Below, piece after piece: positions 1 through 64,000 of a stretch of DNA of 64,000 nt. Source of the DNA: Paragordius varius (taxonomy: Eukaryota; Animalia; Nematomorpha); assembly GCA_964247055.1 (NCBI GenBank), contig OZ176055.1:434001-498000 (forward strand), in the 5' to 3' direction. The position numbers and the translations under genes were made by a program. Within the stretch, counting starts at the first letter, position 1, and each line of letters opens with the position of its first letter. The notes beneath the pieces are model-generated. The model had not been told where the DNA came from. It saw only the letters and a list, made by a program, of their open reading frames with translations, and made no database searches.

Positions 1-98
1 CAATTTTTACCACATGAAATATATGTTGTTGCGATATAAAAAAATGGTTAATTAACTTAACGCTTTTCGGTTACAAGAAAATCGATAAAATTTAGTTA

Positions 99-386
99 CA
101 GTAAAAATTGAAATTATACGGACAAGACGTGAAAATATAACGGCAAATTTTTTCAAACAACCATACTTTTTTAAACCACAAATTATCCTATTAAAGTCAA
201 TTAAATACAATCGTTAAATACGTGATTGATTGTGTAACCAATTTAAATTCTATTTTTATTTTGAAGTTTAAACAATCAGTTATCATTGAAAAAAATAAAG
301 ATTTAAAAAGTATGCTTGTCTTTTAGTAAAAAAAACACTTGTCTGCATATTTTAACATTATGTCCGTATAATTTCGATTTTTACTG
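99..386. mobile_element. ~290-bp Tc1/mariner-type MITE (CAGTAAAAATTGAAATTATACGGAC TIR), representative of the most abundant dispersed repeat
   Basis: Long TIRs CAGTAAAAATTGAAATTATACGGACAAAACG...TGTCCGTATAATTTCAATTTTTACTG. Further full or partial copies near 840-1110, 4800-5075, 11975-12260, 19675-19900, 24780-25050, 34805-35065 and 51010-51320. Confidence 0.8.
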
Positions 387-557
387 TGTTATAATACCTT
401 TAAATAAAATTACATTATATAGGTGTGTTTAACATCAATTGACCAAGACATGTTTTAGGGGTTTTGTTTAATAAATTCTTCATGAGAAATAACAGTTAAG
501 GTTGAGATTTCATACAAAAAATAAGCAAAACCAGCTTAAATTATTCAACACATAATA

Positions 558-1311
558 TTACTTACATATATCAGGTTTGTGACAGGGTTTATGGCCATAC
601 AGACCACGTTTCTTTCGACCGCTAACCCGTTCATAACCAGCATTGGCTAAGGCTTCCTCCTCATTATCAATATCATAATTGTCTTCTTGAGCCTTGCTGA
701 CTGTAAGAATACTAGCACTAATGGCTAAAAAGGCTAACAAAAGGACCCACTAAAAGAAAATATAAAAAATAGTTTTTGGTCTCAAAAAAATAAAGCAAAA
801 ATTGGTCGTTTATCATTTATCCGTTGATTTAGGGTAAAAATTGGAATTATACGGGGACAAAATGTAAAGATATAAAGACAAATATCCTTTTTTTCCAAAA
901 GAAAAGCATACTTTTTTAAACTCCCGTTTTTAAAAAATATAACCCATTGTTTTAAATTGGATATTATAAAATTGATATGTATATTGGTGACACAATAAAT
1001 TCTATATATAACAATTGTAATTAAATAGCTTATAGAGAAATGAATGTTTTATAATGGATGTCTTTAGAAAAAAATATTTGTCTTTAAATTTAACGTTTCG
1101 TCCGTATTTCAGTAATATATAGGATCCGAAATTTAAAGTAAAATAAGAGTGTTTAAAAGTTATCCGGCAATGGTATCTTTTATCTTTTAAAGATTATTCA
1201 TGAAAACATTTTTCCTTTTTTTTCCAAAAAAAATTAATAGAATTACGACAAAAAAGTAATATATTTATTAAAATATAAAAATATTAATACATTAATATGC
1301 ATTACCTTCAT
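558..1311 (-). CDS. Small secreted prepropeptide (2 exons: 1306-1311, 558-749): MKWVLLLAFLAISASILTVSKA-QEDNYDIDNEEEALANAGYERVSG-RKKR-GLYGHKPCHKPDICK
   Basis: ATGAAG|gtaatg donor at 1305 and pyrimidine-rich acceptor ttttcttttag|TGG at 749/750, joined in phase 0. Hydrophobic signal peptide, acidic pro-region, furin-type RKKR site. The 3' end may be spliced further (GTAAGT overlaps the last codons). Confidence 0.7.
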
Positions 1312-2865
1312 AACCGATTGTGATAAATAGCTTATAGGATAATCAAAAAATAAAAATAATGAATTATTTTAACCAAATTTTTGGCTTTATATACGTTTCC
1401 CGTCATCAGCTAAAGAATACCAATTTTAGCTTTTCGTATTCCAAAAACACAGAAAAAAATAGATTTAGGTCAAGAAAACGATGTCAATAACATGACCCCA
1501 AATTATAATTATTTCCATTTAGCTTTGCATATATTTCTCCTTTTATCCGCAAAACAGTAAAAAACCATAAAATAATTTTATTGACAGTCAGATTAGTTGT
1601 GATGACAAAAAACGCATGCAGAAACCTTGGGCGCAAAACCTGGTTTTTTTGTATGTGATTTTTATATGTTGCAATAAAATGTATAATTTATAGCTACAAT
1701 ATTATAGTAATAAAATAATGATTAGAATTTTATGAATTAACCTGTTTTTCATTTAGTTATATAAATGATTTTTGTTCAACATATTTTGACATTGTATTTA
1801 ACCAATATATCTATTCCTTAAAGTTAAAGGAATTTATCAGTTTGCTGAATGATCCATGGAACAAAACAAAAAAAGGTAGGAATCTTTCCAACAAGGGCTC
1901 GTCTCTTAAGTGATTTATTGTTCAATTTTGTGTCACCGTTGTATAATAAACAAAAGAAACTTTTATGTTAAATCTCAGAATTTATATCATTTATAACTTA
2001 CATGTCAAACCTGGCTTACAAAATATAGCATGCCCTAATAAGAGAATTCATAATTATTGTAATTTCCGGGATAAATAAAGAATTAAGGAGTATTGTGTTT
2101 TTTTACAAGGGTGCTATCATTCCAAATTTTGTTTTATTATTTTAGGTTTAGTGACAGGAGTATAAAAACTCCTGTACGAGTCTATTTTAAAATTATCATA
2201 ATAGCGTTGCAAATAGAGGTCAAATACAAAAAAGATGACTTAACTAATGTTAACTTACATAATATTATTTTTACGCAACATCATTTTAATTTTTCTATTT
2301 TTTCAGGGTGTGAGTACCCGATCAATGGGTTGAAATCAAGCCTTCAAACCTGAACCAGATAAACTAGACCTCGGTTTCTGGGATTTTGCAAAGGCCCGAT
2401 CCCGTTTGGTTAGCATTCACCATGGTTTCTTATAGATTCAATTTTTACACTAGACTGTTGGCTTTGACTGAGCAGCCCGTTTAAAGTTCCACCTCCAGAA
2501 TAAGTGGTTGTTTCTATATGTTTTTATTTTACAAAAGATATGTTATTTAAACCATAATTTATATTATTTCTATGATAGCATTTTTACCCGGTTTCCTATC
2601 AAACTGAAATCACCATCATATTTTTTTATTTTTTCGATTTTTAGCTTTATGACGTTTTTTCTCACATCCAATTAGAATGGAAGTATATGTTGATTTTTTC
2701 TGAATATTCTTGAAGAAAGCTATGTATTATTAACAATTTTTGAATCAGTAAATTAAAAATATCTACTCTTAATTAAAATAATCCCTTGGTTTAATATTTT
2801 TTATAAGAATTTCTAAAGTCCTTTACAACATTATTGACATGATAAGTGTAATGGATTAGGTGATG

Positions 2866-3151
2866 TACCATTTTCAGTTTATTTCATCCTTGAACAATTC
2901 AAATTTGCCTTAAAAAATAATTATGTGTTTTCGAACTGATATAACTAATATTTATATAAAATATATCTTTATGGCATAATTTATTATTTTTTCAGTATTA
3001 GTTTAATTTAAAACAAAATTTATTTTTTAGAAATATATAAAAATATAGGTAATTTTTAATCTTAAAAACAGATAATTTATTTGAGCGTGAATTTGAATTG
3101 TTCAAGGGTGAATTTGAATTGTTTAAGGGTCAATTTGAATTGTAAATGGTA
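2866..3151. mobile_element. Foldback family 1, short-armed copy (21-bp AACAATTCAAATTCACCCTTG arms)
   Basis: TACCATTT...AAATGGTA termini, inverted 21-bp units, and the same central spacer as the copies at 45263 and 51789. Confidence 0.7.
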
Positions 3152-3886
3152 TAATTACAATGGGATGATATAGAATTATTTGGTTGTTGTATTAGTATAT
3201 AATTCCAAATAAGGGACAGTACTACACCATGGTCCCTGTTAAGTTATCCATTTTGTTTCTTACTATTTATTCGCGTATGAGACGCTTATTATGGGTTTCT
3301 ATATTTGTTTGGTGTCAGCAATGTATTTGATTAGATTGATAAGTTTTGTCATTGGTTCTTATACATTTACGGATATTAAATTTATTGAGAATATTGCCGA
3401 TTTTGGTAGTAACATTATTAATGAAAGGTAAGGTAGCTGTGTATCAAAATTATGCTCTTTATATTCTCGACATTTTTGTGTTTATTTTACGTAAACCAGC
3501 CAGACCATTTATAGAGAGGTCTGAAATCGGTTTATGGTATAGCTTACACCTAAATATCAATTCATTAAATATTTTTAATATAGTATATGACATTGTGTGA
3601 TAATAATTTTGGAATGAAGCATTCTGCTATCGCCAAGAAAATGATATTTAGCATAATGTGCCCAAATTTTGCTATATTTTAATATGGACAATACCACATG
3701 GTAATGATTTTTTAAAAAAAACTCGTAAGTAACAAGCACCACGAAAAACCTCAGGTATTTATTTATTAGAATACTATAATTCATAGAAATTCTTTGTTGC
3801 CAGCAACATGTTTTCAACACATTATTTATCATTATAAAAGGTATCAATTTATTTTCAACACATTATTGTGTATGCATGTTATAAAT

Positions 3887-6091
3887 TTAACATTGAGACA
3901 AATCAACATAAATGCGGTGTGACATGTGTTCCGTGGAAGCAGATGCGCCATTTTTATATGCCGGATATATGATAACTTCATATTCAGAACTTGGATTGAG
4001 GTTTGGGAAACGGTATGTTCTAGCTTTCAACTATTTTATTTTGCACATGTTACAATAAATTAATCAAATAGAAAATATATGATTAGATAGTTTAACATTA
4101 TAAACTGCGCTATAACTTACACTGAGTTTTCCCGTTTGAGCTTTTTCTCCTTCTACATTGGGTCGACTTAAAACAATATTTAAATGTTCGATTCCATAGG
4201 TTTTAGCTGTGCTATCGGAAAGAGGGTTATCAATATAAACAACCAAATCTTTGGTCCTGCCTCCATTAGTAAATGTAGCGGTTGCTCGACCAATTTTAGC
4301 AAAATATTTGGAGATATCTATTGTTTATGTCATATTTGATAAATTAAGAATGTTTAAATATATATAGGTTGATTTAAAAAATTATTTATAATTATCAATC
4401 ATACCATTCTGTTCAAGTTGATAATCATCTCCGTTGAGTGTGACTAGAGGAATATAAAAAACAGGTTATTATCAAATATTAGAGAAGAGCTATATTATAT
4501 TGGTAAAGTAAAAGTTCTTTAATATTGGAAATATTTTTTATAAATGCATCAAGTATGGATTTGTATTCACCAATTAAATGACTCTTATAATAACACCATT
4601 ATGACATACTGGTCTAGTTTCGGTATGATTATAATACTATGAGAAATACCTTTAAATCGCAAATAATCTGAAAACGATCCGCGTGCAATATCCTTTTGCG
4701 ATGCTCGCACCCATAACATGTATTCTTGGTTTGGAACCAAATTTTTCAATTCAAACGTTGTGTCCTATACATAAATAAATATTGCAATGACAAATATATT
4801 ACAGTAAAAACTGAAATTTTACGGACAAAACGTAAAAATATAAAGACAAATATTTTTCTTGAAAAGACGGCTATATATTTTTAAACATTAATTTATCTTA
4901 TTAAATAAATTTGCTTACAATCGTATGATTTTGATTGTGTTATCAATTTACATCTTTATTTCCTACTTTATAGTTTGAAACAATCATCATTATAAAAATT
5001 ATAAAAGTATGGTTGTCTGTAAAAATATTTATCTTTATATTTTTACGCTTTGTCCGTAAAATCAATTTTTACTGTATTAAGACAAATATTTTTGAAAAGA
5101 CCGCTATTCTTTTTCAACTTAAATTTTCCTACGTAGATTCTATATATAATTGATTGTGTCACCAACTTACATCTCTATTTCATGCTTTGCTTACCGTTAA
5201 TTATAAAAATCAGGTTTACAATGTACACCCGGTTTTTTTTTAAAAAAATAAAATATATCCGTTTATTTAAGTTTTTACATTTAGTCTGTATTCTTATTAT
5301 TTCTAATCTTTTTAATAAAAGGAAATACATGACGCGCACATAATGTAAAAATTAATAAAATCTACCATATTTGCATCGTTTTCCCTTGCAGGACCATTCA
5401 CTTCATACAGATGAGTTGCATTGTAATACCGCCAAAGTTGATAAGGATACTTTATTGGATTTTTGTTCAATCGATTTGGTTCATTGAAAGAAGCCATCAC
5501 AGAATAATAGGTATGAGGAATAGTGCGAAATCCTGACATGCAAAGTCTTAGATTTCGTACTCCCATATCTGCTGCCTCAGTAGTTTTGCATTCTAAATTA
5601 ATTACATTTATTTTTAACAACAACAATTTTATTTTTTAATTCACAAACATTTTTATCAATTCTGTAATTGTCCTGCTATTCACCCTTATACGGGCTTTTC
5701 ATACTGATAACAAAATTTTAAAATAATTAGCTCACGCTGATAATCAACTGCTTCTTTCTGATTAAAAGTTTTAAATGTATACCATTTTCCAAACTTGTTT
5801 TTAACTATAAAAGGTTATTAATAAAAATAGATATGATTGATATAAAAATTTCCCTATAAAAAAGGTCATGATGCGATAATTAAACAATGGTTCTTAGTTC
5901 ATTTCATTAAACTAAAGCCATAAATTTGAGAATAAATAACATAAAAATTTAAATTATCGCACAAACCATATTACAAAATAAAAGATAACGGATGTCTTAC
6001 GAATTTCCTTGGTTACAGGTCCTTTGCGCATCATACATTCCGACATTCCGATAATTCCAACTAGGATAGCGAAAACGATTCTTACAATCAT
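3887..6091 (-). CDS. Secreted two-FN3-domain protein, copy A (exons 6001-6091, 5366-5592, 4650-4764, 4405-4443, 4121-4317, 3887-4030; 270 aa)
   Basis: All six exons are GT-AG with compatible phases and no stops. Signal peptide MIVRIVFAILVGIIGMSEC. FN3 E-F-G strand signatures TTFELKNLVPNQEYMLWVRA and RTYRFPNLNPSSEYEVII. Confidence 0.85.
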
Positions 6092-6944
6092 TGTAAATCG
6101 AGAGATGTGTATGTTAATTTTGGTAAAAAAGGTATTATAATATTTTGGAAAATTGGACTAGATATATACGTTACAAACTGCTTGCTTAAATATTTGTTTA
6201 GATTGCAACCTTGAGTTATTTTAATACCTTATATTTAATGTAATGCGATTTTCGTAGAGCTTTTTTTAGGGTTGTCAAATATTGACTATACCATTTATAT
6301 TTTTGTATCATTGAGTTATCGATATATATCCTATGTTAAGCTGGTAAGCCTTGAGAGAAAATTCGGTCAACGGAAATGGTAATGTTTATTATAGGTAAAT
6401 ATGACAATCTCGTTTATACCAGTTAAACTATGTATTGTATATATGTAAATATTGATAGGTGTAAACTGACAAAGAAGTTAAAAATAATTGTGATAAAACA
6501 TTATATTTTCTATAGCTTACGACCTTTAGTATGGCGCGAATATTGAAACATTCATTCGGTTGAAAAAAAAACTAGAGATTGCATATTTACCTATTATACA
6601 AATTAAATAACCGATTTGGTTGAAATTACGTATTTTATGAATCACAATGCCATTTTATATTTTTGGATTTGGATTTAACAGAAGTTATAAAAGACTTAAA
6701 ATGTGATTAAAAATTCAAAAGAATATTTAACTTTGGCAAACCAATTAATATACAGTAAAAATTGAAATTATACGGACAAAACGTAAAAATATAAAGACAA
6801 ATTTTGATTCTATGAATAAACTTGATTAATATAAATTTAACCCATTGTTTAAATTCCAAAGTACAAAATAGAAATGTATATTGGTACATAATCAATTATA
6901 TATTTAGGCTTGTTATTAATTATTTTAAAAGGATTACTTTAGGT

Positions 6945-8584
6945 CAGGGCTTCTTAAAATTTTGTAGTTCCCGACCCCATTTATGATTGCGAGTTTCTTA
7001 ACGATCCCCTACAAATATAAAAGAAAAATAATAGTTTTCGAAACAACATTTAGAGATCGATAATATTTATCAGGATTATTCGGTTTTGAGGGATTGACAA
7101 AAATAAATATATATTTTTTATAAATTTCTATAACATTTTCTGATTTATAGTAAATTTATACAAGATACTAGCAGGCCCTGTCAGGCTGCGGTGTGGCGTA
7201 GTCTCACCGATAAATATTCTTAATAATTTGCAATAAGAGTCAATGATTAAAAAAATAACAAGACATATTTAATAAAAAGAATGGCTTTAATTATTCTTTT
7301 ACAGGTTTTTGCATAGGCTGAAATATTGTTAACTCATAATTGACCATATTTTAATGTCCCTTATTAAAGTTAATATCCAACTATCATTGAATTTATTTTA
7401 AAATTTTTGTTTTACGAAATCATGGTTCTAATTTGATTATTGATACAGCTGGGATCAAGGAATATAAAAATCATTTGTGCCCTTTTTAAAGGAAAGAATG
7501 ATATTATACAAATTCCCAATGCGTTTAACTGAACTCGTATGGCTTCTTAAGTTTTTTGAAAATTAGCTCCAAAACTACGCCTATTTATGGCGTCTGAGTT
7601 TTAAAATGGTAGACCCCACCCATAGACCTATATGAAAAAAGCGCTGAGTTAAATTCTTTGCCTTTCGAGGGCAAATATTTAGAATCATCTTTGATACCAT
7701 CGTCTCATGGGTTATTTAAAAAAATACCTCTACATTAAATAATCGTTGTATTATGGCGTTTTAGGGCATAAAAGCCCCAAATAAACGGCTAATAAAAAAA
7801 CCCGACCATAATTTTTGCCCAGTTACGGGTAATATTTTGAACTCTAATGAGCTCATATGGCTTCATAAATTTTCAGTAAATTAGCTCCAAAACAACATTT
7901 CTATATAGTGGCGCAATTTTAACGGCTATCTGTTTACCCAACAGCCAATATTAAAAAAACGCAAGATTAAAATTTTTGCCTTTTAACAGACAATAACTTA
8001 AATCCCCAGCGAATTTTAACGGTCTCATACCCTGGGCAAAAAAATTTGTTTTTTAAAATGGCATTTTACGGGGGGGCTGGTAAAAAGAAACCTTAAATTT
8101 AAAAGTAAGCCGACTAAGTTCTGCGCAATCAAAAAAATCAAAAGGTACAACACGTTTTCCGGAAAATTGTGTCAAAGACACGATGTTTCTGGACTTGTGT
8201 TTTTAAAAAAACCCGTTTTTTCCACGGGGTGGGTCCGAACTGGTAGCCTAATTCAAAAAAAGGGCGAAGTTATTGTCGCGGCAGTCATTAATGATCATAT
8301 TTTTTTGACATTTGGATTTGAATAGGTTTACCGGTTTTCCGGAAACAGAGCACAAACCCAGCATTTTCCATTTTTATAAATATATAGATTATAATGATCG
8401 GAATAGAAATGCTGTTATAAACAGTCTATCCGAACCAGAAGATTTAATGATATATTTATCTACGATGATTGTTATTTTTCTTTATAATAATAATTTTACA
8501 GGATAAAAAACATTTTTTGTTAAATTGTATTTTTATCACTCGCGACCCCAAATGGGGTCGCGACCCATAGTTTAAGAAGCCCTG
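6945..8584. mobile_element. Non-autonomous hAT (Charlie/Buster-like) element with nested repeats
   Basis: TIR CAGGGCTTCTTAAA ... TTTAAGAAGCCCTG, flanked by a partial TSD (TTAGGT on both sides). The internal segment ~8070-8480 is shared with ~58955-59340. Confidence 0.65.
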
Positions 8585-10169
8585 TTAGGTATGCACTAGG
8601 GTTGTTTCTTAGAAAAAGTATTTATCTTTATATTTTTACGTTTTGACCGTTAAATTTCAATTTTTACTGTAATAGGCAATATGGTATCAATATAAAAAAA
8701 AACTAATATGTCGCATTTTCTCTTTCATAAGGAAAATTTCAATTTAGTGAATTGTAGCGAATATGACATTTTTGCGTTTATAAAAAGAACTAGCATAATT
8801 TTAGAATAGCATAAAAATTTGGGTCTTTCTGCGCCCACATCTACGAACTAAAATATTTCAATATATTGTTTTGCTTTTTGTAAATAGTTTATGATATATT
8901 TTAGTGATATTTTTTGCAATAAGGCATTTAACTTCAACAAAAAAAACTTTATTACAAAAAATGTGCTCAAACTTTGCCATTTTCTGATATGGAGCATTTA
9001 CCACAACTCTAACTCTGCATGCCAGAGTTCGAATTCCGAAACTACGCATTTTTTCATCATCACTGACAGCCCTGGGCAGGCGAGTGTTAAAGCCTTCGCA
9101 CGTCCGGAAACAAATTTAAGTCCTTACCCTTTAATAAAAAATAAAAAAGAGACTCTAAACTGTATAAAGCTTAAAAGCATTTACCACAAAAGTATAAATA
9201 ATTTATTTATATCACTCGTAATGGCCAAAGCCAAAACCACCATGACAATCTTAATACCAAATGGAACCGGAACCGCATTTCCTTGGATTTTGACAAAAGG
9301 TTCCGTTGGGATGGAACCAACCCGGTTCCAGTTCCACCGCCTTAATTACTGGTTCCCATATGATTTTTATTATAAAAATTTTTATTTTATTATTTAAATT
9401 GGATTGTACCACTACATATTACATACTTCAAACTTTAAACCTAAAACTAAGCCGATATTCTCTGAATTTTTGGCGATTCGGCTGATCTAAAAAAAATTAT
9501 AGTCTTTTCTCAAGTTTATTTATATTACATATGTTGTATATATAGGTCTCCGTTGAAAGAAACCCTTTTTGTTTTTAGACCTGCGCAGTTTGACCAGCGA
9601 ATTCGTTGGTGCAATAATTAAGGTTTAATAAAAAAATTTTTTAGATGCCATACTTAATTTAACACTCATTATAAATTATGTACTTATACTTTTTCCTATT
9701 ATATTTTTATAATTTGTTTCATTTATTTTACTATCTATTTTTTTCACTATAGATTTGGAATATTTGTTAATAATTTGGTTGTATTCTAAAATTTTAAGGA
9801 ACCAACGCGGTTCCGGTTCCACTTTTTTTGTCCCGGTTCCAAGCCCTGCTTAATACATTTTCCTATCAGAATACATACATATCATCGGGTTATTGTTAAT
9901 ACGGCCTGATTTTTAGCGCAGTGTTATATCAAATAGGCCAATCGATAATTTTCAAAATACAGCATCTAATTAGTACCCCGATATTCCCCGTGAAGTATAA
10001 GTCATTTAAACAATCAAAAATAAGTTTTCAACAAACAAACAATATTACTCAAGACAAGGAATAATTTCAAAACAACCATGTTTTTTCAATAATTATTTTA
10101 GCTATATTTTCTATAGATCAAAACTTCTTGTATTAACGGTGCAATTTATTTCCAATATTTTATACAGTT

Positions 10170-10312
10170 ATAAAATCAACATTGAGACAGTTCAGAATAA
10201 CTGCGGTGAGACGTGCGTTCAGTGGAGGCAGAATCGTCATTTTTATATTGCGCATAAATGATTAAACTTCATATTCTTGGATCGAGTTTGGAAAACGATA
10301 TGTCCTAGCTTT
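10170..10312 (-). pseudogene. Degenerate extra copy of FN3-gene terminal exon 6
   Basis: Clearly homologous to exon 6, but the acceptor is lost and several indels are present. Confidence 0.75.
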
Positions 10313-11007
10313 TAAAAAATTGCATATTTTTTATACCGCTAAAACAAGCGAGTTATCAATTTGAATTAATTAAACTGTTATGCAACTTACATTATTTCCG
10401 TTTATTACCATGCTCCGAAACACTATAAAATACGGATCATCAAAATTTTAAAACATAGTATGCCATTTTTCAAAAAAAACCTTTTTTGATGTTGTCAACC
10501 ATATGATGACATTTTTTATGGCAAACTGCTCAGCATTTTTGAAATTTTTTATTAGGCTTGCCTATTCAAAAATTTAGGTACATTTACATTAAAACTTTCT
10601 AAAAGTATTGTTTAGTTTTTTAATTATAGCATATGTTTCTAAATGTCTTGAAATTATACGAATAAAACGTAAAACAAAGACAAAATATTTTTTTCTAAAA
10701 GACAGCCACGCTTTTTATATCTCGAATTCTCAAAATTAAAATAATTGTTGACAATTACAAAGATAGATATATATATATATATATACATATAAAGGTATAG
10801 GTAACACATTCAATTATATATTTTATAATGGTAATAAATTATTTTATATAGGAAAAATTTGGACATAAAAAAGTATGGTTGTCTTTTAGAAAAAAAAATT
10901 ATCTCTATATTTTTACATTTTATCCGTATAATTTAAGTTTTTACTGTATTAAACCATGTATAAAAAGTACAATTTATTTTTCAATATAGTCTCTACAATT
11001 TATAGAT

Positions 11008-11575
11008 TTAACATTGAGACAAATCAACATAAATGCGGTGAGACATGTGTTCCGTGGAAGCAGAATCGCCATTTTTATATTGCGCATAAATGATAACTTC
11101 GTATTCTGAACTTGGATCGAGGTTTGGAAAACGATATGTTCTAGATTTAAGCTATAATTTATATGCATATCATGGAATAAATAAAAAATATGCTGGCATA
11201 CCATTGAAAACATAAGAAAGTTATTAGAGATTTTAATAAATCAAACTGCTGCATAATTTACACTAAGTGCTCCAATTTGAGCCTTTTCTCCTTCCACATT
11301 GGGTCGACTTAAAACAATATTTAAATGTTCAATCCCGTAAGCTTTAGCTGTGTGATCGGAAAGAGGGTTATCAATGTAAACAACCAGATCTTTGGTCTTG
11401 CCTCCATTAGTGAGAGTAGAGGTTGCTCGACCAAGTTTTGCAAAAGATTTGGAAATATCTATGGTTTTAAAATGTAAAGGATATATTCAGAATGTTTAGC
11501 CGTAATGATCAAGATAGCTCAATCATAGATTCATACCATTCTGTTCAAGTTTATATTCATCTCCGTTGACATTAA
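11008..11575 (-). pseudogene. Orphan FN3-gene cassette: exons 4-6 only (11537-11575, 11262-11458, 11008-11151), reading frames intact
   Basis: Intact splice sites and ORFs, but no exons 1-3 between it and 13800. Part of the duplication ~10130-11830 / ~13780-15410. Confidence 0.75.
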
Positions 11576-13816
11576 CTAAAGAAAAATAAATAAAGGATAT
11601 ACATTTTACGAAAAAACCTTAAAATATTTTACAGTGAAGAGTTAGCCATATCATATTAGGGATTTGTTTTTTTAATGGAAAAAGTATATTTAAAAGCATG
11701 TAAGCAAGTAATGCATTTGCATGACAAAAATAAAAAGTAAAAATATAAATTCAATTTTTTTTTCAAACGACAACCACACTTTTAAACCTTGATTTATCCT
11801 ATAAAAAACATTTAATTACAATCGAATAACCTTGAGATTAAATTTAATGGCAGGGGAAATTACATGTGAAATGTTAAGTATATCGCTAAAACCTTTTTTG
11901 ACTCTACATATGTGATAAAAATTGCTTTGGATTTCAAGGCTTACCAATATAATTTGTTCTTTAATTAAACAAATTACAGTAAAAATTGATATTATACGGA
12001 CAGTGTAAAAATATAAAGACGAATATTTTTTTTCAAAAAATCATACTTTTTTAAACCTTAATTTATCCTATAAAAATGATTTGATTGCAATCGTAAAATA
12101 CATAATAATTATGTTACCAATATGCATCTCTATTATGTACTTTGCAATATAATAAAATGAGTTATATTTAAAAATCAAGATTTAAGAAGTATTGTTGTCT
12201 TTTAAAAAATATATATATCTTTATATTTTAACATTTTGTCCGCATAATTCCTTTTTACTATAAAAAAAAATAAAATATATTACAAGAACTTAATAAAGAT
12301 ATACGGTTTCGAAATCGATATTCACTTACAAGTTCGGTTAAAACAAGAGAATTCTTAAAAATGAAAGCATATATGAATGATACACGGTTTGATTGATAAA
12401 AGTTATAAACAAATTATAAAAGTTGAAAGACCAACTTGAAATGTTCAAAGACCAACTTCAAGTGTGCAAGGACAAACTTGAGATGCTTATAGTTAAATTA
12501 GTGTTTAAGGACACTCTTGAAGTTTATTTTCGAATAATATTGGAATCTGACAAATATTTAATGATCTACTAGATTTTGTGTGTGGCCCACCAATTTTTTT
12601 AGTCGAAAATTCGGCCCGCTAATCCATTTGAGTTGGATATTTATTATAAAAACTGATGACTCGACGTTTTAAGCGATGTTTTAAAGATCCAAAAAAACAT
12701 TTTATAATGTAGTATATACACAGTTTAAAAACCCTGATAGAAAACATATTTTTATAAAACAGAAAAATGGATCGAGATTTTTATGGTGCTTTTGGTTTTG
12801 GTCGTTACGAGTTGTTTACAAAGATTACACTTTTGTTGTGATTCCTTCATATGAGATACGCAGAGTTAAGCGAATATTATACTAAATTTGTTTTTTTGTG
12901 AAAGGTTAATGCTTTATTCCATACAATATTGTTAAAATATATTATAAAATTATATGTAAAACGCAAAACTTTATTTACAAAATAACTAAATTTTGAGATG
13001 TGGCTTCATAATGGCTCAAATTTTTAGACCTCTCTAAAACGGTCTAGATTTTAAAATAAACGCTAAAAGGCCATGACTTTTTAATTTTAATATATGTTAT
13101 ATTATATAACATCAAAAAAATACTTTTAAAAAATGTCTGCTTTGTTTAAAAATTTAATTTTTTGCAAAATTTTGTTGAATAGTAAGTAATGGAAACGGTA
13201 TAATCATTGTATATTACCGTTTATCTGTATAATTTCGTTTTTACGGTACATGCCAGAGATAGTTTCAGCAAAATAATTTTTCAACTACTGTTTCATTACT
13301 GTCTGTATTAACTGACATAATAAAAATTTCGATATAAAGCAACGATGCTCAATATTTCTATCATCTCTGAATTTCGATTTAAACTTTCCCTTTTTTCTGA
13401 AACACCATTTTATTAACTAAAATTTACCAACGTATCCTTCAATCAAAATTAATTTTGATGTCAATAAAAATGTTCAGCATCCAATTATGTAGTAAAAGTT
13501 TAATTGCAATATATTATAGTGGTTTTTTACCATGCTCTGAAATACCATAAAACACGGATCATCAAAATTTTAAAACATAGTATGCCATTTTTCAAATATA
13601 ATTTTTTGAGGTCATCAACCATATGATGACATTCTCTGATGGCAAATTCTCATTATTTTTGTATATTTTTAGTTAAACTTGCCCATTTGGCACTCATTTT
13701 AAAAAAATTATATTTGCTTTTTAATTATAGTATATGTTTCTATATGTATATGTAATATATTTCACCATTTATAGTAAGTACAATTTATTTTTCAATGTAG
13801 TCTACAGTTTATAGAT

Positions 13817-13960
13817 TTAACATTGAGACAAATCAACATAAATGCGGTGAGACATATGTTCCGTGGGGGCAGAATCGCCATTTTTATATTGTGCATAAAT
13901 CACAACTTCATATTCAGAATTTGGATCGAGGTTTGGAAAACTATATATTCTGGCTTTTAG
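13817..13960 (-). other. Intact duplicated terminal exon 6 (LKARIYSFPNLDPNSEYEVVIYAQYKNGDSAPTEHMSHRIYVDLSQC*)
   Basis: 144 nt, same length as the intact exon 6, with an intact ttttttttag acceptor and stop. Confidence 0.75.
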
Positions 13961-14652
13961 CTAAAAAAAATGCATATTTTTTATACCGCTAAAACAAGCG
14001 AGTTATCAATTTTAATTAATTAAACTGTTATGCAACTTACACTATTTCCGTTTTTTACCATGATTCGAAATACTATAAAATACGGATCATCAAAATTTTA
14101 AAACATAGTATGCCATTTTTCAAAAAAACCTTTTTTGATGTTGTCAACCATATGATGACATTTTCTTATGGCGAACTCCTCAGCATTTCTGAAATTTTTA
14201 GTTAGACTTCCCTATGAGGAGCCCAAAAATTTAAGTATATTCGCATTACAACTTTCTAAAAGTATTGTTTAGCTTTTTTATTATAGCATATGTGTCTAAA
14301 TGTATTGAAATTATACGGATAAAACGTAAAATAAAGACAAATATTTTTTTCTAAAAAACAGTCACACTTTTTATATTTCGAATTCTCAAAATTATAATTG
14401 TTGACAATTACAAAGATATATATATACATGCATATAAATGTATAGGTAACACATTCAAATATATATTTTATAATGGTAATAAATTATTTTATATAGGAAA
14501 AATTTGGACATAAAAAAGTATGGTTGTCTTTTAGAAAAAAAAATTATCTCTATATTTTTACGTTTTATCCGTATAATTTAAGTTTTTACTGTATTAAACC
14601 ATGTATAAAAAGTACAATTTATTTTTCAATATAGTTTCTACAATTTATAGAT

Positions 14653-16935
14653 TTAACATTGACACAAATCAACATAAATGCGGTGAGACATATGTTCCAT
14701 GGAGACAGAATCTTTTTATATTGTGCATAAATGATAACTTCATATTCTGAACTTGGATCGAGGTTTCGAAAACGATATGTTCTGGCCTTAAGCTAAAAAA
14801 ATGCATATTTTGTTATAAAAATTGGTATACCACGGAAAACATAAGAAAGTTATCAGAGATTTTAAATGATCAAACTGCGCTATAACTTACACTAAGTGCC
14901 ATAGTTTGAGCCTTTTCTCCTTCCACATTGGGTCGACTTAAAACAATATTTAAATGTTCAATCCCGTAAGCTTTAACTGTGTGATCGGAAAGAGGGTTAT
15001 CAATATAAACAACGAGATCTTTCGTCCTGCCTTCATTAGTGAGAGTAGAGGTTGCTCGACTAATTTTAGTAAAAGACTTGGTATCTATTGTTTAAAAAAT
15101 GTAAATGATAAATTAAGAATGTCTAGCCGTAATTATCAAAATATTAGATCATAGATTCATACCATTCTGTTCAAGTTTATATTCATCTCCGTTGACGATA
15201 ACTAAAGAATAATAAATAAAGGATATAGAACAAACCTTAAAATATTTTACAGTGAAGAGTTAGCCATATCATATTAGGGATGTGTATTTTTTTTAATGGG
15301 AAAAGTATATTTAAAAGCATGAAAGCAAGTAATGCATTTGTTTTCAAAAGACAACCATACTTTTAAACCTTGATTTATCCTATAAAAACATTTAATTACA
15401 ATCGAATACATTATTAAATGTTCTAACAATTAACATTTCTATATTATACTTTGTAGTTTAAAAAAATGAGTTACATTTAAAAAATCAAGATTAAAAAAGT
15501 CTAGTTGTCTTTTAAAATATTTGACTTTATATTTTCACGTTTTGTTCGTATAAGTTCAATTTTTACTGTAATAAAACTCAAAAAAATAATATAATATATA
15601 AAAATAATATGAGAAGAATAACCTTCAAAACGTAAATAATCTGCGAATAAGTACCCACAACATATACTCTTGGTTTGGAATCAAATTTTGCAATTTAAAC
15701 GTTGTGTCCTATACAGTAAATAAATTGAGTAGCAATGATTAATATATCACACAGTAAAAATTGCGATTCCGCGGACAAAACGTACGATAATAAAGATAAT
15801 TTTTATTTTTAAAAGACCGCTTCCTTTTTGAATTTCAGTTTTTCTTATATAAATTATTTTAAATATAAAATTGCGTTTACCAATGTACATCGCCATTTTA
15901 GACTTTGCAATTCGAAGCAAACAGTTAAAAATAAGGAATCAAGTTTAAAAAACTACAGTGGTCTTTTGAAAAAAAAATACAGTAAAAATTGAAATATAGA
16001 CAAAACCTAAAAATATAAAGACAAATATTTTTTTCTAAAGTACAACCATTATTTTTAAATCTGGATTTATTGAAATAAATCTCATTGTTTGTAAATGCAT
16101 AGTATTAAATAGAGATGTATATTGATAACATCAATCACAATTTTACTTAAATAGTTTATATCGGAAAAATTAAAGTTAAAAAGGGTACTGCGGTCTTTTA
16201 TAAAAAAAATATATATATATATATATATGTCATTATGATTTTACGTTTATCGGGTATAATTTTACGTTTTTACTGGATATTATTTTTCCATGAGGAATAC
16301 GTGCAAAATATTAACTAATAATAGAAGATTATACCATATTTTCAACGACGTTTTGTCTTGCGGGACCATTCGCTTCAGACAAATGAGAGTTGCATTATAA
16401 TACGGCCAAAGTTTATAAGGATACATCATTGGATTTTTGTTCATTCGGTTAGGTTTATCGAAAGAAGCCATCACTGAATAAGAAGGATGAGAACCCAGGC
16501 GAAATCCTGACATACAAAGTCTCAGATTTTGTACACCCATATCTACTGCGTCAGTAGTTTTGCATTCTAAATTAATTACGCATTGGGTGAATAATCTTAA
16601 AATGATGGTAAATATTAGATATTAATTTTAATTTTTTTTCATAAAATTATCAAATTATCTAATAACCCCTGTCATAATGAGCAACACTTGGAGACAACAC
16701 ATATATTTCAATCCTCCAATTCAAGTTATGACCATTTCAAATATGTGAGAAATTAATATTAATTAAAGACCTAGTGTCGCGTTGGGTAACCACATCCAAA
16801 AAATAATAAAATTTTTTAGAAAATTATTTAGATATAGATATTAAATTCCATGGTTATAGATCCTCTGCGCATCATACATTCTGATATTGTGATAATTAAA
16901 GCTAGGATAGTAAAAATAACCCTTATTGCAATCAT
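14653..16935 (-). pseudogene. FN3-gene copy B, pseudogene
   Basis: Exon 1 donor lost; exon 2 is 232 nt (vs 227, frameshift); exon 3 is 86 nt (vs 115); exon 6 has a 4-nt deletion. Confidence 0.85.
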
Positions 16936-17034
16936 ATTTGAATCAAATCGTGTGTGATATGCATTAATTTGAGCAAAAAAATGATATTATAACTTTTTAC
17001 AAAATTAGCGACTTATATATATATATATATATAA

Positions 17035-17985
17035 ACCATTTCCCAGTCAAAAAACGTTTTCCCAGTCAATTAAAACGTTTTTCCAGTCAATTGAAACGTT
17101 TTCCCAGTCAATAAAAACGGTTTCAATTTCGATGATAAGTATCAAAATTAGTCTTAATTCTTAAGAGCCCTCGAATAGGATATTATTTTTTATACACATT
17201 TATTGAATGCATTTTTTTTTTATTATAGGCCAATACATAACCATTAATGACTTATTCTTTACAATTTATATTTTATTAACTGGATGAGCATTGTATTTTT
17301 GAAATATAATTAAAAAATATTTTAAAATCTTTTTATTTTATCGAGGGTCGACATTTATAATCGGGTGTAACCTATAAAATCTATAACTTAGGGAGAAATA
17401 ATAAATTAAAAAATATACCATATTCATCTCAAATCATTTAACACTTCAAATCGGGTTTTAAATATTTGGCACTCTACCCTAATATAATCTATTTATCTTT
17501 TACACAAATATCCTTTTCATTTTTCATCTGAAAAATATTTTTTGTTTAGATATTCTTTTCCGACAGTGTTTGATCTAAAACTTTACACATCCGAAATTAT
17601 ATATTCCGCACCATCGATAAAAGAAAAAATTATTGAATATTTTCTTAAAAATACTCAAATTCCATAAAATATAACCTTTAAATAATATATGATTTTGTAC
17701 TGTTATGTAATTGGAAAAATTTCATTCAATAATTGTTAATAATTAAATCTTAATATTACTCTGATAATGGTTAAAAGTTATTTTTATATCTTGTTTTGAT
17801 ATTTTTCATCAAAACTAAAACCGTTTCGATTGATCGAGAAAATGTTTCGATTGATTGAAAAACCTTTCGATTGACTAAATGTTTCGGTTACTTTGACAAC
17901 GTTTCAATTTACTGGGAAAACGTTTCGATTGATTGAAAAATGTTTCGATTGACTGGGAAAATGTTTCGATTGACTTGGAAATGGT
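17035..17985. mobile_element. Foldback family 3 (21-bp CCCAGTCAATCGAAACGTTTT arms)
   Basis: ACCATTT...AAATGGT termini and inverted tandem arrays at ~17040-17120 and ~17820-17980. Absent from the homologous sites of copies A and C. Confidence 0.75.
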
Positions 17986-18984
17986 AATACCGTAGTCCAT
18001 TAAATATTTGTTTAAATTGTAACCTTGAGTAATTTTAAATTTTTGAGGAAAGGGGTGGGACGTTTTTAATTGAGATTTTTAGGCTAAGCTATTTTAAAGG
18101 TATGTAAATATTGATTAAATACCTATTAAATTTTGTATCATTGAATTAACGAAAGTATATTAAGCTAGCTATCAGGCAAACCTTGGGAGAAAATTTAATT
18201 GACGGAAATGCAAAATGCTATAAAATAAATATGATACTATGCATCTGTCAATATTAATTAGCTGTTCCAACATGAAGTAGAAAATGTATTACTTGGGCTT
18301 TTGATTAAAAAGCTTTTGAAAATTACTTCATCAATAAAGTTTTTTAATCCGATATTTGTCTATAATTTCTTTAATAAATTAGCAAACTACCCTTAGTTTA
18401 ATATATATATATTTGAAACTTTATGGACAAAACGTAATACAAAGACATTTTTTAAAAGACAACCATACTTTTTATAACTTGATTGTTTTCAATAACACTC
18501 ATTGTTTTAAACAAAGTATAAATAGAAATGTATATTGGTAACACAATCAATTACAAATTTACGATTGTTATAAATGGATTTTAATAGGATAAATTGAGGT
18601 TTGAAAAAGTATCGTTGTCTTTTAAAAAAACATCTGTCTTTTTCTATGTTTAAGTTTTATCCGTTTTTTAATTTTTTACTCTATATTACGGTTTCAGAAC
18701 AGGTTGATTTTAATTTTAAGTCTTATGAATATATATATTAACACCTCTATTGGAACTATTTCCATATAGAAATATCGCATAATTATCGCAATGTAGTTTT
18801 TTTTGATAATTAGAACTAAGGGTTTTTTTATAAGAGTTTTTTTTATTCATAAAACTTATCATAAAAAACGAAACCATATATCTATATCAAATTGTGAATT
18901 TGATACATAGAGCCAGCTAACGTTTTTGGATTCGGCTAGATATTTTAGAAAGAAAAATCTAGAATAATATTTTATAAATTGGAT

Positions 18985-19235
18985 AAGGGGTGGCCAACAC
19001 AAATGACTTTGCGGGCTGCATTCGCAAAATATATGAGAATAAACAAATATTTTATTACATTTCAAACATAAAACTGTAAAAACTATTATCTTTTTTCGCT
19101 AATTTATTGCCGAAATTCGGAAAATTTATTGAGATTTGTTTAAGAAAATCATTTTTATTAGATTTTGTTAATTTTTTTCTTAATTTGTCGCGGGCTGCAA
19201 AAATATTTTGAAGCGCAGCGTGTTGAACACACCTG
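18985..19235. mobile_element. Charlie-like hAT MITE
   Basis: AGGGGTGGCCAAC ... GTTGAACACACCTG ends with subterminal GCGGGCTGCA motifs. Similar pieces at ~41640-41680 and ~43805-44073. Confidence 0.5.
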
Positions 19236-20164
19236 TACTATACCATGAAAATTAATTGTTTTTCATAATGAAATTGCTAAATATAGTTAAGTCATATTCT
19301 ATGGTATTTTGGATGTATAATAGAACGGTATATTAGTTTAGTTTATACATATTTTGTCAATATATAATCTGATGATAAAAATTCTATTTGCTTTTAAATA
19401 TAAGCATATGTTTTTCACAACTATTTTACTTAAATTAAAGGCCAAAGCTATTTCTTGTGTAAATAAAATAATTTGCAAACAACATCGAATTATGTTACGT
19501 GTTTTTACCTGCTACCATAAATATAGATAAATTTTAAAACAATGTTTGAGATCTTTTATATAATTTATCTTTATGTCGTAATCAGGCATAAATTAATGTT
19601 TAATATCGGTCTGCCTTTTATTATTTACTTTAAATAATAAACCCAATGAGTAAAATTGACACTTTCAAACACCACAGTAAAATTGAAATTATACGGACAA
19701 AACGCAAAAATATAAAGACAAAATTTTCATTTTTTCCTATATAAACTATTTAATAAGATTGTTTGATTGTGCTTTACCAATATATATTTCTATTAAACAT
19801 ATTTCAGTTTACAACAATCAGTTATATTTGAAAAAGTATGGTTGTCTTTTAGAAAAAGATATTAATCTATATTTTTACATTTTGTCCGTATGATTTCATT
19901 CTGTAATTATTGTTAAAAAAAAATTAATTAATGATATGCGTTTTTGCCCGATAAACAGCACAATTAGCATCAAAATAAAATATCTTTAAGCTGAAAATCA
20001 AAATCCTGTTACCCTTTTCCATCCTACAATAAATATGTTATATCAAACAGGTAAAAAAAATTAAAACGGTTTTGGATTCCGTTGTTTATTGGGTCGTTTT
20101 GTCCTTGATAATTGCACATCATTTTTTGCAATTGACTCATATATATTTTCAAATAATAGATTAA

Positions 20165-22806
20165 TGTTGTTGTTGCTAAGGTCGATTTTGACTAACTGCA
20201 ACATTGAAAATAGAGCTTTTCCATTCACTGCGATTACCGGATCTGGTGTTTAGTTCGGATAATGATTGATTGGTTTCTTTGAGGATGTTATCCATCCAAC
20301 GAGTTCGTCTTCTCTCTCTTTTACGAGCACCACTCACTTTTCCCAGTATAAGTGACTTTTCAAATGGGTTGGCTATCAAAATGTGCCCGAAAAAGGAGAG
20401 TTTTTGCCGTATTAAACTGCCTAGAAGTGACATTTTTGGGTTAATTTTATTTATAATAGTGGTGTTTGCAAATTTTGTTTGTCCATTTTATTTGGAGAAG
20501 TTTCCTCCAAACTCATAATTCGAAAGAATTTATTTGACGTTCATCATATTTTTTCAGTGTCTAGCTTTCCCCCCCCATACATGAATGTGGGAAAAACTGT
20601 AGCCTTGATTAATCTGATTTTGGTTTTTGTTAAATGTCATGCGACATCCAAATCTTGTTATATTTAGTGACTGCTTTAGCAATAGCAATTCTTCGCTTTA
20701 TTTCTGGCGTAGAGTTGTTCTCACTGTTAATAATGTTACCTAAGTACGTGTAATTGCTTACTGTTTCGATCTGGTTGCCGTTGAGAATTATTGGATTTGT
20801 TTGAGCCAGATTTATTTGCATGACTTTTGATTTTTTGAAATTCATATTTAATCCAAATTTATTGCATTCAGTTGTAAACACTTGTTAGGCTTGCGATAAT
20901 GTGTCTAATAAGACTGTATCATCCGCATAATGAACGGATGTAAGTAGGTTTCCACCTACATTAATGCCATAAGTTTCTGGGATGGATCTTATTATGCATT
21001 CGAGGTATGCGTTAAAATGAATTGGGGATAAAACGCATCCTTGGCGAAGGCCGACTTGTACCTTACATGAGTCAGTTATACCGTGAGGTGTAGATATTAC
21101 AGCCGTGGAATTTAAATAAATTGAGAATATGACGTTGATTAGATGTGTTGATACCCCAAGTTGTTTTAGAGCTTTTCGTAATTTATTATGCTGGATGGAA
21201 TCAAATGCTTTGGAAAAATCGACAAAGCACATGTGCAATTCTTTGTTAAATTCGATGTGTTTCTCTAGTATCCACCTCATATTGCATATCATATCTCGGC
21301 ATCCTCTACCTTTTCGAAAACCAGCCTGAATCGTGGATATCTCGGGGTCAAGAATGGTATTTAGTCGAAACTGTATTATTTTTAAGAAAACTTTGGACCC
21401 CTGGTTTATGAGCGCTATGGTGCGATAGTTGTCGCACAGTTGTGGGTTACCCTTTTTTAAAATAGGAATCATAATGGATGTGCACCAATTCTCAGGAATT
21501 TTGTCCATCTCAAATATGGTTTGAAATAATTTGTTAAATATATCGATTGGGATATATTTTATTATTGTAGGGATGTCTCTGTGCCCCTCTGATTTGCCGA
21601 TACCAGAGTGTTTTATCGCGAGTTCCGCTTCTTCTCTCATAATAGGTGGTTCTTTTTTTGAGTAAGTTCGTTAATAGTCTGGGGGTTATTTACGTTGTAT
21701 AGTTTACTTATGTGTTTGTGCCAGAGTTTTAGAATTTCGTCTTTTTCAGTGGCGATTGAGTTGTTGTCGTTTCTCATAGTTCCCTTGTAAAAAACTTTTT
21801 TGTGTGAAATAATATTTGCATGGGCAAAAAGGTTTCGGTTATTTTTGGCGTCTGTTTCTAATTTTACATAGTTGGTCATAGTACTTATTTTTGTTCTCTC
21901 TTGCACTCTTCTGAAATTCACTGTTTAGTTGTTTGTATTCATCCCATTTGCATTTGATTTTGGATTCTCTACGTTTTTCTGCGATCTCGAGACTTTTGGT
22001 TGACAATTTTATTTTTTGTTTAGTACGTTTGAGAGGCTGTATAAATTCGTCAGATGTGTCTCTGCAAATTGTGTGTATAGCGTTGAAAAAGGAGTTTATA
22101 TCCTGATAGTTTTCGGAATTAAGATCAAGACACCCGAAACGATTTGATAAAGGGGTGCTAAACTTGTCGTCGATTGTATCATAATCTAATCCTGTTCTCG
22201 TGGGTTTGGATATTTTGAGGAGTTGTAATTTAATGCAGAGTTTGGCGATCAATAGGTTGTGGTCGCTGTAGCAATCCGATCCCGGTAGGCATTTGACATT
22301 ATGAAATGAACTTTTATATTTTACCATACCTAATATGAAGTCAATTTGGTTACGGTATTTTTGACACGAGGAACGCCATATGTAGAGACCTCGTTTGGGC
22401 TGTTTAAAAAAGGTGTTTGCGACGAAGAAACGATGGTTAGCACAAAATTCAATCAATCTGTCTCCTCTCTCGTTTTTTATGCCCAAGCCCATGCCGCCCG
22501 TCATAGGAGGTGTTTTATCTCTTCCGATGATTGAATTGAAGTCGCCTAAGATAAATATGATATCCTTTTTTGAGATTTGGGAAATCGCCAAGTCGAGATC
22601 GCTGTAAAATTTTTCACAGTCGTCATCGCTGTAAGAGGAGGTAGAAGCGTAAATTTGAAAGATAGTAATGGGTTTAGGGGATGCTTGTATGCGGATCGCG
22701 ATTATACGTTCATTGATTGGATTAAAAATGTCCGATAAGTTAGCTAGCTTTTTGTTCATTATTATACCGACACCGTTGTATTTTAACGAGTCGTGGCCGG
22801 AATAAT
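20165..22806 (-). mobile_element. RTE-clade non-LTR retrotransposon, 5'-truncated and frameshifted (AP endonuclease + reverse transcriptase)
   Basis: Endonuclease motifs LGDFN, NQIDF, SDH (21839-22759); RT motifs QAGFRKGRG, FVDFSKAFD, GLRQGCVLSP, YADD (20885-21640); RTE C-terminus with RRTRWMD; (CAA)n tail at ~20165. Frameshifts and a stop are present. Confidence 0.92.
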
Positions 22807-23087
22807 CCTGCTTAAAAATTTGTTATGGGTCTCAAAATTTAGCTCAGAGTCTTAATATTTGGTAGTTTATAAAAAGTATAAAATTATATTACGCATATTG
22901 ATTGAAATACGCCAATTTCAAGTCTTCTAAAGAGTCCCCCCAAAAATAAAAAACGTTTTTGAATATATATTTGTTTAATTCCTTTGAAATATATTGTATA
23001 AAATGTCAAATTGTTATCCGTTTTGTGCGAAAAAACTGTGATTCGATGTTGGCTAATAACAGCTAAACTTATAAAAATTGGTATTTT

Positions 23088-23520
23088 CAGTGGCGTAATA
23101 GGCGGATGAGGGGGGTTGATGCATCGGGCGCCATTGTTGAAAGGGCACCGGATTTTATAAAATATCAATTTTATTTCAAAAAAATAGGTATTTAAAAGTT
23201 ATTATTTTAGATAACGCATAAAAAATCGCCCATTTATGAGTGGTCATGACCTTCATTCATTTTGATGAATATTCTCCTTTAGTATAATCAATATTTAGAT
23301 GTAACCAACTGTTTCATATCCGTATTTATTATATCTATCCATTTTATCTCCAACTGCTTACCTTTGTTAATCTCAGCCTGCTCAAATCATTCATGGAACC
23401 AGTCCCGCTCATGGTTCGAAGATTATTTTTTTTTTAAAAAAAGCAAGGGGTTGCATAAAGAGAGGGGGGCGCCGTCACGATTCCCTTCACCGGGCGCAGA
23501 AATTTCAAGGTACCCCTCTG
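23088..23520. mobile_element. hAT-type MITE
   Basis: CAGTGGCGTA ... TACCCCTCTG ends, flanked by a 7/8 matching 8-bp TSD (GGTATTTT / GATATTTT). Confidence 0.65.
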
Positions 23521-23889
23521 GATATTTTAACCGAATTTTTTAATATTCGTAATTGGAAAGTTGTTAGATATATATATATATATATTACCTTTACAGTTAT
23601 TTTTAGACGTCTCATCCTTAACTGCTAATTAATATTGACAAATACATATTGAAACTGGTTTAGACAAGATTGTCGTATTTACTTAACATTAAATTTATTT
23701 GCACTTCCGTGAATCGAATTTTCTCTCAACGCGTGCCTGTCAGCTTAATAATCTATCGTTGAATCAATATTTATTAACCTTTAAAATAGCTCTTAGCAAA
23801 AATTGTAATTAAAATGATTGACCTTTAAATTGAAATTGCTCTCAAGGTTACAATCTTAGGCAAATATTTAATGGAGCAGTTGGTAGGGT

Positions 23890-23900
23890 ATATATATAAG
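23890..23900 (+). promoter_or_regulatory. Putative TATA box of FN3 copy C
   Basis: TATATATAAG about 80 bp upstream of the ATG, with a homologous TA stretch at the same position in copies A and B. Confidence 0.4.
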
Positions 23901-23977
23901 TTGCTAATTTTGTTAAAAATTATAATATCATTCATTTTTGCCCAAGTTAACATATACGCACACGATTTGATTGAAAA

Positions 23978-25978
23978 ATGATTGGAATAAGGACCATATT
24001 CGCTATCCTAGCTTTAATTATCGCAATGTCGGAATGTATGATGCGCAACGTACCTGTATCCAGAGAAATTCGTAAGGCATACTCAACACATTTTTATATA
24101 TAATAATCAATATGGTTGGTGCGATGATCTAAGTTTTCTGAAATATTATTTATCGAATTCAAAATGACCAAATTACAATAAAACTATGAGAAACCTATCC
24201 AATTTACAGCGTAGTAAAATGACTCTTGAGTATAAATATTAACTATAAAATGAAAATTGTTATTTTTCTTTTAAAATAATGTATAACAATTATATATTAG
24301 TTTGCGGATATAATTAAAAAAAATGAATAAAGTTTTTGTTTTTGGGCCATTATGAGGGTTTTAAAATACTGATAAACTAGTCTAGTTTATATATGTCAAA
24401 CATTTGTGCATTTTATCAAAAATAAAGTATAAAAAATGATATTCAAATTCTATATTAAAACCAATGTGAAATTTATTTAGAATGCAAAACTACTGAGGCA
24501 GCAGATATGGGTGTACGAAATCTGAGACTTTGCATGTCAGGATTTCGCACTATTCCTCATACTTATTATTCTGTGATGGCTTCTTTCGATGAACCAAAGC
24601 GAATGAATAAAAATCCAATGAAATATCCGTATCAACTTTGGCGGTATTACAATGCAACTCATTTGTGTGAAGTTAATGGTCCTGCAAGACAAAACGGCAT
24701 AAATATGGTATGAATTATTAGTTCACATTTTTCACCTATTTCCTCATGAGATAAATTTTAATAATGTACATTAAAACATTAAAAATGTACTGACAAAACG
24801 TAAAAACATAAATACACATATTTTTTTAACAGACTGTTGTACTTTTTAAACTTGATTTTTTTATAATATACGTCTTTGTTTTTAATGGCAAAGTATGAAA
24901 TGGAGATTTAACTTGGTAACACAATCATTTATTATATATTTTAAAATTGTAAAATAAGCTATGTGAAGGTTCAAAAAGGTATGACGATCTTATGAAAAAA
25001 ATTTCTTATTTTTACGTTTTGTCCGTATAATTTCAATTTTTACCGTAATATATTTGTCATTGCTAATACCAAATTTATTAACTGTATAGGACACAACGTT
25101 TGAATTGAAAGATTTGGATCCAAACCAAGAATACATGTTATGGGTGCGAGCATCGCAAAAGAATATTGCACGCGGATCGTTTTCAGATTATTTGCGATTT
25201 AAAGGTTTATCTCATATTATTATTATCATACCGTAACTAGACCAGCCATGTCATAATGGTTAGTATAAGAGTTATTTAATTGGTGAATACAAATCCATAC
25301 TTGATGCATTTATAAAAAATATTTCCAATGTTAAAGAACTTTTACTTTACCAATTTAATATGGCTCTTTCCTCTAATATTTGATAATAACCTGTTTTTTA
25401 TATTCCTCTAGTCACACGCAACGGAGATGAATATAAACTTGAACAGAATGGTATGATTGATAATTATAAATAGTTGATAAATCATCCTTATATTTTTAGC
25501 ATAAATCATTAAATATATTATAAACGATAGATATTTCCAAATCTTTTGCAAAACTTGGTCGAGCAACCTCTACTCTAACAAATGGAGGCAGGACAAAAGA
25601 TCTCGTTGTTTACATTGATAACCCTCTTTCCGATCATACAGCTAAAGCTTACGGGATTGAACATTTAAATATTGTTTTAAGTCGACCCAATGTGGAAGGA
25701 GAAAAGGCTCAAACTGGAACGCTTAGTGTAAGTTATACAGCAGTTTGATTAAATAAAATCTCTGATAACTTTCCTATGTTTTCAGTGGTATGTCATATTT
25801 TTTTATTTTTTACATGATATGCATAAAATTATAGCTCAAAGCTAGAACATATCGTTTTCCAAACCTCGATCCACGTTCTGAATATGAAGTTATCATTCAT
25901 GCGCAATATAAAAATGGCGATTCTGCCTCCACGGAACACATGTCTCACCGCATTTATGTTGATTTGTCTCAATGTTAA
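23978..25978 (+). CDS. Secreted two-FN3-domain protein, copy C (exons 23978-24071, 24481-24707, 25090-25204, 25412-25450, 25531-25727, 25835-25978; 271 aa)
   Basis: 816-nt spliced ORF, all introns GT-AG. Signal peptide MIGIRTIFAILALIIAMSEC, two FN3-like domains, terminal Cys, no TM segment. Confidence 0.87.
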
Positions 25979-27277
25979 ATCTATAAGTTGTAGAGACTAT
26001 ATTGAAAAATAAATTGTACTTTTTATAAAAAGTGAAATATGTATACATTTAGAAACATATATTATAATCAAAAAGCATGTAATTTTTTAGAAAGTTTTAA
26101 TTAATTGTGAGTACCAAATGGGCAAGTTTACTAAAAATATACAAAAATGCTGAGAATTTGCCATCAGAGAATGTCATCTTATGGTTGATGACCTCAAAAA
26201 AATTATATTTGAAAAATGGCAAACTATGTTTTAAAATTTTGATGATCCGTGTTTTAAGGTATTTCGGAGCATTGTAAAAAAAGACCACTATAGTATATTG
26301 CAATTAAGCTTTTACCACATAATATAATGATGCTGAACATTTTTATCGACATCAAAATTAATTTTGATTAAAGGATAGGTTGGTAAATTTTAGTTAATAA
26401 AATGGTGTTTTTCAGAAAAAAGGGAAAGTTGAGAAATTCAGAGTTGATAGAAATATTGAGCATCGTTGCTTTATACCGAAATTTTTATTATGTCAGTTCA
26501 TACAGCTAGTAATGAAACAGTAGTTGAAAAAATTATTTTACTGAAACTAAGTCTGGCATGTACCGTAAAAATCGAAATTATACAGATAAAACGGTAAAAT
26601 ATAATGACTATACCGTTTCCATGATACCTAAAAATATTATGAAATACCCTCTATTCAACAAAATTTTGCAAAAAATTAAATTTTTTAATCAAACATTTTT
26701 TCAAAAATTATATTGGTTTCATAACATATATTAAAAAAAGTCTTGGCCTTTTAGCGTTTATATTATAAACTAGCCCGTTTTAGAGAGGTGCGAAAATTTG
26801 AAACTTTAGAAACCCATATGTAAAAATTTATTTTTTTGTATATATAGATTTGCTTTATTTATAGAGTTAATGATATATTTTAATTATATTTCATGGAATG
26901 AAGCATCAACCTTTCACAAAAAAAAACAAATTTAGGATAATGTTCGCTAATTTTGCGTATTCCAGATAAGGCAATCACAACAATGTAATCGTTGTAAATA
27001 ACTAGTAAGGCCAAAACTAAAAGCACTCCGATGCATTTTATTCTTTTAAACTATGTTTTATATCAGGGTATTTATTTTTGTAAACTGTGTACATGCTACA
27101 TTTTAAAAAATGTTTTTTTTGGATCTTTACGAGTCATCAGTGTTTATAAAAATATTTAACTCAAATGGATTCGCAGGCTGAATTTTTGACTAAAAAATCG
27201 GTGGGCCGCACACAAAAACTAGATCATTAATTATTGTCAGATTTTAAAGATATAATTCGAAAATAATTGCTAACACA

Positions 27278-27784
27278 TGCCATTTACAATTCAGAGTGTC
27301 CTTAAACACTCCAATTTAATCTTTGGACATCTTACACTTGAAGTTGGTCATTGAATACCTCAAGTTAGTCTTTGAACATTTCAAGTTGGTCTTTAAGAAG
27401 TTGGTCTTAACCGCGTATTATTCTAATATGCTATCATTTTTAACGAACTCTCTTGTTTTAACCAAACTTGTAAATCAATCTGGAATAAATATCTTTATTA
27501 AGTTTAATATATTTTACTTTTATTAAGATTTTAACATATAATCGAAATTTTTTGGGTTATTGATTAAAATTTTTTGTTGAAAACATTTATAATTGAATAA
27601 TAAATGGAAAAAAATAGTTCGAAAAAAAAATTAGTTTTTATATAAAAATATTAATTTCAAATAAATAAATATATAATAAATCAAGAAAATTCGGTAAAAA
27701 ATAAATAAAATAAATAAATACATACTTAAAGTGTTTAACGACCAACTTGAAGTGTTCAGGGGCACTCTTGAAGTACAAATGGTA
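27278..27784. mobile_element. Foldback family 2 (21-bp AACATTTCAAGTTGGTCTTTG arms)
   Basis: TGCCATTT...AAATGGTA termini with inverted 21-bp units. A partial inverted copy lies at ~12290-12540. Confidence 0.65.
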
Positions 27785-28682
27785 TAGCTACTATTCATTC
27801 CGCCATTTTTGGCAAGCTGGTTGGTAAATCGCAAAAACTTATTCAGAAAATTTGTTTTTAAATATGAATTTTACATTTATAAGCATATTTTTGCAAAGTG
27901 TGGAATTTTGCATGCGGTCAGCACATAATATCTTGGAGAGCCGTACGTTCGACACCTCTGGTTTAATGTATTGTCGTTTTTCTAAAAATGATCATATAGC
28001 AATATGTTGGTACACCTTTAGCCAACAAAAAGTTATAAAGTTATGAATATTTAAATAGCAAAAAAGATATTTGGCTTATCTAATGTGGCCAAATATTTTT
28101 AACTTGGACGCAGTACAAAATTAAAACATACTTTGTCTGTTTTTACACCATCGGTGTGGTATATTACAAAGTTTTCACAAAAAATATCCTGATGAAATAT
28201 ATATTCTGATAGGAAAATATTAGGATTATCATAGCGCTTTTAACCTTTACGAGTTATTAAAGAAAATTTTTTACACTTTTGTAGTAGGTGCTCCGTATAA
28301 AATTGCAAAAGGTGCACAATTTGTTCATATATATTTTTTGGTGTAAGAAGTGTTTTATTTAAAAAAATATCACTAAAATATATAAACCATATATAAGAAG
28401 CAAAACTATATTAAAAGTTTTAAATTGTTGGATGTGGGCTCTGAAAGTCTCAAATTTTTTGGCTTTTTTAAAATGGACTGTTCTCTCAAAGAAAACGCAA
28501 TAATTCCGACAATGTGCAATAATTTTAAATAAAAGCTAAATTTTGATATCAACTAAATATATTTTTAAAAAAATGCATACTTTCAAAAATTTATTTTTCA
28601 ACAAAATTTTGTTGAAGCGAACTTCATACTATTTTCAGCATGATGGAAACGTAAACGGTTGATATGTTATAAGAATTATATA

Positions 28683-29943
28683 CACTGTGTGCAAAAAGAG
28701 GGTCATTTTGATTTAACGAAAAATTTTTTTTCATGAGAGAGCTTATGACCAATGTGTATGCCGCAAAATTTTTTATTTATTGACAACCTAGCTTTTGAAA
28801 TATTGAGAGAAAATCGAAATCGGGCAAAAAGTGAAAATTAAGGATAATTAAGGATAATTTAAAAAATAATGATAAAATTTAAAATATTATGGTTTATTAT
28901 CATTTTAGGAGAATGTTCAATATATAAATAGCCTAAAATCATATAATTTGGGTTTTTATAAAATTTCAGGTCAAAAGATTTCTTTTGTCACACTTAAAAG
29001 ACAAAATTTTAATGAAACTATATTAATATAATTTTTTTAATTATTTACTACCTAAACTCACTATTAAAATCTTAACATTCATATTTTATTCAGTAAAATA
29101 AATTTCTAGATCAAAATAAAAACAAAAATATTGTTTTTTATTTTTGCATTTTTTTTGTCATCTGGTTTCACTTGTTAAAAATTTATTCTGTTTTATTTTA
29201 GATTCTCACATGATTAGGAATTATTAAGTATATAATTTATGCACAATAGGATTGAAAAGTAGTGGAATATCAACCCAAATATCCTTACAATTTCCACTAA
29301 CAAGTCTGTTTTTTGACAAATTAATATTTGTATTGGGATTTGTACGGAATGGTGGTTGATATTCCACTATTTTTCAATCCTATGGTGCCTAAATTATATA
29401 ATTAATAATTCCTAATCATGTGAAAACCCAAAATACAACAGAATAAATTTTTTATACACTCATAAACCAGATGACAAAAAAATGCAAAATTAAAAAACAA
29501 TATTTTTGGTTTTATTTTGATATATAAGTTTATTTTACTGAATAAAATATGAATGTTAAGATTTTAATAGTGAGTTTAGGTAGTAAATATTTAAGAAATT
29601 ATATTAATATTCATTAAATTTTTTTTGTCTTTTAAGTGTGACAAAAGAAAACCCCCATCTTTTAGCCTGAAATTTTATAAAGACCCAAACTATATGATTT
29701 TAGACTATTTATATATTGAAAATTCTCCTAAAATGATAATGAACCATAATATTTTAAATTTTATCATTATTTTTTGAATTATCCTAAATTATTCTTAATT
29801 TTCACTTTTGCCCGATTTTGATTTTCAATATTTCAAAAGCTAGGCTATCAACAAATAAAAATTTTTGCGGCAAATGAATACGCTGGTCATAAGCTATCTC
29901 ATGAAAAAAAATTTTTTCGTTAAAAATTTTTTTGCACACAGTG
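28683..29943. mobile_element. 1.26-kb palindromic non-autonomous element (Tc1/mariner-like ends)
   Basis: TA|CACTGTGTGCAAAAA ... TTTTTGCACACAGTG|TA, with ~600-bp inverted arms around a ~70-bp loop. Confidence 0.8.
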
Positions 29944-30227
29944 TATATATTTCGATAATGCTATACGTTTTCCTCACTCAGAATTATTGTGTTTTACGTA
30001 AATTCACCAAAATTTGCAAGAAGGCAAACCTTTAAATATAGTAATGTTCAACATCATCGAATTATTTAGAAAAGGGTTTAATTTATATATTATAGCTTAT
30101 ATAGTTTCCATCATTCTTCAAAATAGTTTGAAGTACGCTTTAACAAGGTATCTCAAATTGTTTATTCAAAAAATAAGAAAACCTATAAAAATTAAAGTTT
30201 AGGAAAATTATTAAGATATATCATACC

Positions 30228-33200
30228 TAAGGTGACCAGATTTTTTGAAGGAAAAAGCGGGACAAATCCGAGAGGGGGGTCATTGGGGGGTACAACCAAA
30301 AATTTTATCAAAAAATTTATTGTGATATTTATTTATTTTTAACACAAATACATTATAAATATAAAAAAATTTGTACCTTACAGGTTGTTTGTATTTTATT
30401 CAATTTTTACATGTGCACGAACAAAGAGTGAAGTCATTGTAATATTTTAGAAAAAAATAATAAAGACAAAATCATCACAAAGTGCGATGGGTGATGCAAG
30501 AAGCGGCAAAAAAAATATTTTTAACAATATAGCGAATATTTGGCAGATACACAACGCTATTCAAACAGCTACTGATTTGCTACCCTGGATGTGGAAAATA
30601 TAGATGTTAAAATACTTGGATATTGTAGAACTGTTGGTTAGCTCTTTTGCCAGCGATTGAAATATTTATAAAAATGTGATCTCCTAGAATCCTATTTTTT
30701 ATCACAGGACAAAGGTCAAAATTCCAAGTCAAAAAAGGTTAGAAAATAATTTTATACCATTACCCAATCGCAATATTATAAAGCATCCAGAAAAACAAGG
30801 CTCAATGAATAGCCAGAATATAAAAATCTTTTATACAAACAGAAACGATTTTTTGGAAGACAAGACGGTGCAGAATGACACTTTTTTATGAAGTCTCCTT
30901 ATTAAAATATATCGAATGAAAACGGATAGAAATGGTTAAAATAATCATTTTTTAAACAAATTATGTTCCATACAATAATATTTTAATTGTAGAATTTGCA
31001 TTATCTTTACCTGAACCACTGCTATTGAACGCATTTTTCCACAGTAAATTAAGTAAGGACACGGAATCAAATTTAAATGTTGAATAAAAGCCATTTTATG
31101 TGAATTTGACAAATTATGAAGACGTATACAATATTTTAAGTAATTTTGTTTATTTTTTAACATAAAAACTTTAAAAATATAAGAAAATATTTTATTCTTT
31201 GGTATATTTTTTTGTTTGAGTGAATGCGTTTTAGCAGATTATCATCATTTTTAAAATATTGTAGAAGTCTTTACAAGAATTTTTCAAATTATATTTGACA
31301 GATAAAACGGTCTTTAAAGTTTCAACATTTAAATTTGTTTCCGATGTCCACACCTGATTTACTGTGGAAAAAACGCGCTCAGTAGCAGCGTTGGTTCCAG
31401 GTAAAGATAGTGCGAATCCACAATTTTTAAAATATTATTGTATGTAATACAGTTGCTTCAAAATGAAATATTTCCAACCATTTCTTTTCTACTGTATATT
31501 TTTCTTTTGTCCCTAATTTAAGTTTTTCATTATTAATATATCTTTTAACTAATGATACTTCAGAAAAAAGATCATTTTCTGAAAGATTACTTTTTGAGAA
31601 TTTTTGGGAGCAAATATAATCAAATGATTTTTGAACATCGCACCAATTAAATTCTGATTTTAATGTTATCTAATGAAAATGATCAATTTCATTGAATTGC
31701 CTCGTCCAGTTCCAAATAAACTTTACAGTTTGTATAAATCATTTTTATATGGTACAGGATATCTTGGCGATTTATTAAGCCTTGTTTTTCTAAATTATTT
31801 ATTATATTGCGGATGGTAATGGTATAAAATTATTTTCTAACCGTTCTTGACATTGGAATTTTAGGTTACTAACTTCATTTGCTTAATTTCGTTTGCCGGA
31901 ATTTTGTCACCTTCTATAAATTTAATAACATTTTGAAAGAGAGAAGCTTGATTATGTTAGAATTCTAACCATATTTTTAAAGAATCACTTTCAAAAAATT
32001 TTTTTTAAGTTGTAGGACATTTGTCCTGTGATAAAAAAAGATTTTAAAGGATCATACATTTTTAAAATTTTTTCGATAGCTGGCATAAAAGCTAACCAAC
32101 GAGTTTTACAATATCCAAGCATTTTTTGATATTGAACTTCTGCATTTTCACAGAATTCTTTAAGCGTTTCAACACTACCGTGTATATATAAAAATAGGAA
32201 TATATTTTAACAACTACATTTTCCACATCTGGTAACAAATCAGCAGCTGTTATAATAGCGTTGTGTATTATATGCGTTGCACCCAACGTCAATAATGTTT
32301 TGATTAAGATTATCTGCTAATTACTGAAAATTATTTTTTGTTCCCCTCCTTGCTTTTCCACCAAAGTTCGTATTGGTGTTGTCAGCGCAATATGCGATAA
32401 TTTTGTCTTTTAAACTATTTTTTTCTAGAATATGCATTATCGAAGTAAATATTATTTCAGAATTTTCATCGGTTAGGGAAATTTTATCTAAAATTTTAAT
32501 TTTTACTCCGGTTTCTGAATCAAAATATCTTATCAAAGTGGGAAATAATTTTGTTTCATGGTGATTTGAAGCATCAGAGTATAGGGAAAAGAAATTAATT
32601 TTTAGCAAATCTTTTTGTATTTCAGAAATAGCATGTGGCGAAAGGATATTGCACACAATGGCTTCAGCCTTTGTACGGGCACATATAAATTTTTTATGGA
32701 ATAACGTGCGAATAACCTGTGAGGTACAGTCCATTGATCTAAAAGAATGGTTGTGATTTACGGCGTGAAAGGATAACACGCCCTCAGCTAGTGCCGAATT
32801 CTTTTCTTCCTCTCCAAAAGCGGTTTTTCGAAAAAAATCGCTCATTTTGTGAGATGATATAACTAAACATTTTTTATGTTTCTGTGTTTCCATATGCTTT
32901 GTAATATCATGTTTGCCGCCATGTGCTAGGGTGAATTCCCCCTCGCATATAGGACATTTAAAAGATGATTCATTCTTCGTTTTTTTGATAAAAGGAAAAT
33001 CTTTCACAAATTCATCGTTGAATTTACAACCTCTTTTTGTGCTCATATTTATAAACTACTATTAGTATAATAAATATTATATTACCTTAATTTTCTGAAA
33101 TAAACGTGTAAGGTACCGATTTGTGGTATCAATTTGTCTTTTAATCTAGAGATTTGTGGTATTAACTTGGCTTGATGATGACAGTAATAGTAGGAAGGAA

Positions 33201-33390
33201 AGTGTATAATCATATGATATAAATTCGAAAAAAATAAATATTAATTTAAAAACAAAAAATTTTAATTTAAAATTTATATAGATATTAAAGATATTTAATG
33301 ATAAAAAATTTAAACGGATAAAAAAAATTTATTTGTATTAAAGAAAATTTTTTTTAGAATCGTGAAAAAGCGGGACGTCTGGTCACCTTA
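30228..33390 (-). mobile_element. hAT DNA transposon with exact 8-bp TSD
   Basis: TIR TAAGGTGACCAGA at both ends; TSD ATCATACC at 30220-30227 and 33391-33398. Confidence 0.93.
31190..33046 (-). pseudogene. hAT transposase, frameshifted
   Basis: BED-type zinc finger (CPIC...H...H), catalytic-region motifs FSLYSDAS and YCADNTN, frameshifted CxxH region (xHIIHNA), and dimerisation motif LSLPGTNAATERVFS at ~31340-31420. Confidence 0.88.
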
Positions 33391-35761
33391 ATCATACCTC
33401 CCACCTAATTAGTATAGAAAACGTAAAAAATTCAATTTTTTAATACGAAAACATATGCCATATATAATAAATTTTGAATAATATGTTACGGTAATACAAT
33501 TTTCTATATAATTTCCCATTTGATAATTTTAACAAAAAATGAACTTTCTTAACCTGATCAAACATTTATTATATCATAAATTAATTTTATTAATATTAAA
33601 TTTTGAGGCTTCTTTTTGTGGAAGCCCTGAGTAAAAAAGCCTTTAGCCTGAATCTTACGGTGGAGTGGGAGATTTATAATTTCGCCACTCCACGAAAGGC
33701 TGCAATCCTAAGCGGTTTGACCAATCCAAAACCCAATATGTATAATTCAAGCAGAAAAAAAATAGTAACCAATTAAAAATAGGCCAATTTTAGTTTTTAC
33801 CGTAAAATGAACCATTTCTTTACAAATTATGGGGTTATTTTTACAGAGGGTACTATATTAAATTCTAAAATAATTTTTTTAAATAAAATGTAAAAAATGA
33901 ATATTTTTGAAAAATTAAATTTTTTAATTTCAAAAAGGAGTACAAAAGTGGGCGCAGTACAGGCGCAGTTTTTATGTGAAAAACCAGTACTGTACTGCAA
34001 AAAACAGCCTATCTGGTCACATTAGGCTTATCTCGCTTATTTTTTAAGGCCATTTAACAGAAATATTTTTTACACATACATTAATCGAGGAGTCTTGGTA
34101 TTAACGATAAAAAAAAATTTTGGTTTCAAATGGACAGTTAAAACATATTATTGTTAATTTGATTAAAGTATTTGATAACTTGTCGAATAATTCACAAAAA
34201 AAGTATGTGTAATTGTCAGCATTATTGGTCGGTATAAAAATACATAAATTGTGAGAAAAAACCATTCTATACTTTTTCCTTTCCCCTATAATATACGGAG
34301 AAAATAGCTAAAATGAGTGATTTGACCCTAAAAATGTCTTTTGCTTCGAAATATTAATTTAAGGGATGCATAATATACTTTATTAAAATTTAAACAATTC
34401 TAATAGTGTGGATGATAATCAAATGCATCATATCTATAGTGTGCATAAAATTGGTAGATATAAAGCATGATGGAATATATATATATAGGGAAAATGTACC
34501 AGGATTCTCATGGTGCTTTTAGTTTTGGGCCTTGTGAGTAATTCACGAAAGTTATTATAAATTTTGTTGTAGCTACTCCATATCGAACGATTGCAAAATT
34601 TACCACAGTATGCTGAATTAAATTTTTTTGGTGGAAGTTAAACGCCTTGTTTCAAAAACGTAATCTCATAAACTCTATATTTTTAAAGCGAAACATTATT
34701 TATATAAATTTTTTAAACGTGGGGTCAAATTTCGACCCTCTCTAAAATGGGCCGATAATAGGTTTTAATCTATGCTAAACATACAAACACATACAGAATC
34801 AAAATTTTACGGACAAAACGTGAGAATATAAAGATAAATATGACAATACTTTTTAAATCGTGTTTTAAAACTTAAATAATTGTTAAAAATTGTAAAGTGT
34901 GGAATAGAGATGTATATTGATAACACAATCAATGTGTATTTTACGATTGTAGTTAAATATTTTTTATAGAGCAAATTAAGGTTTGAAAAGGTATGTTTGC
35001 CTTTTGAAAAAAAATATTTCTTTATAATTTTACATTTTGTCCGTATAATATCAATTTTTACTGTAATTAAAAAAAAAATGCATGCTTTCTTCAAATTTAA
35101 TGTGTTTTTTAAATCTAGTTGAAGGGCACTACATGAAACTTTGAAACATATGGAAACGGTATTACAATGCATCCAGACATTACACAAATACTTTTTCTGT
35201 ATAATTCGATAATGCTAAACATTTCTATCATTGAGGAAGAATAAATTATTCGCTTGTCTTAGAATTCAGATTTAAAATGGGTTTTTTAAAAAAATTTAAA
35301 CGAATTTGAGAGCAATCAAACTTTTAAGTAATATTCTGTGCGTTAAGAATCATCGAAATATATAGAAAAAGCGCAAACGTTTTTATATCCTTTCCACCTG
35401 CTTTGAAATACCGACTCGCTTATCCATTTTTTCGGAAAATTTTTTTTTGGTTATAATTAAAATTTAGATGGTTCAATCTCAACTTTTTCGTCTGATTGCC
35501 CTGTTTGTACAGGTATAACAAATTACTTTCATGGGATGGCTTTCCATCTGTAGTTTATGATTTTATAAATTTCAATATTTTTTGGAATGATGCAATTAGC
35601 CTTTACCAAAAAATTTATTAAACATTATGTTCGCAAATTTTGGCAACATTTTCCATATGAAGCAGTTATTACAAAAGTGTAAGTATTTTTAACTCCCTCG
35701 TAAGGGCCAAAATTAAAAGCACCTGATAATCCTGATACATTTTCCTATTAGAATATAAATA

Positions 35762-36170
35762 CACCATTTGCACTTCATGAGTGTCCTTGAACACTTCAAG
35801 TTGGTCCTTGAACATTTCAAGTTGGTCTTCGAACACTTGAGATTGATCCTGTTTAAGTTTGGCTTTAACCATAAACTTTGCATGTATTTATTTATTTTAA
35901 TAATTTCCAACCAAATTTTCTGATTTTTTTATACATTTAATCATTTAACATTATTTTTCATTAAAACAGTAATTTTTTCCAATATTAAATTATAAATGTT
36001 TTCAACAAAAGATTATATTTGAAAACCCAGAAAACTTATATTTTTTGAATTACGCGTTAAAATTAATGTATTGTAAAGCTAAAAACAAAACAAAAAAGTT
36101 AAAGAGGACCAACTTGAAATGTTCAAGGAACAACTTGAAGTATTCATGGACACTTGAAGTGCAAATAGTA
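35762..36170. mobile_element. Foldback family 2 copy
   Basis: CACCATTTGCACTTCA ... TGAAGTGCAAATAGTA termini, 21-bp units, followed by a TA run. Confidence 0.65.
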
Positions 36171-36963
36171 TATATTTATATTATATATATATATATATCA
36201 TCATGATATATTTTTTATGGATACTGCAGAACCTATTTTTTAACTGATCTTTGAATAAAAAATATTTTTCATATATTATCATAAAATTATACATATGAAA
36301 TAACTTTTTTAAAACATTGGCGCTATTTTCCTTTGTTTTGGGAAACAAATTGTCGAAAACAATTGGTAGATAATATTTTAAGCATATAATACACTTTTAA
36401 TAATATAATTTATATTATATTTAAACAAAATCCTTAAACTTACGTTGATATACCCAAAAATTCGATTTTCACCTATATATTCAAGGCATAAGAAACCTCA
36501 AAATAATTTTGATAAGTATATATCGAAACTATATATTTTAGCTAAATATCAATAATCTCAATGTATATGTAAACAAAAAAATAACATAGATAAGAATAAA
36601 AATTTATTAAATTAGAATATAAATCACGGTTTTAAAAAGTTATAAATAAAAAAATAAAATAGGTTTTTCAATGTAGATCATCAAGAGCTGACATGTAATT
36701 TTTTATGTAAATGCTTAAACAAGTTTCACACTCAGGTTTATTAAACAGCTATTAGTTACAATGGCATCAATGACCATTTGCAAAATAAAACTGTATACAG
36801 TATATAATTTTTTTCATTAAATTTACATTTTTAACCTCCTGATTTATTAAGGTTCCATTTTTCAGCTGATCATATTTTTTTTTAAAAAAAATTACTCATT
36901 GATGTATATTATAGTTAACAAATGGCTATTTATAAAAAAAGTTAAAGTTATCAAAATGAAATC

Positions 36964-38805
36964 TTAAATGCGAGAAAACAGTTTTTTAATTTGTCCCTTG
37001 GTAGCTTTGCAAAATGTTTTAAGCCATCGGCAATAGACTCTCCGGATGTTTGAATCAAAAATTAGGTTAATGTATACACCCAACAATGGGTTAAATTGTT
37101 TGAGGACGTGGACAAGCAATTGAATATTATAGAGATGCCATTTATAGTTATAACTCCAGGCATAACCCGTCACTAAAACAAACACAATGTAAGGCAGATT
37201 AAAGACAAACAACTGAGAACTTTGAACTCCAATTAGAATGTTGGTTTTGATAGCGGCTTTACGAGAAACTTGATTGAAGCGTTTACATATCAATTTTTTA
37301 AATTTGTAAGCCGAAATGACTGATATGGGAAAATGTGGGGCTTGTTTGATGGGTTTACCCACCAGATTTTTAGCATGCTTCTCATCTGATATTGTAATAT
37401 GTTTAGAACTAGGCCGATTTGGTATATTAACTACGGTTTTCTTTGCATCAAAACTATTATCTTTTGCCCGATTAGTTTGGGGTGCATTAGAATTATTTGC
37501 ATTATTTACTGCCTTCCGTGAAAGCTTAGCCTTAAAACTCAAGTACCTGGGTCCAATCTTTATGCGATTCATGTAGATTTTTTTAAAGATGACAGCATTA
37601 CAAGTTAAAGCAATGACTAACGGAATTAAATACATTAAACTAACGTACGCTTTGTCAAAACTACGCGTCCACGATTCATTAATTTGATCCAAGTAATAAA
37701 AATTATAGTTGAATTCCCCATGAATTATGGACATGTGTTGCTGCATTTCTGCATAACTCACATTTCCTTGTACTGCTAATCCAGGCATGTTTAGCTTCAA
37801 ATGTGTAAGCGGAGATTCAATAATAAATTTTTTATAATTTCGATCCTCTTTGTCCAATGTAAAACAGGGAAACGTTGTATGTATATGATTCTCTTTAATG
37901 TAATCAGAACTATCAAAAGTAACGGAATGAATTGGGGCATCAGAATGATAGCCTCCTTTAAAAGCGATTGGGTGTGGAATCCTGTTACCAGTTTTAACTG
38001 TAAGCATTAAAGCGTAAGGTACAGAGAATAGAGCTGAAACAATACTAAACACCAGGCAAATCAGGATAATTTTACGCTTGGTAAAATTTCGACCATATGA
38101 GAGCGGTTTATACAAGGCATAAATACGATCAAACCCAATGAAAGCTGTCATCCAATTTGCGCTTGTGGCAAAAAACTCTTCAAGAAACCAATGGTATCGC
38201 GTAACAAATTTGTAATACATCCCGTCCGATCGCGAGATAACAGACAATCCACTGTTGATTTTGTTCAGGTCTCGTTCGTTTGTATAAGGTTTCATATGTC
38301 CATTGAAATCATTGACATAGACCCAATTCGAATTCATTTGCTTGATAGGTGTTAAGGGGTTAAAATGACTATCCTTAATAACGTGATGTGTCGTGTGATC
38401 AAAATCACATGACCTCGCAATAAAAATGTAAGCGATGGGCCAAATCAAAAAATTAAGTGTAGCCGAGATGTCACACACCAACAAATAGTATATGTAAACG
38501 TAGAAATGAGGTTTTCGTTTCACTCTCAGGGTACAAGCGTAGAACAGTACGTTACCTAGTATACCGGCAACAGTTAGTGAACTTAGTAAATACTTCTCAA
38601 CAATTAGTTCGGCTACAGAGAAATGTCGCGCTGCCAAAGTCCCACCCACATTCGACATAAGGAACAAAAGTGTGAGGCAAAACTTTAACAAAGTTGAAAT
38701 GCCAAATGAATTACCATTTGGTACATAGTTTGATTGGTGAATGAATAATGATATGGATGATAGTGGTGCTTGTTTGAAGTGTACCATCATATTCAATATT
38801 GGCAT
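36964..38805 (-). CDS. Class A (rhodopsin-like) peptide-type GPCR, single exon, 613 aa
   Basis: Seven TM segments with GN in TM1, D in TM2 (LLVCD), DRI in TM3, P in TM4/5/6 (NLPY) and FNPLLGVY in TM7. Confidence 0.9.
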   Translation of the reverse strand: MPILNMMVHFKQAPLSSISLFIHQSNYVPNGNSFGISTLLKFCLTLLFLMSNVGGTLAARHFSVAELIVEKYLLSSLTVAGILGNVLFYACTLRVKRKPHFYVYIYYLLVCDISATLNFLIWPIAYIFIARSCDFDHTTHHVIKDSHFNPLTPIKQMNSNWVYVNDFNGHMKPYTNERDLNKINSGLSVISRSDGMYYKFVTRYHWFLEEFFATSANWMTAFIGFDRIYALYKPLSYGRNFTKRKIILICLVFSIVSALFSVPYALMLTVKTGNRIPHPIAFKGGYHSDAPIHSVTFDSSDYIKENHIHTTFPCFTLDKEDRNYKKFIIESPLTHLKLNMPGLAVQGNVSYAEMQQHMSIIHGEFNYNFYYLDQINESWTRSFDKAYVSLMYLIPLVIALTCNAVIFKKIYMNRIKIGPRYLSFKAKLSRKAVNNANNSNAPQTNRAKDNSFDAKKTVVNIPNRPSSKHITISDEKHAKNLVGKPIKQAPHFPISVISAYKFKKLICKRFNQVSRKAAIKTNILIGVQSSQLFVFNLPYIVFVLVTGYAWSYNYKWHLYNIQLLVHVLKQFNPLLGVYINLIFDSNIRRVYCRWLKTFCKATKGQIKKLFSRI

Positions 38806-40681
38806 TATTAATTAATTAATTAATCATTAATAGTAGAGTTTTGATAGTAGTACTTAGTTATGGGAGAGGCTTGTGCAAAACCACTTTAAGCTTTTATTAG
38901 CTATTAAAACGTGTGATTCCAAATAAACACAATTAAAAAAATGTATTATATGAACTTTTATAAAATGCGTATTTTTCAGCTAATTATAATTATTATATGA
39001 AAGTTTTGGTATAAAAATAAAGTGAGGCAGGTACCTTTCCTCGCATATTCTGGGTGTAAACACAATATATATAACTGGCTGGCCATTATTTTTTTCTCCA
39101 TTATTTATAATATGTGTTAATCCATCTTCCAATATTTTGATTCTATTTCCCAATTTTTGCGTCAATTAATAAAATTAATAATTTATGAAATAACTAATTC
39201 TTCCTTTAACCTAACAAAGATGAGATATCAATTGTTTAATTAAACTTCTCAAAATATTTTGCTTATAACAGAAATAAATAATAAAACGTAAAAAATGTTG
39301 GAAAATGTTTCAACATCCATTATAATATTATATCAAAGCGGAGAAAAAAGAATTAAACATTTAAATTATTTATAAGAATTAAGTCATTTTAATTAATTCG
39401 AACAAAACCTAATTATTACAGCATTATTTTGATACCGAACCAAATATAGGGACTGATTGTACGTTTCAATACATTTAAAATTCAAAAAAATTTAGCAGTT
39501 CAAACGCCATATAAAAGAAATAAACCGAAAACCAAAATGCGTCTAATAGCTGATTATTATATAATTTTTACATTAAACGCGCGACTCCGAGGGCCGCATT
39601 TATGCACGTGTGAAAAATTTAGAAATCCATAAATTATAAAAATACTCATTTGAATAGTTCTAAACAACTTTTTCAAATAAGTCTATCTAATTGGCAAGAA
39701 CTAGAAAAAATTGGTATAATATGTTTGCATTTTATAGTTTTATGTTTGAAATCTAATATTTATTTATGAATGTTACCCATATATGTTTAGAATGCGGTCC
39801 GCCGGGTTTTTTAAGTCAAAAATACGACCCACGAAGCCATTTGTATTAAACACCTCTGCTTTGAATGATAACCCTTTCTTTATTTACACGGTGTGCGCAC
39901 AACAAATAAAAGTGTATAAATTAATATATTAATAGATAAAAGCTTCGATATAATGGATATGCTATATGTAACGGAGAAAATACTATAAAAAAGTTAATAT
40001 CATTATTTCTAATTGGCCAAAATCGAGAAATGGCATTTTTCTTGCACATAACTTTGAATAAAAGCAATACAATGACGTTTTTAATGACGTTTTTAATGAA
40101 TTTTTTTTGCTTATTATTTAGATAACCTAAAACGCAAAACTGTTTAAGGTTTCATATTTTAAAGAAAGTCCCTAAAAGATTATAAATCTATATAAAATAT
40201 GAGGCCTGGTCCAAAAATAAAATAATTTTATTTGATAGTAAAATTTCTTGATTAGTACTTGTCAATCTTGCTTTAATCCCTGCAATATCTTAAGACTGGA
40301 ATTAACAATTTAATGTTAATTGGGCTCAAAACCCATAGTTTTGCGTTCGCCAGTGAGATTATGAAACTACAATATATTGCTAATAATAATAAGATATTTT
40401 ATTTATGCGCATTTGTTTGTTTACAACAAATTAATATAATATATAAATAGATAGATGTTTAAGGGCGAATTCACACAAGAAGCCAACAAACATACATATA
40501 TATATGCGAAAAGAGATATAGCCACGTTGCCTTCAAACGGAATGATAACATATTTGGTTATATCGAAGTGAAGTATTATTGGATTATTATTTGTAGTTAA
40601 CAAATTGTATGAAATCAAGGCATTTCACGATTTTTGGGGTATGTGTACGCTTATAAAAACTTTTTACATGTTTCGATATTA

Positions 40682-42120
40682 TCATAACAGTAGGGGTGAG
40701 GTAAATTGTTGTTCATCGGGCGTTTGATTTATACGCTAAAATAAGTTGATATATAAAGAAGGATTAGGTTAATTATATGATAAAATAATTTTAAGTGTTA
40801 CTTTTCAAACGTTTACGTAACTAAAGTTATTAGCACATTTATGCAAGATTTGAAAGTCATTTAAATTATTAAAATATGTAATCCATGATAAAAAGCTACA
40901 CCAAAAACTTAATTTAACCACCATAGTTTAAAAAACACTTTTAAATACTTTAATGCATTCAAAACAACTTAAATAGTTTAGACTTTTTATTGAAAAAATT
41001 CTTCGTTTAAAACACTAAAAAAAGTGCTATCAGGGTAATACCTGAGAAACTTCAAAGAGCCAAATATGTCCAAAATCATCACCAACTGCCAGATGAGTTC
41101 CGGTCGAAGACCATTTAACACTATTGAGCGCATGTTTAGATATTGATTCGGAAAATAAGGGTTCCTACAACCATATAAATATTTTAACTTATATACGCGT
41201 TTAATTTATTTAAAATGCTATAACTATATATTATACGATTTTTTTTTAAAATTATACTCAAAAACATACATTGTGTATATAATAAAAAAATAATAGCCTT
41301 TAACGAGAAAATAATATTTTTCTTAAAATATAATCATGGGATGTGAACCAATAAAATATATAATTTAATACAAACAAAAATTAATTGCTATGATATAAAT
41401 TTATTTCTAAATTTAAGGTATGCTAAAAAACATTGCAAGTTTTCATATATCCATCCTAAAAAGCATATTATTGGCTTAGAGTTGGTTAGTGTTTGTTTGA
41501 AAATTACATTATTTTCTTTACATCATTCATTTTTAGCCAATATTATTTCTCTTGATTGTAATACCTATCCACAATTTCTGAAAAACAGTGGCAATACATA
41601 TTTATAGTTTTAACTTAAAGCAGGAATGTTCAACACAAATGGTTTTGCGGGCCGCATTCAAATCAATATGACCACACACATATATATAGATATATATTTT
41701 ATAAAATTTTATGTATAAAACCGTAAATTACTTATGTATTTCACATTTTAGCTAGTTCATCCTGGCCAAATAAGAAGACTAGCTCAGTAAATTTGTTTAA
41801 CAAATATCATTAATTTTACTTAGAATATGCACTTTTTAATCATAAAATATATTATATTTGGCATTTCGTTAAAAATGTTGTGTGTTTTCCTACTTCCAGT
41901 GAATGCATTAAACTGTAAAGTTGAAGTGTTCCCGACCCTGTACCCAAAGCGAATAAGGCCGGATTCGTGGGGGACCATTGGACACAATAAACATATTCTT
42001 CGAATGAATCTATACTCCATATTGCGTTTCTCATCACGTTACTGCTTTCTTTATTCGTGTGAACTGGATAAGATTCTGTAGATAAATTATGATGAAATTT
42101 GCATACAAATTTCGTTTTTT

Positions 42121-42162
<42 letters not shown>

Positions 42163-45100
42163 TATAATGAACAAAAATGTTTAAAACGTATGATGTAATA
42201 AAAAAACATTTCTTTTATGCCATTTGCCAGTTAAAGCACCATTTTTTCAACGAAATACAACATTTCATAATTGTATTTACTTGGAAAACCTTGCGTTTGC
42301 TGAAAAAAATATTGCGTTTGCTTAAATTTGTTACTTTAGATAAAAAAATTTCGCTAACAAATTTTATATCTTAACATAAAAAATACTATTTAGAGTGGTT
42401 TCAAGGTGAGCGTTTGTAGTCGTAAATTTTGAATTGATTATATCACCACCATTGTAATTACTAATGGATGCGTTTTCATCAACGACGTTATTTGTTTGAG
42501 AAGTTAAATTAGTCGTAAGATTAGTTTGTTGTTCTTCAATCAATGTTGAAAAAACTGGGAATCGCATTAAATAAGGGGCTACGTCTTGCTTATTCTAAAG
42601 ATAGGTAGGTAGGTAGACAAGCAAAATTATTGTTTTAAGCCAAATACTCCATGAGGCCCCTTCAAGAGTGACCTTAAACACTTAAAATTGGTTCTTGAAC
42701 TGTTCAAGTTCAGATTTAACCATAAATTATGTATGTATGTATGTATTTTAATAATTCATTATATATTTATTTATTTAAAATTATTATTTTCATTTATAAA
42801 CCAATTTCTTGTTGTTTCAAACTAATTTTATCCAATTCAACAATTTTATTTGATTATGAATGTTTTCAACGAAAAAATGTAATTAATATCTAAAAAACTT
42901 GTATTTTCATCTATTATAAGTTAAAACCTTATTGAAATCAATAAATTTTTTAAAAACTCAAGAATACGGTTTCTGAATGATCAAAATTTGGTTAAATCAA
43001 GAGAATAGGTTAAAAATAATAACATTAATGATACACAAAAAGGTAAAAACAATAAAAAAATCAACATGTTGTGTTCAAGAAAAAACTTGAAGTGTTCAAG
43101 AACAGTCTTGAAGTGCAAACGGTATATATATATATATATAAACATAGTAAAAAATTAAATTTCACATATAAAACGGAAAAATATTTTAAATGGGGTTATT
43201 TTTTAGATATTATATATGCAATTATAATTCAGCTAAAATTATATAAATTTATTATAATATTTCGATTACTACAAGTAATCTTTGTCAAACGTAAAAAAAA
43301 ATATAAACTAAAATTTAATATAAACCAAAAATTTATTATTATACTTTAAGAGACCAAAGTTTAACACTCCAATCCGTGGAACATGTAATGAAAAAGTGAT
43401 TATATTCAGTCAGGGGTGAAGGATTAAAACAGATATCAAGGACGGGTCCGGAATGGCCTTCAAACACTTCATTTATTCCACTTTTTCTAAGGTACATTAT
43501 AAAGATGGGAGTTATATTTATTAATTTCGAATATATACGGATATAATTTTATATAAATAATTAATAGATTTCCATATTAAACAACACTTTGCCTCAAATA
43601 TATTCGAAAAAAAACGGGTAAAAAAAGCAAAATATAAAGGTAAAATTTAGTCAAAAACCAAATTTTTAGACATTGTTTATATGTTTATTTTAAATATTTT
43701 CCCTTTGAGAATAACATACAAAGCTCTCGTCCCATTCTTAATACCATCATTACATTGAAAAAATACATATTATATCTTAAATTAAAAAACCCAATATGCA
43801 AAAACAGGAGTGTACCATGCAAATGGCTTCGCAGGGCGAATTAATTTAAAAAAACCGGGCACGCCGCTTTCGAATTATATATAGATATATATATAGAGGA
43901 ATTTTTATTTAAACATAAAAAAAGTATGTTAAATGCAAACACATACAATTTAACAATTTTGTCTAATTTACCGAAATTATAAAAAATATAAATTTTAAAA
44001 AAATTTGTTTAAAAATATAAATTTTACAGGATTTTGTCACTAATTTTTCGCTTTCCGCATGTCAGACACCCCTGAGACTAAAAAAACTAGCATTTATTAA
44101 TTTGAAGATAAGTTATGAAAAAAATATAAAAAATTCGATTTTTAAAACAACTATCTAACAAATAAAAAGCAAATATTAGGAAGTAACTTACGTTCCCAAT
44201 CTGCGTGCACTAAAACACGGACCCTGTTCAGTTCCTACAACTAAATAATTATCATCAATCAGGGATGAGGAAGCATTTAAGTCTTTGGACGACTTTTGTA
44301 AGGAATAATTGCTATTTTTGTTCGTTGAGTTTAAGACAAATGGATTATTTAAATCTAATATATAGATAGAATATATCTTACAGTATGCCTATAAATGGTT
44401 GCTTATTTAACACTATATAATTGGGCAATATTCCTATCAACACACACAGTAGAGTGTATATGGAAAAACAACAATAATGAAATGTTGTTGAATATACAAT
44501 TTTTTCTTACTTTCTTTCTTTTTTTCTTTTTTTCCATACACTACTGTGTTAAGGATTGCAAATTTTCCTACTAGATAGATATATATATATATATATATAT
44601 ATAGTTGCATACTGTAATGTATTTCTATTTATATATTAACATTATTCTCATAAGTAAGTTGTTTTGAATTTCAATAGTGCCTGCAAATTAAATGGCTTGT
44701 GGTACTTATCAATAACTTTTCCAAATTTGATACAAAATTATTTGAATACAAACAACAATTTGTGGGTTTTTTTGGGAAATTACGATTATAATAGGCTAAA
44801 AACAAAAGGGAAAAAATATTTTTTTTAATTGCCTTAAATACATTAAAAGGAAAGGCTTTAATTTAATTTTTTTTAAAAAGAGAATTTTATAAAATAGGAA
44901 TAACTAAAATTAAGTTTTTATAATATTTTTATATATTTATAAATCTTGATAATATTGAAATTACAAAAAAAGTTTTTAACAATTTTATTTTTGGATTAAA
45001 ACAAAGAAACTAAATTATTAAACAAAAAAAACCATTAATATTATTTATTGTGGATGATGATGATTGGTTAATGTTTGGGGAAGGGAAACTTAAGCACGTG

Positions 45101-48100
45101 ACCGATGAGATTCCTAGGCTTGCACCCGTGAGCACGTGATGTGGATCGGTGTCACGTGCTCTGGCCATCGAAGCGCTGGCATTTGATTGGTTTAGCAAAC
45201 TGGTTGATTGAGCAGAAACCGGTAAGACTAAGGATGGGGAAGGTCCTATATGTATATAGATATACGATTTAGAGTTCAAATCCACCCCTGAACAATTCAA
45301 ATTCCCTCGAACAATTGAAACTCACCTTTAAACAATTCAAATTCACCCTAAAAATAAATTATGTATTTTCGAACTAATATAACTCATTATTAATATGAAA
45401 TATTTTAGGTTATAGTTTATTCTTTTTTCAGTATTATTTTAATTTAAAACAAAATTTTTATTTTTTAAAAATATATAAAAATATTGGTAATTTTTGAAAC
45501 TAAAAACATATATTTTATTTAAGGGTGAATTTGAATTGTTCAAGGGTGAATTTGAATTGTCAAGGGTGAATTTGAATTGTTTAAGGGTGAAATTGAATTG
45601 TAAATGGTATATTATATTGAGAGAATGTATTAATAATGTACTTATTCATTTAAACAAGCTATTTGGAATTACAGTAAAAATTGAAATTATACGGCAAAAT
45701 GTATTTGAAAAAATAAAGACAAATGTTTTTTCCTAAAAGACAATCCCATATTTTTTAAATCTATATTTTTTTGACATTATTGATTGTTATAAACTCTCAA
45801 AGTATAAAATGGAATGTAAATTGGTTACACAATCAATCATGTATTTAACGATTGTATTTAAATGATTATTTAGGATATATTGAGGTTTGTATGATTGTCT
45901 TTTGGAAAAAAATTTGTTTTTATATTTTAAAGTTTTATCCGTATAATTTTAATTTTTACTGTAATTATATAAGATACGTAAATTTTAATTTTCAAACTTT
46001 TGTAAAGTGAAAAATTTTTTTGTAATTAAAAAACGAAAGGGAAATGTTATTATTAAACATAGGTTTTTTAAAACAAAATTTTTATCTATATTCTGAGTTT
46101 TTTTCAAAAACAAAATATGGATTTTTAAAGTCTAAATTTAAAAAATATAATGATGAATTTAAGCTCTTTTTTATGTTAAATTAACACTTTAAATTAATTT
46201 TAGGTTTAAAAATATTCTCGTTAGTATAATGGTAAAATGATGAAACTGTCTCAAAAATATTATGATATCTCTTAAAATAAAAATTTTAAATAAGGTTAAT
46301 ATAATACAAAACCATAAGTTTAAAAATTAAATAAAAATTTATTTATGATATTTAATTCGACTATTTAATTTACAGTATGCATTTTAATGGTTGCTTATTT
46401 CACCACACTATAGTAGGGGGCAATTGCAACACTACAGTAGTGTATGGAAAAAAACAACAAAAAGTTTAAATAACCAATTATTTCCTTTCTTTTTCCATAC
46501 ACTACTGTGTTGTGTTGCAAATTGATGTACTATAGTGTTAACGCTTTAAATAAACCAAATTTTTCAAAGTAAAACAAAAAAAAATGAAAAATAAAAATAT
46601 AATTTCAAAGCAATTAGAATATTTTTATTCATTAATTTTATACTCAAACTAAATTTTTAATATAATAAAAAAATTTAAACTTATAACTTTTTTTAAAAAA
46701 AATCGAAAAAATATAATGTATTAACCCACCAAGGAAATCAAATAGAGTTAGACTATGTTTAATAATTAATTCTTCACTCAAACTCAGTTCTAAATGACTA
46801 AAAAAGCCTATTTTTTTTAAAAAATGGACTTCCAAATTTTTTTCAAAAAATCAAATTGTAATACATTTACACCCAAGTATATTAATTAGAGTTAGACTAA
46901 TTTTATCAATTCTAAACTTAAAACTCAATTATTAACAATTAATATTTTATTCTATATAACTAAAAAAGTAAACTTACAATTTTTTAAAAAAAATCGAAAT
47001 TGTTAAAACAAAAAAATGTAATATAATAACCCACCAAGTAAATCAAGTACGGTCAAAGGAGTAGCAAAAGAGCCATCTAGAGACCATTCAAGCAATTTTC
47101 CATCAGTTGAGAGGGAAAGGAGACTGTTTGAGCTTTGACTGCTTCCAATCATTTGTAATCCACATATAGGGTGCTAATCATAAAATTATTTACAGTAAAA
47201 ATTTCTAAAATTATAAAGACAAAACGTAATTAAAGGAATACATCCTTACTAACTATATATTTCGATAAATTAAAAATTTTAAGCTATAAAAACGCGAAAA
47301 CCAAAAGAATACATTCTTACTAACTATATATATATCTTAATATTTTTAAAATAAATTTTAAATTAAAATTTTTAATTATACGGACGAAAATCAAAAGAAT
47401 ACATTCTTATTAACAATATCTCTTGATATTTTCTAAATAAATTTTAGTAAAAATTATATATTATAAGGACAAATGTATAATAAAGTAATTTACCATACTA
47501 ATTATATATCTTGATATTTTCTAAATATAAATTTACAGTAAAAATTTCTAAAATCATAAGGAAAAAATGTAAAATTTAAGGGATACATCCATACTAACTA
47601 TACATCTCGATGTTTTCTAAATAAAATCCTATTTAAAATTTATAAATTATGCGAACAAAACGTAAAAATTAAAGGAATATATCCATACTTACTATATATC
47701 TCGTTATTTCAAAATTACAGTTAAAATTGTAAATTATAAAAACAAAAAACGTAAAAATTGAAGAAAAACATCCATACTAACTATATATCTCGATATTTTC
47801 TAGAAAATTATTATTTACAGTAAAAATTTCTAAAATCATAAAGAAAAATGTAAAAATTAAAGTAATTTACAACCATACTAACTATATATCTTGATATTTT
47901 TAAGATAAATTTTGAATTAAAAATTTTTAATTATACGGACAAAACGTAAAAATTAAAGGAATACATCCTAACTATATATCTCGACAAAATAAATTTTACA
48001 GTAATTCTATATTATACGGAAAAAACGTAAAAATTAAAGGAATATATCCATACTAACTATATATCTTGATATTTTTTTAAAAAATTCCCATTAAAAATTT

Positions 48101-51100
48101 ATAAATTATACGAAAAAGTAAAAACCAAAGGAAGAAACAACCATACTATTTATTTATTGATATTTTCTAGATAAAATTTACAGTAATAGAAATTTATAAA
48201 TTATATATAATCCTTACTAACTATATCTTGATATTTACCAGATAAAATTCATAGTATTATAAATTTATTATACGGACAAAACGTAAAAATTAAAGAAATA
48301 AACAACCATACTAACTATATATCTCGATATTTTTTAGATAAATTTTAAATTAAAAATTTTAAATTATAAAATCGTAAAAATTAAAGAAAAACATCCATAC
48401 TTACTATATATCTTGTTTAAAGATAAAATTTATAGTATTATAAAATTCTAAATTATAAGGAAAAAATGTAAAAATCAAAGGGATATATTTATGCTTACTA
48501 TATTTCTTTTTATTTTCTTAATAAATTCCCATAAAAAATTTTAAATTATACGAAGAAAACGTAAAAATTAAAGGAATAAACAACCATACTAACTATATAT
48601 CTTGATGTTTTCTAGAAAAATTCTGAATTATAAGGAAAAAATGTTAATTTCGAAAATTTTACGGACAAAACGTAAAAATTAAAGGGAGACAATCATACTA
48701 ACTATATATCTTGATATTTTCTAGATGAAATTTACAGTATTATAAATTGATAAATTATACGGACAATATGTAAAAAACTAAAAGGACAAAATTTTGTAAA
48801 AACTGTTAAATTCTATTAAAAATCAGAAAATGCAATAGATTTAAATGGCATAAAATTTGTTGTCTAGTGTTATAAAGTATGATCTTAACACATTTATTAT
48901 AAAATTTAATCCTTAATCATACAGGTAAAATGGGTAAAATCAAAGATTACACATATAGTTTTTCTTTATAAACCACAAAAATTATTTATATTTTTTTACT
49001 TTTTTGTTTTACCCTCATTTTTTTTTCTTAGATATATAATTAAGTAGACCAATTTAAATTTTATTTCTTATTCACACACACAACACTAATAAGTCTGAAG
49101 GAAAATCATTTAAGGATACCGACAATATTTGGTTTTTTCTGGCTTATATAACCACAAAAAATATTATTTTCTATTTTTACTTTTTATGTTTAACCTTATT
49201 TTTATCTTAGATATATAATTGAAATAATCAATTTTTTTATTCACAACCCTAATAAGTAATACATAAAATCATTCAAGGATACTCACAATATATGGTTTCT
49301 TTTCCTTATATAACCACAAAAAATACTGTTTCTATTGCAACTTTTAGGCCTATATAACCCCTAAAAATACTGTTTCTAATTCTATTTTAGACTTATAAAA
49401 CCACAAACATACTGTTTCTATTTCAACTTTTTAGGCATATATAACCCCAAAAAATCTTTAAAATTCACTCTTTTAATATATCAAAATCTAAATTTCAAAT
49501 TAATCTATAAATTAAAAAGTTGTTATACAGTGTGGGCTTTATGAGTAAGGGGTGTCCTTTGAACCGGGGTACTTTTGTTAGATCGATTATCCCAAACAAC
49601 TAATTGACCGGAATAACAGCCACCTATGATTAGGTTGGGGTGCCATTTCGTCGCAAATATTACGTGGGAAATTATGCTCTATAAGATAATATGTGACAAA
49701 ATAAATTGCAATTTATACATACGGACAAAATATAAAGACAAAAATCTTTTTACAAGGATAAACCTTACTTATACCTTTTTTTAAAGCTTAATATATCTTA
49801 AATATGCATTTTAATAGTTGCTTATTTCATAGTATAGAGAAGGGAGGTAATTTGCAACACAGTACTAGAGTGTATGGAAAAAAATGAAAGGAAATAATTT
49901 TTTATTCGCCATTTTGTTGTTTTTTTCCATACACTACTGTAGCGTTGCATATTGTGTAAAATAAGCCACCATTAAAATGCATATTGTAAATTATTTAATT
50001 AATTGGAAAATACCAATTTATATTTCTATTTCATACTTTTAGGTTTGAAATAATGCGTTATATTTAAAAAAAATAGATATAAAAAGTATATGGTTGTCTC
50101 TTTCGATAAAAAAAATTGTCTTTATATATTAATAGGTCCTTATCATTTCAAATTTTATTTCAAAAAACGGTAATTTTTTAAGATTGAATCTATAAAACAC
50201 ATTTAATTCAAACTCATTCCGGGAAAATTAGGGTAAAATACTCAAAAATTTATTTTTTATAAATAAAATGCACAAAAAAAATTTATATTCACATTTTTAT
50301 ATATCAAAATGAAATATAATTTTTTACCATTAACGGTAGGAATAATAAAGATGTGAGAAAATCTGCAAATATAACTAAATTTCAAAAAAGATATCACAAA
50401 TTTATGCCAGAAAATATAAAACATTTTCTTTGAATATATTTCAAAAAATTTTTGAAAAAACTCACAAAAACTTCTAAAATAAAAAAATTATCTAAAAAAC
50501 TTTTTTTTAATGCCATTGAAAAATGGGGCGATTTATAGTAAATAAGTAAATACTTGATAAGTCAAAATGTATTCCGGTTCAAGATTTCCAAATCGTGTAT
50601 TCCACACGCAAACTAAACCGGCGGAAGTATCAAGATCAGCTGATTTTAAAGGACCAGCACCAGCTGTAGAAATAAAACTATTTTCAGTCGTTAAATTTTG
50701 ATTATTTAATAAATTTTGATTATTTTGATTTTGATTATTTAATGTTGATTTTGCCATTAATGTTCCATTTCGCAGTAATGGTAAAGAAGATGGGAGGCCT
50801 TTATAGTAAGAGGCTACTAAAAGTTCAGGGAACTAAGGAAAAAATAGAAAAAAAATAGAAAAAATTTTTTTTAAAAAAAGTGTTAAAAAATTATGTTTTC
50901 TGTAAATGTAGTATATTAGATTAAAATATCATAATTCTTGATTGAATAAAAATTATTGCATAAAATAATTTTTAGAAAACAACTTCAATTACTGGTTTTA
51001 AAGTGTTTTAATTGAAATTATACGGACAAAACGTGAATATTAAGGCAAATATTTTTTTCTAAAAGACTACCATACTTTTTGAATCTTGATTTTTTTGAAT

Positions 51101-51728
51101 ATAACTCATTGTTTTAAAATTTAAACTACAAAGTTTAAAATAGATATGGTAATTGGTAGCACAATCAATTATATATTTATATATATACATAAAATATAAA
51201 TTAAATAGTTTATTTAGGATAAATTATGGTTTAAAAAAGTATGTGGTTGTCTTTTGGAAAATAAAATTTGTCTTTATATTTTTACATTTTGTTCGTTGTT
51301 TAATTTCAATTTTTACTGTAATCATGTTTTTTTGCTTGTGAATTGAAAAATGGTAAATCATTTAAATTGATTAAAATGATTAGGTATAAATTTAAATTTG
51401 TATAAAAATATTTTATAAAATAACTACTTAGAAAACAATAATATCTCTTTTTTATGGGTTTTTTTGAATTCACTTTTGATTTTATAATGTTAGAACTACA
51501 TAAGGGTTTTATGAAATAAAAAATTGTTTTTAAATTAATAAACATTTTTATGTTTAATTCCTTTTTTTGAAATGAAAAATTAAAATTTTTATTAAAATTT
51601 TAAGATAAAAAATTAGATGGCGATTTACTTGAGTACTCCAATCCATGCTTGTTATACTTCTATTGGCACATAACGTTTCATCCATAATAGTATGTTTTAG
51701 AGTTAAATAATCATCACTATCTTTATAC

Positions 51729-51790
<62 letters not shown>

Positions 51791-54700
51791 CCATTTACAG
51801 TTCAAATTCACCTTTAAAAATTTAAATTCACCCTTGAAAAATTCAAATTCACCCTTGAACAACAATTCAAATTCACCCTTAAACAATCAGTTACAATACA
51901 TCTTTAAAAATTTAAATACACCCTTAAACAATTCAAATTCATTTGAACAATTTCAGTTTACCCTTAAACATTTCAAATTAATCTTTGAAAAATTTAAAAT
52001 CACCCTTTTGAACGATTCAAATTAACCCTTGAACAATTCAAATAAATCCTTTAACAATTCAAATCACCTTTGAACGACAATTCAAATTCACTCTTGAACA
52101 ATATTCTATTTCACCCTTGAACAATTCATATTCACCCTTGAACAATTCAAATTCACTCTTAAACAATCAGTTCAAATTAACTCTTGAACAATTCGAATTC
52201 ACCCTTAAACAATTCAAATTCATCCTTAAACAATTCATATTCACCTTTTAACAATTCAAATTCACTCTTGAACAATCAGTTCAAAATCACTCTTGAACAA
52301 TTCAAATTGAATTCACCCTTGAACGAAAATGTAAATTGCTTGAACAATTCAAATGCACACTAAAAATAAATTATGTGTTTTCGAAATAATGTTGCAATTC
52401 ATGGCGCATAGTTTATTGTTTTTTCAGTATTATTTTAACTTAAAACAAAATTTTATTTTTGAAAAATATATAAAAATATACGATGTATTTTTTATCTTAA
52501 AAAACACATAATTTATTTAAGGGAAAATTTATATATCGTTCAAGGATGAATTTGAATTGTTCAAGGTTTAATTTGAATTGAAGGTGAATTCGAATTGTTT
52601 AAGGATGAATTTGAATTATATATGGTACAGATATCTGTAGGAATTTACAGCATGCATATCAATGGTTGCTTATTTCACACTATAGCTGGGCAATTTGCAA
52701 CACAACAGTAGTGTATCGAAAAAAGAAAGGAAAAAATTGTTTTTCTTAACATTTTGTTATTTTTTTCTATACACTACTGTAGTGTTGCAAATTACCCTAC
52801 TATAGTGTGCATGAAATAAGCAATCATTAAAACATGCATACTGTAATACCTAACTTAAAAAAATAATATATTATTATAGATGCTTAATAATGAATGTATA
52901 ATGTATAAAACGAAATAATTTGGGAATATAAAATCAAAAAACATTAACTCTCCCCTCGCTTATGATATAATAAATGTTAATTAAATAATTTAATATTATC
53001 CTTGATTCTTTTTTCTATTCAAAGAATTTTTTTACATAGATATAGAAATTGTTTGCAATAAGCCAACCCGCATATAATTAAATAAAAATAAAATTTAAAT
53101 TACAAAACTGATATTTATTATTCAATAATGCATTTAATGATTGATTTTCAGAGGGACTATGAACTGTTTAAGGGTATATTTAAAAATTTAAAAGGTCAAT
53201 CAATTTTTTCATATAAAATAGTTATAATTATACTAACCCGCTTCTAATTAGTTAAAAATTTAAATTACAAAACATAAATTTTATTATTTAATAATAATGT
53301 ATAATATAATATAGATTTTCAGGGTGAATATGAAATGTTTAAAAGTATATATATTTAAGGTTTTTCAAAGGTTAATCAATTTTTTTACATAAATATAGAA
53401 AAAGTTCAAAATAAGCCAACCCGCTTATAAATAGTTAAAAATTTCAATTACAAAACAGATATATTCAATAAATTGATTTTTCAGGTGAATATAAAATGTT
53501 TAAGGGTATATATTTAAGCTTTTTTCAAAGGTTAATCAATAAATTATAGGTATATATAAAATTTAAATTATTTTACCTAGATGAGTTTAATGAAGTATCC
53601 CTGGCATAATCAACTGTTATATCATAGGGTTCGCACAGAATACGTTTAACAATTTTAATGCCATGTTCAACGAAGGCTAAGAAATTTGCATCATTCAAAA
53701 CGCGAGTTTTTTCAACACTATCCATTTCTTCAACTATATATATATATATATAATTTAATAACCCTAGAACAATTCAAATTTACCCTCGAACAATTTAAAT
53801 TCACCCTCGAACAATTTAAATTCACCATTGAAAGACAATTCAAATTCACCCTTAAACAATTCAAATTCACCTTCGAACAATTTAAATTAATAACCCTAGA
53901 ACAATTAAGATTTACCCTCGAACAATTCAAATTCATCCTTAAAGAATTTATATTCCTCCTTGATCAATTCAAATTCACTCTTGAACAATTCAAATTACCC
54001 CTTGAACAATTCAAATTACCCCTTGAACAATTCAAATTCACATTCGAACAATTTAAATTAATAACCCTAAATTCAAATTCACCCTTAAACAATTCAAATT
54101 AACCCTTGAACAATTCAAATTCACTCTTAAAAAATTCAAATTCACCCTAAAACAATCTAAATTCAACCTTGAACAATTCAAATTCACCATTGAAGGATAA
54201 TTTAAATTAACCCTTAAACAATTCAAATTCTCCCTTAAACAATTAAAATTCCCCCTTGAACGACAATTTAAATTCAACCTTAAACAATTTTAATTCACCC
54301 TTGAACAAATCAAATTCACCCTTAAACAATCTAAATTAACCCTTGAACAATTCAAATTCACCTTTCAACAAAAATTAAATTCACCCTTGAACGATTCAAA
54401 TTCCCCCTGAACGACAATTCAAATTCACCCTTGAACAATTCAAATTCACCCTTAAACAATTCCAATTCACCCTTAACAATTTGAATTCACCCTTAAACGA
54501 CAATTCAAATTCACCCTTAAACAATTCAAATTCATCATTAAACAATTCAAATTAATTCACCCTAAAATAAATTATGTGCTTTTAAGATTAAAAATTACCT
54601 TTATTTTATAATAAAAAAAAATGAAATTTTGTTTAAAATTAAAATAGTACTCAAAAAATATTAAACTAAGCCATAACGATATATTTCAAATTCATGATGA

Positions 54701-56642
54701 TGAATAATATTAGACCGACACCTAATTTATTTTTAGGGTGAATTTGCTTGTAAATGGTATATTATCATAAAAAAATGGTTAAAAAATCGGTTTAATTTAT
54801 ATATCATGAGAGATCTTTTAAACAGCGGTCAACTCAAATAAATGATTCGGCAATTCAAGAACAACTTTTCTAATATAAATATTAAAGAAAAATTAAATTA
54901 ACTTAAAAACGCCAAGGTTATTTGTCTATATCTAAAATAAAAACATCTTTTCGTATTAAACTTGTGTGAGAAAATTCAAATTTTAAAAAGTTCAAAACTA
55001 TGTAAACTACTTCAACGTACAATGTTGCAAAGGAAATGTGTATAACAGCTGATTAGTGTCATGATCAGCAGGGGAGTGTTTTGGGATGATGGCGGGAGAT
55101 TCCGAAGAACGAGGAATTATGCGCCCACTCGCTCCATTGTGAAGCATATGATTATGAGTATGCGTAGGATCTGAGGCTGAGGCTAGGAAATCAAAAGCAT
55201 TGAGCCCGGGTAAGCATTCATCGAAATCGGGTTCCTCGTGATTCGCATATGTTAGCACTAAAGGCAAGATGGTGCATTTATAACTCATAAAATTCTTTAA
55301 TAAAAAAAAAACTTTGGAAAAAGAATTAACACCAATAAACTAATAATTAATTTGAAAAAGACAACCATACTTTGTAAAACATAATTCATTGTTTTGGCAT
55401 TGCAAAAAAGGGGATATAGAGATGTCAATTTGTATCACTCATATAATTATATATTTTAAAATAAATTTATAAAGAAATTATCAAAATTTTATACAAAGAT
55501 TGGTCTTTAAAAAATATTTGTCTCTTAATTTTCACATTTTGTCCGTATATTTAAATTTTAATTCAACAAAAATATAAAAAGACATAATAAAAAATTAAAA
55601 ATACGTTATTAATAAAATTATAATATGATATAATGGAAAAAACGGCAATCAAAACAATCTTTTACTTGATATATTTAAATCATATATATACCTCAATATG
55701 TTTTGCAAATTTTTTTTCATTTAGGATTGGAAAAAAAACAATCAAGAAAATTTTACCATAATAATCTTGCACGGGTTTGGTGGATTCTTCGTCTAATTTT
55801 ATATTGGGGAAAAAGAAATTCATATATAAATATATTTTAAACAACATGTAAGTTAAAGCTAAACTGTTTAATAATTCCCATATATTTTAAAAAGTTGTAA
55901 AAGATAATTAAACTAAAAGCAATTGGATATGTTAGTTTTATTATTTAAAGTTTTAATTTGGGCTAAATATATTGAAATTTATAAAAAATTCTATTCGTTA
56001 ATAATTGTTGTTCTATATAAAAAATTTACGGTATTTTAAATATAAAATTTAAAAAAAATATTTTGGTAATCGCTAAGAGCCATGTTAGAGGTCAAACAGA
56101 TTAAAAACTATATTGAAATTTTGATTTTTTTAAAAAAAACTATATGAAAGTGAATACAATTTATATTTAAAACCTATTATACCTTTTTCAGCCTCAATGT
56201 CAATTTGAACTTCCTTGTTATACACAACCTTTTCCACAGGGAGTATGTTTGTTTGAGAAATGTTTGATAAGGTTAATCGATTTAGAATGACAGATCTAAA
56301 AACATATTATTAATAATAAACCGATTCTCAACTCTTTGGTCAATATTATCTTTTTCTGACAAATGCTCATCACCCTTGTCTAACAACCCATTTTCAATTT
56401 GATAATATTCTAGAATTTAAACAAATATTTGTTACTTGGTGCAGTTATACCCAATTCTTTTAACAGTTCATCGGGTTCAACATCGTTTGAATGCATAATG
56501 ATAACCTAAGTAATTATTTTTACATTTATCCTACATTTTCTTGGAAGCGTTTTTCATCTTCTCTCCTCTTTTTTTCCTCACGTATCTTAGCTAATTTAGC
56601 TTTTTTGATTTCAAGCTCTTCTTTGCGACTCGCCGATGACAT
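40682..56642 (-). CDS. DYNC1I: Cytoplasmic dynein 1 intermediate chain, 17 exons (56535-56642, 56436-56505, 56322-56409, 56183-56295, 55021-55257, 53577-53733, 51629-51728, 50554-50832, 49529-49678, 47035-47173, 45033-45245, 44192-44354, 43345-43486, 42387-42594, 41894-42075, 41042-41164, 40682-40735), ~841 aa
   Basis: N-terminal coil [23 protein letters not shown]; light-chain region [20 protein letters not shown]; WD40 motifs [91 protein letters not shown]. All phases are compatible (2526 nt). The last exon is the least certain. Confidence 0.93.
42644..43124. mobile_element. Foldback family 2 copy (degenerate) in a dynein intron
   Basis: Inverted TTCAAG/CTTGAA units and a right end TGAAGTGCAAACGGTA followed by (TA)n. 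Confidence 0.55.
44381..44614. mobile_element. ~200-bp palindromic MITE, family 2 (TA|CAGTATGC...GCATACTG|TA)
   Basis: Inverted repeat core GCAACACTACAGTAGTGTATGGAAAAA. Other copies at 46373-46540, 49800-49988 and 52648-52843. Confidence 0.7.
45263..45609. mobile_element. Foldback family 1 copy
   Basis: Inverted 21-bp arrays, shared spacer and AAATGGTA end. Confidence 0.75.
45672..45961. mobile_element. 290-bp Tc1/mariner-type MITE, complete copy
   Basis: TA|CAGTAAAAATTG...TTTTTACTG|TA, with TA on both sides. Confidence 0.85.
47190..48790. repeat. Tandem array of ~100-bp units derived from the end of the 290-bp MITE
   Basis: About 15 head-to-tail units of TACAGTAAAAATTT..TATACGGACAAAACGTAAAAATTAAAGGAATACATCCATACTAACTATATATCTCGATATTTT. 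Confidence 0.85.
51733..51784. repeat. (TA)26 microsatellite
   Basis: Read directly from the sequence; it abuts the dynein exon 7 acceptor. Confidence 0.95.
51789..52627. mobile_element. Foldback family 1 copy with expanded left arm
   Basis: TACCATTT terminus, a long 21-bp array (~51790-52350), the shared spacer and a short inverted right arm. Confidence 0.8.
53060..53540. repeat. Three tandem ~170-bp units
   Basis: Repeated AACCCGC..TAAATTACAAAAC..GATTTTCAGGGTGAATATGAAATGTTTAAGGG..AAAGGTTAATCAAT. Confidence 0.7.
53752..54759. mobile_element. Foldback family 1 copy with ~800-bp 21-bp array
   Basis: AACAATTCAAATTCACCCTT array at 53755-54560, spacer in reverse orientation, AAATGGTA end. Confidence 0.8.
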
Positions 56643-56859
56643 GTGTTAAACCAACTCTCAAACAGCTCGTTCAGATGACAATATATGGAAATAAAATAAC
56701 ATTTTATTTTTACAATCCTTTATCTTTAGGCTAGTTTTCTAACCTAAGACATGTTTAAATTCGAATTCAATATCATTTATCATAGCTGTTTTTTTAAAAT
56801 TCATTATGTAGGTAAATCCGATAAAATATTTTCATTATAATTGGAAATTAAATAATAAT

Positions 56860-58720
56860 AATTACATTATATGTATTATCGAGCGGTCATATCCGTAACT
56901 ATTTCCTTATAGAACCCTCTCTATGGCGTCTTCGCTTTTTAAGCTTAGTTTTGCCATGTCTCTCTTAACTGTATCTATCCATCGCGTTTTAGGGCGTCTC
57001 ATTCCCCTTCACAATTAATCATCAATCTTTTTACCTAACCATCTTAAACGATTTACCATCATCTTTTGCGTTACCGGTTTGATTTCGGTACTTCCTCTTA
57101 TGTAGACATTCCTCACCTTGTCATTCCTCGTTACACCGCACATCAATCTAAGCAATCTCATTTCAGTAACCTCAAAGTGCCTCTCTTCTGATTTCTTTAT
57201 TGCCCCTGTCTGTGAGTTGTACATCATTGTTGGTTATATAACAGCACTGTAAGTCTTACCCTTTACTTTTAGGTCAATATTTTTATCGGACAAAACATTT
57301 GAGATTTTTTTATAATTTGCGCAACTATTTAGAATTTTTATTTATATCATGCGTTAAAAAACCACTGCTGCTAAAACCTAAATATATCCTCCTGACCTTT
57401 TAATACCCACCCTTCTTCGAATTCCATTTCTCGTTTTCCCACCGAAATTTATAAGTTCTGTTTTCTTATTAACTTTTATACCGCATCGTCGTAACTTATC
57501 AATCCATTTACCCACCCATATTAATTTATGCAAATCATCTGACAGCACTATTAGGTCGTCTGCATTAAAAAATACCAGCCACCACATGAATATAAATAGT
57601 AATGGACTGATTGCTGACCCTTGATAGACGCCTTGGTTTATTTCAATAAATTCTGACACTCCCTGATGTGTTTTAATTTTGTATGATGTGAATCGTACAT
57701 GCTATTAGAATCTTTATGTAACTTTCAGGAACGTTTTATCGTCTTAAACTCCACCAAATTATACTCCGTGGTATTCTGTCAAACGCCTTTTCAATATCGA
57801 TTAAAATACCATGCATCTCCTTTTTCATTTCTATATGCTTCTCGATTAGCCTTCTTACTGCGTGAATCGGATCAATGGTGGACTTTTCTGGAATAAAACC
57901 AAATTAATTACCCTCTTTAGTAACCATTTTTCTCATTCGTTTCTCTAGAACTTTCTCAAATAACTTCATTGAATGCGACATCAATCTTATCCCTCTATAA
58001 TTATTACAGTCATTATTATCTCCTTTACCCTTGAAAATGGGAACAGTGAAACTCTCTTTACATTCTGGTGGTATCCTACCTGTAGTAACTATATTATTAA
58101 AAAATATCCGTCAAAAATAATACCTTTTACTGACATTATTTCCAACAGTTTATGTTAAAATCGTCTGGACCTACAACCTTATTTAAAGACATCTCTTTTA
58201 AACCAGCCTGGACTTCTTCTTTTGTTATACTTTCAATAAGCGCAGATATATAATCTGGTGTTTCGGGTAAATTTGTTTGACTGGCGCCCAATTTAAGGTC
58301 CTGGAAATATTCTTTTCATCTCTTCAATATTTTCGCTTCCTCAACGAGCAATTTGCCGTTTTTATCTTTTATAGCAATCGTGTTAGGGGGCAAATCCAGC
58401 TTTTTTGTGTCTTTGTCGAGCAATTTTAAAAAGTTTATTTAGACCTGCTTACCGTTTAACTCCTCATATGATGCTGTCTTTCCTTTTTTGACCAATCTCA
58501 CAAGCCTTTTAAGTTTCTTATTAATCTTTTAATATTTTTCCTTGTCTTCTGCATGGTGGGTATATCTCAACATTTTAAAAGCTTTACTTTTTTCTCGTGA
58601 CTCTAGAATTATTTTTAGTCATTCAGCCATGCCGCTCTATAAACCTAATTTCTGCCACCTTTCATTTCACACACACCTTAACTCCCGCCTCTCTTTGGAA
58701 ATTAAACATCATTGCAAATA
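56860..58720 (-). mobile_element. Decayed RTE-clade LINE fragment immediately upstream of the dynein IC gene
   Basis: GVYQGSAISPLLF, FNADD, CGVTRNDKVRNVYIRGS, RLRWLG and GRPKTRWIDTVK motifs, with many frameshifts. Confidence 0.85.
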
Positions 58721-59819
58721 TTTTCCGCCAGTAATTTGGATATGATTAAATTAACATTAACCCCCCAGCCATCTTTGGAAAAAGGGACAATAAAATGATC
58801 CACATATGTGGATTATTTCGAAACATTATTAAATAGCTATGATCTCATAGGAATTTTAAAACGGTGCATTCATACTAATATATTGTTTACTTAGGAGGAA
58901 AAATAGATTTAAAAAATTATTTTTGTGAACTTTGTTTTAAAATAAATAACATTTTACGGGAGGAGCGGTAAAAAGAAGGCGTAAATAAAAATGCGAGCCG
59001 ACTATGTTCGGCGCAATCGAAAATAGTAACAAAAATTATATTTGAAATTGAATGTTCCAACACGTTCTCCGGAAAATTGTCTCAAAGACACGATTTTTGT
59101 GGACTTGTGTTTTCAAAATACCCCGTTTTCACACGGGGTGGGCCCGAACTGGGGGCCTATTTCAAAATAAGGGCGACGCTATTGTCGGGTCATTCATTAA
59201 TAATTATATTTTTTCGATATTTGGATTTCAATGGGTCTACCGGTTTTCCGGAAACATATTACAAAGCCATTACTTTCCATTTTTATAAATATATAGATTT
59301 TCTGATAGGAATATGCATCAGGATTCTCATAATGTTATTTTTATTGGGCCTTATGCACTGCGCCTCAAATGGGTGTAAAAATAACCTTATAATATATATT
59401 CTGATAGGAAAATTTAAAATTACCATGGTGGCATTCGCGATTAATTTAAAAAGTAATTTCGACTTTTGTAAGTGCTTTAAAAAATGGCAAAATTTTCAGC
59501 ATTTTTTTTAAATAAAATTTTTTTGGTGTAGGCTAGCGACTTCATCCAAAATTCACTAAAATATATGAAAAACTACATATAAAAAGCGAAACATATTCAA
59601 AAAATTAATTTTTAGATGTGGGCTCCATAAATCCAAAATGTATTTGCTCTTTAAAATTAGAAAATCCGTTTAAAATAAAGGCAAAAATGTCGGGATTGCG
59701 TGATAAAAAAATTATGTTATACATCAAATCAATGAAAATATTTTATAAATGCATATATTTTATAAATTTAATTTTTTATACAATTTTATTAACACTTCGA
59801 TTCGAATCGGGATATCTAA

Positions 59820-61872
59820 ATAGCCCAGACTAATAAATTAATATTACTAAAACAAAAAACAGTTCTAATTTAAGTTTGTGCTACTGTCCCTATAAATATT
59901 ATATAAAAACACAATTTATAAATAATATTTCGTTAAAAAAAATTTCTATGTTAAACTACTAGGACACCATTTTTATTTCAAAAAATTTTGCAAACTATCG
60001 TGTTTTTTTTATTCTAACGTTAAAATTTAAGGCTAATTTTTTATTTAAATTACTTCTAACATTAATAGAAATAGAAAAAGTAATTTATTTTATATAATTA
60101 TTAATTTATCCAAAGCACACACGTTACATTGACCAAATTTAAACCTTTGAGTTTTACATTAAAAAAAAATATTAAGTATTTTTGAATATATTTTTTTATA
60201 TATTTTGGTTTATCAAGGTAATAGTTGCAAAATTTTGCCATGGTTTCGATTCCTTCTATATTTTTTAAGTATTAAATTAACAGGCCTCGGGTATCCAACT
60301 ACCCCAATTTTAATCGCAGGACTAAAATGAATGTTTTGCATCCAAGTGTTAAGCGTATTTCATACCATTTTAGGCATGATGAAAACGCTATAACAACGCT
60401 CAAAACACTTTCCATATAATCTAAATGGTAAAATTTTTATTGAGTTAAAAAACATTTTAGAATTGTTATTAAAATTTTGTCTTCTTTGGGGTTTATTGCA
60501 AATTAAGTTCTTCATAATGAATTAATGAACGGGACGGGACGTATATTTATATGTTATACAAACAGCAGATTTTCTTTATAACAAAATGGATGCTTGCTTT
60601 AGGATAAGGTTAAACCGTAAAATATTATATTTATATCTAATATCCTACATATGAAGGTTTTTCTAACCAACCCATGTCAGCCTAATTAATAAAATAAAAA
60701 TCTTTAACACACGTTAATATATTAAAATTTGTAGAATATAGACTCTTTTTATTACAAATATCAAATAATCAGAAAATGTTTCGTAAGACTAAAAATAACA
60801 CGCGCAGATTATATCAAAGAAATATTTCCACCGCCTAACTTTTGAAACTATAAAATTTTTAAGCATAGCTAATACTAAGTAGATATACATATTAGGAAAA
60901 AGGGAAACTAGTGGATAATTTATTAAATGATAAAATTTTATTTATATTTGTTATTGATAAATGACGTAAAAATGCCCTTTAGTTATTTAGTTCAAATTAT
61001 AAACGAATAACAATTTATATATAAAATACCATAAAAATGATCAATATATTTTAAAAATAGCCGGTTTTCTGCTAATGTTAAGATTTAATAGCTTAGTTAA
61101 TGCTAAAAAACATATATCACTTTATCTTTGTAAAATATATTGTTTTAAAAGATGTGTTTTTTTTCATTTTAATTATACTAAATAAATTATTATTACGCGA
61201 ACACAAGTCATTTTTATCAATGATGTATAATCAAATAAAATATCAGAAAATCATAAACTATCTCGTATTTCAGTATTTTTTTGAATATCCATTTTATTTA
61301 ATACTTTAATTCAAATTGGGGTATAATAGCCCAGACTAAATTTAAATTAATATTTCTAAAATACTACTGAAGGAAACAGTCCCAATTTAAAGTTATGCTT
61401 TATGTTAAAATAAAAATTATATAAAAAAGCCAAAATAATTAAATAAAACGTTTTGAAAAAAAAAATCCCATGTCAAACTACTTGGACGGCATTTTTATTT
61501 TACAAAAATTTTGCAAAATATTGTGGTTATTTGATTCTAAAGTTAAAATTAAAGCTAATTTTATATTTAAAAAATTACATCTAACATTGAATAGAAAAAA
61601 AGGTTTGTTTTGTATTATTATTCAATTTAGCCAATGCCATATGTTACATTGACCAACCATTTACCTTTGGGTTTTACATTAAAAAAATATCAAGTATATT
61701 TGAAGACATTTTTTTATACATTTCGGTTTATCAATGTTATCTAGGTGCAAAATTTGCCATGGTTTCGATTCCCTCTCTATGTTTTAAAGTATTTAATTTT
61801 AAACTGGCCTGGGGTATCCAACTACCCCAATTTGAATCGAAGGACTGAAATGAATGTCTGTATCCAAGTGTT
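59820..61872. repeat. Diverged ~550-bp direct duplication (59820-60352 and 61328-61872)
   Basis: Shared TAGCCCAGACTAA start and GGGTATCCAACTACCCCAA...ATCCAAGTGTT end. Confidence 0.8.
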
Positions 61873-63334
61873 TAAAATATAGCGGCCCCATATATTTTTG
61901 GTAGCTATGATTTTCATAGTCATAAGCTGTGAAAATTTATTTTCGTTATATAATGTGCATACTATGTAATGCAAGATTTAAAATTAATAAAAAAACTGTA
62001 AGTGTTGCCTTAATAGGAATTTAATAAAGTTACCGTTTTCTTGACCAAAGCCACATAATGGTGGCTATTAACTATCTTGCTTATTCCACTTTTATTTTTC
62101 AACTTTTTATAAATCTGCTTTAAGTTAAACCTACCATTTATTCCGTTATTTGCAAAACTAGCAACCCTAGTACATCAAAACTGTTTAGAAAAATTTAGCT
62201 CATATAAATTCATTGGTTTCAGTATTTACTCTATAAAAATAAAAATACGGTAAATGGTCCCAAGACAGAGCCCCAAACTATGCTAAATACGTCTTCACAT
62301 AATCGTTAAAATCATTTTCCAGAAGCGTATAGGTTTATTATAATGAATGTCCAGGTATAGACGCTTAAATTATAATCTGGTTTTTTTTTAAAAAAACTAA
62401 CCACTAGATTTACTGTAAAACACAAAAATGATGGATTAGCAAGAAACATGTGTAATTATAAGATATCAATGATTCAATATGCCATTAATATATACACCTA
62501 TTATGATGAAGCCGATTCTAATTTAAACCATAACACATTGACAAATTAAGCCATTATTTTTTAGCTAGATTGTTGTTTAATAAGGCCATCAGTGAACATT
62601 AATTATAAATCCATTAAACGAATCAAAAACTCATTGGGTGATATCTATCATCATGTTTGGAGTAAAAAAATTTATTAGCTCCGTTTTTTATATACATTCT
62701 TTTTAATGCCTGTAATTTTAGTAACTGTTACACGTTTCGACTATGCCACAGTAATTTTCTATAAAGTCCGTCCAGTTAAAAAAACTAAAGGTACCATGAA
62801 TTTGATTTAAGTTCTGTCAAAAAATCTCATAACGTTTTAAGGTACACAACCGTTAACTTTTAATAATTTAGTTAGTGGCCATTTTTTATTTTTTTTTAAA
62901 TATTTGCTAAAAATATTCACAATTATATTATATCAATTGATTATATGTTTTAAACCTAAGATTATGTTTTTAGCGTCTTGATAAATTGTACTCTCCGATA
63001 AATAATTACATTAGCTCAGATAATTCAAAAATTTATTATAACCCAGACTGCCAAATTTTTATAATCGTAAACAAGCAAATAAGATATAAATTAAGTACAC
63101 GCATTAGATGATTAGATATTTGAGCGTTAAAGCTCACTCTGTAATCGATAAAATTGCTTAGCTGGTAAGGTCAAAAGATTAAAATACCATTTATATAAAC
63201 AACAGCTTTCATAGGCTTTTTTTACCGTTTAATCAATCATTATAATTTAAGCTTGTTGAACTCCAACGTATTCGACAGTTTTTTTCAACTAAATATTTAG
63301 CACTTTTTATTTATCAAAACAAACCATCATAAAT

Positions 63335-64000
63335 ATGAGAAAATTTGGTTTCTTCCTTATATTCCTAAGTTGTTTGGCATTATGCCTTAATGGAGATGCA
63401 GGACCTGATCCAGAAGCCAATGCGGAGGCCCACGCTGAAGCACAACCTGACCCTTCCCCAAGGCCCGAAGCTGGCCCTCAACGTATTTATATAAATTTTA
63501 TGCTTTTTATAAATTTTATGCTTTTTATAAATTTTATCCTTTTTTATAAATTTTTTTATAAAATTTAAAATACCATATTGCCTTAAACATTTAGTAGTCT
63601 AAAACATTTTCTTAAGTTTTTAAAGCTAAACATTGATAGATAAATTTATAACATTTATAATACAAGTAAAATTGAAATTATTTACAGACACAAAGTACAA
63701 ACAAAAGACAAATATTTTTTTTGAAAAGACAATCAATCATCAATTTCAAACCTTAATTTTTCCTTAATCAATCTAATGACATTGTTTAGTACAAAAGTGA
63801 TTATGATGTTACCAATACATTTTAATACATACAATTTCAAAAAAATATAATGCAGTGAAAACTGCATTATATAGGGGCCGTCTCTCAGGCTATATAGCGA
63901 ATATTTTTATATATATGAATAGATTCGTATGAACAGATTGAACCATCCGATTTAAGCCAAGTGTCGTGTTTAGAAAGTTGTACGAGTGAAGATCCCCAAC
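63335..64000 (+). CDS. Secreted prepropeptide with X-Ala/X-Pro dipeptide pro-region (exon 1 63335-63482; probable exon 2 from 63923, runs off the window)
   Basis: Signal peptide MRKFGFFLIFLSCLALCLNG, then DA-GP-DP-EA-NA-EA-HA-EA-QP-DP-SP-RP-EA-GP-Q. Donor C|gtattt at 63483. A phase-compatible acceptor at 63922 gives HSYEQIEPSDLSQVSCLESCTSEDPQ... Confidence 0.8.

Follow-up and report, generated by a model that had tools for sequence, protein, structure and literature searches.

The main text of a survey that covered 51 animal genomes (September 2026) describes introns shorter than 30 nt only in myxobolids and Dicyema, links them to parasitism, body reduction and an economical genome, and makes no mention of Nematomorpha (PMC13644364). 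For the myxobolids (Henneguya, Thelohanellus and Myxobolus), that text gives median intron lengths of 22–27 nt and reports that the canonical branch-binding region of the U2 snRNA and U2AF1/2 are retained (PMC13644364). Dicyemids have a median intron length of 27 nt, with approximately two thirds of their introns shorter than 30 nt (PMC6543705). In parasitic flatworms, intron lengths peak at 37, 90 and 3000 nt in Opisthorchis felineus (PMC6530080) and show modes at approximately 32 and 58 nt in Gyrodactylus salaris (PMC4040987), and intron definition has been proposed for the 5′ micro-intron clusters of flukes (PMC6530080). The nematomorph genomes that have been sequenced are 200–300 Mb in size and rich in transposons (bioRxiv 2024.06.11.598342). 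We found no statement on intron length or trans-splicing in nematomorphs in the literature searched, a body of work that leaves most subscription journals outside it.

Here we describe a gene for the cytoplasmic dynein intermediate chain (IC) in a 64-kb stretch of DNA from the nematomorph Paragordius varius (64,000 nt; hereafter the window). At its 5′ end, three adjacent GT–AG segments on the minus strand are predicted to be introns: 29 nt at 56506..56534 (phase 0, 21% GC), 26 nt at 56410..56435 (phase 1, 19% GC) and 26 nt at 56296..56321 (phase 2, 12% GC). A preliminary description of the same DNA had already pointed to these segments, and the coordinates, sequences, lengths (29, 26 and 26 nt), 3n+2 character and GT..AG ends that it gave are all exact; its central proposal, that one animal dynein IC gene combines tiny and kilobase-scale introns, very probably concerns real spliceosomal introns. 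It had not remarked that introns 1–3, of 16 in all, are precisely the tiny ones, nor that none is 30–305 nt long. We put the probability at roughly 0.85 that they are genuine U2-type GT–AG introns of ancestral origin and that the dynein IC gene whose 5′ end they occupy is intact, the three having shrunk to 26–29 nt in one nematomorph lineage while the downstream introns stayed at 0.3–2.4 kb.

The locus resembles those of myxobolids in having GT–AG introns of less than 30 nt at conserved ancestral positions, in their adjacent clustering, in a donor reduced to GTa and in belonging to a parasitic animal; the donor of about GTa and the mostly TAG acceptors also recall the signals described for myxobolids and Dicyema in the main text of the 51-genome survey. 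Most myxobolid introns are tiny, however, and the genomes are small (74.9 Mb in H. salminicola), whereas 13 of the 16 introns here measure 0.3–2.4 kb and the window is rich in transposons. Dicyemid introns fall in the same length class and likewise occur in a conserved exon–intron structure, but theirs reflect a genome-wide miniaturization in animals with a highly reduced body plan, whereas the tiny introns here are in the minority and grouped at the gene's 5′ end. The closest architecture is that of parasitic flatworms, in which adjacent micro-introns with a weak polypyrimidine tract lie at the 5′ end (ordinal positions 1–2) and kilobase introns occur in the same genes. Their short mode is nevertheless 32–37 nt, compared with 26–29 nt here, and flatworm micro-introns have been reported to lie closer to the splice-site consensus than the long introns of the same animals, which is not seen in the dynein gene. 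Because the superphylum differs, the likeness to flatworm micro-introns would be convergent. Dicyemids had been named as a precedent in the preliminary description; the myxobolids and the flatworm architecture were missed. The predicted dynein pattern is that of a flatworm architecture at dicyemid or myxobolid length, in what would be, relative to the main text of the survey, a third lineage.

The IC gene runs on the minus strand from 56642 to 40682 and comprises 17 exons that encode 841 amino acids with zero internal stops. The model was built by script with fetched homologues, on the basis of tblastn searches with mammal, tick and nematode IC and protein searches with single exons. The match to tick IC has an E value of 3e-68, and the predicted protein has the domain order N-terminal coil, light-chain-binding segment (PF11540) and C-terminal WD40 propeller. 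Exon 1 (56535..56642; 108 coding nt, with the ATG at 56642) encodes the dynein IC N-terminal coiled coil; exon 2 (56436..56505; 70 nt) a second helix, the tick counterpart of which reads DPDELLSSFGIT; exon 3 (56322..56409; 88 nt, compared with 91 nt for exon 5 of mouse Dync1i2) a poorly conserved linker; and exon 4 (56183..56295; 113 nt, compared with 116 nt in mouse and 107 nt in tick) the Tctex1/LC8-binding segment. Exon 4 matches the Pfam family Dynein_IC2 over the cut-off (E = 3.4e-7, 30.4 bits) and weakly matches the Drosophila IC peptide (PDB 3fm7; E = 0.083). The coil, second helix and Tctex1/LC8 segment that the preliminary description had recognized in the flanking exons are thus recovered by tblastn with homologues and by the Pfam match.

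Intron 4 (55258..56182; 925 nt, phase 1) is the first long intron of the gene, and both tick and mouse have a phase-1 intron at the same place. The rest of the gene (40682..55257, minus strand) encodes the WD40 propeller in exons 5–17, separated by 12 introns of 306–2355 nt. Exons 5–9 lie at 55021–55257, 53577–53733, 51629–51728, 50554–50832 and 49529–49678; exons 10–13 at 47035–47173, 45033–45245, 44192–44354 and 43345–43486; and exons 14–17 at 42387–42594, 41894–42075, 41042–41164 and 40682–40735, with the certainty of the model lowest at exons 5, 11, 14 and 17. Introns 4–16 measure, in order, 925, 1287, 1848, 796, 875, 2355, 1789, 678, 705, 750, 311, 729 and 306 nt. This gene agrees with DYNC1I1/2 (PF11540 and WD40) in the order of its domains and in almost every intron position, but the 841-amino-acid protein would, in the model, carry insertions specific to the lineage, both within WD40 repeats and between them. 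The modelled protein is approximately 200 amino acids longer than usual, with predicted insertions rich in Asn and Ser in exon 8 and with what appear to be additional exons inside the WD40 region at 45033–45245 and 42387–42594. A search of protein representatives with exon 8 returned just two matches, both to unrelated repeat proteins. The 64-kb window contains no second dynein IC copy.

Retention of any of the three micro-introns is incompatible with the full-length protein. All three are 3n+2, and every one of the seven possible retention combinations truncates the protein. As the preliminary description had stated, retaining introns 1 or 2 introduces stops in frame, which lie inside the introns themselves (more than one in intron 1, one in intron 2); retaining intron 3 shifts the frame and leads to a stop just downstream of the intron. 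Their composition also sets the segments apart: GC content is 12–21% in the micro-introns, 17–26% in the long introns of the same gene and 30–46% in its exons, and the inner GC of the micro-introns is below that of 97.6–99.5% of exon windows of matching size. The three shortest introns of the gene are introns 1–3 of 16 (P = 1/560 under random order, for one gene), and the length distribution has a gap, with none of 30–305 nt and 13 of the 16 introns at least 306 nt long.

The sites that these introns occupy are shared with distant relatives. The phase series 0, 1, 2, 1 of introns 1–4 is common to the window, tick and mouse. At the corresponding sites, the tick gene has introns of 322 nt (phase 0), 325 nt (phase 1) and 3306 nt (phase 2), followed by a phase-1 donor, and the mouse has kilobase introns at the sites that match the three micro-introns, the counterpart of the 29-nt intron being mouse intron 2. 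Relative to anchor motifs, introns 1–4 lie at codon offsets of 28/32/27, 6/7/9, −7/−4/−6 and 11/12/13, respectively (window/tick/mammal); the alignment is poor around introns 2 and 3, so that their positions match within 1–4 codons and not exactly. Among the long introns, eight occupy precisely the alignment column, and have the phase, of a mouse Dync1i2 intron, and for seven the same is true of an Ixodes persulcatus intron; the dynein gene therefore keeps ancestral intron sites. Exon and intron sizes of mouse Dync1i2 are those of PMC2908135 (Table S1), mapped on the assumption that exon 2 has 108 coding nt and that exon 3b is 3 nt longer in the mammal protein used, an assumption supported by the eight exact intron matches. 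The first exons of the tick gene were rebuilt so as to reproduce the I. scapularis RefSeq N terminus (140 of 140 residues). The I. persulcatus annotation mis-splices this region, reading through a donor and omitting exon 3; the I. scapularis protein gives a consistent structure. In the dynein genes of a sponge and of Pristionchus, the three micro-intron sites are absent, and the intron sites of these genes are mostly different and uninformative. Given that the phases 0/1/2 and the positions match those of tick and mouse, the predicted tiny introns are old bilaterian introns that shrank, rather than new insertions.

The segments are best classed as putative introns of the U2 type. Excision of the GT..AG segments restores the conserved reading frame, and their positions and phases are common to the introns of orthologues, approximately so in the gappy region. 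A U12 type is ruled out, as the donors GTAGGA, GTAACA and GTTTAT differ from RTATCCTT and the CCTTAAC branch motif is absent. Over the 16 introns, donors are reduced to about GTa (A at +3 in 13 of 16, G at +5 in 5 of 16), acceptors are slightly richer than a bare AG (T at −3 in 14 of 16, giving TAG), and the last exon base is G in six, A in six, T in three and C in one. These weak signals look alike in the tiny and the long introns: pyrimidines occupy 6–7 of the 10 nt preceding the AG in the micro-introns and 4–10 in the long introns. A-rich stretches are present in the micro-introns, as expected for DNA of 12–21% GC. Two other candidate GT–AG segments, of 29 nt close to the final exon and of 25 nt in the 5′ untranslated region, were unsupported and were dropped.

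Most likely, such introns would be removed by an essentially standard major spliceosome with relaxed demands on length and signal, by analogy with myxobolids. The tiny introns would be recognized across the intron (intron definition, for which flukes provide the precedent) through the GT, a nearby A acting as branch point, the TAG and an AT content that contrasts with that of the exons, and the long introns would be recognized across their short flanking exons. Cap-proximal introns may have been trimmed by deletions down to a lowered minimum length, with transposon and repeat insertions tolerated in the downstream introns. An Rfam search of the 64-kb window returned no match, and hence no snRNA or spliceosome component there.

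Frame restoration alone is weak evidence for these introns, because shuffled linkers often allow GT–AG solutions. We counted frame-restoring GT–AG solutions in dinucleotide shuffles of the linkers: with introns restricted to 15–30 nt, a solution was present in 7.5% of shuffles for linker 1, 7.9% for linker 2 and approximately 0.6% jointly, and with any intron length these frequencies rose to 19% (linker 1) and 60% (linker 2). We also enumerated the stop-free splice paths from the ATG to the exon-4 donor with up to four introns; each path was scored with a profile built from 14 homologous animal N termini, the window's own gene excluded. The path with three micro-introns ranked first of 1278 at 63.7 bits. 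The earlier claim that the N terminus reads through only if all three segments are removed is too strong, because 1278 stop-free paths exist; it stands for the 29-nt intron, which occurs in every one of the 58 paths in which coil, second helix and light-chain motif are preserved, and weakens for the two 26-nt introns, which are best-scoring and not strictly forced. The N terminus could in principle be spliced with longer introns, either throughout (for example, introns of 160 and 65 nt that skip most of exons 2–3) or with the 29-nt intron real and introns 2–3 replaced. We regard this as very unlikely. It draws on 207 stop-free paths that contain only introns of at least 30 nt, on further stop-free paths that combine the 29-nt intron with introns of 43–127 nt, and on the poor conservation of exon 3. 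However, the best of the all-long paths reaches 44.6 bits, a cost of approximately 19 bits, and loses the second helix, so that the conservation of this element with ticks is left unexplained; the mixed paths score 6–10 bits lower than the micro-intron path, would place exon-like, stop-free DNA of 32% GC inside introns and for the most part break the 0/1/2 phase series common to tick and mouse. The case for the predicted micro-introns is thus carried by composition, profile score and conserved phase and position. We consider it hardly credible that the segments arose as errors of assembly or as insertions into a gene copy undergoing decay. Sequencing errors are usually indels of 1–3 nt, whereas the segments would be three non-repetitive, AT-rich GT..AG inserts, each of them at a position and in a phase that are ancestral, and the gene, which has no second copy in the window, is otherwise undamaged throughout its 841 codons.

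If the introns are real, they might instead depend on a modified spliceosome (altered U1, PRP8, SF3B/SF1 or U2AF) or on a dedicated cap-proximal pathway that couples splicing to cap binding or transcription start. The sharp split between three introns of less than 30 nt at the 5′ end and none of 30–305 nt would fit such a mechanism, as would the equal frequency of A and G (six each) among the exon bases that immediately precede the 16 donors, and the short introns of 44 and 48 nt in Gordionus montsenyensis, which suggest that the length limit became lower within the phylum. This nonetheless appears unlikely, because introns of 22–27 nt are handled in myxobolids with a conserved U2 and U2AF, 5′ clustering is already present in flatworms and the tiny and long introns of the dynein gene have similar splice signals. 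For the same reasons, the unusual spliceosome proposed in the preliminary description is not borne out: myxobolids with such introns keep the canonical U2 branch-binding region and U2AF1/2, and flatworms pair 5′ micro-introns with kilobase introns. A more specific version, which we offer tentatively and think rather unlikely, is that splicing became position-dependent in one horsehair-worm lineage. Cap-proximal introns would be held at 21–30 nt by modified or cap-coupled spliceosome assembly, downstream introns would be spliced by ordinary exon definition and grow to kilobases, and, with no compaction of the genome, the minimum length within the phylum would have fallen from approximately 40–48 nt to approximately 25 nt. 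Were this so, the two worms would provide a close species pair for finding what sets the minimum intron length of the spliceosome.

On the preferred reading of ancestral U2-type introns that shrank, the window's lineage would represent the third independent animal lineage with introns of less than 30 nt and the first ecdysozoan found, as measured against the main text of the 51-genome survey. The long, repeat-laden introns in the same gene argue against simple genome compaction as the cause. Gene finders with an intron minimum of 30–40 nt would miss or truncate such 5′ ends, which could inflate the apparent gene loss in this genome.

Comparison within the phylum was possible with G. montsenyensis (GCA_954871325.2), the GC content of which (26.93%) is close to that of the window (27.0%). 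Introns 1 and 2 of its MRPL41 gene, 44 and 48 nt in length, were the shortest seen there (n = 2, unique solution). If Gordionus truly has a short class of 40–48 nt, the question of minimal intron length could be tested through spliceosome genes within one phylum. The Gordionus dynein IC gene was not retrieved with a stramenopile query, alone or aligned with one exon from the window, and is absent from the fetched flanks of both Gordionus genes for a G-protein-coupled receptor (GPCR) related to one in the window. The latter gene, at 36964–38805 (minus strand), encodes an intronless rhodopsin-family GPCR, with the true start probably at Met53 (38649). Its relatives among 5.8 billion proteins are just two, both from Gordionus sp. 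m RMFG-2023 (G. montsenyensis) and 36–39% identical; at the DNA level, the identity to Gordionus is 70–76% over two stretches. With protein identity this low, the window and G. montsenyensis would represent different species or genera; no phylogenetic marker gene lies in the window. Both Gordionus orthologues have three long introns each, of about 0.3–1.4 kb, which were either lost in the window's lineage or gained in Gordionus. Hidden in-frame micro-introns in the window's GPCR were rejected, because the gene carries nothing inserted where the conserved Gordionus intron lies.

The remainder of the window contains repeats, mobile elements and putative secreted products. A degenerate tandem repeat of approximately 20 nt occurs at 53760–54560, 51790–52360, 45260–45340 and 45490–45610, and also near 3070–3140; it makes up much of the length of the long dynein introns, and several copies end near acceptors with (TA)n runs. 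An exon at 561–749 (minus strand) contains a hydrophobic signal-like stretch, an acidic spacer and an RKKR cleavage site, as well as the beginning of a peptide that contains Cys, and possibly belongs to a secreted peptide precursor; it has no Pfam match. At the opposite end, 63335–63481 (plus strand) and onwards past the window edge, a signal peptide is followed by X-Ala/X-Pro dipeptides in the pattern of a secreted-peptide propeptide, also with no Pfam match. Three to four similar multi-exon units lie in tandem at 3800–16620 (minus strand); they contain exons that resemble fibronectin type III (a weak match to Pfam fn3) and short introns of approximately 85–90 nt by eye, none of them less than 30 nt. 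A decayed non-LTR retrotransposon with Pfam matches to endonuclease and reverse transcriptase is present at 20179–22822 (minus strand), and a second reverse-transcriptase fragment at 57000–58700 (minus strand), just upstream of the dynein gene. A hAT-like transposase at 31200–33055 (minus strand) has a weak match in a Gordionus locus.
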